This document shows positions 1-64,000 of a stretch of DNA of 64,000 nt, piece after piece. The notes beneath the pieces were generated by a model. That model ran no database searches. It was not told the DNA's origin and saw nothing but the letters and a program-made list of their open reading frames with translations. Positions within the stretch are counted from its first letter, which is position 1. The number at the start of each line of letters is the position of its first letter. This stretch comes from Eledone cirrhosa. Its lineage: Eukaryota. The stretch covers positions 76,818,001 to 76,882,000 of the forward strand of contig OZ024744.1 in assembly GCA_964016885.1 (NCBI GenBank), written 5' to 3'. The translations under genes and the position numbers were made by a program.

Positions 1-294
1 ATTGAACACACAGACATTTCACAGCACGACTACATAATACCAGCACCAATCAAAACACCAACGAACATAAGACTGGTAAGAATATCACAGAAACAATACG
101 CAAACATTAAAATGAAATTCCCCAACACAGTTGGTGATTTCAGAGACCTAGGAGGCACACTCAACCGGAGAGTATACTCGGATATACTCACAGAAGAGCC
201 GACGACCAGCCGAAGGGACGATTCAACGGTCCTTTCACCAGACGATCAAGGTAAGTGTTCCTTTCTCACTTACCCCGTTCCTCACCCAACATGA
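1..294 (+). CDS. C-terminal part of Tx1 ORF1 (copy A), partial
   Basis: Frame 1 is open from base 1 (IEHTDISQHDYIIPAPIKTPTNIRL...) and nearly identical to the end of ORF1 at 5353-7428. Its stop overlaps the ORF2 start (ATGA, 291-294). Confidence 0.85.
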   Translation: MEHTDISQHDYIIPAPIKTPTNIRLVRISQKQYANIKMKFPNTVGDFRDLGGTLNRRVYSDILTEEPTTSRRDDSTVLSPDDQGKCSFLTYPVPHPT

Positions 295-3200
295 CCGTAT
301 TCAGGATCGGAAGTGTAAACGTGCGTGGCTTCAGCTCGGTTTGGAAGCAGGGTCACTTGCTTAACGACCTCAGGTCACTAAACATAGATGTGGTGGCATC
401 AGCGAGACGAGAATCTCCGAAACGCAAGCTTTCGCACCGATCTTCGACGGTTACGAGGTGTATGCCTCTCCGAGCCGTCCGGGAGCGGGGGGCGTAGTGG
501 CTGTGTTGTTTAGGGAAGGCTTGGGTCTCGCCATACGGACCATCCTCCTGAACCCAGAAGGTAAGTCGGTGGTGCTGGACTTAAGCGGCACCGAAGGCAA
601 CGCTTTCAGGCTAGTAGCCGTCTATGCCCCAATAGGGGCAGGACGGCCAGATTTCTTCAGACGTCTAGAGACCTTTCTTGGAACGTCCCGCTCTTTAGTG
701 TTAGTGGGCGACTGGAACGGTATCTTGGATGCACGTTGGGATTGTGTGGGGCTAGTGGATAGGGGAGGAGGGTTCAAGAGCCCACCAACCTGCTCAGACG
801 TTTTGAACTGTCTGGCAGGTATCGACTGGATCACCTGAATGTGCCAATGTGGACATGGACAAACCGCATCGGGTCGTCCAGATCGTATCTCGATAGGGTA
901 TTCTGCAGAGAACTAGATAAGGCTAGTATAAGTTGTCCACAATTTAAAATAGTCGACTAGACAGACCCCAAATTTGTGATCTGTGAGATCGACATAGACA
1001 GACTTCATAGACAAGGGACTGGTTACTGGAAGCTGAATACGTCTTTCCCGGTGCGCAAAGCCTACAGAGACCGGATTAGCGTATTAGTTAAGCGGACTTT
1101 GACGGGTGCGGTCGTCAACAACAGGTGGTTTTTCGCCCTGAAAAAGGCAATTAAAGTAGAGTCGATTAGGTTTAGCAAAGGACTAGTGATAGAGGAAAAA
1201 AGAGTAGAGGGAGAGCTAGTCAGAAAGCTAGAAGAGGCGTTTAGGACAGGCATCGCAACCGACGTGCTTGCGGCGAGATTGACACTCGACCAATTCTTCA
1301 ACGCAAAACGCGAATGCTGCATTGTCAGAGCTAGAGCGCGTGCTCTGAAACACGAGGGGACAAAAGCCGTCCAATGGGCTCGGGTGGCAGAGGCGCGACG
1401 TGGCAATAAAGCCACAATGCGGTCTTTATCTGACCAAAACGAGCGCGTGTTGCTCGAACCCGAGCAGATGTGTGAAGCTTTTCAGCAGCACTTTGCTGAA
1501 CTGTTCGGGAGCACCGGCGGGCCGGGGCGGGGTATGGATTTCAGTGCATACCTCGACGGACTGCCTCGGCTCTCGACGACCGCAGCACAGTGTTGCGGAA
1601 AGCCAATAACACCCAGTGAAATACGGGAAGCGATGGCTAACTGCACGAGGGGTAAATCGCCAGGTTTGGATGGTCTGTCCTAAGAGCTTTGTGCATTTAT
1701 GCCAGACTTGTTCGGTGACCTCTTGGCAGACGTCTACTGCAACTGGCAGCAGAACGGGAGCATTCCCAGTTTTGTGAGCCCGGGAGCGGTGGCGCTGCTG
1801 AGAAAAGACCCGAACAAGGGGGATGTTATCGATAACTTCAGGCCCATAACTCTGCTAAACCCAGAGTTCAAGATTTTGGCCAAGGTGTTAGCAACGAGGT
1901 TAGCGCTTGTCGTCAATGGTCGGGTGGGAGAGGCGCAGACATGCGCCATTCCGGACAGATCCATACACGACAACCTCCATCTCATGCAATACATCATAGA
2001 GAAGGTGGTTAAGGAACCAGGCACGGGTGGGGGCCTGATCAACTTGGATCATTTCAAAGCATTCAATAGGGTCGACCATCGTTATCTGGCGGCGGTCCTC
2101 GAGGCGGCCGGTTTCGGGCTCGTTTTCAGGGTTTGGATCGCTGCGATGTACAGCGACATCTGCTCAGTTGTGAGGGTGAACAGTCACCTGTCGCAGCCGT
2201 TCAGCATCATGCGCTCGGTCCGCCAGGGTTGTCCCCTCTCGTCCCTCTTGTACGTATTGACTCTAGAGCCGTTACAGCGCAAACTGGAGCGATGAGGGGC
2301 GTCCCACGCGAACTAGGATGCGCGAAATCCGAGTCGGCTTACGCCGACGACGTAACCGTTGTGGTTTCGAGCACCACACACGTCCAGATGCTCGGCACCG
2401 CTCTCAAGGAATACGAAGCGGTGACAGGAGCAAAGATAAACCAGGAAAAGTCGGTGGGCTTGCAGCTCGGCACCTGGAGAGGCAAGTCCATGCCGTCCGA
2501 CAGCGTCGTGGGGCGTTGGACGGACGGGCCGGTTAAATTGCTCGGGATCTGGTTCGGACTGGAGCGAGGTGACGAGCAAGGTGGCCTCCTCCATAACCCA
2601 GAAATGGGCCGAGAGGAAGCTGTCCCTGAAAGGCCGGGCGGAGTTGGCGAATGGGTACATCGCATCCGTCATCTGCTACCGCCTCACCGTCATCCCTTGC
2701 CCCGGCCCAACTCTCACCAAAAAGGAGCGCCTCCTCTTTCGCTTTTTGTGGAAGGGACGCGCTCCCATGGTCAGACGATCCATCTGCTGTCAACACCCGT
2801 TGTGTGAGGACTGGGCATGCCATGGCTGATGATGCGCAAACATGCGCTGAGTCTGTGACATCTCTGGTGCTTCCTTGACGGTGAACAGGTGTGGTCGCCG
2901 TTCGCCAGGCACGTTTTCGCACAGCTCGTCTCCTTGACGGAGCTGCAGTCCTGGGTCAGGAAAAGACCGAGGGATGGCTCTTGGTTACTGGAATGTCCCC
3001 AGGCGCTCACTGCCCTCTGCCAGCTGGGCACCAGTATCGGTGGAACATCCATCTCGGCGTTCTATAGAGGACTAGTGGAGGAGAAGTGCGACGACGTTCT
3101 CGGAGAGATCCTGGGCGTCGAAGAAGATCAGCTGTTTGCTCTCTTCCGGAGAACTTTCAGCCTAGGGCCTATGGATAACTTCCAAAAATCCCTGGCCTGG

Positions 3201-3686
3201 TAGTGCTACCGGGGAGCGCTGCCGGTTCAACATAAGCTCTACAGGCACGGAAGTGCCGTCAGCCGAGCCTGTCCGAGATGCGCGCAGAGTGACGAAACCG
3301 TCGTGCACGCACTCGTTCAGTGCCCGAGCATTGCTGACTTGTGGCGCTATGTCGAACAGTTGCTGTCGCGTGTAGGACTGATCCTGTTATCGACTGAGTC
3401 CATTGTGCAGATGGTCTCGCCGTCTTCCTTCGAGGAGGAAGGGCAGGCGGTTTTCATCTGCCTGGTAGCCATGGCGAAAGAGATTGTGTGGTGGACAAGG
3501 TTGAAAGGGTTAAAGACCGATACTTTCCTCTTCGGCGAATCCCTAATTAACTTCTTCAAGTTTCACTTGACGAGGAAAATCAGGGTGGAGAGGCAAGTGC
3601 TGCCTTCTAGCAAGTTTGTTGAAAGGTGAGTGAATGTAGCGAGAATGGTCCGAGTGAACGGGACCGCTCTAAATATACGCCTGTAG
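291..3686 (+). pseudogene. Tx1 ORF2 (endonuclease-reverse transcriptase), disrupted by several frameshifts and stops
   Basis: ORF fragments 255-497, 458-838, 976-1683, 1699-2295, 2133-2807, 2569-2829, 2889-3203 and 3303-3629 tile the protein encoded at 7464-10883. Confidence 0.93.
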
Positions 3687-3982
3687 TTTGAGAAATGGAA
3701 AAATTGAGAGAGGGCGCTTGCCCTGGTGGTCAGGGTGGCCGTGGTATTTTTTGTGGGTTTCGCCACGAGTAACCCTCGGAGGTTTCCCCCGTATTGTGGA
3801 ATTTTTCATTGTTTCAATTTTCATTTTTATTGTTTATATATATATATATTTCTATGTCTTTTTCTTTTTCTATATAAATAATAAAAATCTTTACACGAAC
3901 AAAACCCACATCGTACCGTCCTGTACCGTCCTGTGCCGTCTCTAATGTTTTTCTTGATGTCAGCTCTTGTGATCAATAAAAA

Positions 3983-4000
3983 ATTATTATTATTATTATT
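3983..4000 (+). repeat. (TTA)n tract separating Tx1 copies A and B
   Basis: ttattattattattatt directly between the copy A 3' end and the copy B truncated 5' end. Confidence 0.9.
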
Positions 4001-5120
4001 GATGCGCAGACACGCGCTCAGGCTACGACATCTCCACCTCTTCCTCGACAGTAATCAGGTGTGATCGCTATTTGCTAGACGCGTCTTTCCCCACCTGGTC
4101 TCCTTGATGGAGCTGCAGTCCTGGGTCAAGCGAAGACCGAGAGGGAGCGATTGGAGACTGGAATGTCTTCAGGCGCTCACGGCCCTCGACTAATCGGGCA
4201 ATGTGATCGGTGGAAACTCCATCTTGGCGTTCTATAGAGGATTAGTGGAGGGGAAGAGCGACGACGTGCTTGGGGAAACTCTAGGCGTCAACAAAAATCA
4301 ACTAGCCAATCTCTTCGGAAGAACTTTCGGGCGGGGCCTATGGACAATTTCCAGAAATCCCTAGCCTGGCAGTGCTACCGAGGAACTTTGCCAGTTCGGG
4401 ATAAACTCTACAGGCACGGAAGTGCCGTCAGCCGGGCATGTCCGAGATGCATGCAGGGCGACGAAACGGTCCTGCATGCACTCGTCCAGTGTCCGAGCAT
4501 TGCTGACTTGTGGGTTTATGTCGAACAACTGCTGTCGAGTGTAGGACGGATCCGGCTATCATCTGAGTCCATCTTGAGGATTGCCCCGCCCTCTTCCTTT
4601 AGCCGCGAAGGGCAAGCAGTTTTTATCTGTCTGGTGGCCATGGCGAAAGAGATAGTATGGTGGACGCGTCTGAAAGGGCTGAAGACGAGCACTTACCTCT
4701 TCGGTGATGCCCTGATTAACTTTTTCAAATTTCATTTGAAAAGGAAAATCAGGGTAGAGAGGGAGGTGCTCTCTTCCCAGCATATTGTTGAAAGATGGTT
4801 GAGAGAGGCAAGAATGGCCCGAGTGAATGGGCCTCCTCTCAATATGTGTCTGTAAATTAAAGGTGGAAAACTGGGAGAGAACACTTGCCCTGGTGGTCAG
4901 GGTCACCGTGGCTTTTTTTTTTAATGGGCTTTCTCCACGATGGCCCTCAGAAGTCTCCCTCCTATTGGGGAATTTTTTCATTGTTCCTTTTATTACATCC
5001 TCTGTTTTTTTTTTGTTGGGGGGGTTACACGCAGAAATGCCCATTTGTACCGTCCTGTATTTTCCTGTACTGTCCTTAATGTCTACTTTATGTAAACCCT
5101 TGTGGTCAATAAAGAAAGCA
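4001..5120 (+). mobile_element. Tx1 copy B, 5'-truncated (last ~1.1 kb)
   Basis: Starts mid-ORF2 (matches from ~10028). ORF 4340-4855 is nearly identical to 10368-10883 (CPRC..DETVLHALVQC). 3'UTR with AATAAA at ~5108, followed by (TTA)n. Confidence 0.95.
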
Positions 5121-5352
5121 TTATTATTATTATTATTGAATGCCATGGTTGACGGAGGCTCGGCTCTGTAAGGTATAGTAATTTTTAACCGTTAAAACAA
5201 TTGTAAATTGTTTAAAACTTGAACCAAATTGTTGATAAAGACACCCTCCTCCTCGTGAGAGGGGTCTTTCTGTCCGTTATTTGGCCCTTCGGGGTTAAAT
5301 AACCAGTTATTGGGGTTTTGTACCCAAAATTTCATTTTAAACAAAAAACAAC

Positions 5353-7428
5353 ATGGCTACGAAAAAGAAATTTCATACGTCACTCCCACTCATTCCGTCT
5401 TCTTCTTCCTCAATCATCACTACAGCAGAGAGAAGATTGTCTCTCTCCCTCCCTTCTTTAAATGTGTCTCTCTCCCTCCCTTCTCTTTCGCAAGTGACGA
5501 AAGAAAAGAAAAGTCTCGTGCAAAGCGTGCAAGGTTTCTCCACGACGACGACGACAGCGACGAAACAGGTGTGCGGGAAATACGAAAACCCAGTTCATTC
5601 GTCTGACGTCAGGAATAATAGCAGTAGCAGCCGTAATAACAACAGCAACAGTGACAATGAAAACAACAGTAGCAGCCGCAACAGCATCACCAGCAACACC
5701 AACAACAACCACAGCAACAGCGGCGGAGGCAGTAGTCGTAGTACCTGCAGCAACAACAAAAGTACCAGCAGCTCTGACGGCAACAACAATAGCAGAGAAA
5801 AACCAATCTCATTTGCAGGTATTGCGAAAAACTTGGAAACAATCCTCATAACAAATGAGGAATTAGAGGAAGCGAAGAAGATGGTGACAAAGAACGGACA
5901 CCGAGCAATCTGCAAGGCAGCGGAAAATTTTTTCGAAACCCAAGAGCACTGTACGGTCACGTACCGTACAGTAAGTACAAAATCCCGTAGGGTGGAAAGA
6001 GCCACAGAGGCCCAAATACAAAAAGCCTTGGGGTCTGTGTGGCAGCGGAAAACGCACATCACCCGAGGCAAAAAATATGCCACCGTAGACGTACTTTTTG
6101 CCACACCCCAGGAGGCAAAAGCCCAATCAGTAGTGACCCTAAGGAGCGAGGAAATGGTGTTGGTGCCCTCCTACTGCGGGCAAAAAATTGTGAGGGTCAA
6201 ACTGACCCACGTCCCCCCCCCCCCCCCCGGAATGACCCCTTCTTGGCTGGCCGCGTCTGTCCTCGTCGGAATCGAGGACAAAACAACTGTACTGCAAGTA
6301 CAGAAAAAAGTAAGAGAAGATTGGGTCGGCTCCTCCATTGAGATGCTAATCCAAACCAACCAGGAGTGCATCGAAGCTATCCCGGATGTGATAGACTTCG
6401 ATAACGGCACTCAACTGCCCATAAGTGTTGAGGGCAAACGCCCGAAATGCTTTCGCTGTGGATCGAAGACTCACCTCAGGGCCTTCTGCAACGAGAAGAC
6501 CCTGAGAAAGGAGAAAACCCCCCTCCTTCCGAATCCGGCTCCACGGCTACCAGCAACAGGACAAGCGGCAACCAGGAACGATAGGCCCGTGGCACCCATA
6601 CCCACTCCACGGAAATCAAAAACAGCAGCAGCAGTGGAAATATTAACAACAACAACAGCAATACCAAATGCAGCTGCAACAGAGACTCCAGTGCAAACAT
6701 CACCAACAACAACAAGTGAAAGAGTGGAGCTGGTACCCCTCCCCGACCTCACAGAATCAGACATGGAGTGTGAGGTGGGAGAGGGATGGCAAAAGGTCGT
6801 AAGAAGGCACAAACGCAGAAGCAGCGCATCGTCGCCTTTGAAAAGGGAGGAAAGAAATGAGGAAAGGGTAAAGTCTACTGCAAAGAGACCCACAGCAGCA
6901 ACAACACCAACACCATCACCACCCACACTAGCACCACCATCACCACCGGCGACAACCCCACCGCCAACAACACCTTCAACACCACCACCACAAGCACCAA
7001 CATCGCAAACACAACAACAAAACACACACACCCAGCAACAACGACAAGAAAATAGCAGAACCACACCCCATCCCCAGAAAAACAAATGCACGGCAATAAA
7101 TACACACAACAAGAAACTAATGACTTACATAATTGAACACACAGACATTTCACAACAGGACTACATAATACCAGCACCAATCAAAACGCCAACTAACATA
7201 AGACTGCTAAAAATAGCACAGAAACAATACACAAATATTAAAACGAAATTCCCCAACGCAGTTGGTGATTTCAGGGACCTAGGAGGAACCATCAATCGAA
7301 GAATATACTCAGACATTCTCTTAGAAGAGCCGACGACCAGCCGAAGGGACGATTCAACGGTCCCTTCACCAGACGATCAAGTGAAAAGGGATGTAAAAAC
7401 CATCCCTCCTCTACCAAAAGTACGGTAA
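5353..7428 (+). CDS. Tx1 ORF1 gag-like nucleic-acid-binding protein (691 aa)
   Basis: Uninterrupted ORF. Single CCHC knuckle CFRCGSKTHLRAFC (6448-6489), S/N-rich and P/T-rich low-complexity regions, and a C-terminus conserved with copy A. Confidence 0.92.
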   Translation: MATKKKFHTSLPLIPSSSSSIITTAERRLSLSLPSLNVSLSLPSLSQVTKEKKSLVQSVQGFSTTTTTATKQVCGKYENPVHSSDVRNNSSSSRNNNSNSDNENNSSSRNSITSNTNNNHSNSGGGSSRSTCSNNKSTSSSDGNNNSREKPISFAGIAKNLETILITNEELEEAKKMVTKNGHRAICKAAENFFETQEHCTVTYRTVSTKSRRVERATEAQIQKALGSVWQRKTHITRGKKYATVDVLFATPQEAKAQSVVTLRSEEMVLVPSYCGQKIVRVKLTHVPPPPPGMTPSWLAASVLVGIEDKTTVLQVQKKVREDWVGSSIEMLIQTNQECIEAIPDVIDFDNGTQLPISVEGKRPKCFRCGSKTHLRAFCNEKTLRKEKTPLLPNPAPRLPATGQAATRNDRPVAPIPTPRKSKTAAAVEILTTTTAIPNAAATETPVQTSPTTTSERVELVPLPDLTESDMECEVGEGWQKVVRRHKRRSSASSPLKREERNEERVKSTAKRPTAATTPTPSPPTLAPPSPPATTPPPTTPSTPPPQAPTSQTQQQNTHTQQQRQENSRTTPHPQKNKCTAINTHNKKLMTYIIEHTDISQQDYIIPAPIKTPTNIRLLKIAQKQYTNIKTKFPNAVGDFRDLGGTINRRIYSDILLEEPTTSRRDDSTVPSPDDQVKRDVKTIPPLPKVR

Positions 7429-7463
7429 GTGGTCTTTCCCATCTTTTCCACCCTATTTTAAAC

Positions 7464-10400
7464 ATGACCTCACTCAGAATAGGCAGCATAAATGCGCGTG
7501 GCTTGGGGTCGTCATGGAAGCAGGGTCACCTGCTCAACGACCTCAGGTCACTAAACATAGATGTAGTGGCCATCAGCGAGACCAGAATCTCCGAAGCACG
7601 GGCCTTCGCACCGATCTTCGGCGGCTACGATGTGTACGCATCTCCCAGCCGTCCTGGATCCGGTGGAGGAGTTGCTGTGCTTTTTCGGAGAGGTTTGGAT
7701 CTCGCCATACGGGCCATCTTCCTGGACCCAGAGGGTAAGCTGGTGGTGCTGGACGTGACCAGCGGAGACGGGCAAGCTTTCAGGCTAGTGGCCGTCTATG
7801 CCCCGACAGGAGCAGGGCGGCCTGATTTCTTCCGGCGTCTGGAGACCTTTCTTGGAACGTCTCGCTCTTTAGTGTTAGTGGGCGACTGGAACGGGATCTT
7901 AGATGCACGCTGGGACTGTGTGGGATTAGCGGATAGGGGTGGAGGGTGCAAGAGCCTCACCAACCTGCTCAGGCGTTTTGAACTGTCTGACAGGTACCGA
8001 TTGGATTTCCCGAATGTGCCAATGTGGACTTGGACAAACCGCATAGGGTCATCCAGATCATATCTAGATAGAGTATTTTGTAGGGAAATAGATAGGTCTA
8101 GCATAGGCTGTCCACAATTCAAGATAGTCAGCTACACGGACCACAAATTCGTGATCTGTGTGCTTGACTTAGATAGGCTTCATAGACGAGGACCCGGCTA
8201 CTGGAAGCTAAACGCGTCCTTACCAGCGCGCAAGGCCTACAGAGACCGGATTAGCGAACTAGTTAAGCGGGCGTTGACGGGGGCCATCGTCAACAACAAG
8301 TGGTGGTTTGCTCTGAAAAGAGCGATTAGAATAGAATCGATTAGGTTTAGTAAGGCTTTAGCAATAGAGAAAAATAGAGCAGAGGGAGAACTAGTAAGAA
8401 AATTAGACGAGGCGCTTAGCAAAGGCATTGCGACCGACGTGCTTGCGGCGAAATTGGCCCTTGACCAATTCTTCAATGCAAAGCACGAAGGCTGCGTTGT
8501 CAGAGCTAGGGTGCGTGCTCTCAGACACGAGGGGACGAAAGCCGTTCAATGGGCCCGAGTGGCGGAGGCGCGTCGTGGCAACAAAGCCACGATCCGGTCT
8601 TTGGTGGACCACGACGGGCGCATGCTACTCGATCCCGGGCAAATGTGTGAAGCTTTTCAGCGACACTTCGCTCAGCTGTTCGGGGGCAGCGGTGGGCCGG
8701 GTAGAGGGATGGACTTTAGTGTCTACCTCGACGGACTGCCGCGGCTCTCGGCCACTGAGGCGAAGTGTTGCGAAAAGCCGATAACAGCCGCTGAAGTAAG
8801 GGAGGCAATGACTGGCTGCACAAGGGGTAAATCGCCTGGTTTGGATGGTCTGCCCTATGAACTTTACGTACAGATGCCAGACTTGTTCGGAGGCCTCTTG
8901 GCGGACGTCTACTGCAACTGGCAACAGAACGGGAGAATTCCCAGTTCTGTGAGCCGAGGAGCGGTGGCACTGCTGAGAAAGGATCCGAACAAGGGGGATA
9001 ACATAGACAATTTCCGGCCCATAACTCTGATAAACACAGAGTTCAAGATTTTGGCCAAGGTGCTAGCAAAGAGGTTGGCGCTTGTCGTTGGTGGTCTGGT
9101 GGGAGAGGCGCAGACATGCGCCATTCCCGACAGATCCATCCACGACAACCTCCACCTCATGCGATACATCATAGAGAGGGTAGCTAAGGAACCTGGCACG
9201 GGTGGGTCCTTGATCAATTTAGATCAGTCGAAATCTTTCGATAGGGTCGACCATCGTTACCTAGCGGCAGTCCTGAGGGCGGCTGGCTTTGGGCCCGTCT
9301 TCAGAGGCTGGATCGCTGCCATGCACAGCGACATCTGCTCTGTGGTGAGAGTGAACGGTCACCTGTCGGAACCGTTCAACATCATGCGCTCGGTCCGCCA
9401 AGGATGTCCCCTCTCGTCCCTCTTGTACGTATTGACTCTCGAGCCATTACTGCACAAACTGGAGACGTTGAGGGGAGTCCCGCGCGAACTAGGATGCGGA
9501 AGATCCGTGTCAGCATATGCGGACGATGTCACCGTAGTGGTGTCGAACGCCAAACACATCGAGGCGATCGGCACTACACTAAGAGAATACGAAGCGGTGA
9601 CAGGAGCAATGATCAACCAGGAAAAGTCAGTGGGCCTGCAGCTCGGCACCTGCAGAGGCAGGTCCATGCCGTCCAACAGCGTCGTCGGGCGCTGGACGGA
9701 CGGACCGGTTAAATTGCTAGGGGTCTGGTTTGGTCCGGACCTCCAGACGGACAAAAACTGGGACGAGGTGACGAGCAGGGTGGCTTCTCTCACCCAGAAA
9801 TGGGCGGAGAGGAAGCTATCCCTGAAAGGTCGAGCGGAGGTGGCTAACGCGTACATCGCGTCTGTCATCTGCTACCGCCTGACCGTCGTACCTTGTCCTA
9901 AGCCTCGCCTGACTGCGCTGGAGCGTTTGCTCTTTCGCTTTTTGTGGAAGGGACGTGCTCCGATGGTCAGGCGGTCCATCTGTTGTCAACACCCGCTACG
10001 TGGAGGGCTGGGCATGCCGTGGCTGATGATGTGCAGGCACGCGCTCAGGCTACGACATCTCCACCTCTTCCTCGACGGTGATCAGGTGTGGTCGCCGTTT
10101 GCTAGGCGCGTATTTCCCCAGCTCGTTTCCTTGACGGAGCTGCAGTCCTGGGTCAAGCGAAGACCGAGAGGGAGCGCCTGGAGACTGGAATGTCTTCAGG
10201 CGCTCACAGCCCTCGACCAATCGGGCAATGTGATCGGTGGAAACTCCACCTCGGCGTTCTATAGAGGATTAGTGGAGGGTAAGAGCGACGACGTACTTGG
10301 GGAAACTCTAGGCGTCGACGAAAATCAACTAGCCAATCTCTTCTGAAGAACTTTCGGGCCAGGGCCTATGGACAACTTCCAGAAATCTCTGGCCTGGCAG

Positions 10401-10883
10401 TGCTACCGAGGAGCCTTGCCAGTTCGGGATAAACTCTACAGGCATGGAGGTGCCGTCAGCCGGGCATGTCCGAGATGCGCGCAGGGCGACGAAACCGTCC
10501 TGCACGCACTCGTCCAGTGTCCGAAAATTGCTGACTTGTGGGTTTATGTTGAACACCTGCTGTCGCGTTTAGGACGGATCCAGCTATCATCTGAGTCCAT
10601 CGTGAGGATTTCCCCGCCCTCCTCCTTTAGCCGGGAAGGGCAGGCAGTTTTTATCTGTCTGGTGGCCATGGCGAAAGAGATAGTATGGTGGACACGTTTG
10701 AAAGGGCTGAAGACGAGCACTTACCTCTTCGGTGATGCTCTGATTGACTTTTTCAAATTTCATTTGAAAAGGAAAATCAGAGTAGAGAGGGAAGTGCTCT
10801 CTTCCCAGCATTTTGTTGAAAGATGGGTGAGAGAAGCAAGAATGTCCCGAGTGAAAGGGCCTACTCTGAGTATATATCTGTAA
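7464..10883 (+). pseudogene. Tx1 ORF2 APE endonuclease + reverse transcriptase + C-terminal Zn motif; one in-frame TGA at 10344-10346
   Basis: ORFs 7464-10346 (960 aa) and 10368-10883 are in the same frame. Motifs: NARG, SETR, GDWN, YLDR, TDH, KSPGLDG, LDQSKSFDRV, RQGCPLS, YADD, GGLG, CPRC...H...C. Copies A and B have sense codons (CGG, GGA) at the TGA. Confidence 0.95.
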
Positions 10884-11142
10884 ATTAAAGGTGGAAAACT
10901 GGGAGAGGGCACTTGCCTTGGTGGTCAGGGTCATTGTGGCTTTTTACTGGGCTTTCTCCACAAATGTCCCTCCGAAGTCTCCCCCCTATTGGGGAATTTT
11001 TCATTGTTATTTTCATTGTTATTTTTGTTACATCCTCTGTTTTTGTTTTTTACACGCAGAAATGCCCATTTGTACCGTCCTGCATTGTCCTGCACTGTCC
11101 TTAATGTCTACTTTATGTAAACCCTTGTGGTTAATAAAGAAA

Positions 11143-11145
<3 letters not shown>

Positions 11146-11198
<53 letters not shown>
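11146..11198 (+). repeat. (TTA)n microsatellite shared by the Tx1 3' end and the Dong-like 3' end
   Basis: About 17 perfect TTA units. Confidence 0.95.
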
Positions 11199-11199
<1 letters not shown>

Positions 11200-11500
11200 C
11201 TTGAATCTCAGTCATTGATGTTGGTTAACTGGAAAGTCCGTTGGATTGAATATCAAGCCACTACCTCCAGCCTCAGTTATTCAGGACGTATCGGAGGGTT
11301 CTTGCTGTTCCCAGCAAGCATGCCTTTTGAAGCGTTCCAAAAAGCGTGAAGGGGCCGATTTTCTTTAACCATCCCTGGAAACTTTTGGAGATAGTCCCCA
11401 GTGCGCCTATGACAATCGGGATCACTTTGACTTCATGGCAGTTCCAAATCCTTTTTACCTCCCACTTTAAGTCCTGGTATCGTTTAATTTTCTCCCTTTT
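11199..11500 (-). mobile_element. R4/Dong-clade (restriction-like endonuclease) non-LTR retrotransposon, 5'-truncated 3' fragment
   Basis: Minus strand reads EKIKRYQDLKWEVKRIWNCHEVKVIPIVIGALG...LQKACLLGTARTLRYVLNN*, the typical R4/Dong C-terminus. Short 3'UTR; (TAA)n on both sides (11146-11198, 11500-11543). Confidence 0.85.
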
Positions 11501-11504
11501 TATT

Positions 11505-11535
<31 letters not shown>

Positions 11536-11819
11536 TTATTATTTTAAACTTAGGATATTTAGAACTGGTGGTTAGTTCTGGAAACAGAAAATTACAATTT
11601 GTGTGGAATGGAACAGTTTTTTGGGGGGAAGGGGGGGGGGGGGGGGGGGGGGGGGGCATGGCATCATTCCATATATTGCAAGATTAATAGCTAGTTAGTA
11701 AAGCCAAGGTGCCAATCATTTGTACTGTTTGTGCAAAGGTCAGCTGACATATTGCTACGACAATCTGTAGATGTCAGACCGTTAAGAACTGTGTTAAGAT
11801 CACTTTGGCCGACCTTTCA

Positions 11820-12020
11820 GTGTGTTTGTATGTGTGTGTGTCTTTGTGTGTGAGTGTGTCTCTGTGTGTGTGTGTCTCTGTGTATGTGAGCGTTTCTGTG
11901 CAGTGTGACTGTGTGTCTCTGTGTGTGTCTCTGTGTGTGTGTGTCTATGTGTGGTGTGTCTGTGTCTTTGTATGTGTGTGTGTCTGTGTGTTTGTGTGTG
12001 TTTGTGTGTGTGCGTGTGTG

Positions 12021-12052
<32 letters not shown>

Positions 12053-12290
12053 CAGTTTTTTCAACGTTTAGGGATTGATGTGTTTGATGCTGTATAAGTA
12101 GGTGTGTATGCACATGTTCATATAGATTCACACACATAGACACACATACACACATACCTACATACATGCAGGCACAAACATATACTCATATATATATGTA
12201 TTTATGCGTGTGTGTGGTTGTATGCATGTGTGTGGGTATATGCGTGCGTGTATATACATATATGTGTGTGTATGTATATATATATATATA
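11820..12290. repeat. (TG)n/(CA)n/(TA)n compound microsatellite
   Basis: Directly visible. Confidence 0.9.
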
Positions 12291-12405
12291 GTAATAAAAG
12301 GAATTCCAACTTTGTCTGATTTACTTGTTTTATTTACAATCCTTTAAAAATATAACCGTATTAGAATAAAATGGTATGGTAGAATATTAAATGTTAAGTG
12401 TTAAT

Positions 12406-12444
12406 TGAACAAGTACTTTCATGCTTTCGCAATCTTCAGGTTCA
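12406..12444 (-). ncRNA. Minimal type I hammerhead ribozyme
   Basis: Minus strand: ugaac CUGAAGA u ugc-GAAA-gca u GAAA guac UU guuca. Stem I ugaac/guuca, GNRA-capped stem II, palindromic stem III AGUACU. Confidence 0.8.
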
Positions 12445-12533
12445 CATTCTGTGGTGACAGTCAAGTTTGTAATTTTCAACTGTTGAAATTTTCGACAATT
12501 GAAAATTGCAAACTTGACTGTCACCACACATTA

Positions 12534-12572
12534 TGAACCTGAAGATTGCGAAATCATGAAAGTACTTATTCA
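12534..12572 (+). ncRNA. Minimal hammerhead ribozyme, mirror copy with two stem mutations
   Basis: tgaac CTGAAGA ttgcgaaatcat GAAA gtac TT attca. Confidence 0.65.
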
Positions 12573-12737
12573 ATTAACACTTAACATTTAATATTCTACC
12601 ATACTATTTCATTCTAATACCATTATAAATTTTAAAGGATTGTAAATAAAACAAGTAAATCAGACAAAGTTGGAATTCCTTTTATTAATATAATCTTCTA
12701 TACACAATCACACACACCCGTGTATATTTAACTCTCA

Positions 12738-12829
<92 letters not shown>

Positions 12830-13134
12830 GTATATACATATGTATAGACATATATATATACACACACACACACACACAGATATTTATATTTATATATGTG
12901 TGTATATATATATACATCTTCACATACACACATATATATATACTTACATATATATATGTATATCACGATAAATTATCGGAGCCATAGACTCTTGTTATTC
13001 CCTGTCAATAATGTGCTCAAATGAAAAGGAATCCTGAGCTCTTTAAATACAATATGTTGAAAAGGTAACACACTAGCGAGAGATAGTGCGCCATCAATAA
13101 TACAGGGAAAACCACCAGTGTATGGAATCTATAA

Positions 13135-13700
13135 CTATATAACACACGCGTCCGCCATCCTTGTAGAGTGCCTCTTGCTCCGGTCCTTGAAAGAGTTCGT
13201 GTGGTTATACATTCGCGACTTAAAGGTCGTAGATGTTGCTTCGATGTAGGTGCGCTTTATATTGTGCGTGCTAACCACACATTTATATACCAGGCCCTTC
13301 GTTAGGCATCTTCCCTGCAGGGGGCACTGTGTGCCCGCTCTGCAGTTGCCTGGCCCTTGATCTGCCACGGCCCTCTCCCGATTCTCTGGGTGATGTTCTG
13401 CCGACACGGTGGTCTCACCTCCGCCACTCATTACCGCCCGGCGTTGGGTTGTATCATCTTCCGCAGGCGTGGCGGCCGCCGCACGGGCCGGGTAGCTGTA
13501 GTTGGAGGACCGGTCTGCGAGGGGGCCCTTCGGGCTCCGATGGATGGTCATTAAGCCGCCGCTGTTGCCGGTCGAGGTTCCCCATCTTCGCCTCGTTGGT
13601 TTTGGCCATGTAGTCGGCCATGTTAGGTGCGGTGGAGAAGGAAAACTTCACCGTATTGTCGGTTCTGTTGTTAGTCTCGTTGCTGCTATGTGGTGATGTT
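13135..13700 (-). mobile_element. Penelope-like element remnant: linker and GIY-YIG endonuclease
   Basis: TVKFSFSTAPNM (cf. PLE TVKxSYSCMPNM), then NCRAGTQCPLQGRCLTKGLVYKCVV...YIEATSTTFKSRMYNHTNSF. Confidence 0.8.
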
Positions 13701-14776
13701 GTCGGGGCTATATCATTGCTACAGGGCCGGATGTTCCCTCTACCGGATTTCACGACCGTACCTGTCCTTACCATGTCCCTAGTTCTAGTTTCCGCGACGC
13801 ATGTGGTGTGCGTGCCGGGCTTCTGTCTACGTGTACTAGGTGGTCTGTCGCCCGTGTGTGTCTTCGTCTGTCTTATTTTCGGTCTTGCGTCCATGTGGTG
13901 ATCTATTCTGCTACCTGGAATCTAGTTCCGGGTCTTTCCGTCTACTTATGGAAGTGTTATTGCTATTGTCGTATCCGCATGCCTCGGACTATGGTTTCTG
14001 TGTAACCAGCCCTGTGCAGTGCCTACGCGCGAGTGTTTATCTGTGCGGGTATATATGGGTACGTGTGTATATGTGTGTGTGCGTGGGTGGAGGAGGGGTC
14101 TACGTACATGACTGTACGTGTTTGTGTGTACCTGTAGACATACGTGTATGTATGTGTATGAGCGTGTGTGTGTGCGTGTTTATGTATATAGGCCTGTGCG
14201 CAAGTGTCTATGTATATACGTGCCTCTCTGGATGAATGTACGCGTATGTTTATATGTTTATATGTTTATATGTTCTCCTTAATGTGTGGGTATAGCGGGA
14301 GCCTATGCGTACGACTGTCGGTATTTATGTGGTTGTGTGTGTGTATGTGAGTGTGCGCGTGGATGTGTGGACTACCAAACACAGCAGTAATTCATTGAAG
14401 TGTAGCAGACATGAGATAGCGGAATAAAACCTGTGGTCAGAATGTATGATGACGTAGGCAACCAGCGGCCAATCACTGGACGCCCGAAGAGGATGAAGTT
14501 TTTGACAGTACTGGCCCAGAGGGTCAGATACCCCAGTGGAAGAATATGCTCCGAAATCATTAGGCGTGTCCGTCGAACCTGCGGGTCCAGAATCAGACAG
14601 ATCCACACAATGATCACGTCTCGAGCTGTCCACCAGTGAAACAATTGTAACACACAATAAATTGAGTTCAGATGCATCACTGATTTTCCGTTTTATATTA
14701 TATCATACTCTGCTCTGTAAGAGCATAGAGTGCTCAACCGGCATACCGCCTATGGAAGCATCTTAGCTACCATCCG

Positions 14777-14897
<121 letters not shown>

Positions 14898-15354
14898 CAC
14901 ATACATATATATATATTTACATATATACATACAGTGCATGAGTGCTGAGCCAAGGACAAAAAATATAAAAATATATACAAAGGAGAGAATCAGTAAAAGA
15001 GAAGAGAATAATAAAGCCTGCAGTCCAAATTGTGGACAAAGAAGAATGACCCTGAGGCATAGAAAAGGTCCTTTCTCCCCATCACTTTGCCCCTGTGTCT
15101 CTGTCTGTTTTGTTGTGTCCCAGTATGCACGGGAATTGATGGTGTCAATCTTGATACACCAGGACCTTGGTGGTTTCTGGAGGTTGGCTGCAGAGATGAG
15201 ATTGTTTGTCTATCCGTTTTTTTTTTTTCATTGTCTTTGTTCTATGCAGCCCTTATTTGAGCCGGACGTTTCTGTAAGGATTGTCTAATTTGCTGAAACC
15301 TTTGGTAATGGAATAATGATATTGTGTTGTTTCTTATGCAATAAATCTGTATAT

Positions 15355-15505
15355 ATCATCGTCATCTTATATCCGATTTTCCCTGCTTGCAAGAGTGGGA
15401 CGGGCCCTATTCAGCACAGCATCTCTACATTTGTCACGGTCCTTCGTCATCTCCTCCGTGAGCTTCAGCGATCTAAGGTCAACTCTCACCACCTCCGCCC
15501 ATGAT
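15355..15505 (-). mobile_element. RTE-clade LINE 3' fragment
   Basis: Homologous to 32305-32490; remnant (GAT)n tail. Confidence 0.7.
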
Positions 15506-16547
15506 TCAATGATTTTCGCAGTCTTCCTCTACGCGGTCTTCCTTCTACTGGGATTTCTTGGCACTTCTTTACACAGCGGTCATCCTCCATGCGCATCATA
15601 TGTCCATACCAACGCATATGTATATATGTATATAATTCTATAAGTTACTAAAACAACAGTATGGCATTCAGATATTTATTTAAAGCTCAAATGTTGTTTA
15701 TTTTATATCCAGAATAACTAGAGATATTTCAGTGGTAAATCCAGTTGGTATACTTCTGGTCATCTTAGATTTAAATCACAGAACATATATTAACAAAGAA
15801 ATAAGTCACCAAGTTCAAGAGTTAATACATTAATTATTTGATCTTCATTCTCTTAGGATATTCCTCACAATATCCTTATAAAGAAATCGTCCGGATAAAT
15901 AATGAATATAATATATTAAGGACCAATCGAATCTTCAAATGCATGCTCCAACCGTAATTTGTAAGCAAAATTTGTCTAAGGTTATGTAAGGTTAGACAAA
16001 TCTAACCAACCTTTATATATTTATATATATGAATATATGAGGGATGAACACTGATACAATTATACATGTGTTCGAATTGCAAATGACCAAGTTAGCTAGG
16101 TTGAAAAATACTAATTTAAAATAATATGGTTTGCCTGTCTCAATTTAAAATAATAAATCAATAAAAATAACAAACGTATATTGGCAATGGCCGTGATACC
16201 CGGACAAATTCTAAATTTGTTTCGCAATAATTATTAAGTGAAAGTCACTATTCCTGTGCTCTTCTGCGGGTATCCAGGAAACTTCGTATCAATCACTTCA
16301 AAATACTTAAGAAGACTGAGAAATATGTGTTGAAACGCACATGTGTCACAGGGCCTAACTCGTCTCATACTCGTGCCGCTAAAAATAGCAGCCGGTTTTA
16401 TGGGACTAAAATTAGCTCTACGTATGGAGCCGAGAATATTATATATTGAGTTACAAACTCGAAATAGTCTTTTACAATTAAAATTTAACTTTTACAATTT
16501 ACAATTTAATTGTAAAAGACTATTTCGAGTTTATAACTCAATATATG

Positions 16548-16757
<210 letters not shown>

Positions 16758-16762
<5 letters not shown>

Positions 16763-17150
16763 ACAATCGGAGGGTAACCACAGTAAGCTACTAAATACAT
16801 AACAGAGTATAAATATTTAATATAGATATGGCTTCTACAAGACTAGAGCTGTTTCATTCGAAGGGAATCATCAGCAAAGCCAACTGTCAATGTGATATGG
16901 TGGTATTTATACATTTTCTGTTGGTAGGGGAAGGTGGTGATTGGCATGAGTGAAGGTCATTGGCTGATGGATTTAAAGAATGGGGATTCTTTGAAAAACA
17001 CTATATTTAGAGAAAAATACATAGTGATACAGAATGATACCAATGCAGGCACTCCTAATATTCAAAGTTCATTTATTCTAAGCAGGCAATGATTTCTTTC
17101 AAAAAATGAATCAGTTCTAGTCCTGTAGAGGCCATTCCTATATCATATAT
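16758..17150. mobile_element. PLE pseudo-LTR-like repeat with a hammerhead motif and a degenerate inverted arm
   Basis: Minus 16841-16880 reads CUGAUGA uucccuucgaau GAAA cagc UC. Inverted degenerate copy at ~17085-17143. The reverse complement of 16758-16880 recurs at 22210-22340. Confidence 0.7.
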
Positions 17151-17154
17151 GTAG

Positions 17155-17207
<53 letters not shown>

Positions 17208-17230
17208 GATGGACACAGGGACATAAATAT

Positions 17231-17305
<75 letters not shown>

Positions 17306-17374
17306 TGCGTGTATGAAAGTATGTATGCATCTATTCCCATCTGTCTGGATGTGTGTGTGTGTATGATAGACAGA

Positions 17375-17422
<48 letters not shown>

Positions 17423-17469
17423 AAGAGAAAGTGGTCAGAAGTGATATGGAGATAGATTAATATTCTCCA

Positions 17470-17655
17470 AGTACCAGTCGCTCTCCAACAGGTTCGTGGT
17501 CGTGTCCTTGGCCCTGGGGCTACCCCCCTACTCATCACCATAGGAGCTGAGCTGGCCAGCCACAGGTGTGAGAGCCTCGTGAGCTAGAATGGCTCTTCCA
17601 GCACATCTCCTTTACCATCCCCTGCGGAAACACCTTCTCCATTCTGTCCGCCGGG
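17470..17655 (+). mobile_element. CRE-type LINE endonuclease-end fragment
   Basis: Aligns by eye to 30816-31020. Confidence 0.8.
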
Positions 17656-18623
17656 GCTATGAGGAGGCGGCACATGAGCCAGCACACGGAAGGATCCCAT
17701 TTGCTCACCATACAGAGAGATGATGGGGAGGGTGAGAGAGATGGAGGCGATGGCAGTGGGGGTTTGGCTCTTCCACGTTCGGACCATATCCTTGTGGTTG
17801 TGTTCTTTAAGCAGTTCATTTGTCAGTTGAAAAGTATAATTACATATTTGACTACAGATATACATGCATATAGAATGAAATACAAGTTCAGGTGGGGGTG
17901 GCGAAGAGGGGAATTGTAAGCTAGAGACAAATTCAAGGGAATTTGCCAAAGTAGGGATGTAAAAGAAATTCTATTTTTGGAATATGGTTTTAGAGAGTGT
18001 GAGTGTGTGCGTGTGAGAGTGTATATGTAGACATACACACACGTGTGTGTGAGGAGGGGGGGGCTCCAGTCTCTAGCTTACAATTCCCATCTTCGCCACC
18101 CCCATCTGAACTCTTGACCAGTCCATGAGAACACAATTGAGATACACACACATATTTACTGAATATCTCCTTCTCCCTAAAAACAATTTTGTTCTGTGTG
18201 AAAAACACAACTACCATTGCTGCTGCTACTAACACCTCTCTCTCTCTATACACAAGAGTTCAATTTTCCAGTCTCCTCCTCAACGAGGAAGATGAAAAAT
18301 ACTTGCCTCAACACTTAATTTTAAATCTTTAATTTTTAGTTTTTAATTCTTATTAATTCCTTTTAATTGTAATACTCAACATTTGATAAGATGAATTTTA
18401 CTAATACATTGAAACCGGTAATACTTTATATACTTTATATACTTTATATACTTTATATACTTTATAAAACTCTTTTTTAAAAGAATTGTCCGTCTCAATT
18501 TTTCAATAATGCCACTTTGACAAATCAAAGAAAGGGAAAAAAAAGTAAAAAAACACCCTTAAATATATTTTCCGTGCTATTTCCAATTTCACCTTTCTCT
18601 CTCTCTCTCTATATATATATATA

Positions 18624-18864
18624 CTAGCTGACCCGTCCGGGTGGCGCCCGGCTAGGTATACCTGCCCCCAACACTCCACTGCAAAGATACCACACACCCT
18701 CCCGTGTCACATTGTCCTTCCGACGCTCTCTCTCTCTCTGAATAACTAACACTTTAATTGTATCTCTCTCTGTCTAACAGCCTATCTCTCTATTTTCCCC
18801 TCCCTCTGTTTTTCTGTCTCTCTCTGTAGATGTGTGTGTGTAGTTTTCCTAATCTTTCTCTAAA

Positions 18865-18933
<69 letters not shown>

Positions 18934-18966
18934 CGCTCTCTCTATCTCTCTCTCTCTCTCTCTCCC

Positions 18967-19059
<93 letters not shown>

Positions 19060-19836
19060 ATTTATATGTGTGTGCGTGTGTAGTTTTCCTAATCTCTCTC
19101 TTTCACTCTCTGTCTCTCTAAGAGGGTTGCCTTTTGATGTATGTTTTACCTGCTTGTGTGTTGACCGAATTTGAAGGAGGTTATCCTTTTGAAATAAACA
19201 TACATACGACGCTCATCTCTATGTTGATATATAATATAAATAATGGGATTGATGAGTTAATATCTGTATACAACAACTACAACGGTACGCAATGGGGCCC
19301 ACCCACAGCCCTGGCGGACAGAATGGAGAAGGCATTTCCCCGGAGGACGGCAAGGGAAAAGCCACTCCAACTCTCGGGGCTCACACCTGCGGCTGGCCAG
19401 GTCAGCGCCTATGGTGGTGAGTAAGGGGGTAGACCTGGGGCCGAGGACACCAGAAGAGCGACCGGTATTTGAGGAGTTTAGCCCCCTCAGTTCGACGTGC
19501 AGCAGAACCTGGGTATATATTGATGTATTGAAGGTAGATACGGAAAGTAAAAGAGTGTTGTCATATAGAGAGTGAAGAGCGACAGAGAGTAAAGCAGTTA
19601 AATTATAGAGAGGGTGAAAGAGGGAGAGAGAGAGAGAGAGACGACGCTCAGCTTCATAATATTAGACAGTGAAGAGCGACAGAGAGAGTAAAGTAGTTAA
19701 ATTATACAGAGGGGCAATGATCTATTATAGAGAGAGGGAAGAGCGACGGAGATAGTAAAGCTAAGAAACTTAAGAGAGGTGTGTAGGATACATACATACA
19801 TAATACGCACGACACTCAGCTTTATAATATTATAGA
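18624..19836 (-). mobile_element. Non-autonomous Helitron-like element with internal (CT)n and a CRE fragment
   Basis: On the minus strand: 5' A^TC(tataatattataaag) at 19836, subterminal hairpin ccgggtggcgcccgg (18637-18651), 3' CTAG^T at 18624-18627. Additional 5'-end-like motifs at ~19215 and ~19645. Confidence 0.6.
19305..19515 (-). mobile_element. CRE-type LINE endonuclease-end fragment
   Basis: Reverse complement aligns to 30770-31020 with short deletions. Confidence 0.8.
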
Positions 19837-20011
19837 TATAAATATATGTATAAGAATATATATATATATTATATATATATATATATTATATATATATATA
19901 TATATATGAGTACATATATATGTATATATATATACATACATATAAGAGTATATATTATATATGTATATATATACTCACACACACCCACACATATATATAT
20001 ATATATATATA

Positions 20012-20050
<39 letters not shown>

Positions 20051-20668
20051 ATGTACTCATTTATTTTATTTTACTTGTTAACTATTTATAGTGTATAGTA
20101 ACTCAGATAAAAAAATTAAACTGTCCTGTGTGATATGTGTAACATTACATGCTCTGATAGCATGGATGAATCAATGAACTATAAGCCACTAATAGTACAC
20201 TACACACTGCTTTGGGGATAATGTGAAATGTAGACAGATAATTTTATAATGGTTTCTACTATAGGCACAAGGCCAACAATTTTGGGAGGAGGGGAAATTT
20301 GGGGAGCGAATCACAGTCCCACCACCTGATTTCTCACAAAGGGACAGCCTGTCCTACCAATGCTAGCATGGAAGATGGACGTTACATAATGATGATATAT
20401 ATTCAAAATAGGGTGTGCATAGGACAAAGACAGATGAATTGCTGTCCTTCCGATTTTACGGAGGAGGTCAGCTGTACAGAGTCCAAGGATGTCTGAGATG
20501 TCGATGGCGACTGGTGCAGAGCGGAAGTGACCAAACAAGCCCTGGTATTTGCTTGACATCCTGCCCTCTACGTTGAAATGTTAAGTATGCTATTTTAATC
20601 AGCATTCATTGTCAACAGTTATGTTATGCAAATTAGATATTCCAGATTAGTTTTATCTCAGTTTGTAT

Positions 20669-21060
20669 TTACTGACCTCTGGCGTCACACAGTAATACAG
20701 AAGCCCCGACCCTCCACGGGTACAAGCCGAAGCTGAAGCATATAAACAATATGCCCCAACCCCCTCCTACTGCAAAGTGGTCGTGAAGGTGCCACGGCAA
20801 AGAAAGCACCCAGCCCACTCTGTAAAGTAAACGTGTAGGCGCCACGGAAAAAAGGCACCCAGCTATCACTGTAAATGAGGTTGGTGTTAGGAAGGGCATC
20901 CAGCTGTAGAAATCAAGCCAGAATCAATTCCCGTATGAGCAAGACATGGTCAGCCGACCGGCCACTGCCCACAACAGGACAACCCATCTAACCCATGCTA
21001 GCGTGGAAGAATGGACGTAAAACGGTGATGATTATGATGATGATGATGATGATGATGATG
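20669..21060 (+). mobile_element. 5'-truncated copy of the RTE 3' end with (GAT)n tail
   Basis: Nearly colinear with 35785-36160. Confidence 0.85.
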
Positions 21061-21460
21061 TAAGGTTGTTGTGCCGGAAACATGATAAAAAAACATCGAG
21101 TCCACCTTGTAAAGGTGGTTGTGCTGCTAACACAACAAAAGGTAACCAGTCCATCTTGTAAGGTGGTCGTGCTGGTGTCAAACAAAATGTGCTCTGTCTA
21201 CCCTGTAATGGTGATTGTGATGGTGCCATGATAAAAAAAAATACCCAGTCCACCCTGTTAGATGGTCGTTTTGGTGCCACGATAAAGTGTATCCAGTCCA
21301 CACTATAAAGTGGTTGGCATTACGAAGGTCAAACCAAGCCCCAAACAGGTCTGTATAAACAAGATATGGTCACCTGACCTGACTTGTCTCATAACATGAC
21401 AACCAATCGAACCCATGCAAGCGTAAAAATAGATGTTAAACAGTGGTGGTGATGATGATG
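21061..21460 (+). mobile_element. Second, more diverged RTE-tail/SINE 3' segment with internal ~40-45-bp repeats
   Basis: Repeated ggtgcca(c/t)gataaaa...ccagtccac..tgtaa units, then ggttggcattacgaagg...aacccatgcaagcg...gatgatg. Confidence 0.6.
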
Positions 21461-21688
21461 AGGGTGATGGTGATGGTGGTAATGCTGGTGGTGGTGTAAT
21501 GCTGGTGGTGGTGATGGTGGTAATGCTTGTGGTGGTGGTGGTAGTGGTGGTGAAGATGAAGAGGGGGAGGGGGAAGAAGAGGAGGGGATATTGGTCATTA
21601 ATCTTTCTGTGGACAGAATAAGGACATTTTTTTTTGGTCTGATAAAGGTGTTACAAAACTAGGAACTTGTTAGATTCATTGATATTTC

Positions 21689-21855
21689 TCTCCATATATA
21701 CTGCATGTATTTAATTTAAAATAGGTACACTGATCCCTGTGTGTTGTAAGAAGGGACTAAAAGGATTGGTTCTCCCCATATATACGGCATCTATTTAATT
21801 TAAAATAGGTACACTGATCCCTGTGTGTTGTAAGAGGGGACTAAAAGGATTGGTG
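21689..21855. repeat. Tandem duplication, ~82-bp unit x2
   Basis: ccatatatac.gcat.tatttaatttaaaataggtacactgatccctgtgtgttgtaaga.gggactaaaaggattggt occurs twice. Confidence 0.9.
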
Positions 21856-22338
21856 TCAGGTGAGGCATCTATTCATAAAACATCGCTTCATTATAAAGCT
21901 TGTAATGGTTAACCCTTATTTTAGCAGAGAAAAGAGTTTTTAAACATTTGCTGCTGTGATTCAACCTGTGGTGTTCTCACTTTACTTCATTTTTAAAGTA
22001 GGGTTAACTTTTGTGCTTATAAAAATGGTATATCTTACATTTCAACTGATCCACAATAAACTGGTGCCACAATAAAACTAATGCTGGTGCCATGATAAAA
22101 CGAACCCAGTACATTCTGTATGGTGGTTGGTGTTGCCATATATATTATACACACATTCATGTGTACATCACTATTTCAGAGCACCAATCCTAATATATAT
22201 CATCAGGAAAGCTTTCCTGGTGATTTCCTTCGAATGAAACAGTTCTAGTCCTGTAGAAGCCATTTTTATATTAAATACTTATACTCTGCTATGTATTGAG
22301 TACCTTACTTACTGTGGTTATCCCCGATTGAACCCGGG

Positions 22339-22370
<32 letters not shown>

Positions 22371-22414
22371 GATTAAATCTCAACCATTTAACATCTCAGA
22401 GTATGTCATGTATC

Positions 22415-22470
22415 ATTATATTAGGTCTGATGAGGACGTACTGTTGTACATCCGAAATATGTATAATAAA
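22415..22470 (+). ncRNA. Hammerhead-like motif in a PLE pseudo-LTR-like repeat between (TA)n tracts
   Basis: CTGATGA gga-c-gtac tgtt gtac-a-tcc GAAA tatgTA. Core and stem II are clear; stem I is imperfect. Confidence 0.6.
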
Positions 22471-22761
22471 ATGTAATTGATCAAAAGAATATCTATTTTA
22501 TTAATATTTATATTTTAATATTAATAACTCCGGAAAATTATTTTGCCGTAGAGTGCTTCCAATCTACTGTAAAACTCATTCTTTGACATAATCATTGAAT
22601 ATCGTTTAACACTTTAATATATATATATATATATATATATTAATATAACGAAGGAAGTGTGGTAAGGAACCAGATGGACCATAACGCACCAGAAATAGCT
22701 GTCGAAACGGCTTGATCTCTGCCGTCGGGGTTCAACATTTTCCTATATATATTTTTTTCCT

Positions 22762-22819
<58 letters not shown>

Positions 22820-23092
22820 TGGTCTACCAATTCGTATGGTATGTCTATTCTTATATCTACCCTGTTTATATACTACCAATAAAGATTCTAACTTCATTGT
22901 TTCCAAAGAAAACAGTATGATCGAACCCATATATTATGTCTGATAGTATACAGTTGTCTAACTACTATAGATCAGTCAATATATCAATATGATTAACCCT
23001 CCGAAACGATCGTAAAACAATAAATGAAATATGTAAAATAACTTTCCTTTGTTATTATTATCATTGTTAAACTAATATCTAATATACATATA

Positions 23093-23370
23093 TGGAGGCA
23101 CATGGTCTAGTGGTAAGGGTGTGGGACTTACGATCATAATGTCGTGGGTTCGATTCCTGGGCTGCGTGTTGTGTTCTTGAACAAAACACTTCATTTCACG
23201 TTGCTCCAGCATAATCAACGGAAAATGAGTACCAGCAATAGCTGGGGGTTTAACCCAGCGATGGACTGGTGCCCTATCCAGGGAGGAGTCATGTACTCTC
23301 AGTGGCTTCATGCCATGAAACCGGGATAAGCACCGGCCAATTGAGTCTTCTGGCTGAAGACAGACATTAG
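23093..23370 (+). mobile_element. tRNA-derived SINE (family 1)
   Basis: A box tggtctagtgg and B box gttcgattcc; body with cgatggactggtgccctatccaggg and gcttcatgccatgaaaccggga. Paralog at 50621-50900, partial copy at 48980-49050. Confidence 0.85.
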
Positions 23371-23389
23371 AATTTATATATACACACAC

Positions 23390-23480
<91 letters not shown>

Positions 23481-23584
23481 ATATAACGAAGGAGGTGTGG
23501 TAAGGAACCAGATGGACCATAACGCACCAGAGTACTCAATACTTAGGATAGTAGAGTGGGTAATAGGAAAATGTTTAACATTTT

Positions 23585-23650
<66 letters not shown>

Positions 23651-23707
23651 AAAATGTTAAACACATGTAGGTGTATTCAGACACTTCTAATATGTGTGTA
23701 ATTGTAA

Positions 23708-24005
23708 CCATCATCATCATTATCATGGCTTGGCTTTGCAAATGAAGATTATGAAGGGGATGGTCCATGTTAACTGCAAACATTCTCATGACTATTCAGG
23801 CGAATGCAGGACAGGCAGGTACGTCTGTAGCAGCTTCAGGTAAATGTCTTGTCAGGGTTTCATTGGCTTGGTGTTTTGGTTCTTTCTCTTGTGTCTTTTG
23901 TCCTCAAGAGTGGCCCTGCAGGTGTTATCGAAGGAGGAGACAGCATGGTTAATGCTGATGGTGAGATGCTAGGCGTCATAGTTATCAGCTAGGGTGGACC
24001 ATAGG
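23708..24005 (-). mobile_element. RTE (BovB-like) LINE 3' fragment with (GAT)n tail
   Basis: Minus strand reads ...HAVSSFDNTCRATLEDKRHKRK...TFT*SCYRRTCLSCIRLNSH..., a degenerate terminal C2H2-like motif, followed by gccaagccatgataatgatgatg. Confidence 0.65.
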
Positions 24006-24119
24006 TGATGTTTTAAATAACAACGTCTTTTTTAATTATTCCTGCTGAAAAACAAAGATAATTTATGTGGTGAGGTTGTTCACATTTATTCAGTTATTAT
24101 GCTATGTGGGGGATGTTAA

Positions 24120-24435
24120 TATGCATCAACGGCAAAGCATGGATGATCTGAGAGAAAAACTGGGTATAAGAAGAATTAAATGTAGTGTGAAAAGGAGAAT
24201 TTCTGTGCTGGTATGACCATGTGAGTGGAAGGATGCTGCAGTAGAGGAAAACAATGAAGGTCTTGGGCAGAAGTAGAGAGATTTACTCCAAAATGCTCAA
24301 CCTTACATAAGAGATGACAACGGAATGCAGCTAGTGAAGGGAAGCTGTATTAGAGAGGACCTGTCAAACCCATGCAAGCATGGAAAAATGGACATAATGG
24401 TATGATGATGATGTTGACGATGATGGGGATGATGG

Positions 24436-24500
<65 letters not shown>
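24120..24500 (+). mobile_element. Degraded RTE 3' end with a long (GAT)n tail
   Basis: Similar to 35540-35790; aacccatgcaagcatggaaaaatggac followed by (GAT)n at 24403-24500. Confidence 0.7.
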
Positions 24501-24502
<2 letters not shown>

Positions 24503-24962
24503 TTAGTGTCTCTAGATACTCCTATATATAATGTGTGTGTGTGTGTGTATTGTTATACTTTGGGAGGGTCATGTTGCCAATAAAGGGACATGCAGCTGTT
24601 GGTTTTCACTTCAATTAATTAGTTAAATTAGTTAAATTTCTGGTTGGTTGGTTCAATAACTGGATGGTAGTTTATATATTGTCAAAACTCTGTCTTCACA
24701 CATTCTGTGGCCTCCTCAGTGACTGATTTCTTATTTTGTATCTCTCCTTTCTTCTGTCCTACATAATCTTGTTTTTGAACCAACCAACCGGAAATCTGTA
24801 ATAAATTGAAGAGAAAAACAACAGGTGCGTACGTTTTTTTTTTTTTTGGCATCATGACCCTCTCGACGTATAACAATATCTGTTTCAACACACATTTTCA
24901 CATAAGAAACCTGACTGAACAAATTCAAAAACGAAGTATATATATATATATATATACACACT

Positions 24963-24993
<31 letters not shown>

Positions 24994-24994
24994 T

Positions 24995-27900
24995 ACTCCA
25001 GCATTGACTAAACTAATCCAAACCATTGAAACAGCAATGCTCCAAAAGCTGAACCCAATCTACGAGATATCCACTCAGTGAAAAACACCCTATTCAATAT
25101 ATGGACTCAAAAGCGCACATCTCGCAAATTCGCATTTTGGAATCTCCTAAAAAATAATGGCAAGGCAGATATATATGAAAAGTGGCTAAACTCTACCCCA
25201 ATCATCCTCCCCAAAAAACTCCAAATAAAACCCATCCCCAATGAACCAGAAAACCAACAAAAACCTATGGAAAGATGGCCTTAGAAAAATTTAAAATAGA
25301 AATAGAACTCTTGCGGTTAAGAGCCAACTCCAAAGAAGAAAAATTCAAGTCACTCGACCAACAGATGGAAACAGAAATCTCAAGACAGTCTGAAGGCCTA
25401 CTCTATGAAAAAACTTTAAAACTTTGGAAAGAAAATTGTGAGGATGAAGAACTAACATCCCTCCAGCGATGGGAAAAAAACGCCACCTAGTTCAACAACT
25501 ACGAAATGGGTTTCAAAAATGAACACCTTACAGATAACCCATTTTTAAAACAAGCTAAAACTCACACACCATACTCACAACAAATAACAAAAAAGGTAAC
25601 AAAACGTCCAACATAACCCCAGCAAAACTATGACGATAATCCCAGAATCCATAGACAAAACTATAACCCTACTAAAAAAAAACGAATGTTCCCCAACACA
25701 AGACAGGACTCGATCCGCAGATCACAACCCACACAAAACCTATTCCAAAACCGTAGACCCTAACCCACACAGAACCTGTTCCAAAATCGTAGATCCCAAC
25801 CCACACAAAGGAACAAAATTTACGACCCGGACCATCAACAAACCGAACCTCAATACGTCCGAAAATTTCTATACAACTTCTATACAACAAGGGAAATACC
25901 ATTAGATATAATAATACCCAAAATCATTTTTTAGACCAAGGCTACAGGTGGTACAAACCGATTTAAAAAAAACGAAAATAATCAACCTTTCAAATACAAA
26001 CTTCTCAGCCCAACAAATTAAAATTCTCTCCAAAGGACTGAAATTCACACCATCACCACAATACTCTAACCTCAATGAGATAAATGACGACATCTCACAC
26101 TTCTGTAGAAAATTACGTCTTACAAAAGAAATTTTTTGACAAGGAGAATAACGATCAATCAATTGTACGGAATAAAAGCAGCTACAACCCAACAAAGGGC
26201 AGGAACTGAGTTCTGGACAAATTTTGTGACCACATAGCAACTTTCCCATACCATGAACTACCGCAACCTAAACCCAAACCCAACACGAGTCGAAGGGAAT
26301 GGGCGATTATCCATGAACTAAAAAACAATACTGACATTGTAATTAAGGAAGTGGACAAGGAAAGTACTATCGTCATTATGGATGCTGAACAATATAAAAA
26401 TGCTATGTTCTCTCTCTTACAAGACACTAACTACTATGAACGAGTAAAAAACTACCAGCAATCAAAAACGATGACCAGATTAAACACATTCATTTGTCGA
26501 TACCTAAAAAGGAACGCGATTATTTAACACATTTTGAATCCAAAACAGCAACCTTTACGGACTTCCGAAGATCCACAAGTGTAAAATAATTAACGATGCC
26601 TCAACCTGCGTGAACACACAATACCCCACTGACCTTAAATTAAGACCAATTGTAGCGGGCCCACAATGTGAAACACACAGACTAAGCAGCTTTATAGACA
26701 TACTACTAAAACCAATACCATATCTCAAACACATACCAAGCCTTGTAAGAGACGATCTGGACCTCTTAAACCACCTCCCCAAACATGTCAACAACGACAC
26801 TATTATTGTGTCTTTCGATGTGTTGAATCTCTACACAACGATCCCACACCAATACGGACTAGAAGCAATATGATTCTGGCTAGAGAAATATCCCAATGAG
26901 ATACCTGACAGAATAGAGAAAAGCTTCATCACCGAGGGATTAAAATTTATTTTACAGAACAACTTTTTTGATTTCGATGGTAACACTTACAAGCAAATAT
27001 CGGGGACTGCGATGGGTACAAAAGTCGCCCCAACTGATGCTAAGTTAGTCATAGCATACTTGGAAGTTCAGGTATATGAACACTCCAAATTAAAATACGG
27101 ATTGAACTTCCACAAATATTTATCAGAGAATTGGAAACGCTACTTGGATGATTGTCTTATTCTTTGGTCTCACACACTCGACCAACTGAATGATTTCAAC
27201 AATTTAATTAACGGCATCAATAACCACATCCAATTCACAATGGAATACAGCTAAGATCAACTCCCATTTCTGGACATCTTAATCATAAAAAAGACACAAA
27301 TATTGAAACTGACATACACTACAAACCAACAGATTCCAAACAATACCTGCTATTCACCTCTAACCATCGAAAGCATACGAAGACGAACATCCCTTTTCAC
27401 CTAGCAAGAAGAATTTGCACAATTGTCTCCAATTATGAAACGCGAAATAAAAGACTTCAAGAATTAAAGAAAATTCTGCTCGAAAGACAGTACCTACTAT
27501 TACTAATAAATAAGGAAATAGAAAAGGCTAAAGCAATAGGCATTGATGAATTACGAAAACAGAAACAAATTCAAGGTACGTCCAATATTCTATCATATAT
27601 CTCACCACACAACCCAAGAAATGCGGAAGCATACAACATTATTCACAAGTACATTCCACTATTAAAACAAGACCCAAGAATGGAAAAAGCTCTTGAAACA
27701 CACAAAATAATCAAAAGCAAAAGACAACCGAAATCACTAAAAACATTACTCACTAATACCAAATTACCTACCACAAACCCACAACCAACTGTCAAAAATG
27801 TGGTCGCTCTAATTGTGGAACCTGCACTCACCTCATTAAAGGCAACATGGATTCATTTCAATCAGGACAATATTTTGTTGTAAAAAATCACTTCACTTGC

Positions 27901-28195
27901 TCATCAAAAAATCTAGTTTATACCATTAAATTTTAAAATGCAATGAAGATTATATAGGACAAACTAAACTCACACTCAAAAACAGAATGACAATTCATCG
28001 CCAACAATTACGAGATCCAACCACGAGACAGATACCAGTAGGTGCACATCTAGACATATGCGCAAGCCATAAGACACCCAAATTCCAAGCCTTCCCATTT
28101 TATCTTTAAGCTGACAATACAACAGAACAAATACGAATAAATAAGGAAAATATGTTTATTCAAAAATATAGACCAACATTAAATATAGTTTAATA
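24995..28195 (+). mobile_element. Penelope-like retroelement (Neptune-type), degraded: N-terminal region, RT, GIY-YIG endonuclease
   Basis: Broken frames give IINLSN...LSKGLKFTP, IVIKEVDK, YGLPKIHK, LRPIVAG, VSFDVLNLYT, GTAMGTKVAP, WKRYLDDC, LPFLD, and FTCSSKNLVY...YIGQT...RMTIHRQQ. Begins at (TA)n. Confidence 0.9.
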
Positions 28196-28199
28196 TACA

Positions 28200-28600
28200 T
28201 TATGTTAACACCATAACATACTAACCATCCAAACAGACACACACACACGTAACACTTTCTATATTCGAAAATAAAAACCAGAGCTAAATAAACCTTAACA
28301 TACGTTAATACTCTAACACCTTAACATGCTAACCATACCCCCCCCCCTGTTACACACACAAATAACTCCCTCCCCCATTTCTACTAACAGCATCATTTTC
28401 CTACACACACACATGCGCACACAAATATATATTATCTCCATCTTAACATGCTAACCATACTCCCACACACACATACACACACACATATAACAGCCATACA
28501 CACACACACACATAACACCCATACTCCCTCCCCCACTTCTACTAATAGAATCATTTTCCTACACACACACAGACACACACGAGCACACAAATAAAAATAC
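28200..28600 (+). repeat. Imperfect tandem blocks in the PLE 3' region
   Basis: taacat(a/g)ctaaccat at ~28215, 28322 and 28444; ctccctcccc..ttctactaa.ag.atcattttcctacacacac twice. Confidence 0.7.
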
Positions 28601-28989
28601 ATATCTCTAGTTTCTTTATTTCAATAGAAAGTCTGAATTTTGACACCTCAGCACAACAGCCATACTCACTGAACCAGAACAATTCTCCCCATCCCTTTTT
28701 TCTTGACCATTATCTTTTGTTTGGCACAAAATTCTCTAAATGGCTACAAAAAATTCCCAAATACGGGCGCGAAATTTAATGTAACAGTCATAATTTCATT
28801 TATACCCAATCAAATTACATTTATAAAATTTAATATGACAGTCATAAATTCATTTATAACCAATCAAATTACATTTATAAAAAAAAAACTTTTGAGCTAC
28901 TTGTTTAAGTAAAAAGAAACTCAAACACAAACTGGCACGAAAGTTGATGTGCTTATTCACGTGACTGCATCAGCCAACCAAATTTCACT

Positions 28990-31130
28990 CATATATGAAA
29001 AAGCAATCTGAGCCCGCCCTGCTCCTTGTGGCTTCTGATGCAGACATCATGTCCGCCATCAGGTCCTTCCCAGCTAGCTGCTGCGGAGGTGTTGATGGTC
29101 TCCGACTAGGCCACCTCAAGGAGTTGACATCCCCCTCTCCGCTGAGGCCGGGCGCCGCCTTCTGAGTGCAATTGTGGCGCTCACCAATAGGCTCATTCAT
29201 GGTGCCCTCGACCCTTACGCCCGAGGCCTCTTTTTTGGGGCCAGCCTCACCGCACTCAGGAAGAAAGAGGGAGGCTCACGCCCAATTGCTGTGGGCAATG
29301 TCTTCCGGAGGCTGGCTACCAAGGTGATCTGCAAGTCCGTAACACACGAACTGGGTGAGGAGTTTAGTCCGGTGCAACTGGGTGTCGGCGTCTCTAGTGG
29401 CTGTGAGGGGGCCGCTCATGCAACCAGGCAGTTCTTCAACAGCTGCCCATCGGAACCGGCATCTAGGGACTCCAGGCACCTCATTATCAAGCTTGACATG
29501 AGGAATGCCTTCAACTCTTTAAGCCGGGATCATCTGCTCGAGACCTACCTCAGCCGAGCCCCCTCTGCCTACCCGTTGGCCTACCTGCCGTATGGAGCCC
29601 CGAGCATGTTCCTTGTTGCTGATACGGTCATACACTCGGCTACTGGGGTCCAACAGGGCGACCCTTTGGGATTCTTCCTGTTCGCCATTGGTATTGACCA
29701 CATTTCCAGGAGTATCACGGCCCCTCTCAACGTTTGGTATCTGGATGATGCTACGTTGGGCAGGCTCGTACGGACGGTCTGTCATGACCTTCAATCGGTG
29801 GTTGCTGCCCTGGCGGGAATCGGCCTCCAGGTCAACTCGGCCAAGTCGGAGGTGGTGAATGTCAGCTTCGATGCTGCGAGCTTTGCAGCCTCCGTCTTGG
29901 ACGTGCGGTCCCTTCTCCGCCAGGTTCAGGTGACCCCCAAAGAGGATGTCCTCATCCTCGGGTCACCGATCCACCCGCCGGCCATCCGCTCCACCATCAG
30001 GTCCAGGTTTCAACAGCTCCAGACTCTCACAAGCCGACTGGGCTTGATTGACGGTCACCCAGCTCTCTTTCTGCTGAAGAACTGCTTCGCCATGCCGAAG
30101 CTCCTCTATACACTCCGCAGCGCTCCGTGCTACACCCAGAGATCTCTCCTCTCTGACCTCGATACTTGTATCCGAGCAGCAGCCGAGGAGATATGCAACG
30201 TCAAGTTTGACGACATAGGGTGGCAACAGGCCACTTTACCTAGCCCAGTAGACGTCCCTCCTCCTTCTCCCCCTGTTGACGTCAAGTCCCCCCAAAGCAC
30301 TTGGGATGCCATCCGGTGCAGCTCGACCAGCACCGCCTTGCTTGTTTTCGTGCGGCCTCCAAGCCCTGCAGTGGTGCCTGGCTCCATGCCCTTCCCGCCT
30401 TCTCCACCGGCACGCAACTAGACAACCATAGCCTGCACATCGGCGTTTCCCTGAGGCTCGGCCTCCGGATCTACCAGCCACACCAATGTCGCTGCGGTTC
30501 CCCCGTGGACTCTTTCGGCCTCCACCCGCTTTCCTGTCGACACAGTGCCGGCCGAATTCCATGCCATGCTGCCCTAAACGAGGTCATTAAGCATGGCTTG
30601 GACGCTGCAGGCTTTCCTTCCCAGCTCGAGCCGGTGGGGCTGGATCGAGGGGACGGCAAAGGGCCAGATGGTATGACCATCTTCCCGTTCCGCAGTGGCA
30701 AACTCCTCGTCTGGGATGCCACTTGCACCGACACTTTCTGCAGCCGCAACCTGGTGCAGTCTGCAACTGACCCAGGTTCTGCTGCACGTCGGGCTGAGGG
30801 GACTAAACTCCTCAAATACCGGTCGCTCTCCGACAGGTTTGCAGTCGTACCCCTGGCAGTGGAGACTTCTGGTGTCTTTGGCCCCAGGGCTACCTCCTTA
30901 CTCACCACCATAGGCGCTGAGCTGGCCAGCCGCAGGTGTGAGCCCCGCGAGTTGGAGTGGATTTTCCAGCTCGTCTCCCTTGCCGTTCTCCGGAGAAACG
31001 CCTTCTCCATTCTGTCCGCCGAAAGTTTGTTATAATATCGTCTTTTTTAATGTATCATGGATTACGTTACTGATTAAATTCCCCATGATTGTTAAAGTGA
31101 AAACAATAAAACAAAATCTTATTTAAATAA
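28990..31130 (+). mobile_element. CRE-clade non-LTR retrotransposon (RT + restriction-like endonuclease), 5'-truncated with an internal deletion and frameshift
   Basis: RPIAVG, QLGVG, KLDMRNAFNSL, QQGDPLG, WYLDD, then CRCG...HPLSC, PDG, WDATCTDT, K..KY, PLAVETSG. The GGLG region expected after QATLP is missing (~30240). AATAAA at ~31105. Confidence 0.88.
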
Positions 31131-31282
31131 ATGCTAAATATATAGTATAAAGTAATGTAGAGAATGTCAATTGGTGTTTATATATAGCGGGATGAGGGTT
31201 TAATTCAACATTTGTCATTTTTCGACTTTAGTCTTAACTTCAGGAACCAATTAATGATATTGGGTGAGGTATACCTGTATAT

Positions 31283-31500
31283 TATCATCATCATCATCAT
31301 CATCAACATAGTTTATCATTCATTTTCCATGCTAGTATGGGTTTGACTGGGGCGTCCCATTTGAGGGCAGGTTGGGTCAGGTGACTGTCTTGCTCATACA
31401 GAACTGTTTCTGACTTGGTTTCTACAGCTGGATGCCCTTCTTAACACCAAACACATTTACAGTGTGGGCTGGGTGCTTTTTGTCGTGACTCCTATATGAC
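31283..31500 (-). mobile_element. RTE-tail SINE/LINE 3' fragment
   Basis: Reverse complement of ggtgttaagaagggcatccagctgtagaaa...aacccatactagcatggaaaatg plus (GAT)n. Confidence 0.7.
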
Positions 31501-31763
31501 CTCTTTATAGTGTAGGCTGGAGACTTCACATGATGTATGCTACAGCCTGTCCTCATGAGAGATGTATGGGAGGGTGGGGGTGCATACTATATAAATATAT
31601 ATATATATACAAGAAATAAGATTTCGCTAAAAGCATACATAGCTTTATACAAATCTGTATAGAAATTTCGTATTTCTAAAGAAATACGGTTTTAGGAAGC
31701 CGTAGCTATGCAAACACTGGGGTTAACGCCCTCTGGTAGTCTCCAGCAGAAGCAAGGGGGATA

Positions 31764-31807
31764 ACCGTCTATGCATTTCAGGCTTGACTGGCCTTCGTCA
31801 GGGCGGT
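31764..31807 (-). ncRNA. Minimal type I hammerhead ribozyme
   Basis: Minus strand: accgcc CUGACGA aggc-cagucaa-gccu GAAA ugca UA gacggu. Perfect core and stem II, palindromic stem III AUGCAU, stem I 5/6 bp plus a distal extension. Confidence 0.8.
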
Positions 31808-32304
31808 CCCTCCCACCGCTTGCTACTGCTGGGCTTGAAAACAATCGAGAATATGTAGTTTTCTCGTCTGAGTAAATGAGGTGATTAATCTCATTTGCAT
31901 ATGAGGCTGCATACGTTGGATCAACTTATAATAGAAAAGAAAAAAATATATATATACATACACATGCGTTCAGACACTTCTAATATGTGAGTAATTGTAA
32001 AATTGTAATAGCTAAGGGTTTAAATGACCCAGTCTTTTTGATTATCTTGCTGAAAAAACAAAGGTGATTTATGTGGTAAGGATGCTAACACATTCAAACC
32101 ATACTTAGACACTCTACAGTCTGAGATTGCAGGTGAAGCAAGAAACCTATGAAAAAGCATAGCTGTCAAGATGACTGTATCACTGTATCAGAATGGACGG
32201 TAATGCTCCAGTATGGGTACAGGCTACAGACAAAAAACTAGTGGATTCAAAATTATAAATTTATAAGGACATGAAATAAACAGTATGTTCATTATGAACT
32301 AGTG

Positions 32305-32306
32305 GA

Positions 32307-32345
<39 letters not shown>

Positions 32346-32490
32346 TTTACGACCGCTTTTCCCTGCTTGTAAGGGTGGAACAGGTCCTCTTCAGCACAGC
32401 ATCTCTCCATTCGTCACGATCCCTCGCCATCTCCTCTGTGAGCTTCAGCGATCTGAGGTCAGCTCTCACCACCTCCGTCCATTCAATGAT
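32305..32490 (-). mobile_element. RTE-clade LINE 3' fragment with (GAT)n tail
   Basis: EWTEVVRADLRSLKLTEEMARDRDEWRDAV, then (GAT)n at 32307-32345. Confidence 0.8.
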
Positions 32491-32734
32491 CCCATTCCTG
32501 GCTGTACTCAGTAACTCAAGAGGGGTACTGGAAGACAAGGGAGTGGTGTATGGGGTTTGTTGGAAGACAAGGGGGTGATAAGGGAGGAAAGGGGTGAAGT
32601 GGTGTGGACAAAGAATACAAATTAGTAGTTGCTCATAAAACTGTCACCTTCAGTTATTCAACAGATGCATTATTAAAACAATTTTTTTTTTAAATGTGAA
32701 AATGTGAGAGTCCCAATTGCAAAAAATGACTCTA

Positions 32735-32922
32735 ATAATTGTTTCTACTTTTGGCACAAGGCCAGCAATTACTCAGTGCATTACTGGTACTTTATTTTAT
32801 CGCCCCCCGTAAGGGTGAAAGGCAAAGTTAACCTCGGCGGGATTTGAACTCAGACCATAAAGCGACGTAACTATGCTGGAAAGCATAGTGTCCGACCCTC
32901 TACCGATACTGCCAATCCCCCT
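32735..32922 (-). mobile_element. tRNA-derived SINE (family 2)
   Basis: B box gagttcaaatcc and body gccgaggttaactttgcctttca. Paralogs at 33086-33242(+), 37305-37467(+), 37568-37755(-), 42216-42403(+), 45610-45700(+), 62650-62820(+). Confidence 0.85.
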
Positions 32923-33639
32923 ATGACTCTAATAATAGTTAATTGCTATAGATAATAGTTGAGAAAATAGGGTAAATTATTGCCTTTAGTAATAGATAAA
33001 AGTAAGCATAAGATCCTTCTACATTTGGGACTCTCACATTTTCGACTCCTTATAGGAGCCGCTGTCCACTTTTATCCATCTCTTAGGCAGCAAATTGGCA
33101 GAGTCATTAGAATGTCGGATAGGATGCTCTGTGGTACTCGTTCCGGCTCTCTGATCTCTCAGTTCAAATCTCGCCAAGGTCAACTTTGCCTTTCATCCAG
33201 ATCACTAAAAACAAAATTACCTGTCCAGTACTGGGGTCGATTCTTCCTCTATATCTCTTTCTCACTTTCCTGTCTCTCACGCTTTCTATCCTTCTCTGGA
33301 GATGGGCTCCACCAGGTTTTATTTTTTAAATTCCCTAGAAACGCCATATGTCAATATGGCACCCCTACAATTCCCTCGGGTGTTACAGATCCATACCATA
33401 CCAATTTTCTCAACTATTATCTATACTCATCAACTATTATTACAGTTATTTTCTATGTTTGGGACACCCACATTTTCATAATTCAAACACGTCCAGTGCT
33501 TTGATGATTTATAAGGTTTAATAAAAAAAAATAAATAAAATAAATAAAAAAAAAAAAATTAAAAAAAAAAGAGTTTTTAAAAAGTTTTTTGTAAATTATC
33601 AAAATTTAATTTTCAATGTATGATTTTTTTTATCAGGTT

Positions 33640-33775
33640 TACAGGGGAGTTGAGTGAACTGGAACAGCGTGAAATAAAGTGTCTTGCTCAAGAACACAAT
33701 GCAAAGCCCAGTCTGAGAATCGAATGCACAACCTCACGATCGTAAGCCCGACAATCTAACCACTAAGCCATGTGA
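33640..33775 (-). mobile_element. tRNA-derived SINE 5' part
   Basis: Minus strand catggcttagtggttag...gcattcgattct...ttgtgttcttgagcaagacacttta. Confidence 0.7.
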
Positions 33776-34129
33776 TGTCATTGGTTTGGTATCAAGATGT
33801 ATCGACAATTGCCTATCCCTTGGACAACATCGGTGAATTTTACACAAATGTATCATCTATCAACAATATGACACGTGTAAGTATCAGTATTGTTTCTACC
33901 ATTGACCATTAATTCATATTAGGGGTCTGCGGGATTTAAAAGTTGGCGACCACTGGTCTAGGTGATCAAGGTTGGTCACCACTGAATGGAATCTAGAAGG
34001 ATTATGTAGAAAACAAACAAGGAAGCAGAACTGACAAGACTTGGTTGAGGTCCGTGGAGGAAGCAAGACCTGGTAGACATAGGTATGGGCCTGGCTTGGA
34101 AGCAGATCTGTGACAGAGGGGCTTTTGGC

Positions 34130-36160
34130 TGTGTGGAATGCATGAGAAAAAGAGACCCTACCCCAAATGGACCCTATAGAGGGGCCAGCAGTACAAGTCA
34201 GCAGCAGCGTAGTAAGTAAGGCAATCAAAGATATGAAGACGAGGAAGGCAACCGGTCCATCGGGTATAGCTGCCGAGATGCTGAAGGCATCTGGGTCTGT
34301 AGGTCACACTATAACCACACGTATTGTTAACCAGGTAATACTAGAAGGGGCCATACCAAAGGATTGGTGCAGCAGCATTATTGTCAACTGCTACGAGGGT
34401 AAAGGTGATGCACTAGATAGAGGAAACTATAGAGGTATAAAGCTGATGGACCAGGTCATGTAAGTAACGGAAAGAGTTATTGCACAATTGATTAGGGACC
34501 GGGTAAAACTAGATGAGATGCAATTTGGGTTTGTGCCAGGAAAAGGCACCACTGATGCCCTCTTCCTTGTGAGGCAGTTACAGGAAAAGTACTTAGCTAA
34601 AAGTAAGCGGCTCTACCCGGCATTCGTCGATCTAAAAATAAGTCTTCCACTGAGTTCCCCGTTCTATAATCTGGTGGGCTCTTAGAAAACTAGGAGTAGA
34701 CGAATGGCTTGTGAAAGCTGTACAAGCCATGTATTGGGGAGCAGTCAGCAAAGTTAAGGTTAACAATGACTATAGTGAGGAATTTAGCATAAAGGTCGGT
34801 GTCAGGGCCCTCTCCTGTTAATTATAGTTTTGCAAGCAATATCGGAGGAGTTTAACCCGGATGCCCATGGGAATTCTTATATGCGGATGATCTCACACTT
34901 ATAGCTGGATCTATGGTGGAACTAGAGAAGAAATTCCAAACATGGAAGCAGGGACTAGAAAGAAAAGGTCTCAAAGTCAATCTGACAAAGACTAAGGTCC
35001 TCGTAAGTAGACGAGAAAACAGAACCCAGATACCCTCAGGGAAATGGCCTTGCTCAGTATGTAGGAAAGGTGTAGGTAGGAACTCCATCCTCTGCCCCAA
35101 ATGCAAACAATGGGTACACAAGAGATGTAGTGGGATCTCAGGAAGCTTAACTAAGAATGTAAGCTTCACATATAGCAGCTGTGCTGGGACAGCAATCAAC
35201 AAACAGCCACAGGAAACAAGCACCACCAATCTCTGAGAGGGCTCTGTAGAAACAGTAGACAGCTTCTGCTACCTAGGTGACCGAATTAGCAGCAGAGATG
35301 TGTGTTCGGAAAGTACAATAACTAGGGTAAGAACGGGATGGAAGAAGTTCAGGGGGCTAGTGCCACTGCTAGGTGCAAAAGACTTTTCCCTCAAAATGAA
35401 AAGCAGACTGTATGATGCGTGTATCCGAAGAGCAATGTTACATGGTAGTGAGACCTGGGCGCTGTCTATAGAAGACTTGCGTAGATTAGAAAGAAACGAA
35501 GCTTGCATGCTCCGATGGTGGTGTAATAGTAATATACGCGAACGGCAAAGCATAAATGAATTGAGAGAGAGACTGAGTATAAGAGGAATCAAATGCTGTG
35601 TGCAAAAGTGGAGGTTATGTTGGCATGGACATGTGATGCGTATGAAGGATGACAGCTGCATAAAAAGGTGCAGAGTACTAGAAGTCAATGGAAACCGCGG
35701 AGTGGGAAGACCCAAGAAGACCTGGGATGAGGTGATAAAAGCCCACCTTACCCAATTACACCTCTCAAAGGCGATGACACAGGACCGTGACCTCTGACGT
35801 CATGCAGTAATACAGAAGACCCGACGTCCTACGGGTACAAGACGAAGCTGAAGCATATAGACAATATGGCCCCACCTCCTACTGCAAAGTGGTCATGGAG
35901 GTGCCACGGCAAGAAACCACCCAGCCCACACTGTAAAGTGGACGTGGAGGTGCCACGGGAAAAAAGCACACCCAGCACTCACTGTAAATGAGGTTGGTGT
36001 TAGGAAGGGCATCCAGCTGTAGAAATCAAGCCAGAATCAGTTCCCGTATGAGCAAGACAAGGTCAGCCGACCGGACACTGCCGACAACAGGACAACCCGT
36101 CTAACCCATGCTAGCATGGAAGAACGGACGTAAAACGATGATGATGATGATGAAGATGAT
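34130..36160 (+). mobile_element. RTE-clade LINE, 5'-truncated and degraded, with a PHD-like finger within the RT region
   Basis: KATGPSG, NYRGIKL, QFGFVPGKGTTDA, FLYADD, GLKVNLTKTKV, FCYLG, MLHGSETW, WHGHVMR, GRPKKTW. 3'UTR ends in (GAT)n. Confidence 0.9.
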
Positions 36161-36183
36161 ATATATATATATATATACATATT

Positions 36184-36259
<76 letters not shown>

Positions 36260-36389
36260 AGGTAAACAGAAATAACAACACAATCAATACAGTATATGGA
36301 AGGAATATATTAGGTTAACACACATATATATATGTCTGGTGACACTGTGAGAATCAGGTGAAACTCCAGAGAAACAAGACTTATTATTT

Positions 36390-37255
36390 AGCCAGCACCA
36401 CCAGCACCACCATCACCACCACCATCTCCACCACCATCTCCACCACCAGCACCATCACCATCACCACTACCACCATCACCACCACCACTACCACCACCAT
36501 CACTATTACCATCACCACCACCAACAGTATTACCACCACCATCACCATCACCCCCCCACTCCCACCATCACCACCATCACCATCACCATCACCATCATCA
36601 CCATCACCACTACCACCATCACCACCACTACCACCACCATCACTATTACCATCACCACCACCAACAGTATTATCACCACCATCACCATCACCCCCCCCCC
36701 CACTCCCACCATCACCACCATCACCATCATCACCACCATCACCCTCACCGCCATCACCAGCGCCATCACCCACCGCCTCCAGCATCATCACCACCACCAC
36801 TACCACCACCACCACTACCACCACCACCATCACCACCACCACTACCACCACCACCATCACCACCACCACCATCACCACCACCACCATCACCACCACCACA
36901 AACACCACCACCATCACCACCATCTCCACCACCACCATCACCACCACCATCTCCACTACCGCCACCACCATTACCATCACCATCACCACCACCATCACCA
37001 CAACCACCACCACCACCACCATCAACACCACCACCTCCACTACCGCCGCCACCACTACCGCCACCACCACTACCACCACCACCACCACCACCACTAGCAT
37101 CACCACCATAACCACCACCACCATCACCACCACCATCACCACCAACATCACCACTACCACTACCATCACCACCACCACCGTCACCACCATCACCATCACC
37201 ACCACCACCACTACCATCTCCCCCACCACCATCACCACCACCATTACCACTACTA
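36390..37255. repeat. (ACC/ATC)n low-complexity triplet array
   Basis: Directly visible. Confidence 0.95.
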
Positions 37256-37304
37256 TAGTGGGTTTATAAACAGCTAATTCGGATTAACCCTATAACATTT
37301 ACAT

Positions 37305-37467
37305 TAGGGTCGGACGCCATGCTTTCCAGCATAGTTACGTCCCTTTACGATCTGAGTTCAAATCCCGCCGAGGTTGCCTTTGCCTTTCATCCTTACGGGG
37401 TCGATAAAATAAAGTACCAGTAATGCACTGGTTAATTGCTGGCCTTGTGCCTAAAGTAGAAACAATT
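37305..37467 (+). mobile_element. tRNA-derived SINE (family 2)
   Basis: gagttcaaatcccgccgaggttgcctttgcctttcatcc...gtagaaacaatt. Confidence 0.85.
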
Positions 37468-37567
37468 ACTCTATATTTACTATTTATATGTTCACAGTAA
37501 AGACTTTACTTTACATAATATCTCACATATCGAATCTACGAGAATTTGTTATCTATTTTATAATAAA

Positions 37568-37755
37568 ATAATTGTTTCTACTTTTGGCACAAGGCCAGCA
37601 ATTATCCAGTGTATTACTGGTACTTTATTTTATCGGCCCTGTAAGGATGAAAGGCAAAGTTAACCTCGGCGGGATTTGAACTCAGACCATAAAGGGCCGT
37701 AACTCTTTCTTGCAAAGTATGGCGTCCGACCCTCTACCGATACTACCAATCCACC
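37568..37755 (-). mobile_element. tRNA-derived SINE (family 2), inverted relative to its neighbour
   Basis: Reverse complement of the 42216-42403 type. Confidence 0.85.
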
Positions 37756-37789
37756 AATAAAATAGTAATAAAGAAATTATTGTGTACAG

Positions 37790-38160
37790 TGCTCCGGTGC
37801 ACTACAACTCATCAAAGGTACATGTATAGTACATAGAATAATGTACAAATGACAGGAAAGTGAACAGTGTATGAGTCATGTTATACATGTGTGCGTGTGT
37901 ATGGAGGGAGGATATCAGGTGTAGTGTTGGCGAATTTGAAGAAGCATGGAGGTTTTAAAGGATGCAGTGTCTCGGCAGCTAACAACTGATGTAGGTAGTT
38001 TATTCCATGCTTCAGCAATTCTTGAGCGTGAAAAAATTTTGAGAACAATACCTTAATGTTAGTATGGTTGGCCAGTTACAGCCGGTTTGAACAGAAAGAG
38101 GTGAGAGAATTCTGGCCAGATATTGTACACATGCAGTAGACATGACAGTTTACATCTGTC
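37790..38160 (-). mobile_element. CR1-clade LINE 3' fragment
   Basis: Minus strand FFTL.RIAEAWNKLPTSVVSCRDTASFK matches the CR1 C-terminal FF..R....WN.LP..VV......FK pattern. Confidence 0.7.
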
Positions 38161-38371
38161 TATACATACAGCGTTTGGGAGGGGGCATCGGACCGTATGA
38201 TTCATTGTGTCCTTGAACAAGATATTTTATTTCACATTGCTCCAGTGTACTCAGCTGTAGAAATGAGTTGCCAAAGTATATCTGCCATTGCCTTTCCCTT
38301 GGACAACAGCGTTGGCATTCAATTAACTTTCAAAACTTGATTCAGTGGAATGATACGTAATGCCCCACACA

Positions 38372-38540
38372 GAAGGCGTTTCCCCGGAGAAGGCGTTTCC
38401 CCGGGGGACGGCAAAGGAGACGCGCTGGGAAAGCCACTCCAACTCGCCGGGCTCACACCTGCGGCTGGCCAGCTCAACGCCTATGGTGGTGAGTAGGGAG
38501 GTAGCCCTGGGGCCGAGGAGACCAGAAGTCTCCACTGCTG
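38372..38540 (-). mobile_element. CRE-type LINE endonuclease-end fragment
   Basis: VETSGLLGPRATSLLTTIGVELASRRCEPGELEWL matches 30856-31008. Confidence 0.85.
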
Positions 38541-38623
38541 TGGGATAATGTAATACACACGCACATACACACGCACATACATACTCACATACACAAATGC
38601 TATCTCTCTCTTTCCCTCTCCCT

Positions 38624-38681
<58 letters not shown>

Positions 38682-38798
38682 CACACACACACATACATAC
38701 ACACACACATACAGTGTTTGGATGAAAATCCAGAATTATAATCTGTGGTATAATATAACACATACACAAGCACACTTACACACACGAATGTTTCTCTT

Positions 38799-38917
<119 letters not shown>

Positions 38918-39274
38918 GTAAGGTGTGCCCCACCCCCCGAGCATTCGGTAAAATGTGGTTGTGGTTGTAGTGGTGGTGGTGGTGGTCGTGGGGAAGAATG
39001 TAAGTAAGCGAGAAGGAGCCCACTTTCCCTGACCCCCCCACCTATCTGAAAGGTCATTAGCTCCGCCTTTATCTAATGACTCGGCTGTGACAACCTGTCC
39101 AACCCTATGTAGCAGATATAATGGCTCCCGTTAAATGATGATGCTCATCATCAAGATATGTAGGTGTATGTGTGTGTGTGGGAGAGAATTTGCACGCGTG
39201 AGTGTGTGTGTGTGTGCGTGAGTGTGAGAGAGAATTTGTGTGTGTGTGTGAGAGAGAGAATTTGTGTGAGTGTG

Positions 39275-39329
<55 letters not shown>

Positions 39330-39393
39330 TGTACCACAAATTATATCTATGGATATTCACCTAAACATTCTATATGTGTTTGTGTGTATGTTT

Positions 39394-39692
<299 letters not shown>

Positions 39693-39715
39693 TATATATA
39701 TATATATATATATAT

Positions 39716-40035
39716 AACTGGCACTCCGTCGGTTACAACGACGAGTGTTCTAATTGATCCAATCAACGGAACTGCCTGCGCGTGAAATTTACGTGTAAGT
39801 GGCTGAGCTTTCAGTAGACACGCGTACCCTTAACGTAGTTGGCGGGGAAATTCAGTGTGACACAGAATGTGACAAGGCTGGCCGTTTAAATTACAGGTAC
39901 AACTCATTTTTGCCAGCTGAGAGTGGACTGGAGCAACGTGAAATAAAATATCTTACTCAAGAACTGAACTTGGTTCCAGGATTCGAACTCACGACCTTAT
40001 GATTGTGAGCCGAATACCCAACCTCAAAGCCACAT
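39716..40035 (-). mobile_element. tRNA-derived SINE (family 3)
   Basis: Minus head gtggctttgaggttgggtattcggctcacaatc...gagttcgaatcc; paralog at 51975-52270. Confidence 0.85.
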
Positions 40036-40484
40036 ATAAACAAGTATATCGATGGAAAAATCAACTTCTATCATTTAAAAAACCATATTTATTTCCTTAC
40101 ACATGTTTCACAGGAGTTGTACATCCAATTATTTGAAACGTTATGAAACATTTCGCATAATCTGTGTGTCCATATATAGTCATAATTATACATTCCTTCT
40201 ATTCGGAGGAACGCTAAAAGTTTCAAAATGAGTGGAAACGCGAGTGAAATTGTGGCTATATATCTACATCTATACTTGGACACAGATCATGTGAAATGTT
40301 TTGTAACAACTCCTTTGAAACATGTTTCTTCTTTTTGGGGTTTTTTTCGATGGCTGATAATACCTTACTAGCGCCACTCGAGTAAGGTAATTATTTAACA
40401 CATAAATGGGGCTCTAACAGGTACTACTACTCCGAGCCAGGGCAGACCTGGGAGTGATAACAACTAAGAGGTAACTCCACAATT

Positions 40485-40960
40485 TACCACCACCACCACC
40501 ACCATCGGCATCACAATCACTACCACCATCACCATCATCATCACCATCACCACCATCACCACTACCACTACCATCACCACCACCACCATCACCGTCACTA
40601 CCACCACCACCATCGCCATCACCACCACCATCGCCATCACCATCACCATCACCATCACCATCACCATCACCACCATCATCATCATCATCATCATCACCAT
40701 CACCAACACTATCACCATCAACATCAACATCACCATTACCATCACCAACACCATCATCACCATCACCATCACTACCATCATCATCATCATCCCCATCACC
40801 AACACTATCACCATCACCACCACCATCACCATCACCATCACTACCTCTACCACCATCACCACCATCACCATCATTACCACCACCATCACCATCATCACCA
40901 CCATCACCATCACCACCATCACCATCACTATCACCATCACTATCACCATCACTATCACCT
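40485..40960. repeat. (ACC/ATC)n low-complexity array
   Basis: Directly visible. Confidence 0.95.
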
Positions 40961-41159
40961 TGCCACTGGGTGTAGTCTAATGTCATACCCAGGACTAAAT
41001 TTGAAAGATGTGTAAGGAAATAAATGTGGTTTTGCAATGAAAGAAGTTGATTTTTTTCCATCGATATATTTGTTTATATCTGCTCTGTGTTTATGTCTAC
41101 TCCAAACCTTTACATCTTTCTCACTAATAATTTCTTTCTCTTCAAACGTATATATTATA

Positions 41160-41924
41160 CTAGCAGAATGGCCCGGCGTTGCTCGGGCTTCTAAACATAG
41201 ATTGGCATGTGTATCCCTCCTTTCTGAAACAGTACAGAGAAATACGGAATACCTCGGCCTGGGGATGGTGTCTACATTTTGTGCTTATAAAAAAAATTCG
41301 TCGTAGATTACCAGGGGTTTAATTTAATTGGGTGCCCGAGAGTAAAGCGTTCAACCCACGAAAGCCAAGACGATAAGGTTAAGTAAAAAGGCATTCGACA
41401 AACCGAACATGTATTTGTTGTGCTATGGTACAATGAAAGCAATAGTTACAGAGCAGTAAGCATGTGGGACTGCAGTGGTGGAGAGCATGAAGGAATTTAG
41501 TTGGATTCTTTTAAGGTTACAAAAATCTGCCCAATCTGATATATACCGAACTGTTATATCGGATGCTGAACGTTTCGGATTTACTATTGGGGTCACCATC
41601 AACAATTTCAAGGGATGTACGTTTAAGTAGGGATAATATAGTCTATAAAGAGAGGTAACTCTTTCAAAATACTAAAGAGTTTTCTCTCTTGAACATTGTA
41701 GACAAAATTGCCGAACAGACAAAAAGGGCTTAAAGTTTTAATGAAAAAATCGCTTTTAACAACAGAAAATTGAAAAATAAAAGCTGCACTTAATATCTTT
41801 AGACCGCAAGGAATATATAAATGCAAGTTTGAAGTCAAACGGTGTAGAAATGTGTATTTGTATAGACGTTCCAAAATTAGGACATACACACACCGACAAC
41901 TTCAGTTTTATATATATGTATAGA
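41160..41924 (-). mobile_element. Non-autonomous Helitron (Lep1-like architecture)
   Basis: Minus 5' A^TCtatacatatatataaaactgaag, hairpin cccgagcaacgccggg near the 3' end, terminal CTAG^T, no TSD. The 5' ~165 bp recurs at 53690-53855(+). Confidence 0.8.
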
Positions 41925-42215
41925 TAAACACATCGAGTTAATTCTGATAAGACGTAGCAATTATATACTATTATATATAATTCTCTACTTTCCTTTGGGC
42001 ATTGTATATATACGGTTCTACCTTTGGTTTATATACATGTATCTATATATATATACATGTAAATATATATGTGTGGGGGGGGGGTGCCTGCGTGTGCGTG
42101 TGCGTGTGTGTTTGTGTGTTATGTACAGATTAAAGTTTAAGATTTTATATATATATGTATATAATCCTTATCGAGCCCTCTTCGGATTTTAGACTGCGCA
42201 TTTATTATTATTATA

Positions 42216-42400
42216 GAGCGGTGGATTGGCAGTATCAGTAGAGGGTCGGACGCCATGCTTTGACGCCTAGAGTTACGGCCCTTGCCATTGTGAGTTCAAA
42301 TCCTGCCGAGGTTAACTTTGCCTTTCATCCTTATGAGGTCGATAAAATAAAGTACCAGTAATGCACTGGGTAATTCTGGCCTTGTGCCAAAAGTAGAAAG

Positions 42401-42403
<3 letters not shown>
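42216..42403 (+). mobile_element. tRNA-derived SINE (family 2)
   Basis: A-box-like tggcagtatcagt, B box gagttcaaatcc, shared body. Confidence 0.85.
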
Positions 42404-42465
<62 letters not shown>

Positions 42466-44052
42466 AAAGTTTTATTTAAAATTGTTGGGATACAAGTAAA
42501 TATTTTATAACTGATATAAAGCACTCGACAAGTTTTTGGAGTAGATATACGATATTAAATAAATGGAAACTATATTTGTAAAACCATATTTATTTCATTA
42601 TACATATTTCAGGGATACCAAATTAAAATATGGCATGCCTTCGTCAGATAAAATACAATATATAAACAGTTTTATAAATAATTTTGACGTACCCTATTAG
42701 AAGCGACCATTATTTTTGGAAGCTGTCTGGATAGTGAGATGTTTATAATTATTTTATTAGTTATAGTGTTAAGCACAGTTAGAAAAAAGACGGAGAGAAA
42801 GAAAAAACGGAGAGAGAGAAGGAGAGAGAAAAAGAAGGAGAGAGAGAAAAAAGGAAGATATATATATAAATAGATAGGAGGAAATGAAAAAGAAAAAAGA
42901 AAGAAAGAAGAAAGGCAAAAGAAAGCAACAGAGAGATAATAATTCATCATACAGATAGAGAAACTCAAGAGAGAGGAAGTACTATATAGAGAGAAGAGGA
43001 TACAGTGACAACTTTACGTTATGTCATATTAAGTTGAATTAACAATTCATATGAAATGAATAATAAAAATGCAAATATCAATATTCATGAATGAGACATA
43101 GATATATAATATGAGAAAATAACATTGTTCAATAATGACCATATGTTTAGTTTAAAACTTGATACCAAAATCTGAGTTAAAACCTTCAAAAATTACCCTA
43201 TTTATAAAAATACGGATACATATAGGTATATATATATACACGCATATGTACGTTCTGAAAAAAGAAAAAAGAGAAAATTATGTCTACTCTAGTCAATAAT
43301 ATAGACATACAAATGATTTCACCTGATCACCTCTATACATTTCTTGTGTTATAAAAATTTCACAGTATATATACATAAAACATACGATTAATATTCATGT
43401 CCTCACATACATGATTACCGTTCATGTATTTAATATTATGCACATCTGCACCACACATCAACATATGCACACAGAACCATATACATATATATATGTATCT
43501 GCGTGAGTTTTCCAGCATCGTTATGCACATATACAGACATATATACGAACACATTAATAAACTCTATAAACCTTTTATATGCATGTTAATACACACAAAT
43601 GGCCTTTGTATAGAGATAATCAAATATCAATATATTAACACAGAAATATCAAAGCATTAAAATATCTTTAACATACTATAGAGTATCTCAAGCCAAAACA
43701 ATATGTTTCATATATTTATTATAGAAATCTATCCTACCTATATCTCAAACAAGATATTGCAAGGGTAGACATATGAAAGTTATTAGAAGCTATCAGAGTC
43801 AAAAAACAAATAAAAAACAAAAATTATTTAAAAGATTTAGAAGACCCAGTGATTCTACGGATGCCCTTATATTTAGTATAGAGATTTATCTTACGTAAAT
43901 TTTATTTAATACATTGGGAGCATATACATTTTAGAGTAGTTTATTATATCCGTGTTTATATTTCGGAAGAAAATTTAAAAAGAAAAAGGTGAAGGAATCA
44001 AATGATTTATCGTCAGGTTTCATATATTAACTAAATTTCTTAATTAATTATA

Positions 44053-44480
44053 CTACATTTTAAATTTATATTTATATTTAAACGTTGAGTTCAATCTATG
44101 TCTGCAGCAACTGAATAAATTGCTCCTTAAATTAAGGGAATTTTTGGACTTTAATATAAAGAATATTTCCTCTACACAAAGATCACAAGTCTCTGATGAG
44201 GAATTAAAAGGAATCCCTTTTGAGACAATATTCCAAAACATCGAATATTTAACATTATCTCGTTTAAGGTGCCAGAGTAGGCTTGATAGCGAAATTGAGG
44301 ATTTTTTGTTTGGATCTGTGAAAGAATTCTTATGATTATTGAAGCGAAGTTTAAATTCTGTCGAGGTGGAACCAACATAGTTGAAAGAATTTAAATTAGT
44401 TTTAACATTACAATTGTACACTACATTTTTATCTAAGCAGTTGTTATTTAACGGACAGTTAGATTTATTTCTACAGTTAG
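44053..44480 (-). pseudogene. PLE GIY-YIG endonuclease domain (C-terminal fragment)
   Basis: NCRNKSNCPLNNNCLDKNVVYNCNV...YVGSTSTEFKLRFNNHKNSF...LSSLLWHLK...CDLCVEE...LNLRSNLFSCCRH. Confidence 0.88.
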
Positions 44481-45060
44481 TTATTTAATTGAATATTGTT
44501 TGGGTTATTATTGGTATTTTGGTTAGGTTTTAAATATCAGATTTAAACTAAACATATGGTCATTATTGAACAATGTTATTTTCTCATATTATATATCTAT
44601 GTCTCATTCATGAATATTGATATTTGCATTTTTATTATTCATTTCATATGAATTGTTAATTCAACTTAATATGACATGACGTAAAGTTGTCACTGTATCC
44701 TCTTCTCTCTATATAGTACTTCCTCTCTCTTGAGTTTCTCTATCTGTATGATGAATTATTATCTCTCTGTTGCTTTCTTTTGCCTTTCTTATTTCTTTCT
44801 TTATTCTTTTTCATTTCCTCCTATCTATTTATATATATCTTCCTTTTTTTCTCTCTCTCCTTTTTCTCTCTCCTTCTCTCTCTCCGTTTTTTCTTTCTCT
44901 CCGTTTTTTTCTTTCTCTCCGTCTTTTTTCTAACTGTGCTTAACACTATAACTAATAAAATAATTATAAACATCTCACTATCCAGACAGCTTCCAAAAAT
45001 AATGGTCGCTTCTAATAGGGTACGTCAAAATTATTTATAAAACTGTTTATATATTGTATT

Positions 45061-45114
45061 TTATCTGACGAAGGCATGCCATATTTTAATTTGGTATCCC
45101 TGAAATATGTATAA
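45061..45114 (+). ncRNA. Hammerhead-like motif in a PLE pseudo-LTR (mirror copy at ~42598-42650 minus; paralog at 54425-54478)
   Basis: ttat CTGACGA agg-c-atgcca...tggtat-c-cct GAAA tatg T ataa. Cleavage-site register is non-canonical. Confidence 0.6.
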
Positions 45115-45160
45115 TGAAATAAATATGGTTTTACAAATATAGTTTCCATTTATTTAATAT

Positions 45161-45197
<37 letters not shown>

Positions 45198-45227
45198 ATA
45201 TATATGTACATATACATATATATCATC

Positions 45228-45261
<34 letters not shown>

Positions 45262-46268
45262 ATACAAATATAAAATAAGGCTTAGAATTGACCAAAGGGA
45301 AAATATAAGTTAAATATATCTTATCTCTCTTACTATGGAACAGATATCCTCTCTGTTGATCAAGCAGGTTCTGGCAGAAATAACTATCTTAATTGATTGC
45401 GATAGGAAATACTCTTATTTTAGCTTGTGAAATTGCAGTAAGGGAAAACATTTGTTAAGCCTTCTAGATTTAGGTCGCCTGACATAAAGTTTACTCTAGG
45501 GTGAGACGCTTTTAAGGATTCTTTATTTTAAAGTTCTTTCCAGCGATCTTCCCTTCGGTCAATTCTGAGCCTTAATTCAGACAGTTCTATATTTGTATTT
45601 AGAAGCTTGTCTGGCGATTTGACTTTGCCTTTTATCCTTACGGGGTCGATAAAATAAAGTACTGGGAAATTGCTGACCTTGTGCCTAAAGTAGAAACAAT
45701 TATTCATTGACATGTAATGTATATTACTAACTAATCTTCAAATATGTATTGTTTTCTCTTTGTTAATTTTCCTAAGTTTATTATTACTAATCTGTGGCGA
45801 ATGAGTCCCCCCCCCCCCCCCAATAATCTCAATGATTTGCATTTAACACGATATCTTACTTTCTTCTTTCCTTTTTTTCCTTTTTCTTTCTTTGTTTTTT
45901 CTTTTATTTGTCTCACGAGACTTTCGTGCTCCCTGACATCACGTAACATTGTATTTGTATATGTTATAGCTTAATTTCTATAAGTTATTGTTTTGTCTTA
46001 TTTCTTACTACACAGACAGCACTTTGGTATGTCTCTGATGCCGTGGCCTCGGCTGGACCGTCGGTAGGGGTCAAAACTATATAAGTCCATCTCAACGGCT
46101 GAAAACAATGGAGTTCTGCTTTTTTGTATTGTTATTTTCAAAAAATAATTTGTTAGCGGTTTCCCCTAAATAAATGTTTTTCGTTTTGCCTTGTTTTCAT
46201 TCGTCTTCTCTTTGTTAATTTTCTTAAGTTTATATATATATATACGTGTGTGTGTGTGTGTGTGTATA

Positions 46269-46313
<45 letters not shown>

Positions 46314-46694
46314 CAGGAAAGAAGAGTGACACGGTTTGCTACACAAAAAAGGTTTTTAATCTCATTGCTGACAATTGTTTCTCTGAACTGGTAGGTCTAG
46401 AGATTGCTACCCGCTTGTTTTCACGTCATTCGATCACCAATACTACCTATGGACTACCTATAACAATAATCTGTTACCCCGTATATATATATATATGAAT
46501 AAAGTTAGTCCTTCATCAGTGATCTTCCAACCATTATTGGTATTTCATCGCTTTAAAGACCATATACCTCCGGTTGGTGCGAGCAACGGCTAAAAAAAGT
46601 CGTTGGGACACGTAAATAAAGGGGACACGAGAGTGTAAACAAACAAAGATGGTGAAGCAACGAAAAGTGAGGAAGAACGAGTCAAAAAAAAAAA

Positions 46695-46828
<134 letters not shown>

Positions 46829-46964
46829 ATGTATGAATATATATAAATATATATATATATACATAGAGAGAGAGAGGGGGGAATAAACTGACAGACAGAG
46901 ATATAGATAAATAGATAGATAGACACACAGATAGATACATACATACATCCACACATACATACGT

Positions 46965-47002
<38 letters not shown>

Positions 47003-47415
47003 GCACACACACCACACACACGCACACGCACACACACGCGCGCGCACGCACATATAGATAAGAAAGTGAATAATATTACAATAGCCAATAAAAGATATTT
47101 CCGGAAGATTTATACTGGTCTATTATTTTTTTAGTGGGTGAAGCAGCTATCTCCCTTTTTCCCCCTCTCAACATTAATATTTCATACCATGCTAACAACT
47201 AACTGATAGCAAGTTAGTGAAGTGCCAAAAAGTAAAGGAAAACCAGAGATTCATATTCAAGGTCCTTGCAGAATGTTGACACTCTATGTCTGAGGTTTTC
47301 AAGAAGCCATATAAGTTTATCCTGTCACACAAGTGGAATGCTTAAGGAGACAGATACTAAAGAAAGGGTGTTATATATATATATATATATATATATTTGT
47401 GTGTGCGTAAGGTTG

Positions 47416-47474
<59 letters not shown>

Positions 47475-47629
47475 ATATATATATATATATATATAAATAT
47501 AATACAAACTTATATATCTATAAATATATGAATACACAAATATTATATGCATATACATATATGCATATATACATATTCATATATATTTACATATATACAT
47601 AAATACATACATATACGTGTGTGTATATA

Positions 47630-47666
<37 letters not shown>

Positions 47667-48200
47667 AGAGAGAGAAGGAGAGACCCAGATACCCACCCAC
47701 ACACATAAACATAAATATAACACACACACACACACATATATATATATTTTTTTTTTTCCGTTTATATATATATATATATATATATATACTCGTATATAAC
47801 TGCTTCATAATGACCAATTAAATTTTTGGCAGTTTTGAAAGGACACACATCTACTTAGAGATAATGTTTTTACTTTATATCAGCACCTCTGTAACTCTAT
47901 AAGCATGGTACTGGCTTCCTTTCAATCTCAGATTCTCTTCTATGTGAGGACAGATTTCCCTCTCTTGTAGAAATATCATCTCTCATCTCCTCTTTCTTTA
48001 CACTATATATTGATTTATTTGTGTGTGTCAATATTTGTAATGTTATGTTTTAGTGTTGTGTTTTTTTGTGTATTTTGGGGAGTATATATTTTTTGTATTT
48101 TGTTTATTTTTATTTTATTCTTTTGTTTTGTAGTGTGTATATGTGTGTGTATTTGTGTGTGTATATATATATATAGATATATATATATATATATATATTA

Positions 48201-48317
<117 letters not shown>

Positions 48318-48548
48318 ACAGACCCTCTATCTTAACTCTACTTTTGAAAAGCAGAAGAACTGCGAAACCGGTAAAGGAACCAAATAAATATATATATATA
48401 TTTTTTTTAAATGAGACTCCAGTTGCATTTTCGATTTCATCTTTTTTTCTTTATACTTTCACTCGTGTAGGACACCTCGGTTATTTTTCATTTTGTAAAA
48501 AAAACTCACTTTCTAATATATATATATACATATATATATGTATATATG

Positions 48549-48601
<53 letters not shown>

Positions 48602-48614
48602 TGTGTGTGTGTGT

Positions 48615-48666
<52 letters not shown>

Positions 48667-48669
<3 letters not shown>

Positions 48670-48870
48670 CGAAGGAATTGTGGTAAGGAACCAGATGGAC
48701 CATAACGCACCAGAGTACTCAATGCTTAGGGTAGTAGAGTGGGTAATATGAAAAAGTATGACCCCGATGGCAGAGCTCAAGCCGTTTTGACGGCTATTTC
48801 TGACTATTTCTGGTCTAGAAATAGCCGTCAAAACGGCTTGAGCTCTGCCGTCGGGGTCATACTTTTCCCT
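48667..48870 (+). mobile_element. Short (TA/TG)n-associated repeat with a terminal fold-back
   Basis: Near-perfect palindrome at 48751-48866 (aaaagtatgaccccga...tcggggtcatactttt). Confidence 0.85.
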
Positions 48871-49123
48871 ATATATATATATATGTGTGTGTGTGTGTAT
48901 ATATACGCTTGTGTGTCTGTGTGTGTGCGTGTGTGTGCGTGTGTGTGTCTGTGTGTGTGTGTGTATGTATGTATATTCAATTGAAAATGAGTACCAGCAA
49001 CAGCTAAGGGTTTAACCCTGCGATAGACTGGCGTCCTGTCCAGTGGGGAGTCTTGTATAAACAGAAATAACAAAGCAAACGACACAGTACATTAGTTTAA
49101 AGCTTGAAATAACAGGAAAAGTG

Positions 49124-49159
49124 TCTTAACGTTTCGCACACTAGTCCTTCATCAGAAGA
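49124..49159 (-). ncRNA. Minimal type I hammerhead ribozyme
   Basis: Minus strand: ucuu CUGAUGA aggac uagu gugc GAAA cg UU aaga. Stem I ucuu/aaga, palindromic AACGUU, one mismatch in stem II. Confidence 0.7.
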
Positions 49160-49642
49160 TAGAGTTTGAAATAAAAGATAAAATATAGATAAAGAGTGAG
49201 AATATGAACTAAGGGGTTGGGGACACATGTGTAGTCCCCCATTTTGGACAATATATATATATATATATATATATATTGAAAGGATAACAAGGACGATTGG
49301 TTACTCCTTCATTACATTTATTGGTAGGTGACGCGCGTTTCGCTACTGATCAGTTCAAGGTTCGATCTGTATCGATCTTACCCGACTCAATAATCGGCAG
49401 TTCGACGGACCCTTTAAAATGGTATCAGAAAAGGAAATACATGCTATGTGATAAAGTCATAAGTTCATAAGTTGTACAATATGAGTTGTTTTGATTGGTG
49501 GAAAAGATCATAGGGATGTATTGGCCTGCAGTGTATGTGGGGATGGATGTGATGATAAGATGGTGGTGACGGTCGCAGGCTATGTAAAGTTGGCGGATTG
49601 ACTTTCACCTGTAGTGTATGTGAGGGTGGATGTGATGATAAG

Positions 49643-49705
<63 letters not shown>

Positions 49706-50139
49706 TAGTGGGGTCTCGAAAATGTTCAAACTCGTCAAAGTGTGCGAATACGCAGGAGAGTCAACGGCTGTGTAATACAGCTATACAAAGCTGGTTAGCC
49801 TTGGTTGGCAGTATGTCTTGGAGAAGTATCACCCTGATTTCAAAATTTTGATGACAACCTTTCAAATGTGATGAAGGTGGATGAGCTGTCACTCTGTAGT
49901 CAGCTTCCGAGGTATGGTTTCACAAGGATTTGGGACCCACTGATGTCACTTTCATGGACATATAGTATCATATAGATAAGCATTGGTACAATTGTCCATA
50001 GTAACTGACCCTCAGCAATGAGGATGGGAAGAGACCATGGACCAAGACCAAGAAAATTCAAAAGATTTAGCTTGCAGGAAAGAATTAATTTTTCACTTAA
50101 TTCTGAAGGAAGAAGTAGAATTAAAGTATTATTTTTTTC

Positions 50140-50520
50140 TTTCCATCATACACAAGAAAATGTTTACTTTCCATCATACACTAGACAAAATGTTTACATT
50201 ACATCATACACTAGATAAAATGTTTACTTTCCATCATATTCCATCATACATTAGAAAAATGTTTACATTCCATCATACACTAGATAAAATGTTTACATTC
50301 CATCATATTCCATCATACACTAGACAAAATGTTTACATTCAATCATACACTAGACAAATGTTTATTTTCAATCATACACTAGATAAAATGTTTACTTTCC
50401 ATCATAAATTGGACAAAATGTTTACATTCTATTATATTCCATCATAACTAGACAAAATGTTTACTTTTCGTCATACACAAAACAAAATGTTTACATTCCA
50501 TCATACGCTAGATAAAAATC
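50140..50520. repeat. 30-bp minisatellite (catcatacactagacaaaatgtttacattc), about 11-12 units
   Basis: Directly visible; no unique spacers. Confidence 0.92.
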
Positions 50521-50620
50521 TTAGCTTGCAGGAAAGAAGAGAGCATTCTTCTACCATATAGAACGTGGTAATGCTTGATATTCAGAAAATGAGTGGGTAA
50601 TACGGTGTATCCATTGTAGA

Positions 50621-50900
50621 TGGAAACGCGTGACCTAGTGGCAACGGGGGTTGGACTTATGACCATAACGTTGTGAGTTCAATACCTGGACTGGATTGTG
50701 TGTTGTGTACTTGAACAAAACACTTCATTTCATGTTGCTCCAGCATACTCGACTTAAAATGAGTACCAGTAATAACTGGGAGTTTAATCCTGCGGTGGAC
50801 TGGCATCCTGTCCAGAGGAGAGTATTGTACTCTCAATCGCTTAACGCTATAGTGACCGCGATAAACACTGGACTTATAAGCCTCCGGGCTTGAGACAGAC
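50621..50900 (+). mobile_element. tRNA-derived SINE (family 1)
   Basis: Colinear with 23093-23370. Confidence 0.8.
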
Positions 50901-51049
50901 TTTAGATTTTAGACTTTAGATCTATTGTAAACGATGCGTGCATATGAATGGCAATGAAATCACAGGCAAATTGATAGAATAGGATTTTGTATGAAGCAGA
51001 TGCGCAGGAGTAGTTGTCAGTGAGAGACCCATAAAATATATTATTTCAA

Positions 51050-51240
51050 ATACCTGAGGGCTCCTTAGAAGTATTTGATAGCTTTTGTTACCCATGTGAC
51101 ATAATTAGCAATGGATGAGAGTTCCTCCTAAATAGTAGCTAGAGTAAGGATAAGGTGGTTAAACTTTAAGAAGTTGTTGCCTCTGCTGGCAAAAAAGGAT
51201 GTTTTCTCTCCGAGTAAACGGCAACTTTATAGCGAATGCT
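51050..51240 (+). mobile_element. Old RTE RT fragment
   Basis: Similar to 35236-35420 (gagggctc..tagaa...gatagcttttgttacc...agagtaaggataaggtgg). Confidence 0.55.
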
Positions 51241-51775
51241 ATTAACCTGACTTGAACTGTTGTTCCCAGGTTGGTTAGGAAGGTCATTGCGACCGCACAA
51301 AATCCCTGTCACAACACAATTAACTATTGACCAATTCAGATAACAAAAACACATACAACATCTAATTCATTTACCCACTTAGAGATTGTGTAATACTTGT
51401 GTAAGAATTTCGATGTTGCATGGTAGCGAAACAGGAACATTAAATGTTGAGAATGTACGGAAGTTATAATGAATTGAAGCAAAGCATGCTTCACTGAGTG
51501 TGTAATAGTAAGATGCTTTAATGGCGGAGAGACAAACAACAAAACTGTGAGCCAAAATGGGGCGAGGAAGGTATGACAAAAAGTGTACAAGAGAAAATTC
51601 GGTGCTGGTATGGTCATGTGGTAAAATAGAATAACACACACAAACAAAAACGGACTTACCATGTAAAGAATAAATTAAAGAGAATAGATTCGTATTCATC
51701 CACCCTTTTAACAGCTGACTCTTGTACATACATACAAACATACATACATACATACAAACATACATACATTCATGC

Positions 51776-51814
<39 letters not shown>

Positions 51815-51974
51815 GCTACAACTCGAATTCGAATAATGCCATGGCTTGATACAGAAGCATGAGTATCACGGACGTGACTTTTTAGTCCTGCTAGGGACTT
51901 GCCTATGGCCAGCAATACCATGCAACGCAAAACAAATCACATATCAAGCGTTGCCTGAGCTTGAAGCTTTTGAA

Positions 51975-52270
51975 CTGGCACTCCGTCGATTACGATGACG
52001 AGTGTTTTAATTGATCCGCTCGTGAAATTAACGTGCAAGTGGCTGAGCATTCCACAGACACGTGAACCCTTAACGTAATCCTCAAGTAGATTCAGCGTGA
52101 CACAGAATGTGACAAGGTTGGCCCTTCGAATTACAGGTACAACCTATTTTTGCCAGATGAATGGACTAGAGAAACGTTGTGACTTGCTCAAGGACACAAC
52201 GTTTCCGGGAATCGAAATCACGACCTTACGATTGTGAGCTGAATACCCTAACCACAAAGCCACGCGCCTA
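51975..52270 (-). mobile_element. tRNA-derived SINE (family 3)
   Basis: Colinear with 39716-40035; head ggcgcgtggctttgtggttagggtattc...gatttcgattcc. Confidence 0.85.
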
Positions 52271-52285
52271 CACTAGACACATACA

Positions 52286-52600
52286 TACGAGCGTAAGCAG
52301 AAAAGTTCATAGGCTGACTATGAAGGAGTGATGCTAAAGCTGTGAAATCTTGGCTGCATTAATTTCAACTCTTCTTATTAGTAACACCATTGGTTCTTTC
52401 CAGGGACTATATTGCAAAATAAACCTCATTTGGTCATTCCATGGGAGTATCTTGGTCAGTCTATGAAGGAGTAATGCTAGAGTTGTGAAATCTTGGCTGA
52501 ATTAATTTCAACTCTTCTTATTAAAAACTGCATTGTTTCTTTCCAGGGACTATGTTGAAAAATAAACCTCATTTGGTCATTCCATGAGAGTATTTTGGTC
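52286..52600 (+). mobile_element. Probable Tc1/mariner terminal fragment with an internal ~140-bp tandem duplication
   Basis: Begins TA-CGAG....aaaagttc, like a mariner TIR. ctatgaaggagt.atgcta.ag.tgtgaaatcttggctg...tttggtc is repeated (52318-52458, 52461-52599). Confidence 0.5.
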
Positions 52601-52833
52601 TCGCTCAAGAACACGACGCATCTTCCGATCTGGGAATCGAACTCCCGATCTTACGATCTCGAGCTGAAAACCTTAAACACTAAACCATGTACCATATCTA
52701 GGACAACGTTCTTACGACACACTGTAAAATCGCAGACCACATTCGCATTAAAACGAAGGCAAAGACTCGTCAATACGATAGAACCGCCGGCCAAAATGTG
52801 CGCTCTCTACCTCTCTCTCTCTCTCTCTCTCTC

Positions 52834-52961
<128 letters not shown>

Positions 52962-53328
52962 GAAATTGAAGAACACAAAATATAACTACTCCATTACCAA
53001 AGGTTTCTGGATCACAGACGATAATAATATACGTCCGGATCAGTCTTCAGACACCTGACGACCGATCCATACGTATATTATTATCGTGACCATTTAAAAA
53101 AGGGAGTCGATCGACTTATTTTTTCCTCTCTTTACGTTGCCTCACCATTCGTGTTTCTTTACCTGTCTCTCTTTCTCCACCCAATTCTTTTTATCCCAAT
53201 AACTTAATTTAGTTATTGTATCGCGCTACCCTGAGGTATCTGGTCTTTAATGCGAAGAAATACCTATGATGGCTAGTAGACCACTGATGATGGATAGTCC
53301 TGACTTCTATTTCTAATTCTTTATTTTA

Positions 53329-53367
<39 letters not shown>

Positions 53368-53689
53368 AAAATATTTTGGACAGTCCAGAAATAGCCGTCG
53401 AAACGGGTTGAGCTCTGCCGTCGGGGTCTTGAACATTTTCCTATAACCCACTCTACTACCCTAAGTGTTGAGTACTTTGGTGCGTTATGGTCTACCTGGT
53501 TCCTTACCAGACTTTCTTCATAATAAATAAATATATATAACTCAATCAGACACTGTTGTTCATAAATGAAGGAATAGAAATATTAAAATGATGACTTAAT
53601 GTAAAAACTAACAAAACACCAAAAAAGAGAAAGACAGAAAAGAGATAAGGAAATCATGTCAATGAATAGGCGAGCTACGTAGTTTTATC

Positions 53690-53855
53690 ATCTATATATA
53701 TAAAACTGTAGTTGTCTGTCTGTGTGTCCTCATTTTTGCAAAGTCTATACAAATCCACATTTATACTCTAATTGACTTCAAACTTGAATTTATATATTCC
53801 TTGCGGTCTAAAGATACTAACTGCAGCTTTTATTTTTCAATGTTCTGTTGTTAAA
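53690..53855 (+). mobile_element. Helitron 5' fragment
   Basis: Reverse complement of 41755-41924. Confidence 0.75.
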
Positions 53856-54006
53856 GAGGTGTTAGGCGCCGGTTATCGATCTCCATCGAGCCCTTATAAT
53901 ATCTCTCTGTATGTCTGACTGTCTACATTACGACATTCTGACGAACACGTCATTGCTGACCTATTATCTTCGCTACATTCACACACACACACATACTTAT
54001 ATATAC

Positions 54007-54051
<45 letters not shown>

Positions 54052-54070
54052 TACATATACACACAGAAAT

Positions 54071-54113
<43 letters not shown>

Positions 54114-54228
54114 AATACAAACAAAATCACATATATATATACACACATACAAATATATAAATATACACATAAAAATATATGTATATACACACACACACAC
54201 ACATATATATATACATATACACACAGAA

Positions 54229-54285
<57 letters not shown>

Positions 54286-54553
54286 CAAACACATACATAT
54301 ATATATATACACGCATATACATATATATAAATATACACATAAAAATATATGTATATTCAAATACAAGTCGATGTTGAACGGTATGTCAAATCTATTTATC
54401 TATAAAACTGTCTATATTGTATTTTGTCTGAGGAAGGCATAGCATATTGTTAATATGATATCCCTGAAATATATATAATGAAATAAATATGGTTTTATAA
54501 ATATAGTTTCCATTTATTTAATATCGTGTATACACACACACACATATATATAT

Positions 54554-54700
<147 letters not shown>

Positions 54701-55914
54701 AATACATTGTAGGTCGCTTTAACCCGTCTTTTATTATTCAAAAAACTTCTTGCCAATAAACGTTAATCTTTTGTGCGCCATTCATCTAACTGTAGACCAA
54801 CAAATACCAACTAAACGGAGTGTTGACAAGAACGAGATGGAGAATGAATCTTCGAGGTAAGCAGTTTCCTCCCGAGGTGTTAGTTCACGAGAGATTCTCT
54901 GATACACCTTTTCGTAATAATACCCAATAACGTACTGCTGGTCACTCCTTCCTCCAAAAGCCGTACAAAGCGGACATATACATCGGGCAGATGGATCGGG
55001 TGCAAATCTACACCAGGCCTACGCGAGAAATTCACAAGGGACTGCACCGTGAGAGATAGAGAGAAAGAGTAACTTAGTGGAAAGAGTGTGAATGAACTTT
55101 TGAGGTAAGTAGCATACGCCTTACTGCTATGACACTGGAACCTTCTGCCAACTTAACCTGTGACTTTCTCTTTCACATTTACTCCAAAAGGCTAAAACAG
55201 AGGAGTATGAAAAGAAGGGACTCAACAATATTTCTATGAACAATGCACGTAGACAGCTAAACTGTACTTTCAACTTCTTGATTTTCTCCAAATAAAACAA
55301 GTTTCCTGTCGGTATATTTTCGTGAGTTTTTAACAGGCTCTCACAAATAAACGTTTCTCATTGGAGGTGCTATTACCAATGTTCTTACTCGTGCAACGCC
55401 TGGATACACTGCTAGTGTCTAATAAATTTTATTCGTCGCACCATTGATTCTCCGTTTCTTATGTGATATACATATATATATATAAAGGCAGAAAATAAGA
55501 CTCTCGGGAAATCAACAGTTGGGAATATACAAACAAGAATGTTTGAAAGATTCTCTATACATACATACATTGTGGCTGCCAACTCGTTTTCGAATACGGC
55601 CACTAATTTATATCCATGTCGGAGAACCCCTACCGATGCGCTGAACGAGTGTGACTTTTTAGTCCAGCCAGCGACTTGAAAACTCTGGCACAAACACCAC
55701 ACTTGTGACAATTATTGACACATAGTGCTGGGCACATGGTACCATGTGACGACAAGTGCAGAGAGATCTCCAGATATAAAGCAATGCCTGTGCCGTGAAG
55801 CTTTTATAGTGAGCAAAGGCACTGCACAAAGCCAGTCCCACTCTCTTAACCAAGATGATATTTACCAAAAAGAAGAACAAGTCAACATCATTGGATACCA
55901 TCAGGGTTGCAGGT

Positions 55915-56180
55915 GTTATATCAGAGTTTTCCTTCTCCTAGAATTCTGCCTTGACAAAGGCTAAGGGGTCATCTCTCCCGGTGATTTGGGATGGCCATTG
56001 ACTCTTAAGAGCTCCTTTGCCCTTTGACAGGTTTTGTTTTTAGTCCTGCAGGATGTCCAAAGTCACCCTCCTCACCAAGAAACCTTGGTGGGGTTGCCAG
56101 TTTAGTCGCCAACGACCCGACCATGAGACAAGTTGTACTGGGATACATGTTACCAGTAGCACCAACTGGTGACCTGACAT
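55915..56180 (-). mobile_element. Probable RTE-type 5'UTR fragment
   Basis: Minus strand ...tagcctttgtcaaggcagaattctaggagaaggaaaactctga resembles a motif recalled from RTE 5'UTRs. Starts at (ACAT)n. Confidence 0.45.
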
Positions 56181-56275
56181 ACATACATACATATATATAT
56201 ACATATAGATTTCATAATTTGAACTTTGTTCTTATGTGTCTGTATGTGTATGTATGAACATATATGAACATATAA

Positions 56276-56317
<42 letters not shown>

Positions 56318-56701
56318 GTATGTGTGCGTATGTATGTATAAAAGAACGCATATATATATATATATATATATACATTTTCTATACATATGTATATATATAT
56401 TCATATTCGTATGCATATACATATACATAAATATGTACATATGCATATACATATAGGTGTGTGTGCGTGTGTGTGTGTTTTTTTTACACATGTATACACA
56501 TATGAGTACATATGCATATACAGTATATATACATCTAGATGTACGTATGCGTATATATAATGCGTATATATATATATATATATATGTAAATGATAATATA
56601 CATCTACACACATATAGATATATATATATATGAAAACAGGGAGAAAGAGACGATTATATATATGTAGGTATGTGAATGTGTGTATGAGTGTGGGTGATTG
56701 C

Positions 56702-57085
<384 letters not shown>

Positions 57086-57289
57086 AGTTGTAATCTGCTG
57101 GTCTCAGATCTAAACAGTATGAAGTGCAGGCAACTGTCTTTGTAGTGATTTACTAAAGAAAAAAAAAAAAAGAGGTAGATTTTTCGCGGTAAAAGGTGTT
57201 TTGGCTTCTATCAGCAGGGGTTTACATGCGATATCGCCGCCACGATATCTCTCAATTGATTACATACTCCAAAAAGAAAGTGAATTATA

Positions 57290-57312
57290 TTATATTTATT
57301 TATCTATCTATT

Positions 57313-57395
<83 letters not shown>

Positions 57396-57422
57396 TTCAT
57401 ATGTGTTCATTTATTAATTCAT

Positions 57423-57477
<55 letters not shown>

Positions 57478-57504
57478 TTCATATGTGTTTATTTATTAAT
57501 TCAT

Positions 57505-57539
<35 letters not shown>

Positions 57540-57566
57540 TTCATATGTGTTTATTTATTAATTCAT

Positions 57567-57616
<50 letters not shown>
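57290..57616. repeat. (ATTT)n array with periodic interruptions
   Basis: Directly visible. Confidence 0.95.
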
Positions 57617-57617
<1 letters not shown>

Positions 57618-57664
57618 GGATAGAGCTTGTCTGGGCTGTTTCACAATGAAACCAATTCTTTTCG

Positions 57665-57838
57665 GAAGAAGAAGAAGAAGAAGAAGAAGAAGAAGAAGAA
57701 GAAGAAGAAGAAGAAGAAGAAGAAGAAGAAGAAGAAGAAGAAGAAGAAGAAGAAGAAGAAGAAGAAGAAGAAGAAGAAGAAGAAGAAGAAGAAGAAGAAG
57801 AAGAAGAAGAAGAAGAAGAAGAAGAAGAAGAAGAAGAA
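57665..57838. repeat. Pure (GAA)n, ~58 units
   Basis: Directly visible. Confidence 0.97.
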
Positions 57839-57989
57839 ACAAAAACTATTGAAAAAAAAACAAGAGAGAAGGAAAAGATAAAATAATAACAACAATAACA
57901 AGAAAATAAATAAATAAAGAAACTAAAGAAAAAAATGTTCTAACGAAAGAGTTGTAATGAAAGACGATTTGTCTGTTGTGTTAACTTTA

Positions 57990-58948
57990 CAGTGGTGGTG
58001 TTGATGTGGTGGTGGTGGTGGTGGTGGTGGTGGTGGTGGTGGTGGTGGTGTTGGTGATGGTGGTGGTGGTGGTGGTGGTGGTGATAGTGATGGTGGTGAT
58101 GGTGATGGTGGTGGTGGTGATGTTGGTAATGGTGATAGTGATGGTGGTGGTGGTGATAGTGATGGTGGTGGTGGTGATGGTGGTAGTGGTGGTGGTGGTG
58201 TTGGTAATGGTGATAGTGATGGTGGTGATGGTGATGGTGGTGGTGGTGATGGTGGGGGTGGTGGTGGTGTTGGTAATGGTGATAGTGATGGTGGTGGTGG
58301 TGATGGTGATGGTGGTGGTGGTGGTGTTGGTAATGGTGATAGTGATGGTGGTGGTGGTGATGGTGATGGTGGTGGTGGTGGTGTTGGTAATGGTGATAGT
58401 GATGGTGGTGATGGTGATGGTGGTGTAGTGATGGTGGTGGTGGTGGTGGTGGTGGTGTTGGTAATGGTGATAGTGATGGTGGTGGTGATGATGGTGATGG
58501 TGATGGTGGGGGGGACGGATGGGGTTGATGGTGTGTGTGTGTGGGGGGGGGGGGGGGGGGGGGTTAGTGATGGTGGAAGTGTTGGTGGTAGTGCTGGCGA
58601 TGCTGATGGTAATGGTGGCAGTGGTAGTGGTGCTGGCGGAGGTGGTGGTGGTGGTGGTGGTGGTAATGATGGTGTTCATGGTGATGTTGGTAGTGGTGGT
58701 GGCGGTGGCGGCGGCGGTGGTGGTGATGGTGATGGTGTTGTTTGCTAGTGGTAGTGATGGTATTGTCGTTGGTGTTGTTGTTGTAAGTGGTTGTGATGGC
58801 GTTGTTCTTTTGTTGGTGGCAATGGTTTTGCTGTTGTTGTTGTTGTCGTTGTTGTTGTTAGTGGTTGTGATGGCGTATTTGTTTTTGTTGTTAGTGTTAT
58901 TGGTGGTGATGATGGTGATGGTGTTGTTGTTGGTGGCAATGCTATTAC

Positions 58949-58988
<40 letters not shown>

Positions 58989-59541
58989 AGTGTTCTCGTT
59001 GCTGGTGTAGTTGTTAGTTGTTGTGATGGCGTTGGTGTTGTCGTTTTTGTTGTGTGTTAGTGGTGGTGATGGTGGCGATGATGTGGTGTTGATGATAGCA
59101 TTGTTGTTGGTGGAGATGATGATGGTATTGCTGTTGTTGCTGTCGATGATTGTGGTGGTGTTGTTATTGTTAGTGTCGGTGGTGGCGTTGGTATTGTCAT
59201 TATTGTTGATGGTGATGGTATTGTTGTTGTTGTTTTGTGGCGGTGGTTTTCTTGGTGGTGATGATGATGATGCTACTGTTTTTGTAGTTATTGAAGTTAT
59301 TGTTGGTGGTGGTGGTGATGTGGTGATATTGTTTTTGTTGTTGTTGTTGTTGTTGGTGGTGGTGGTGATATTGTTTTTGTTGTTGTTGTTGGTGGTGGTG
59401 GTGGTGGTGGTGGTGGTGGTGGTGGTGGTGGTGGTGGTGGTGGTGGTGGTGGTGGTGATATTGTTGTTGTTATTGTTGTTGGTGGTTGTGGTGGTGATAT
59501 TGTTTTTGTTGTTGGTGGTGGTGATGGTGTTGATATCGTTT

Positions 59542-59573
<32 letters not shown>

Positions 59574-61119
59574 GGTGGTGGTGATATTGTGGCTGTTGTT
59601 GGTGGAGGTGTTGGTAGTGATATTGTGGCTGTTGTTGTCGGTGGTGGTGGTGGTGATATTGTTGCTGTTGTTGGTGGTGGTGATATTGTGGCTGTTGTTG
59701 GTGGTGATGGTGTTGATATTGTTTTTGTTGTTGGTGTTTTTTGTTGTTTCTGTTGTTGATGGTGTTGGTGGTGATATTGTTGCTGTTGTTGGAGGTGATG
59801 GTGGTGATATTGTTTTTGTTATTGTGTTGGTGGTGATGGTGGTGATGGTGATATTGTTTTTGTTATTGGTGTTGGTGGTGATGGTGGTGGTGGTGATATT
59901 GTTTTTGTTATTGGTGTTGGTGGTGATGGTGGTGATGGTGGTATTGTTTTTGTTATTGGTGTTGGTGGTGATGGTGGTGATGGTGGTATTGTTTTTGTTA
60001 TTGGTGTTGGTGGTGATGGTGGTGATGGTGATATTGTTTTTGTTATTGGTGTTGGTGGTGATGGTGGTGATGGTAATATTGTTTTTGTTATTGTGTTGGT
60101 GGTGATGGTGGTGGTGGTGATATTGTTTTTGTTATTGGTGTTGGTGGTGATGGTGGTGATGGTGGTATTGTTTTTGTTATTGGTGTTGGTGGTGATGGTG
60201 GTGATGGTGATATTGTTTTTGTTATTGGTGTTGGTGGTGATGGTGGTGATGGTAATATTGTTTTTGTTATTGGTGTTGGTGGTGATGGTGGTGGTGGTGA
60301 TATTGTTTTTGTTATTGGTGTTGGTGGTGATGGTGGTGGTGGTGATATTGTTTTTTGTTATTGGTGTTGGTGGTGATGGTGGTGGTGGTGATATTGTTTT
60401 TGTTATTGGTGTTGGTGGTGATGGTGGTGGTGGTGATATTGTTTTTGTTATGGTGTTGGTGGTGATGGTGGTGGTGGTGATATTGTTTTTGTTATTGGTG
60501 TTGGTGGTGATGGTGGTGGTGGTGATATTGTTTTTGTTATTGGTGTTGTGGTGATGGTGGTGATGGTGATATTGTTTTTGTTATTGGTGTTGGTGGTGAT
60601 GGTGGTGGTGGTGATATTGTTTTTGTTATTGGTGTTGGTGGTGATGGTGGTGATGGTGATATTGTTTTTTGTTATTGGTGTTGGTGGTGATGGTGGTGGT
60701 GGTGATATTGTTTTGTTGCTGTTGGTGGTGATGGTGGTGATATTGTGGCTGTTGTTGGTGTGGTGATATTGTTGGTGGTGATGGTGATGGTGATGGTGGT
60801 GGTGGTGATATTGTTTTTGTTATTGGTGTTGGTGGTGATGGTGGTGATGGTGATATTGTTTTTGTTATTGGTGTTGGTGGTGATGGTGGTGGTGGTAATA
60901 TTGTTTTGTTGCTGTTGGTGGTGATGGTGGTGATATTGTGGCTGTTGTTGGTGGTGATATTGTTGGTGGTGATGGTGATGGTGATGGTGGTGGTGGTGAT
61001 ATTGTTTTGTTGCTGTTGGTGGTGTTGGTAGTGATATTGTGGCTGTTGTTGGTGGTGATATTGTTGGTGGTGATGGTGATATACATTTTGTTGTTATTGG
61101 TGTTGGTGATATTATTTTT

Positions 61120-61167
<48 letters not shown>

Positions 61168-61359
61168 GGTGGTGGTGGTGGTGGTGGTGGTGGTGGTGGT
61201 GGTGGTGGTGGTGGTGGTGGTGGTGGTGGTGGTGGTGGTGGTGGTAGTGCTGATATTGTTGTTGTTGTTGTTGGTGATAGTTGTAGGTGATAGTGTTGCT
61301 GTTGTTCTTGTTGGTGGTGGTGATATTAAATTTGTTGTTGTTGGTGATGGTGATGGTGA

Positions 61360-61393
<34 letters not shown>

Positions 61394-62085
61394 GGTGGTG
61401 GTGGCGGTGGTGATAGTGGTGGTGGGGGTACTGTTGTTGTTGGTGATGGTGGTGGTGGTGGTGGTGATATTGTTTTTGTTACTGTTGGTGGTGGTGTTGG
61501 AGGTATTGTTTTTGTTATTGGTGGTGATGGGGATGTTGATGTTGATGTTGGTGTTGATGTTGGTGATGATGTTGTTGTTGTTGTTGGTGATGGTGTTGGT
61601 GATGGTGGTGGAGTTGATGGTGTTTTTATTGCGGTTGTTGTTTGTGATGGTAGTGGTGGTGGTGGCGATATTGTTTTTGTTACTGTTGGTGGTTTTGTTG
61701 GAGGTATTGTTTTTGTTGTTGGTGGTGGGGGTGTTGATGTTGTTGATGATGTTGTTGTTTTTGGTGATGGTGTTGGTGGTGGTGGTGCTGGACTTGATGG
61801 TGTTTTTATTGCTGTTGTTGTTTGTGATGGTGGTGGTTGTGGTGGTGGTGGTGGTGGTGGTGGTGGCGATATTGTTTTTGTTACTGTTGGTGGTTTTGTT
61901 GGAGGTATTGTTTTTGTTGTTGGTGGTGATGGTGGTATCGGTGGTGATATTGTTTTTGTTGCTGTTGGTGGTGATATTTTCTGGTGGTGGTGGTGGTGCT
62001 GCTGCTGCTGATGATGATGATGTTTTTGGTGATATTGTTTTTGTTGGTGGTGATAGTAGTGGTTGTGGTTTTGGTGGTGGTATGT
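57990..62085. repeat. 4-kb (GGT/GTT/GAT) low-complexity array with a 39-bp higher-order unit
   Basis: ggtgatattgtttttgttattggtgttggtggtgatggt is repeated across ~59800-60900. Confidence 0.95.
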
Positions 62086-62245
62086 TTTGAAGGTCGAAAG
62101 AAAATAAATATTGCATGGACGTTTTAATTGAATTAAAAAATAAAGAAAACCAAAAAGATGTGTTTTGTGGTTTATGTAAATAATGAATATTGGTTTGTGT
62201 TTTTGTGTGTGTGTATGTATGTGTGTGTGTACATATATATATGTG

Positions 62246-62338
<93 letters not shown>

Positions 62339-62418
62339 CATACGTATATATATACATACATACGTATATATATATAAATACATACGTATATATATGTATA
62401 TATATATACATACGTATG

Positions 62419-62453
<35 letters not shown>

Positions 62454-62481
62454 ACATATATATATGCAAACATACCTTAAC

Positions 62482-62528
<47 letters not shown>

Positions 62529-63209
62529 TATATATGTTGTCTCTTATATGTTAAATAAGTTTATTATGTTTTGTTGTTGCTGGAACTTCTTTTTAATTAG
62601 ATTTCCTCACATTTATTTATTACAAACCAAAAATTGCGTCTCTATATTGGCTGAACAGAGCCCAGTAGAAAGGCGGGAAAATTGCTTTGCAGTGTTTAGT
62701 CATGTCACTTTACATTCGAACTCCAAATTCCAATAGAAATCGATTTTTTACCTTTCAATCTTCTGTGTTAGTGTTAATATAAAATAAGTATGTACCAGTC
62801 AAGTATGGGAATCGATTTAATTAATAATCCTCTATAAATGCTGTATGTCTTTGTCACAAACAAGCTATTAGTATTACGAAACTGCGGAAAGTGTGAATAT
62901 TAATCCGGACGAGTCTGTAAGCGTCTGGCTCTGTACTCTGCAGGGGTAAGTTCATGTCATCGGAGAGCATCGTGGGACACTGGATCGTTTGTCTGCGGTG
63001 TCGGATTGAGGATATATGAGGACCTGTGTTAGTTAAGTTATGAAATCCTTTTGAACGTTTTACATTTGAAAATCATTTGAAAAATTCCTATTAAAAAATG
63101 TTGTCTTGGGCAGAAAGATGCACCCCCTGCATACTCCTGGTCGACGGGGCCCTGTGTTTAAGCACACCTAAGCACAATGGTAAATCCGGCACGGTCTGTC
63201 TGGTTAAGT

Positions 63210-63410
63210 TGTTCGGGGTCTTCTTTGGTCCTGACATCTAGGTGGATAGTAATAGTAACTAGGATAAGGTAAACAAGCTAGATATTCAGTCTCACCACAA
63301 CCCAGAAATAAGCTGAGAAAATGCTAATTCCGTTAAAATGTCGGGCAAAAGTGGTGGATGTTTACATCGCCTCCCTCAATACCAGGTCCTGACTGACCGC
63401 TTCTTCTTTG
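63210..63410 (+). mobile_element. Ancient, diverged Tx1 ORF2 remnant
   Basis: ggttaagttgttcggggtcttctttggtcctgacatc...acccagaaat...tacatcgc aligns by eye to 9707-9890. Confidence 0.6.
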
Positions 63411-64000
63411 TACCGGTATCCATCAACACCTCTGGCTTCATTGGTCTCCGCACTGCTGGTTTCCTCCTTAAAGTCGGAAAATCGGCGGTCTGCGTGAGGA
63501 AGGAGCACCATGAGGAAGAAGGGGGGGAGTTGCAACAGGTGCCTCTGACCATTCTTCACGGTAACGCTCTTGCCGTTTTGTTGGTGGGGCGCGGCTGAGG
63601 TACCACTCAGACTGGGACGTAGTGTGTGTTCCCCCCTCTCACTTTTTTTTTGCTTGATCCTTCTTTCTTTTTCTTCTTTTGATTTTCTTTTTCTTTTCTT
63701 CATTTTCTCTTCCCTTTAGTAGTGTTTTATTTTTATTAGTTACAGCCCAATTATTTTTATATAATGTCAATGGCTTTCCATGACATTGTAAGATTTTATA
63801 TGTTGAATAAATTGTATATTTACCGTTTGGTAATATAGATTTCGTCTTCAAGTTGGCTGATTGAGTTAATATAGAAAACTGTGGTTGCCTGTAGGACGGG
63901 CCCGGCCCGCCTGTTAACCGAATCTATCGTGAAGATTGCCCCCACCGCCCCTCTTTAACAAGGAAGTGCCAGTAGTTTTCCCATTAACTGGTAGCTGTGG

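Follow-up and report, generated by a model that had tools for sequence, protein, structure and literature searches.

Three LINE copies joined by ATT tracts

The window, that is, the whole stretch of 64,000 nucleotides analysed, begins with three copies of a LINE (A, B, and C) followed by an antisense fragment of a second element type. The features are as follows.

1..3982, +: copy A (subfamily A), with ORF1 end, broken ORF2 (ATG 291 to 3685), and 3′UTR
3963-3973 and 3975-3980, +: mutated hairpin and AATAAA of the copy A 3′UTR
3983..4000, +: (ATT)6 tract between A and B
4001..5119, +: copy B, 5′-truncated, last ~1.1 kb (hairpin 5095-5107; AATAAA 5108-5113)
5120..5137, +: (ATT)6 tract between B and C
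5138..5352, +: copy C 5′UTR, begins GAATGCC
5313-5325, +: copy C 5′UTR hairpin GGGT-TTTGT-ACCC, related to the 3′ hairpin
5353..7428, +: copy C ORF1, 691 aa, one CX2CX4HX4C knuckle
7464..10883, +: copy C ORF2, APE endonuclease, reverse transcriptase (YADD), and C-terminal zf-RVT
10884..11144, +: copy C 3′UTR (hairpin AACC-CTTGT-GGTT 11120-11132; AATAAA 11133-11138)
11145..11198, +: (ATT)18 tract, common to the 3′ ends of C and the antisense RLE fragment
11199..11496, −: 5′-truncated RLE-type (Dong/R4-like) fragment, tail-to-tail with C
11500..11543, +: 5′ junction tract of the RLE fragment, (TTA)n with ~15 units

All three LINE copies lie on the plus strand and, as the preliminary description had it, are joined by short ATT tracts, with (ATT)6 at the A/B and B/C junctions (3983-4000 and 5120-5137) and (ATT)18 at the end (11145-11198). 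The tract between A and B has a length that would fit one target-site duplication. Chance is excluded for these junctions because in-phase ATTATTATT precedes only 1 of 103,910 positions in the remainder of the window. Copy A is 80% identical to C across 4,073 columns, and B is 90-92% identical to C and 92% identical to the D-type. That description had also set A apart by its 3′UTR and inter-ORF region, and the alignments agree: the A 3′UTR has 78% identity to those of B and C, compared with 92% between B and C, and A lacks ~43 nt of C’s ORF1-end/inter-ORF stretch. The start of copy B corresponds to position ~4,890 in copy C, which is 6,007 nt long, so B is 5′-truncated, as had been proposed. 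The ORF2 of copy C contains a single in-frame stop (10344-10346), and its 3′ terminus reads ...GAAATC; A and B carry several stops and frameshifts. The 5′ part of A lies beyond the window, where it is fused to a D-type ORF2 ~940 nt upstream with no ATT tract at the fusion. Subfamily-A 3′ 21-mers have 1,738 exact matches genome-wide. A 5′ self-cleaving ribozyme was also considered, and no Rfam family reached the gathering score across 3600-5700.

A young L1-group element, likely of the Tx1 clade

The C-type ORF2 is 1,139 aa long, is open in other natural copies, has Pfam matches above cut-off to PF03372, PF00078, and PF13966, and retains the catalytic APE residues of the endonuclease (EN). Its best PDB match was human L1 ORF2p (9k6g, 8uw3; E 1e-51 over EN and RT), far above R2. 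ORF1 is of the CCHC/RNA-binding type and matches CCHC/ZCCHC3-RBD clusters in the Atlas at 0.90-0.94; its sole Pfam match was a sub-cutoff MBD, and that search found neither zf-CCHC nor Transposase_22. In Tx1-clade elements, a separate ORF1 carries a CCHC knuckle together with RNA-binding domains, and not Transposase_22. Judged by its APE-RT-zinc finger ORF2 and CCHC ORF1, the C element is an L1-group LINE. Vertebrate-type L1 has a poly(A) tail and a Transposase_22 ORF1, and the C element has neither; Dong/R4 elements have a single ORF with a C-terminal restriction-like endonuclease, whereas the C element has an APE domain and two ORFs, the RLE motifs being those of its Dong-like neighbours. 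Its inferred pyrimidine^purine nick and its duplication length resemble those of human L1 ORF2p, from which it differs in its missing poly(A) tail, CCHC-type ORF1, and strong repeat targeting. Both ORFs are intact in 10 of 54 full-length copies, so the family is young.

Quick RT trees, built without bootstrap and with reference rows defined by U2 or 5S flanks rather than by named Repbase or vertebrate L1 sequences, placed the C lineage as sister to a group containing U2-inserted elements, with SH-aLRT 91 for 76 rows and 88 for 44 rows (32 dropped). They set it apart from DUF4283-type L1 (95-98). With this moderate support, the C lineage likely belongs to the Tx1 clade. No named Tx1 protein appeared among the homologue-search matches or in the cluster look-up; the closest relatives had ~43% identity. 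Of two metagenome scans for the targets of these relatives, one came back empty and the other yielded nothing nearer than 25-36% identity, with a run of four ATT units in 2 of 80. The nearest target-defined relatives in both trees are U2-inserted elements like Keno, the U2 snRNA-targeting Tx1 family, which share an ORF2 of ~1,150 aa and, in the U2-inserted L207, a ~15-bp duplication. However, identity between Keno and the C lineage is ~29%, and the C target is a microsatellite.

ATT repeats at the 5′ junctions

We counted copies genome-wide by exact end-sequence patterns. The preliminary description had read the elements as a (TTA)n-targeting family, a reading that non-TTA sequence at most 5′ junctions would count against. 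When the 5′ flanks were tabulated, 1,585 of 1,628 exact full-length C-type 5′ ends (97.4%) lay directly after in-phase ATTATTATT, that is, (ATT)3. The D-type supports the same reading, with 2,387 5′ ends after in-phase (ATT)3 (no percentage is given because the patterns were non-nested), as do half of the truncated copies. Tx1 families have been called target-specific when one sequence type occupies >20% of flanks (PMC4494074), a share that the C-type ends far exceed.

Individual loci gave the same result. An ATT 5′ junction was present in 30/30 loci read one by one and, for the first 92 3′-anchored copies on C1, at each of the 57 ends that were full-length; at the four exceptions among the first 100 5′ ends, the ATT run was still there, mutated or short. 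The left tract was at least 15 nt in 52 of 54 full-length copies. Another copy’s 3′ end lay upstream in just 15 of these 54 (script rule); the others were preceded by the tail of a SINE, the end of a Dong element, a microsatellite that was compound or interrupted, or unique DNA. On the other side, 91 of 92 3′ ends were followed by ATT, and (ATT)4 followed 7,670 of 12,599, a total that includes the TATC family described below. Among truncated or broken copies, 18 of 35 abutted ATTATT at the 5′ side compared with a 1.2% background (~40-fold), although three of the 18 (L121-L123) form one tandem set. The other 17 had one ATT (7 copies) or none (10 copies), and three of them (L124, L130, and L133) join antisense Dong directly by BLAST; (CTT)n occurred at 2 of the 35 junctions. 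Because ATT adjoins both the full-length 5′ ends and these 18 truncated copies, it is a target and not only a tail.

The 5′ tract might instead be a leader carried on the element RNA, in which case the 97% would reflect element structure. Repeat units can be element-borne, since two full-length copies of the TATC family (L302 and L303), sitting in a non-CTAT minisatellite, have CTATCTATCT (~2.5 CTAT units) separating the duplication from the 5′ end. We nevertheless consider a leader very improbable: truncated copies cannot carry one and are still enriched for ATT, the C copies L372 and L373 have only two or one ATT, and a duplication plus leader was seen in 0/30 and 1/52 full-length C/D copies, the single case fitting an abutting duplication equally.

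Target-site duplications are invisible inside pure tracts, and only 4 of 92 LINE copies were informative; the truncated copies L085, L063, and L048 have duplications of 16, 13, and 11 bp. In L067 and L095, just one ATT stands at the right, and no duplication is possible. At L073, where an empty allele was sought, the flank is repetitive, and contigs of four public runs were fragmented, none bridging the site.

Stacking and growth of arrays

Copies of different subfamilies stack head-to-tail. Among 100 5′ ends, 37 lay within 10 kb of another, and neighbouring pairs were on the same strand in 22 cases and on opposite strands in 1, with 0.76 pairs expected. If ATT were just a 3′ tail, such arrays would be products of tandem duplication or of unequal crossing over. 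Some arrays do also grow by duplication: a single truncation point recurs in L122 and L123, ~125 bp of flank in L016-L019, and a unit containing ~900 bp of Dong in L138-L140, and L073 and L074, mutual closest matches, have an interrupted tract in common. This accounts for some arrays but not for targeting. Most 5′ tracts are not another copy’s tail, and array neighbours are usually nearer to unlinked copies than to each other; L136-L140, for example, differ by 32-68 substitutions, many of them common to unlinked copies. A tail-only origin is thus already largely refuted, and we give it almost no weight. The earlier claim of independent insertions from at least two subfamilies is supported for the window, given the 80-92% identity among its three copies and the truncation of B, but does not extend to every array, tandem duplications being present elsewhere (L121-L123, L016-L019, and L138-L140).

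An abundant SINE shares the 3′ hairpin

A SINE with 137,049 exact 3′ ends genome-wide, 117,891 of them followed by AATTA, shares a covarying CUUGU hairpin with the LINE within a common stretch of only ~30 nt. The hairpin is 88.9% paired, and 4/4 pairs change on both sides; the second pair reads C-G at the 3′ ends of the LINE but G-C in the SINEs. None of 500 shuffles scored as high, a count not to be taken as a probability, since the aligned rows come from related copies that also supplied the structure, and slid controls reached at most 55%. In a 3′-anchored comparison covering this lineage’s ends and, of the other LINEs in the genome (RTE and CR1 among them), two Dong-like ends, the SINE-LINE score was higher than in any of 300 shuffles for 8 of 9 cases, with 5/300 as high in the ninth; against both Dong ends, the score was 0.

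Duplications of at least 10 bp flank 21 of 30 SINEs (9 have none). All begin with ATTA, in a sample drawn by matching a pattern whose last bases were ATTA, and they measure 11-21 bp compared with 11-16 bp for the informative truncated LINE copies. The preceding base is C in 13, T in 7, and A in 1. A longer variant, SINE2, has a duplication in 8/30. The shared hairpin and the ATTA-starting 11-21-bp duplications make it likely that this lineage mobilises the SINE. Its head and core presumably resemble a tRNA and the Deu/Meta type, respectively; a scan of the window with ARAGORN gave no tRNA.

SINEs make up ~12% of the O. vulgaris genome, for which the available portion of the report names no partner LINE (PMC13282606). 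Stringent SINE partners are rare in the L1 group: a survey lists only three SINEs with L1-clade tails, and the word “octopus” is absent from it (PMC3747384). The UnaL2/UnaSINE and monocot L1 lineage pairs described there are alike in their conserved loop, compensating variable stem, and short tandem-repeat end.

The SINE also bears on how much target is needed. A short ATTAT site could suffice, and long LINE copies would then be found in long tracts either because selection purges them from other places or because the tracts grow once a copy is in. In favour of such a site, 29 of 30 SINE tails consist of 1-3 units, yet those abutting a LINE 5′ end span 27-72 nt, and confinement to tracts is looser for truncated LINE copies than for full-length ones. 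But very young copies, with 9 substitutions in 6 kb, are already found in long tracts, and among 30 + 52 end-resolved full-length copies, none has a non-repeat duplication, bar L074 with its interrupted tract. A short site is accordingly a distinctly unlikely sole requirement.

A sister family in TATC repeats

Family G has nearly the same last 23 bases as C, but 942 of 1,205 G ends are followed by TATCTAT and none by ATTATT. The two families are both young, occupy one genome with intact ORF2s, and have non-overlapping targets; they are 67% identical in ORF2 and 61% in EN. No intact endonuclease was recovered for subfamilies A or F.

One explanation is that a relaxed, AT-rich nicker leaves the site to be set mainly by pairing of the read-through (AUU)n RNA tail with the nicked strand, C and G differing because each inherits a different tail. 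Tail pairing has been proposed for RTE elements (PMC6007223), and nicking by the L1 endonuclease is looser than integration (PMC1950540). The SINE, moreover, requires only ATTAT. The presumed specificity loop has the same length in C and G, with 3 of 8 residues differing. We still regard tail pairing as unlikely to be the main determinant. The C or T before the SINE duplication (20 of 21) lies outside the tail-pairable region; 7 of 30 G ends begin with AATA, a poor fit to a TATC tail; the switch is clean although both repeats are common; and the C and G endonucleases are merely 61% identical. With near-identical 3′ termini and non-overlapping targets, the pair allows swaps to address an old question, whether the endonuclease or RNA-DNA pairing decides, and, if the assignments are true, would constitute a natural experiment on whether enzyme or RNA tail picks a LINE target.

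Proposed mechanism

Copies occupy (ATT)n in one fixed phase and orientation. We put at roughly 70% the probability that a young, high-copy L1-group (likely Tx1-clade) LINE inserts into (ATT)n through target-primed reverse transcription with a sequence-preferring APE endonuclease. The enzyme itself would be specific for (TTA)n, and pairing of the RNA tail with the target could contribute. In our model, built from sequence comparisons, ORF2p would bind the CUUGU hairpin just upstream of AAUAAA and nick the (AAT)n strand at ~5′-ATAAT^R-3′ with L1-like pyrimidine^purine chemistry. The freed DNA end would anneal to a few AUU units at the 3′ terminus of the RNA and so prime cDNA, and a second nick would fall ~11-21 nt downstream, after an ATT. 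Tract of at least 15 nt would be kept on both sides, providing a fresh target on which copies could stack, and the strand asymmetry of the repeat would set which way they face. The SINE is likely copied in trans by this machinery under a less exacting requirement (Y|ATTAT), and the sister lineage would use (TATC)n. More tentatively, and at somewhat less than even odds, one Tx1 lineage built much of the octopod repeat landscape through stringent CUUGU recognition, a SINE of well over 100,000 copies, and active sisters that have the 3′ end in common but endonucleases retuned to (ATT)n or (TATC)n.

Relation to other targeted elements

Microsatellite-targeting Tx1 families are already known, namely Kibi in (TC)n, Koshi in (TTC)n, and crocodilian families in (TTCC)n/(TTTC)n (PMC4494074, PMC3812793), and they are likewise described as APE-type elements with two ORFs that insert in one orientation. 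Since Tx1 target switching is known, a new microsatellite target alone is incremental. Compared by description rather than by sequence, the Kibi and Koshi targets are pyrimidine-only, whereas those here are (ATT)n and (TATC)n in a likely octopod host. The crocodilian Tx1-Mar, as described, is also Keno-related, has changed its target, and likely drives a SINE; its SINEU is linked to it by a shared target and U1/U2 5′ heads, whereas the link here is the 3′ hairpin. A search confined to the literature turned up neither the (ATT)n and (TATC)n Tx1 targets nor the SINE link.

Dong-like neighbours on the same repeat

Dong, of the R4 clade, is specific for TAA repeats (PMC3812793), and both Dong-R4 and L1-Tx1 elements have been listed among those recently active in Octopus vulgaris (PMC13282606). 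Dong-like elements and the C lineage share one microsatellite but differ in endonuclease class and orientation, the former presumably using (AAT)n in the other direction; their presence on one repeat is convergence on one target. APE and RLE elements on opposite strands of one repeat build mixed nests, which bears on the origin of ATT microsatellites and repeat hotspots. Dong-like elements, single-ORF elements whose restriction-like endonuclease is C-terminal, are found on the opposite strand and lack the LINE’s 3′ motif. They were the commonest neighbours, occurring just beyond the 3′ tract in 28 of 92 copies.

Three Stacked LINE Copies in the Window

The + strand of the window (G000:C28:76818001-76882000, in a 3.0-Gb genome) carries three LINE copies, A, B, and C, in the following arrangement:

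1-3982, +, copy A
3983-4000, joint, (ATT)6
4001-5119, +, copy B, 5′-truncated
5120-5137, joint, (ATT)6
5138-11144, +, copy C, 6,007 nt, full length, with ORF1 (+; 691 aa, CCHC knuckle) and ORF2 (+; APE, RT, and zf-RVT domains; one stop)
11145-11198, terminal (ATT)18
11199-11496, -, antisense RLE-type (Dong-like) fragment, followed at its far end by a second tract

The preliminary description had called three same-strand copies with short repeat joints and a 5′ truncation of B, and both calls were borne out, with B beginning near position 4,890 of C. Identity to C is 80% for A and 90-92% for B; the closest named ORF2 homolog is an Argonauta hians protein (69% identity), which makes an octopod the likely host. 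Copy A combines a C-like ORF1 (89-91%) with an 80% ORF2, and copies with another, D-type 5′ end (L064, L069, L101, L126, and others) have an unrelated 5′UTR and ORF1 ahead of an ORF2 that shares 94% identity with that of C; ORF1 swapping is common within the lineage. Some 940 nt before the window starts (L031:9050-9070), the 5′ part of copy A meets a D-type ORF2 at a short overlap, GCGG, without an ATT tract, a fusion that is likely a deletion inside an older array. Further Tx1, SINE, and Dong-like pieces lie in the 10 kb upstream.

ATT Tracts as a Probable Insertion Target

The first 24 nt of C have 1,628 exact matches genome-wide, and 1,585 of these are preceded in phase by ATTATTATT, for which the background is 1 in 103,910 positions (remaining 52 kb of the window); six-unit tract ends in phase number 44,770 in the genome. 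We inspected the first 92 of 6,470 3′-anchored copies by position on contig C1. Full-length 5′ ends, present in 57, fall into three unrelated types (C, D, and E), and an ATT tract immediately preceded all 57. D-type ends follow an ATT tract at 2,387 sites genome-wide. The left tract was at least 15 nt long in 52 of 54 full-length copies scored and was, by our script's rule, another copy's tail in just 15 of 54; the remaining tracts were SINE tails, Dong junctions, or microsatellites (interrupted or compound), or sat inside unique DNA. Among 35 truncated or broken copies, 18 (three from one tandem set) had ATTATT no more than 18 nt from the junction (background 1.2%), 10 had no ATT, and 7 had a single ATT, which is uninformative because its background is ∼15%. 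The tally of 5′ junctions, a test of the targeting that had been proposed, did not refute it, and the association with ATT tracts is well supported.

Target duplications, detectable in impure flanks only, begin with ATTA in three truncated copies, where they measure 16, 13, and 11 bp; the tandem pair L073/L074 has one of 34 bp. In length, the window's six-unit junctions match a single duplication. Two copies had one ATT on the right side, with no space for a duplication. An element-carried leader plus duplication was absent from all 30 two-ended copies newly fetched (10 of the 40 fetched had no detectable 3′ end) and from 51 of 52 earlier ones.

A Sister Family in TATC Repeats

A relaxed 3′ 23-mer found 12,599 ends, with (ATT)4 next in 7,670, and 18 fetched exceptions to this rule brought to light family G (L301:rc 2183-8000, L303, L311-L340). 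Its ORF2, uninterrupted over 1,148 aa in L303, is 67% identical to that of C, and its final 23 nt are at most one base away from C and A. Yet its 1,205 exact 3′ ends are followed by TATCTAT in 942 cases and by ATTATT in none. Duplications of 11-22 bp are common, and the full-length copy L301 is flanked by (CTAT)16 and (CTAT)7. In a DNA tree built from 53 of the 153 ORF2 ends, the ATT families (C/D/B, A, and F) are separated from G. The EN domains of C and G are 61% identical; TNRIGSSR (C) and VNRSGTSR (G) presumably form the EN loop betaB6-betaB5.

Several G copies lie inside a roughly 60-bp minisatellite, at CTATCAAY|AATATT. In two minisatellite copies, CTATCTATCT lies between duplication and element, a caution that the RNA may carry some repeat units along. 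A G relative at a single locus (L284/L305; ∼76% DNA identity) has ACTCTCTC directly at its 3′ end and is possibly a third, (CT)n-associated family.

A SINE Sharing the LINE Hairpin

A SINE, presumably tRNA-type, of ∼190 nt (reference copy L146) has 137,049 exact 3′ 26-mers genome-wide, with AATTA next in 117,891; a longer variant numbers 1,691. Five copies, 82-93% identical to L146, lie in the window:

32736-32921, -, SINE
37306-37468, +, SINE
37569-37755, -, SINE
42218-42405, +, SINE
45619-45702, +, SINE

In a sample of 30 copies picked by a pattern ending in ATTA, 21 had duplications of at least 10 bp beginning ATTA, mostly in single-copy DNA, and the preceding base was C in 13, T in 7, and A in 1. 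In comparisons with LINE and Dong ends, the last 40 nt of the SINE outscored every one of 300 shuffles in 8 of the 9 alignments with the LINE, and gave no alignment with Dong ends. SINE and LINE have in common a hairpin with a CUUGU loop, 12-14 nt upstream of the repeat, on stems AACC/GGUU (C), GCC/GGC (A and F), and UGGC/GCCA (SINE). Pairing holds in 88.9% of cells over 27 natural rows, with two-sided changes at all four pairs; since the rows are kin, this covariation is support rather than a p-value. Judged from these sequences, the SINE is likely a partner of this LINE lineage. The hairpin recurs in the 5′UTRs of C and D, 30-45 nt before the ORF1 start (window 5313-5325; L069, L086), the D-type version being closely like the SINE tail, so that either direction of borrowing fits.

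Two side observations concern these ends. The F-type 3′ hairpin is similar to the U2 gene's first stem-loop at metagenome locus L207, perhaps by chance. At L046, L072, L087, L088, and L091, SINE 3′ halves form head-to-head inverted dimers with repeat tracts on both sides.

Proposed Mechanism

Junction sequences, phase, orientation, duplications, and hairpin covariation are the observed part of the mechanism. ORF2p would bind the hairpin and nick at 5′-ATAAT^R-3′, a few AUU would assist priming, and a second nick 11-21 nt further on would regenerate the tract on either side of the new copy. The RNA tail, rather than the enzyme, could set the target, and sequence alone fits either; but the preference for a pyrimidine at -1, together with the clean split between C and G, speaks for the enzyme, and we favor a genuine enzyme contribution to target choice.

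Stacking and Array Growth

Among the first 100 C-type 5′ ends, 37 had another within 10 kb, and adjacent pairs were same-strand in 22 cases and opposite in 1 (0.76 expected). Of the 92 inspected copies, 60 run into a further element past the 3′ tract: another copy in 22, the 3′ end of an antisense Dong-like element in 28, and a SINE in 10. Both ORFs are open in 10 of 54 full-length copies. Members of the array L136-L140 differ by 32-68 substitutions, many common to unlinked copies, and the unlinked L132 and L134 are only 9 apart, which argues for independent insertions from several source copies. Independent insertion instead of tandem duplication, as originally suggested for A, B, and C, is supported. 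Elsewhere, truncation points and flanks recur in L121-L123, L016-L019, and L138-L140, where duplication also enlarges the arrays. In L013/L014, L016-L019, and L073/L074, a 34-125 bp flank is repeated that stops precisely where the resident copy begins; such repeats in tandem full-length copies could reflect unequal crossing over, or the resident 5′ end could have served as an annealing site for cDNA. Differences between L073 and L074 are concentrated in their 3′ halves.

Clade and Literature

The best solved relative of ORF2 is L1 ORF2p, and ORF1 is similar to CCHC/ZCCHC3-RBD clusters. A large set of proteins ∼43% identical to ORF2 (P0002-P0097, hundreds per cluster) formed the sister group in two quick RT trees, whose references were defined by target (metagenome relatives with U2 or 5S flanks). 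Octopod rows and this group fell together in a single clade (100), with the U2-associated group as its sister (91, 88) and DUF4283-type L1 apart. The octopod LINE is likely a Tx1 member. Metagenome relative L207 interrupts a U2 gene and shows a ∼15-bp duplication, and L211 and L216 terminate in 5S rRNA; from these sites we take L207 to be Keno-like and L211/L216 to be Mutsu-like. Keno and Mutsu name U2- and 5S-inserted Tx1 elements (PMC4494074). Tx1 targets on record in the sources consulted are TC, TTC, TTCC, TTTC, U2, U5, 5S, satellites, and transposons (PMC4494074, PMC3812793, PMC4640811, PMC13282606, PMC4758252, PMC8869645, PMC8967140, PMC9115989, PMC4824008, PMC6007223, PMC3531059, PMC3747384, PMC1950540); the same texts, PMC3812793 among them, record TAA for Dong. 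Our search of the literature, as distinct from Repbase, found no ATT/TAA- or GATA-targeting Tx1 and no Tx1 partner for octopus SINEs. We put it at somewhat below even odds that an ATT-targeting Tx1 is already catalogued in Repbase; the contrast between C and G and the SINE link carry weight beyond the ATT target itself.

Other Repeats Nearby

Antisense Dong-like copies of a second family, when truncated, often have compound (CTT)n(ATT)n tracts at their 5′ junction (L094, L056, L058, L004). Elsewhere, the window contains:

13135-13647, -, fragment, presumably Penelope-type by its motifs
27224-27883, +, fragment, presumably Penelope-type by its motifs
29096-31035, +, frameshifted GC-rich RT element (PF00078; RLE-like C-terminus), which we take to be CRE-like
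35237-35797, +, fragment, presumably RTE-type by its motifs
36392-37243, 40488-40959, and 57923-62000, long low-complexity arrays of (CCACCA)n/(GGT)n type

What the first reader, a model, noticed from the sequence alone, without database searches (positions are those of the whole stretch)
12292..12687. MITE-sized palindrome carrying a hammerhead ribozyme on each strand
Seen: a ~396-bp fold-back with almost no loop and no coding capacity, next to (TA)n. The left arm has an intact minimal hammerhead (minus, 12406-12444) and the right arm a mutated mirror copy. Known: Penelope pseudo-LTRs carry minimal type I hammerheads with palindromic stem III that can act as dimers, and PLE insertions often have inverted 5' ends. 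Inference: either an extreme truncation/inversion product or a non-autonomous 'fold-back retrozyme'. A transcript from either strand would compete between ribozyme folding and a ~190-bp dsRNA (ADAR or Dicer substrate).
Basis: partly seen in the sequence, partly recalled or inferred. Interest (0 to 1): 0.75.

Follow-up and report, generated by a model that had tools for sequence, protein, structure and literature searches.

The report
Inverted Penelope retrotransposon ends with hammerhead motifs
The 396-base palindrome is two head-to-head copies of the last ~195 bases of a very abundant Penelope-like retrotransposon sitting in a (TA)n microsatellite, each arm carrying that element's minimal hammerhead-ribozyme motif; it is likely an inert by-product of one retrotransposition event, a structure already described for these elements.

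Summary
Observation confirmed: 12292-12687 is a near-perfect palindrome (11-nt centre, z -37.8) flanked by (TA)n. It carries a complete hammerhead core on the minus strand at 12406-12444 and a twice-mutated mirror copy at 12524-12562.

[quoted passage not shown] All 29 of 29 coding copies examined carry the arm in sense, about 330 nt after the stop codon. A 25-mer from the arm occurs 7,245 times in the genome.

Head-to-head pairs are common, and at least 890 share this centre position. They are always 3'-ends-outward (18 pairs against 0 in the opposite order). The 42-nt "tail" sits on one side only (33 of 38 pairs; window 12688-12729). Centre fillers vary, and young pairs have near-identical arms. 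The pairs therefore likely form anew at insertion and are not copied as palindromic units or moved as DNA MITEs.

The hammerhead motif is unlikely to be chance and sits where PLE hammerheads sit, but its helix II is weak and lacks G10.1-C11.1. Copy 5' ends cluster about 10-fold at the predicted cleavage site, which hints at cleavage in vivo.

This is known PLE biology and a new family member. Interest is modest.

The parts
12266..12291 (.). Left flank: (TA)n-rich microsatellite, the target remnant abutting the outer end of the left arm.
   Evidence: Nearly all aligned copies have (TA)n at this boundary.
12292..12483 (-). Left arm. An inverted copy of the last ~192 nt of the PLE (element sense = window minus strand). 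It has no tail.
   Evidence: It matches the 3' end of the PLE unit at 89-95% identity.
12406..12444 (-). Minimal type I hammerhead motif identical to the family's majority variant. Predicted cleavage lies between 12411 and 12410.
   Evidence: Sequence; descriptor and simulations; 40 of 71 arm instances are identical over this stretch. No Rfam match, but the Rfam controls also failed.
12484..12494 (.). Palindrome centre: an 11-nt filler (tgaaattttcg) that is itself a short zig-zag repeat of the arm's first bases.
   Evidence: The same long centre type is seen in L014, L027 and L005.
12495..12687 (+). Right arm. A sense copy of the last ~193 nt of the PLE, likely the primary target-primed copy.
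   Evidence: (94.9% to PLE positions 2824-3058 including the tail).
12524..12562 (+). Mirror hammerhead motif, mutated at 12544 (helix II) and 12558 (position 1.1).
   Evidence: a singleton variant among 71 instances.
12688..12729 (+). Conserved 42-nt PLE 'tail', present on this side only.
   Evidence: the tail is on one side in 33 of 38 head-to-head pairs. The only pair with tails on both sides is a pair of full-length units.
12730..12963 (.). TC-rich stretch followed by the (TA)n microsatellite: the right target flank.
   Evidence: TRF: period 2, 106.5 copies, 12751-12963.

Best explanation
The palindrome is two head-to-head, 5'-truncated copies of the 3' terminal ~195 nt (pseudo-LTR end) of an abundant Penelope-like retrotransposon in a (TA)n microsatellite, and it was likely laid down in a single retrotransposition event.

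Shown here:
- The same arm forms direct pseudo-LTRs upstream of full-length copies.
- Short copies mostly begin at one discrete position, the A/G of ACAGTTG.
- About half of all insertions are inverted pairs, always with 3' ends outward and with the 42-nt tail on one side only.

Inferred mechanism:
- The nuclease nicks the (TA)n target.
- The tailed arm (right, 12495-12729) is made by target-primed reverse transcription of a short RNA that starts inside the pseudo-LTR.
- The tail-less left arm arises either when the enzyme switches template at the RNA 5' end (snap-back), or when the second nick primes on the internal UAAUAUA stretch of a sister RNA (twin priming).

Each arm carries the element's minimal hammerhead motif in sense. 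In the family's RNA it would cleave after UU, likely as a dimer through the AGUACU palindrome.

This copy is old: its arms differ by 6.2% and one motif is mutated. Any transcript would fold into a ~190-bp hairpin rather than a ribozyme. As a locus it is probably inert.
For: Parent element:
- Long copies continue past arm position 192 into sequence whose opposite strand encodes reverse transcriptase and GIY-YIG.
- An intact 728-aa ORF (P0001) hits RVT_1 (E 2.4e-6) and GIY-YIG (27.9 bits against a cut-off of 22.6) at its C-terminus.
- The own-genome protein search gave 13,566 first-look candidates. The 145 scored were 90-92% identical apart from the query's own locus, and many have 775-aa open frames.
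- 29 of 29 coding loci carry the arm in sense about 330-340 nt after the stop codon; 16 have the tail and 13 do not.
- Upstream direct pseudo-LTR copies and 4.2-kb tandem spacing were seen.

Abundance: an arm 25-mer occurs 7,245 times, against 0 for the reversed control.

Architecture:
- In the first 100 of those matches there are 18 (-,+) pairs within 2 kb, 0 (+,-) pairs within 2 kb and 0 same-strand pairs within 600 bp.
- 16 of 29 loci, and by my reading 12 of 22 structures, are inverted pairs.
- 18 of 29 tailed arms start at unit positions 3964-3974.
- 890 places have both arms meeting at that position.

Single event:
- The tail is on one side in 33 of 38 pairs, on neither in 4, and on both in 1; that one is a pair of full-length units.
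- Partner arms differ by 3.5% on average against 4.5% for non-partners. The partner is the nearest neighbour for 12 of 42 arms, and three pairs differ by 1% or less while sharing private variants.
- Centre fillers vary, and the one-base centre occurs as both A and T relative to the tail.

Hammerhead:
- The only CUGANGA boxes in the 4.5-kb unit, on either strand, are the two in the arms.
- The descriptor hit rate in simulations is 0.077 per window.
- Head-to-head junctions just 3' of the predicted cleavage site number 37 places, against 3, 2 and 4 at three control positions.
- Symmetric junctions at AATT(78-81) number 17, against 0 at a control TTTAAA palindrome.
- Prefix-mismatch breakpoints number 23, 24 and 20 at positions 73-75, against 3 and about 4 at controls.

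Literature (text read): PMC8557442 describes PLE inverted 5'-truncated copies, a 30-40-bp tail at one end, (TA)n targets and hammerheads in pseudo-LTRs. PMC4209133 describes minimal PLE hammerheads, including pairs 100-700 bp apart on opposite strands. [quoted passage not shown]
Against: - For this particular copy the arms differ by 6.2%, no less than they differ from other copies. They also carry different variants of a variable 9-mer (cacattctg against cataatgtg). Two separate insertions in opposite orientation therefore cannot be excluded here.
- The template-switch or twin-priming step is inferred from anatomy, not observed.
- The discrete 5' end at A3/G4 is unexplained. A start site at the Inr-like ACAGTT is my inference. 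Upstream pseudo-LTRs of full-length copies mostly start further upstream, at 249 to more than 733 nt.
- Hammerhead helix II is only UGC/GCA flanked by U and U, with no G10.1-C11.1 pair, and helices I plus II are worth only -4.2 kcal/mol.
- Rfam gives no hammerhead match at E<=10.
- Within-family variation gives no covariation signal: 40 of 71 instances are identical and 26 of the remaining 27 variants occur once or twice.
- The breakpoint cluster spans positions 73-82 with no single-base peak in the prefix counts. A local reverse-transcriptase stop could produce it.
- No RNA data could be examined.
Confidence: 0.85

Rival explanations
1. A non-autonomous 'fold-back retrozyme': the palindrome is itself a transcribed master unit. 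Its hairpin RNA would be reverse-transcribed by the PLE enzyme, so palindromes spread as units. Copies with a short inner piece of the second arm would then be 5'-truncated copies of the palindromic RNA.
For: - 890 places share the same centre position, and about 70% of the first 50 listed have the same one-base centre.
- Four copies (L001, L014, L027, L005) share the same complex 11-nt centre.
- Partial second arms always comprise the part next to the centre (L005, L010, L011, L022, L025; L153). That is what 5' truncation of a palindromic template would give.
Against: - The one-base centre occurs in both mirror states relative to the tail (4 ctg and 5 cag).
- About 30% of centres have diverse fillers.
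- Young pairs have identical arms with private variants, so there is no inherited left/right difference.
- Many pairs have unequal inner breakpoints in either arm.
- Solo arms with the same discrete 5' end are about as common as pairs (11 of 29; 7 of 22 by my reading).
- An RNA with a 190-bp perfect hairpin is a poor reverse-transcription template, and no promoter at the outer edge is evident.
Confidence: 0.08
2. Two independent insertions: a second short PLE copy landed in opposite orientation exactly at the 5' end of an older one, because PLEs favour (TA)n and pre-existing copies.
For: The window's arms differ by 6.2% and carry different variants of the variable 9-mer. PLEs are said to insert into or next to existing copies (PMC6765202, passage read).
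Against: - Orientation is exclusively head-to-head: 18 (-,+) pairs against 0 (+,-) pairs within 2 kb.
- Inner ends abut within -8 to +26 nt in 24 of 29 pairs.
- No short pair has tails on both sides (0 of 37), although 16 of 29 single 3' ends have one.
- Partner arms are on average closer to each other than to other arms.
Confidence: 0.06
3. A DNA-transposon MITE or foldback element whose long terminal inverted repeats merely resemble PLE sequence, moved by cut-and-paste into TA sites.
For: The size (396 bp), the near-perfect inverted arms, the lack of coding capacity and the TA-rich flanks would all fit a Stowaway-like MITE.
Against: - The arms are 89-95% identical to the sense 3' end of 29 of 29 coding PLE copies.
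- The unit is asymmetric, with the tail on one side.
- Solo arms and unequal arms abound.
- No transposase-bearing partner was met in any locus examined.
Confidence: 0.01

Closest known systems
Penelope-like element insertions with an inverted 5'-truncated copy, a one-sided 30-40-bp tail and a (TA)n target (Craig et al. 2021, PMC8557442, passages read; the earlier descriptions it cites were not read)
   Same: All of the following are seen here: a parent with reverse transcriptase and C-terminal GIY-YIG, direct pseudo-LTRs, an adjacent inverted 5'-truncated copy, a 42-nt tail at one end only, (TA)n flanks and a hammerhead motif in the pseudo-LTR. The protein has a C-x5-C-x2-C motif before GIY-YIG (read by eye), as that paper states for the Neptune and Nematis clades.
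   Different: Here both copies are cut down to the last ~195 nt, giving a MITE-sized near-perfect palindrome. This extreme form is a major product: at least 890 places. The 5' ends are discrete rather than scattered. Clade placement by phylogeny was not done.
Minimal hammerhead ribozymes of metazoan PLEs (Cervera & de la Pena 2014, PMC4209133, parts 1-2 of the text read)
   Same: Type I topology, CUGANGA and GAAA boxes, a short helix I (5 bp), a 1-bp helix III with a palindromic 4-nt loop (GUAC, so AGUACU can pair in a dimer), and a location in the pseudo-LTR on the sense strand. That paper also reports pairs of such motifs 100-700 bp apart on opposite strands in Schistosoma mansoni.
   Different: Helix II is 3 bp (UGC/GCA with a GAAA loop) rather than 6-8 bp, and the conserved G10.1-C11.1 pair is absent (U and U flank the helix). 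Activity is untested. A second PLE family in this genome (L107, L032) does have the canonical form, with an extra base after A9 and a GUCAC/GUGAC helix II.
Animal non-LTR retrozymes (bioRxiv 10.64898/2026.07.22.740005, abstract and section 14 read; PMC7229834, seen only in a search listing)
   Same: Short, non-coding, hammerhead-bearing sequences homologous to PLE pseudo-LTRs that outnumber their autonomous partner.
   Different: Retrozymes are head-to-tail tandem arrays that yield circular RNA. Here no same-strand neighbours lie within 600 bp among the first 100 of 7,245 matches. Copies are solo or head-to-head.
Twin-priming inversions of LINE-1 and hairpin (snap-back) second-strand synthesis by reverse transcriptases (recalled, no paper read)
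   Same: An inverted structure created during target-primed reverse transcription, with short fillers or microhomology at the junction.
   Different: L1 twin priming inverts a different, upstream part of the same RNA. Here both arms are the same 3' terminal segment.
MITEs and foldback DNA transposons
   Same: Size, inverted arms, no ORF, and a hairpin-forming transcript.
   Different: The arms are a retroelement's 3' end. The structure is asymmetric, arm lengths vary, and no transposase partner was found.

Membership tests
Penelope-like element (canonical, C-terminal EN+), pseudo-LTR fragment | The parent element encodes a reverse transcriptase followed by a C-terminal GIY-YIG endonuclease. 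| tested here: met
   In P0001 (728 aa), RVT_1 covers residues 251-392 (E 2.4e-6, 27.8 bits, just under the 29.6 cut-off) and GIY-YIG covers 640-726 (27.9 bits against a 22.6 cut-off). The nearest atlas clusters carry HTH_animal, DUF8422, GIY-YIG and RVT_1.
Penelope-like element (canonical, C-terminal EN+), pseudo-LTR fragment | The fragment is the element's terminal repeat: it lies at the 3' end in sense and is repeated directly upstream of full-length copies (pseudo-LTR, partial tandem). | tested here: met
   29 of 29 coding loci have the arm after the stop codon. L097 has a 249-nt upstream copy 100% identical to the downstream one. Tandem arrays have 4.2-kb spacing. Direct upstream copies were seen in 9 of the 14 upstream stretches (of 20 taken) that matched the 3' segment.
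Penelope-like element (canonical, C-terminal EN+), pseudo-LTR fragment | An adjacent inverted 5'-truncated copy, and a 30-40-bp tail at one end only. | tested here: met
   33 of 38 pairs have the 42-nt tail on one side.
Penelope-like element (canonical, C-terminal EN+), pseudo-LTR fragment | Clade assignment (Neptune, Nematis, Poseidon or Hydra) by reverse-transcriptase/endonuclease phylogeny. | not tested
   Only the C-x5-C-x2-C linker motif was read in P0001, and (TA)n targeting was seen. No reference sequences were available for a tree.
Hammerhead ribozyme, type I (PLE minimal form) | Core boxes CUGANGA and GAAA, and a UH cleavage site followed by the 3' strand of helix I. | tested here: met
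   UGAAC/GUUCA helix I, CUGAAGA, GAAA, and UU before G1.1.
Hammerhead ribozyme, type I (PLE minimal form) | Helix II closed by the conserved G10.1-C11.1 pair (6-8 bp in PLE forms). | tested here: not met
   Helix II is UGC-GAAA-GCA, flanked by an unpaired U on each side.
Hammerhead ribozyme, type I (PLE minimal form) | An extra nucleotide between A9 and position 10.1. | tested here: inconclusive
   A U follows A9, but a matching U precedes G12. The two can be read as a bulge pair or as a U-U mismatch.
Hammerhead ribozyme, type I (PLE minimal form) | A short helix III with a palindromic loop that allows a dimer. | tested here: met
   A15.1-GUAC-U16.1 reads AGUACU, which is self-complementary.
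Hammerhead ribozyme, type I (PLE minimal form) | A match to the curated Rfam hammerhead models. | tested here: inconclusive
   No hammerhead hit at the gathering score or at E<=10 on 481-nt and 71-nt slices. The same scan also missed the canonical PLE-type motif in L107 and the other motif family at window 45065, so the models are blind to this class.
Hammerhead ribozyme, type I (PLE minimal form) | Self-cleavage at the predicted site. | not testable with these tools
   There is only an indirect hint: copy 5' ends cluster at arm positions 73-82 about 10-fold over controls. No RNA runs were listed.
Animal non-LTR retrozyme | Head-to-tail tandem repeats of a hammerhead-bearing unit. | tested here: not met
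   There are 0 same-strand neighbours within 600 bp among the first 100 of 7,245 matches. No tandem arm arrays were met in the 119 loci from five own-genome searches and one fetch.
MITE / foldback DNA transposon | Symmetric terminal inverted repeats with a target-site duplication, related to a transposase-encoding element. | tested here: not met
   The tail is asymmetric, arm lengths vary, and the arms equal a retroelement 3' end. A TA duplication cannot be judged inside (TA)n.

The most novel reading that the evidence does not exclude
The pseudo-LTR end of this PLE is a self-contained ~195-nt transcription unit, running from an Inr-like ACAGTT start to the element's 3' end. Its short RNA, not the full-length RNA, is the main template the element's enzyme copies, so the genome is seeded with thousands of solo arms and ~400-bp perfect palindromes. 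The weak-helix-II hammerhead in that RNA does cleave in vivo, leaving a fossil record of copies that begin at G1.1. The palindromes in turn give hairpin RNAs that could feed siRNA silencing of the still-active family: a fold-back, pseudo-LTR-only relative of retrozymes.
Probability: 0.2. Interest if true: 0.6.

Novelty: new member of a known kind. Interest (0 to 1): 0.3.

Why it matters
The locus itself is ordinary: it is debris from an abundant retrotransposon, and annotators should not call such palindromes MITEs or microRNA precursors. Rfam's best matches here were generic miRNA hairpins.

Two things give it some wider use.
- This family has thousands of young copies and discrete copy ends. 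It offers a genomic read-out of which RNA ends a PLE enzyme copies, including a roughly 10-fold cluster at the predicted hammerhead cleavage site. Whether PLE hammerheads cleave in vivo, and what they are for, is still stated as open in the papers read (PMC8557442, PMC4209133).
- A motif with a 3-bp helix II and no G10.1-C11.1, if active, would widen the descriptors used to find PLE hammerheads.

Tried and rejected
- Rfam at the gathering score on the whole window found nothing. At E<=10 on 12250-12730 and on 12390-12460 there was no hammerhead, only generic miRNA-like hairpin hits such as MIR8007, which are rejected as artefacts of any long hairpin. Control scans showed that Rfam also misses the canonical PLE-type motif.
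- Hammerhead covariation within the family gave no signal: one variant dominates and the rest are nearly all singletons.
- A search for hammerheads near other GIY-YIG loci of the genome examined 30 loci. Three had descriptor hits: L127 (same family), L107 (a second family) and L108 (antisense, another motif). The other 27 had none. No cross-family alignment of this motif was possible.
- I looked for a hammerhead downstream of the second PLE ORF in the window (28150-29400) and saw none.
- I looked for another ribozyme or a type III hammerhead that could explain the main 5' end at ACAGTTG. None was found by eye or by Rfam.
- An own-genome DNA search with the young-subfamily arm returned nothing, because common words are skipped. 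This says nothing about abundance.
- The arm RNA alone is not unusually structured (z +0.9).
- The paper by Lunse et al. on dimeric PLE hammerheads is not held. It is known to me only from the reference list of PMC6765202.
- One literature search for PLE copies beginning at the hammerhead cleavage site returned 6 listings, none on this point judging by title and abstract. This does not show that the point is unpublished.
- The notebook of earlier findings holds nothing for this genome.

Full report
**1. The observation.**
The stretch 12292-12687 is a real, near-perfect palindrome. The repeat finder reports arms 12343-12488 / 12490-12635 (146 nt, 90% complementary, 1 nt apart) with an outer continuation. 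The 396 nt match their own reverse complement at 92.7%. As RNA they fold to -272.8 kcal/mol against -67.4 +/- 5.4 for shuffles (z -37.75). (TA)n-rich sequence flanks both sides, and no ORF of 90 aa or more lies inside.

The minus strand of 12406-12444 reads UGAAC-CUGAAGA-UUGC-GAAA-GCAU-GAAA-GUAC-UU|GUUCA. The mirror copy at 12524-12562 has two substitutions, at 12544 and 12558. What was missed is that the unit is asymmetric: a conserved 42-nt tail (12688-12729) and a TC-rich stretch follow the right arm only.

**2. What the arms are.**
A search of the window's own ~3.0-Gb genome with the left arm found many copies at 93-96% identity: 747 first-look candidates, 40 scored. They fall into full palindromes and single arms ending near position 192.

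Some single arms continue into ~840 nt of further conserved sequence. The opposite strand of that sequence holds reverse-transcriptase and GIY-YIG reading frames. [quoted passage not shown] Its nearest atlas clusters carry the domain set of Penelope-like elements.

The family is very large and recently active. There are 13,566 first-look candidates for the reverse-transcriptase segment, and the 145 scored are 90-92% identical to the query apart from the query's own locus. Many have 775-aa open frames, and some lie in 4.2-kb tandem and inverted arrays.

In 29 of 29 coding loci the arm lies in sense about 330-340 nt after the stop codon, with the tail in 16 and without it in 13. In L097 a 249-nt direct copy, 100% identical, sits just upstream of the unit. 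So the arm plus tail is the 3' terminal segment that forms the pseudo-LTR. The window's left arm is antisense on the + strand, which puts its hammerhead motif on the element's sense strand.

**3. How common the palindromes are and how they are built.**
An arm 25-mer occurs 7,245 times (reversed control 0). In the first 100 matches, which are ordered by coordinate, there are 18 (-,+) pairs within 2 kb. There are no (+,-) pairs within 2 kb and no same-strand pairs within 600 bp. Pairs are therefore always head-to-head with 3' ends outward, and there are no retrozyme-like tandem arrays.

A sample drawn with the last 155 nt contained 16 of 29 head-to-head pairs and 11 of 29 solo arms. In that sample, 18 of 29 tailed arms begin at one discrete place, unit positions 3964-3974. 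A coordinate-ordered sample gave 12 of 22 inverted structures by my reading. Genome-wide, 890 places have both arms meeting at that position.

**4. Amplified as a unit, or made anew?**
- Centres always lie at the same arm position, but their sequences differ. About 70% of the first 50 listed have a single central base, seen as A or T; the rest have diverse fillers of 3-13 nt. In the tail-oriented copies the one-base centre occurs in both mirror states (4 and 5). Other copies have duplications or tandem expansions at the centre, or unequal arms.
- Partner arms are closer to each other (mean 3.5%) than to other arms (4.5%). The partner is the nearest neighbour for 12 of 42 arms. Three pairs differ by 1% or less and share private variants.
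- The tail is on one side in 33 of 38 pairs and on neither side in 4. It is on both sides only in a pair of full-length units, although 16 of 29 single 3' ends carry it.

Together with the exclusive orientation, this says each pair is made in one asymmetric event. It is neither two independent insertions nor a copy of a palindromic master. The last option cannot be excluded for subsets that share a complex centre, such as L001, L014, L027 and L005.

The window's own copy is old. Its arms differ by 6.2% and carry different variants of a variable 9-mer, so for this one copy the single-event origin rests on the family pattern.

**5. Mechanism (inferred).**
The anatomy matches what is described for PLEs: 5' truncation, partial tandems, an adjacent inverted 5'-truncated copy, a 30-40-bp tail at one end and (TA)n targets (PMC8557442, passages read).

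I infer the following. The tailed right arm is the primary target-primed copy. The tail-less left arm comes from one of two routes. Either the enzyme switches template at the RNA 5' end and copies back, which fits copies whose second arm is only the 30-125 nt next to the centre. Or the second nick primes on the internal UAAUAUA stretch of a sister RNA, which fits pairs in which both outer ends are complete and the inner ends vary.

The discrete 5' end at the A/G of ACAGTTG is unexplained by any ribozyme. It resembles an initiator element, and PLE transcripts are reported to start inside the upstream pseudo-LTR (PMC6765202, passage read), so a start site is my inference. Against it, the upstream pseudo-LTRs of full-length copies mostly start further upstream, at 249 to more than 733 nt.

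**6. The hammerhead.**
The two arm copies are the only CUGANGA boxes in the 4.5-kb unit on either strand. A relaxed type I descriptor finds 0.077 hits per simulated window and none with a palindromic loop 3 plus a helix I of 5 bp or more. The real window has four hits.

Topology, boxes, the UH site, the short helix I, the AGUACU palindrome, and the pseudo-LTR and sense-strand position all agree with the minimal hammerheads of metazoan PLEs (PMC4209133). Helix II does not: it is 3 bp and lacks G10.1-C11.1, and helices I plus II are worth only -4.2 kcal/mol.

Rfam finds nothing. It also misses a canonical PLE-type motif from a second family in this genome and the other motif family in the window, so that negative result carries no weight. 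Within-family variation is uninformative.

**7. A hint of cleavage in vivo.**
Arm positions are numbered from the A of ACAGTTG, and cleavage is predicted between T73 and G74.
- Head-to-head junctions with both inner ends just 3' of that site occur at 37 places, against 3, 2 and 4 places at three control positions.
- Among those 37 junctions, by my parsing, G74 is the commonest arm start (about 20 of 74 arms), next to A78 (about 19). T76 is never used.
- Symmetric junctions at AATT(78-81) occur at 17 places, at the longer AAGTACTT palindrome just upstream at 4, and at a control TTTAAA palindrome at 0.
- Counts of copies whose three preceding bases all differ from the arm are 23, 24 and 20 at positions 73-75 (8 of the 23 are one variant). 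At controls they are 3 and 12, and 8 of the 12 are a 1-nt deletion variant.
- Individual cases start at or within one base of G74: L070, L139, L146 and L152. Two of these are the upstream pseudo-LTRs of full-length copies.

The cluster starts at the cleavage site and runs about 8 nt downstream. That is what cleaved RNA with slight trimming or microhomology use would give. However, the prefix counts show no single-base peak, and a local stop of the enzyme is not excluded.

**8. Surroundings.**
The locus lies in repeat-rich DNA. An apurinic-endonuclease/reverse-transcriptase LINE occupies 5341-10883. (GT)n lies at 11820-12052 and (TA)n at 12751-12963. A second, diverged PLE ORF lies at 26017-28184. 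Another hammerhead-like motif family occurs at 42647(-), 45065(+) and 54428(+); the first two sit in a head-to-head inverted repeat.

**9. Verdict.**
The structure is a known kind of PLE debris, here in an extreme, MITE-sized and very abundant form. The motif is a weak-helix-II member of the PLE hammerheads, and its activity is untested.

Interest is modest (0.3). The most novel reading not excluded is given separately: a pseudo-LTR-only transcription unit as the main template, cleavage in vivo, and hairpin-RNA consequences.

No RNA data were available.

Noticed in passing
window 42647 (-), 45065 (+), 54428 (+); inverted repeat 42542-43164 / 44535-45170: A second hammerhead-like motif family: UAUUUUAU-CUGA[C/G]GA-AGG...CCU-GAAA-UAUGUA-UA-AUGAAAUA, with an 8-bp helix I. 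Two copies sit on opposite strands in a 95%-identical head-to-head inverted repeat about 2.6 kb across. This is probably another PLE family's pseudo-LTR pair. Rfam does not recognise it.
   Followed up: partly
window 26017-28184 (+): A diverged PLE coding region, 34-57% amino-acid identity to P0001 over six tblastn pieces. No hammerhead motif was seen in the 1.2 kb downstream.
   Followed up: partly
window 5341-10883 (+): A LINE-type retrotransposon just upstream of the palindrome: Exo_endo_phos plus RVT_1 in a 1025-aa frame, and zf-RVT in the next frame.
   Followed up: partly
L107:980-1285 and L032:3109-3541: A second PLE-type arm family ending at (TA)n. It has a canonical minimal hammerhead: GUCA-CUGAAGA-G-GUCAC-AGAAUGU-GUGAC-GAAA-GAAC-UU-UGAC. 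In L032 it also forms a palindrome (arms 3109-3290 / 3356-3541) next to (TA)n. Its helix II loop shares CACAGAATGTG with the segment just 5' of the hammerhead in the family studied here, which hints that the two motifs are related by rearrangement.
   Followed up: partly
arm positions ~31-39; window 12445-12453 and 12515-12523: A hypervariable 9-mer, CA[C/T]A[T/A]T[C/G]TG, just 5' of helix I. It differs between copies far more than the rest of the arm, and it differs between the two arms of the window's copy.
   Followed up: no
L066:1480-2130: A palindrome whose two arms both carry the same ~55-nt foreign insertion. The pair was therefore formed from a template that already had the insertion.
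   Followed up: no
L070:~1655-1675 and L152:~1385-1417: Junction fillers of 17-18 nt that are near-copies of an arm segment 10-30 nt away (ACTTAACCTTTAATATT; ACATTTAATATTCTATCA). These are templated fillers and suggest repeated template switching.
   Followed up: no
window 12730-12750 and the same place in many loci: Between the 42-nt tail and the (TA)n flank there is usually a short (TC)n or (TCTA)n run. It may be part of the RNA's 3' end or may be made by slippage during priming.
   Followed up: no
L094:2330-3968 versus 7500-9188; L094/L097 beyond the arm: In two full-length loci the ~600-1000 nt after the 3' arm are homologous to each other and to the inverted upstream copy, yet they are not the element's 5' region. 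The element may have a longer 3' variant or a preferred repeat target.
   Followed up: no
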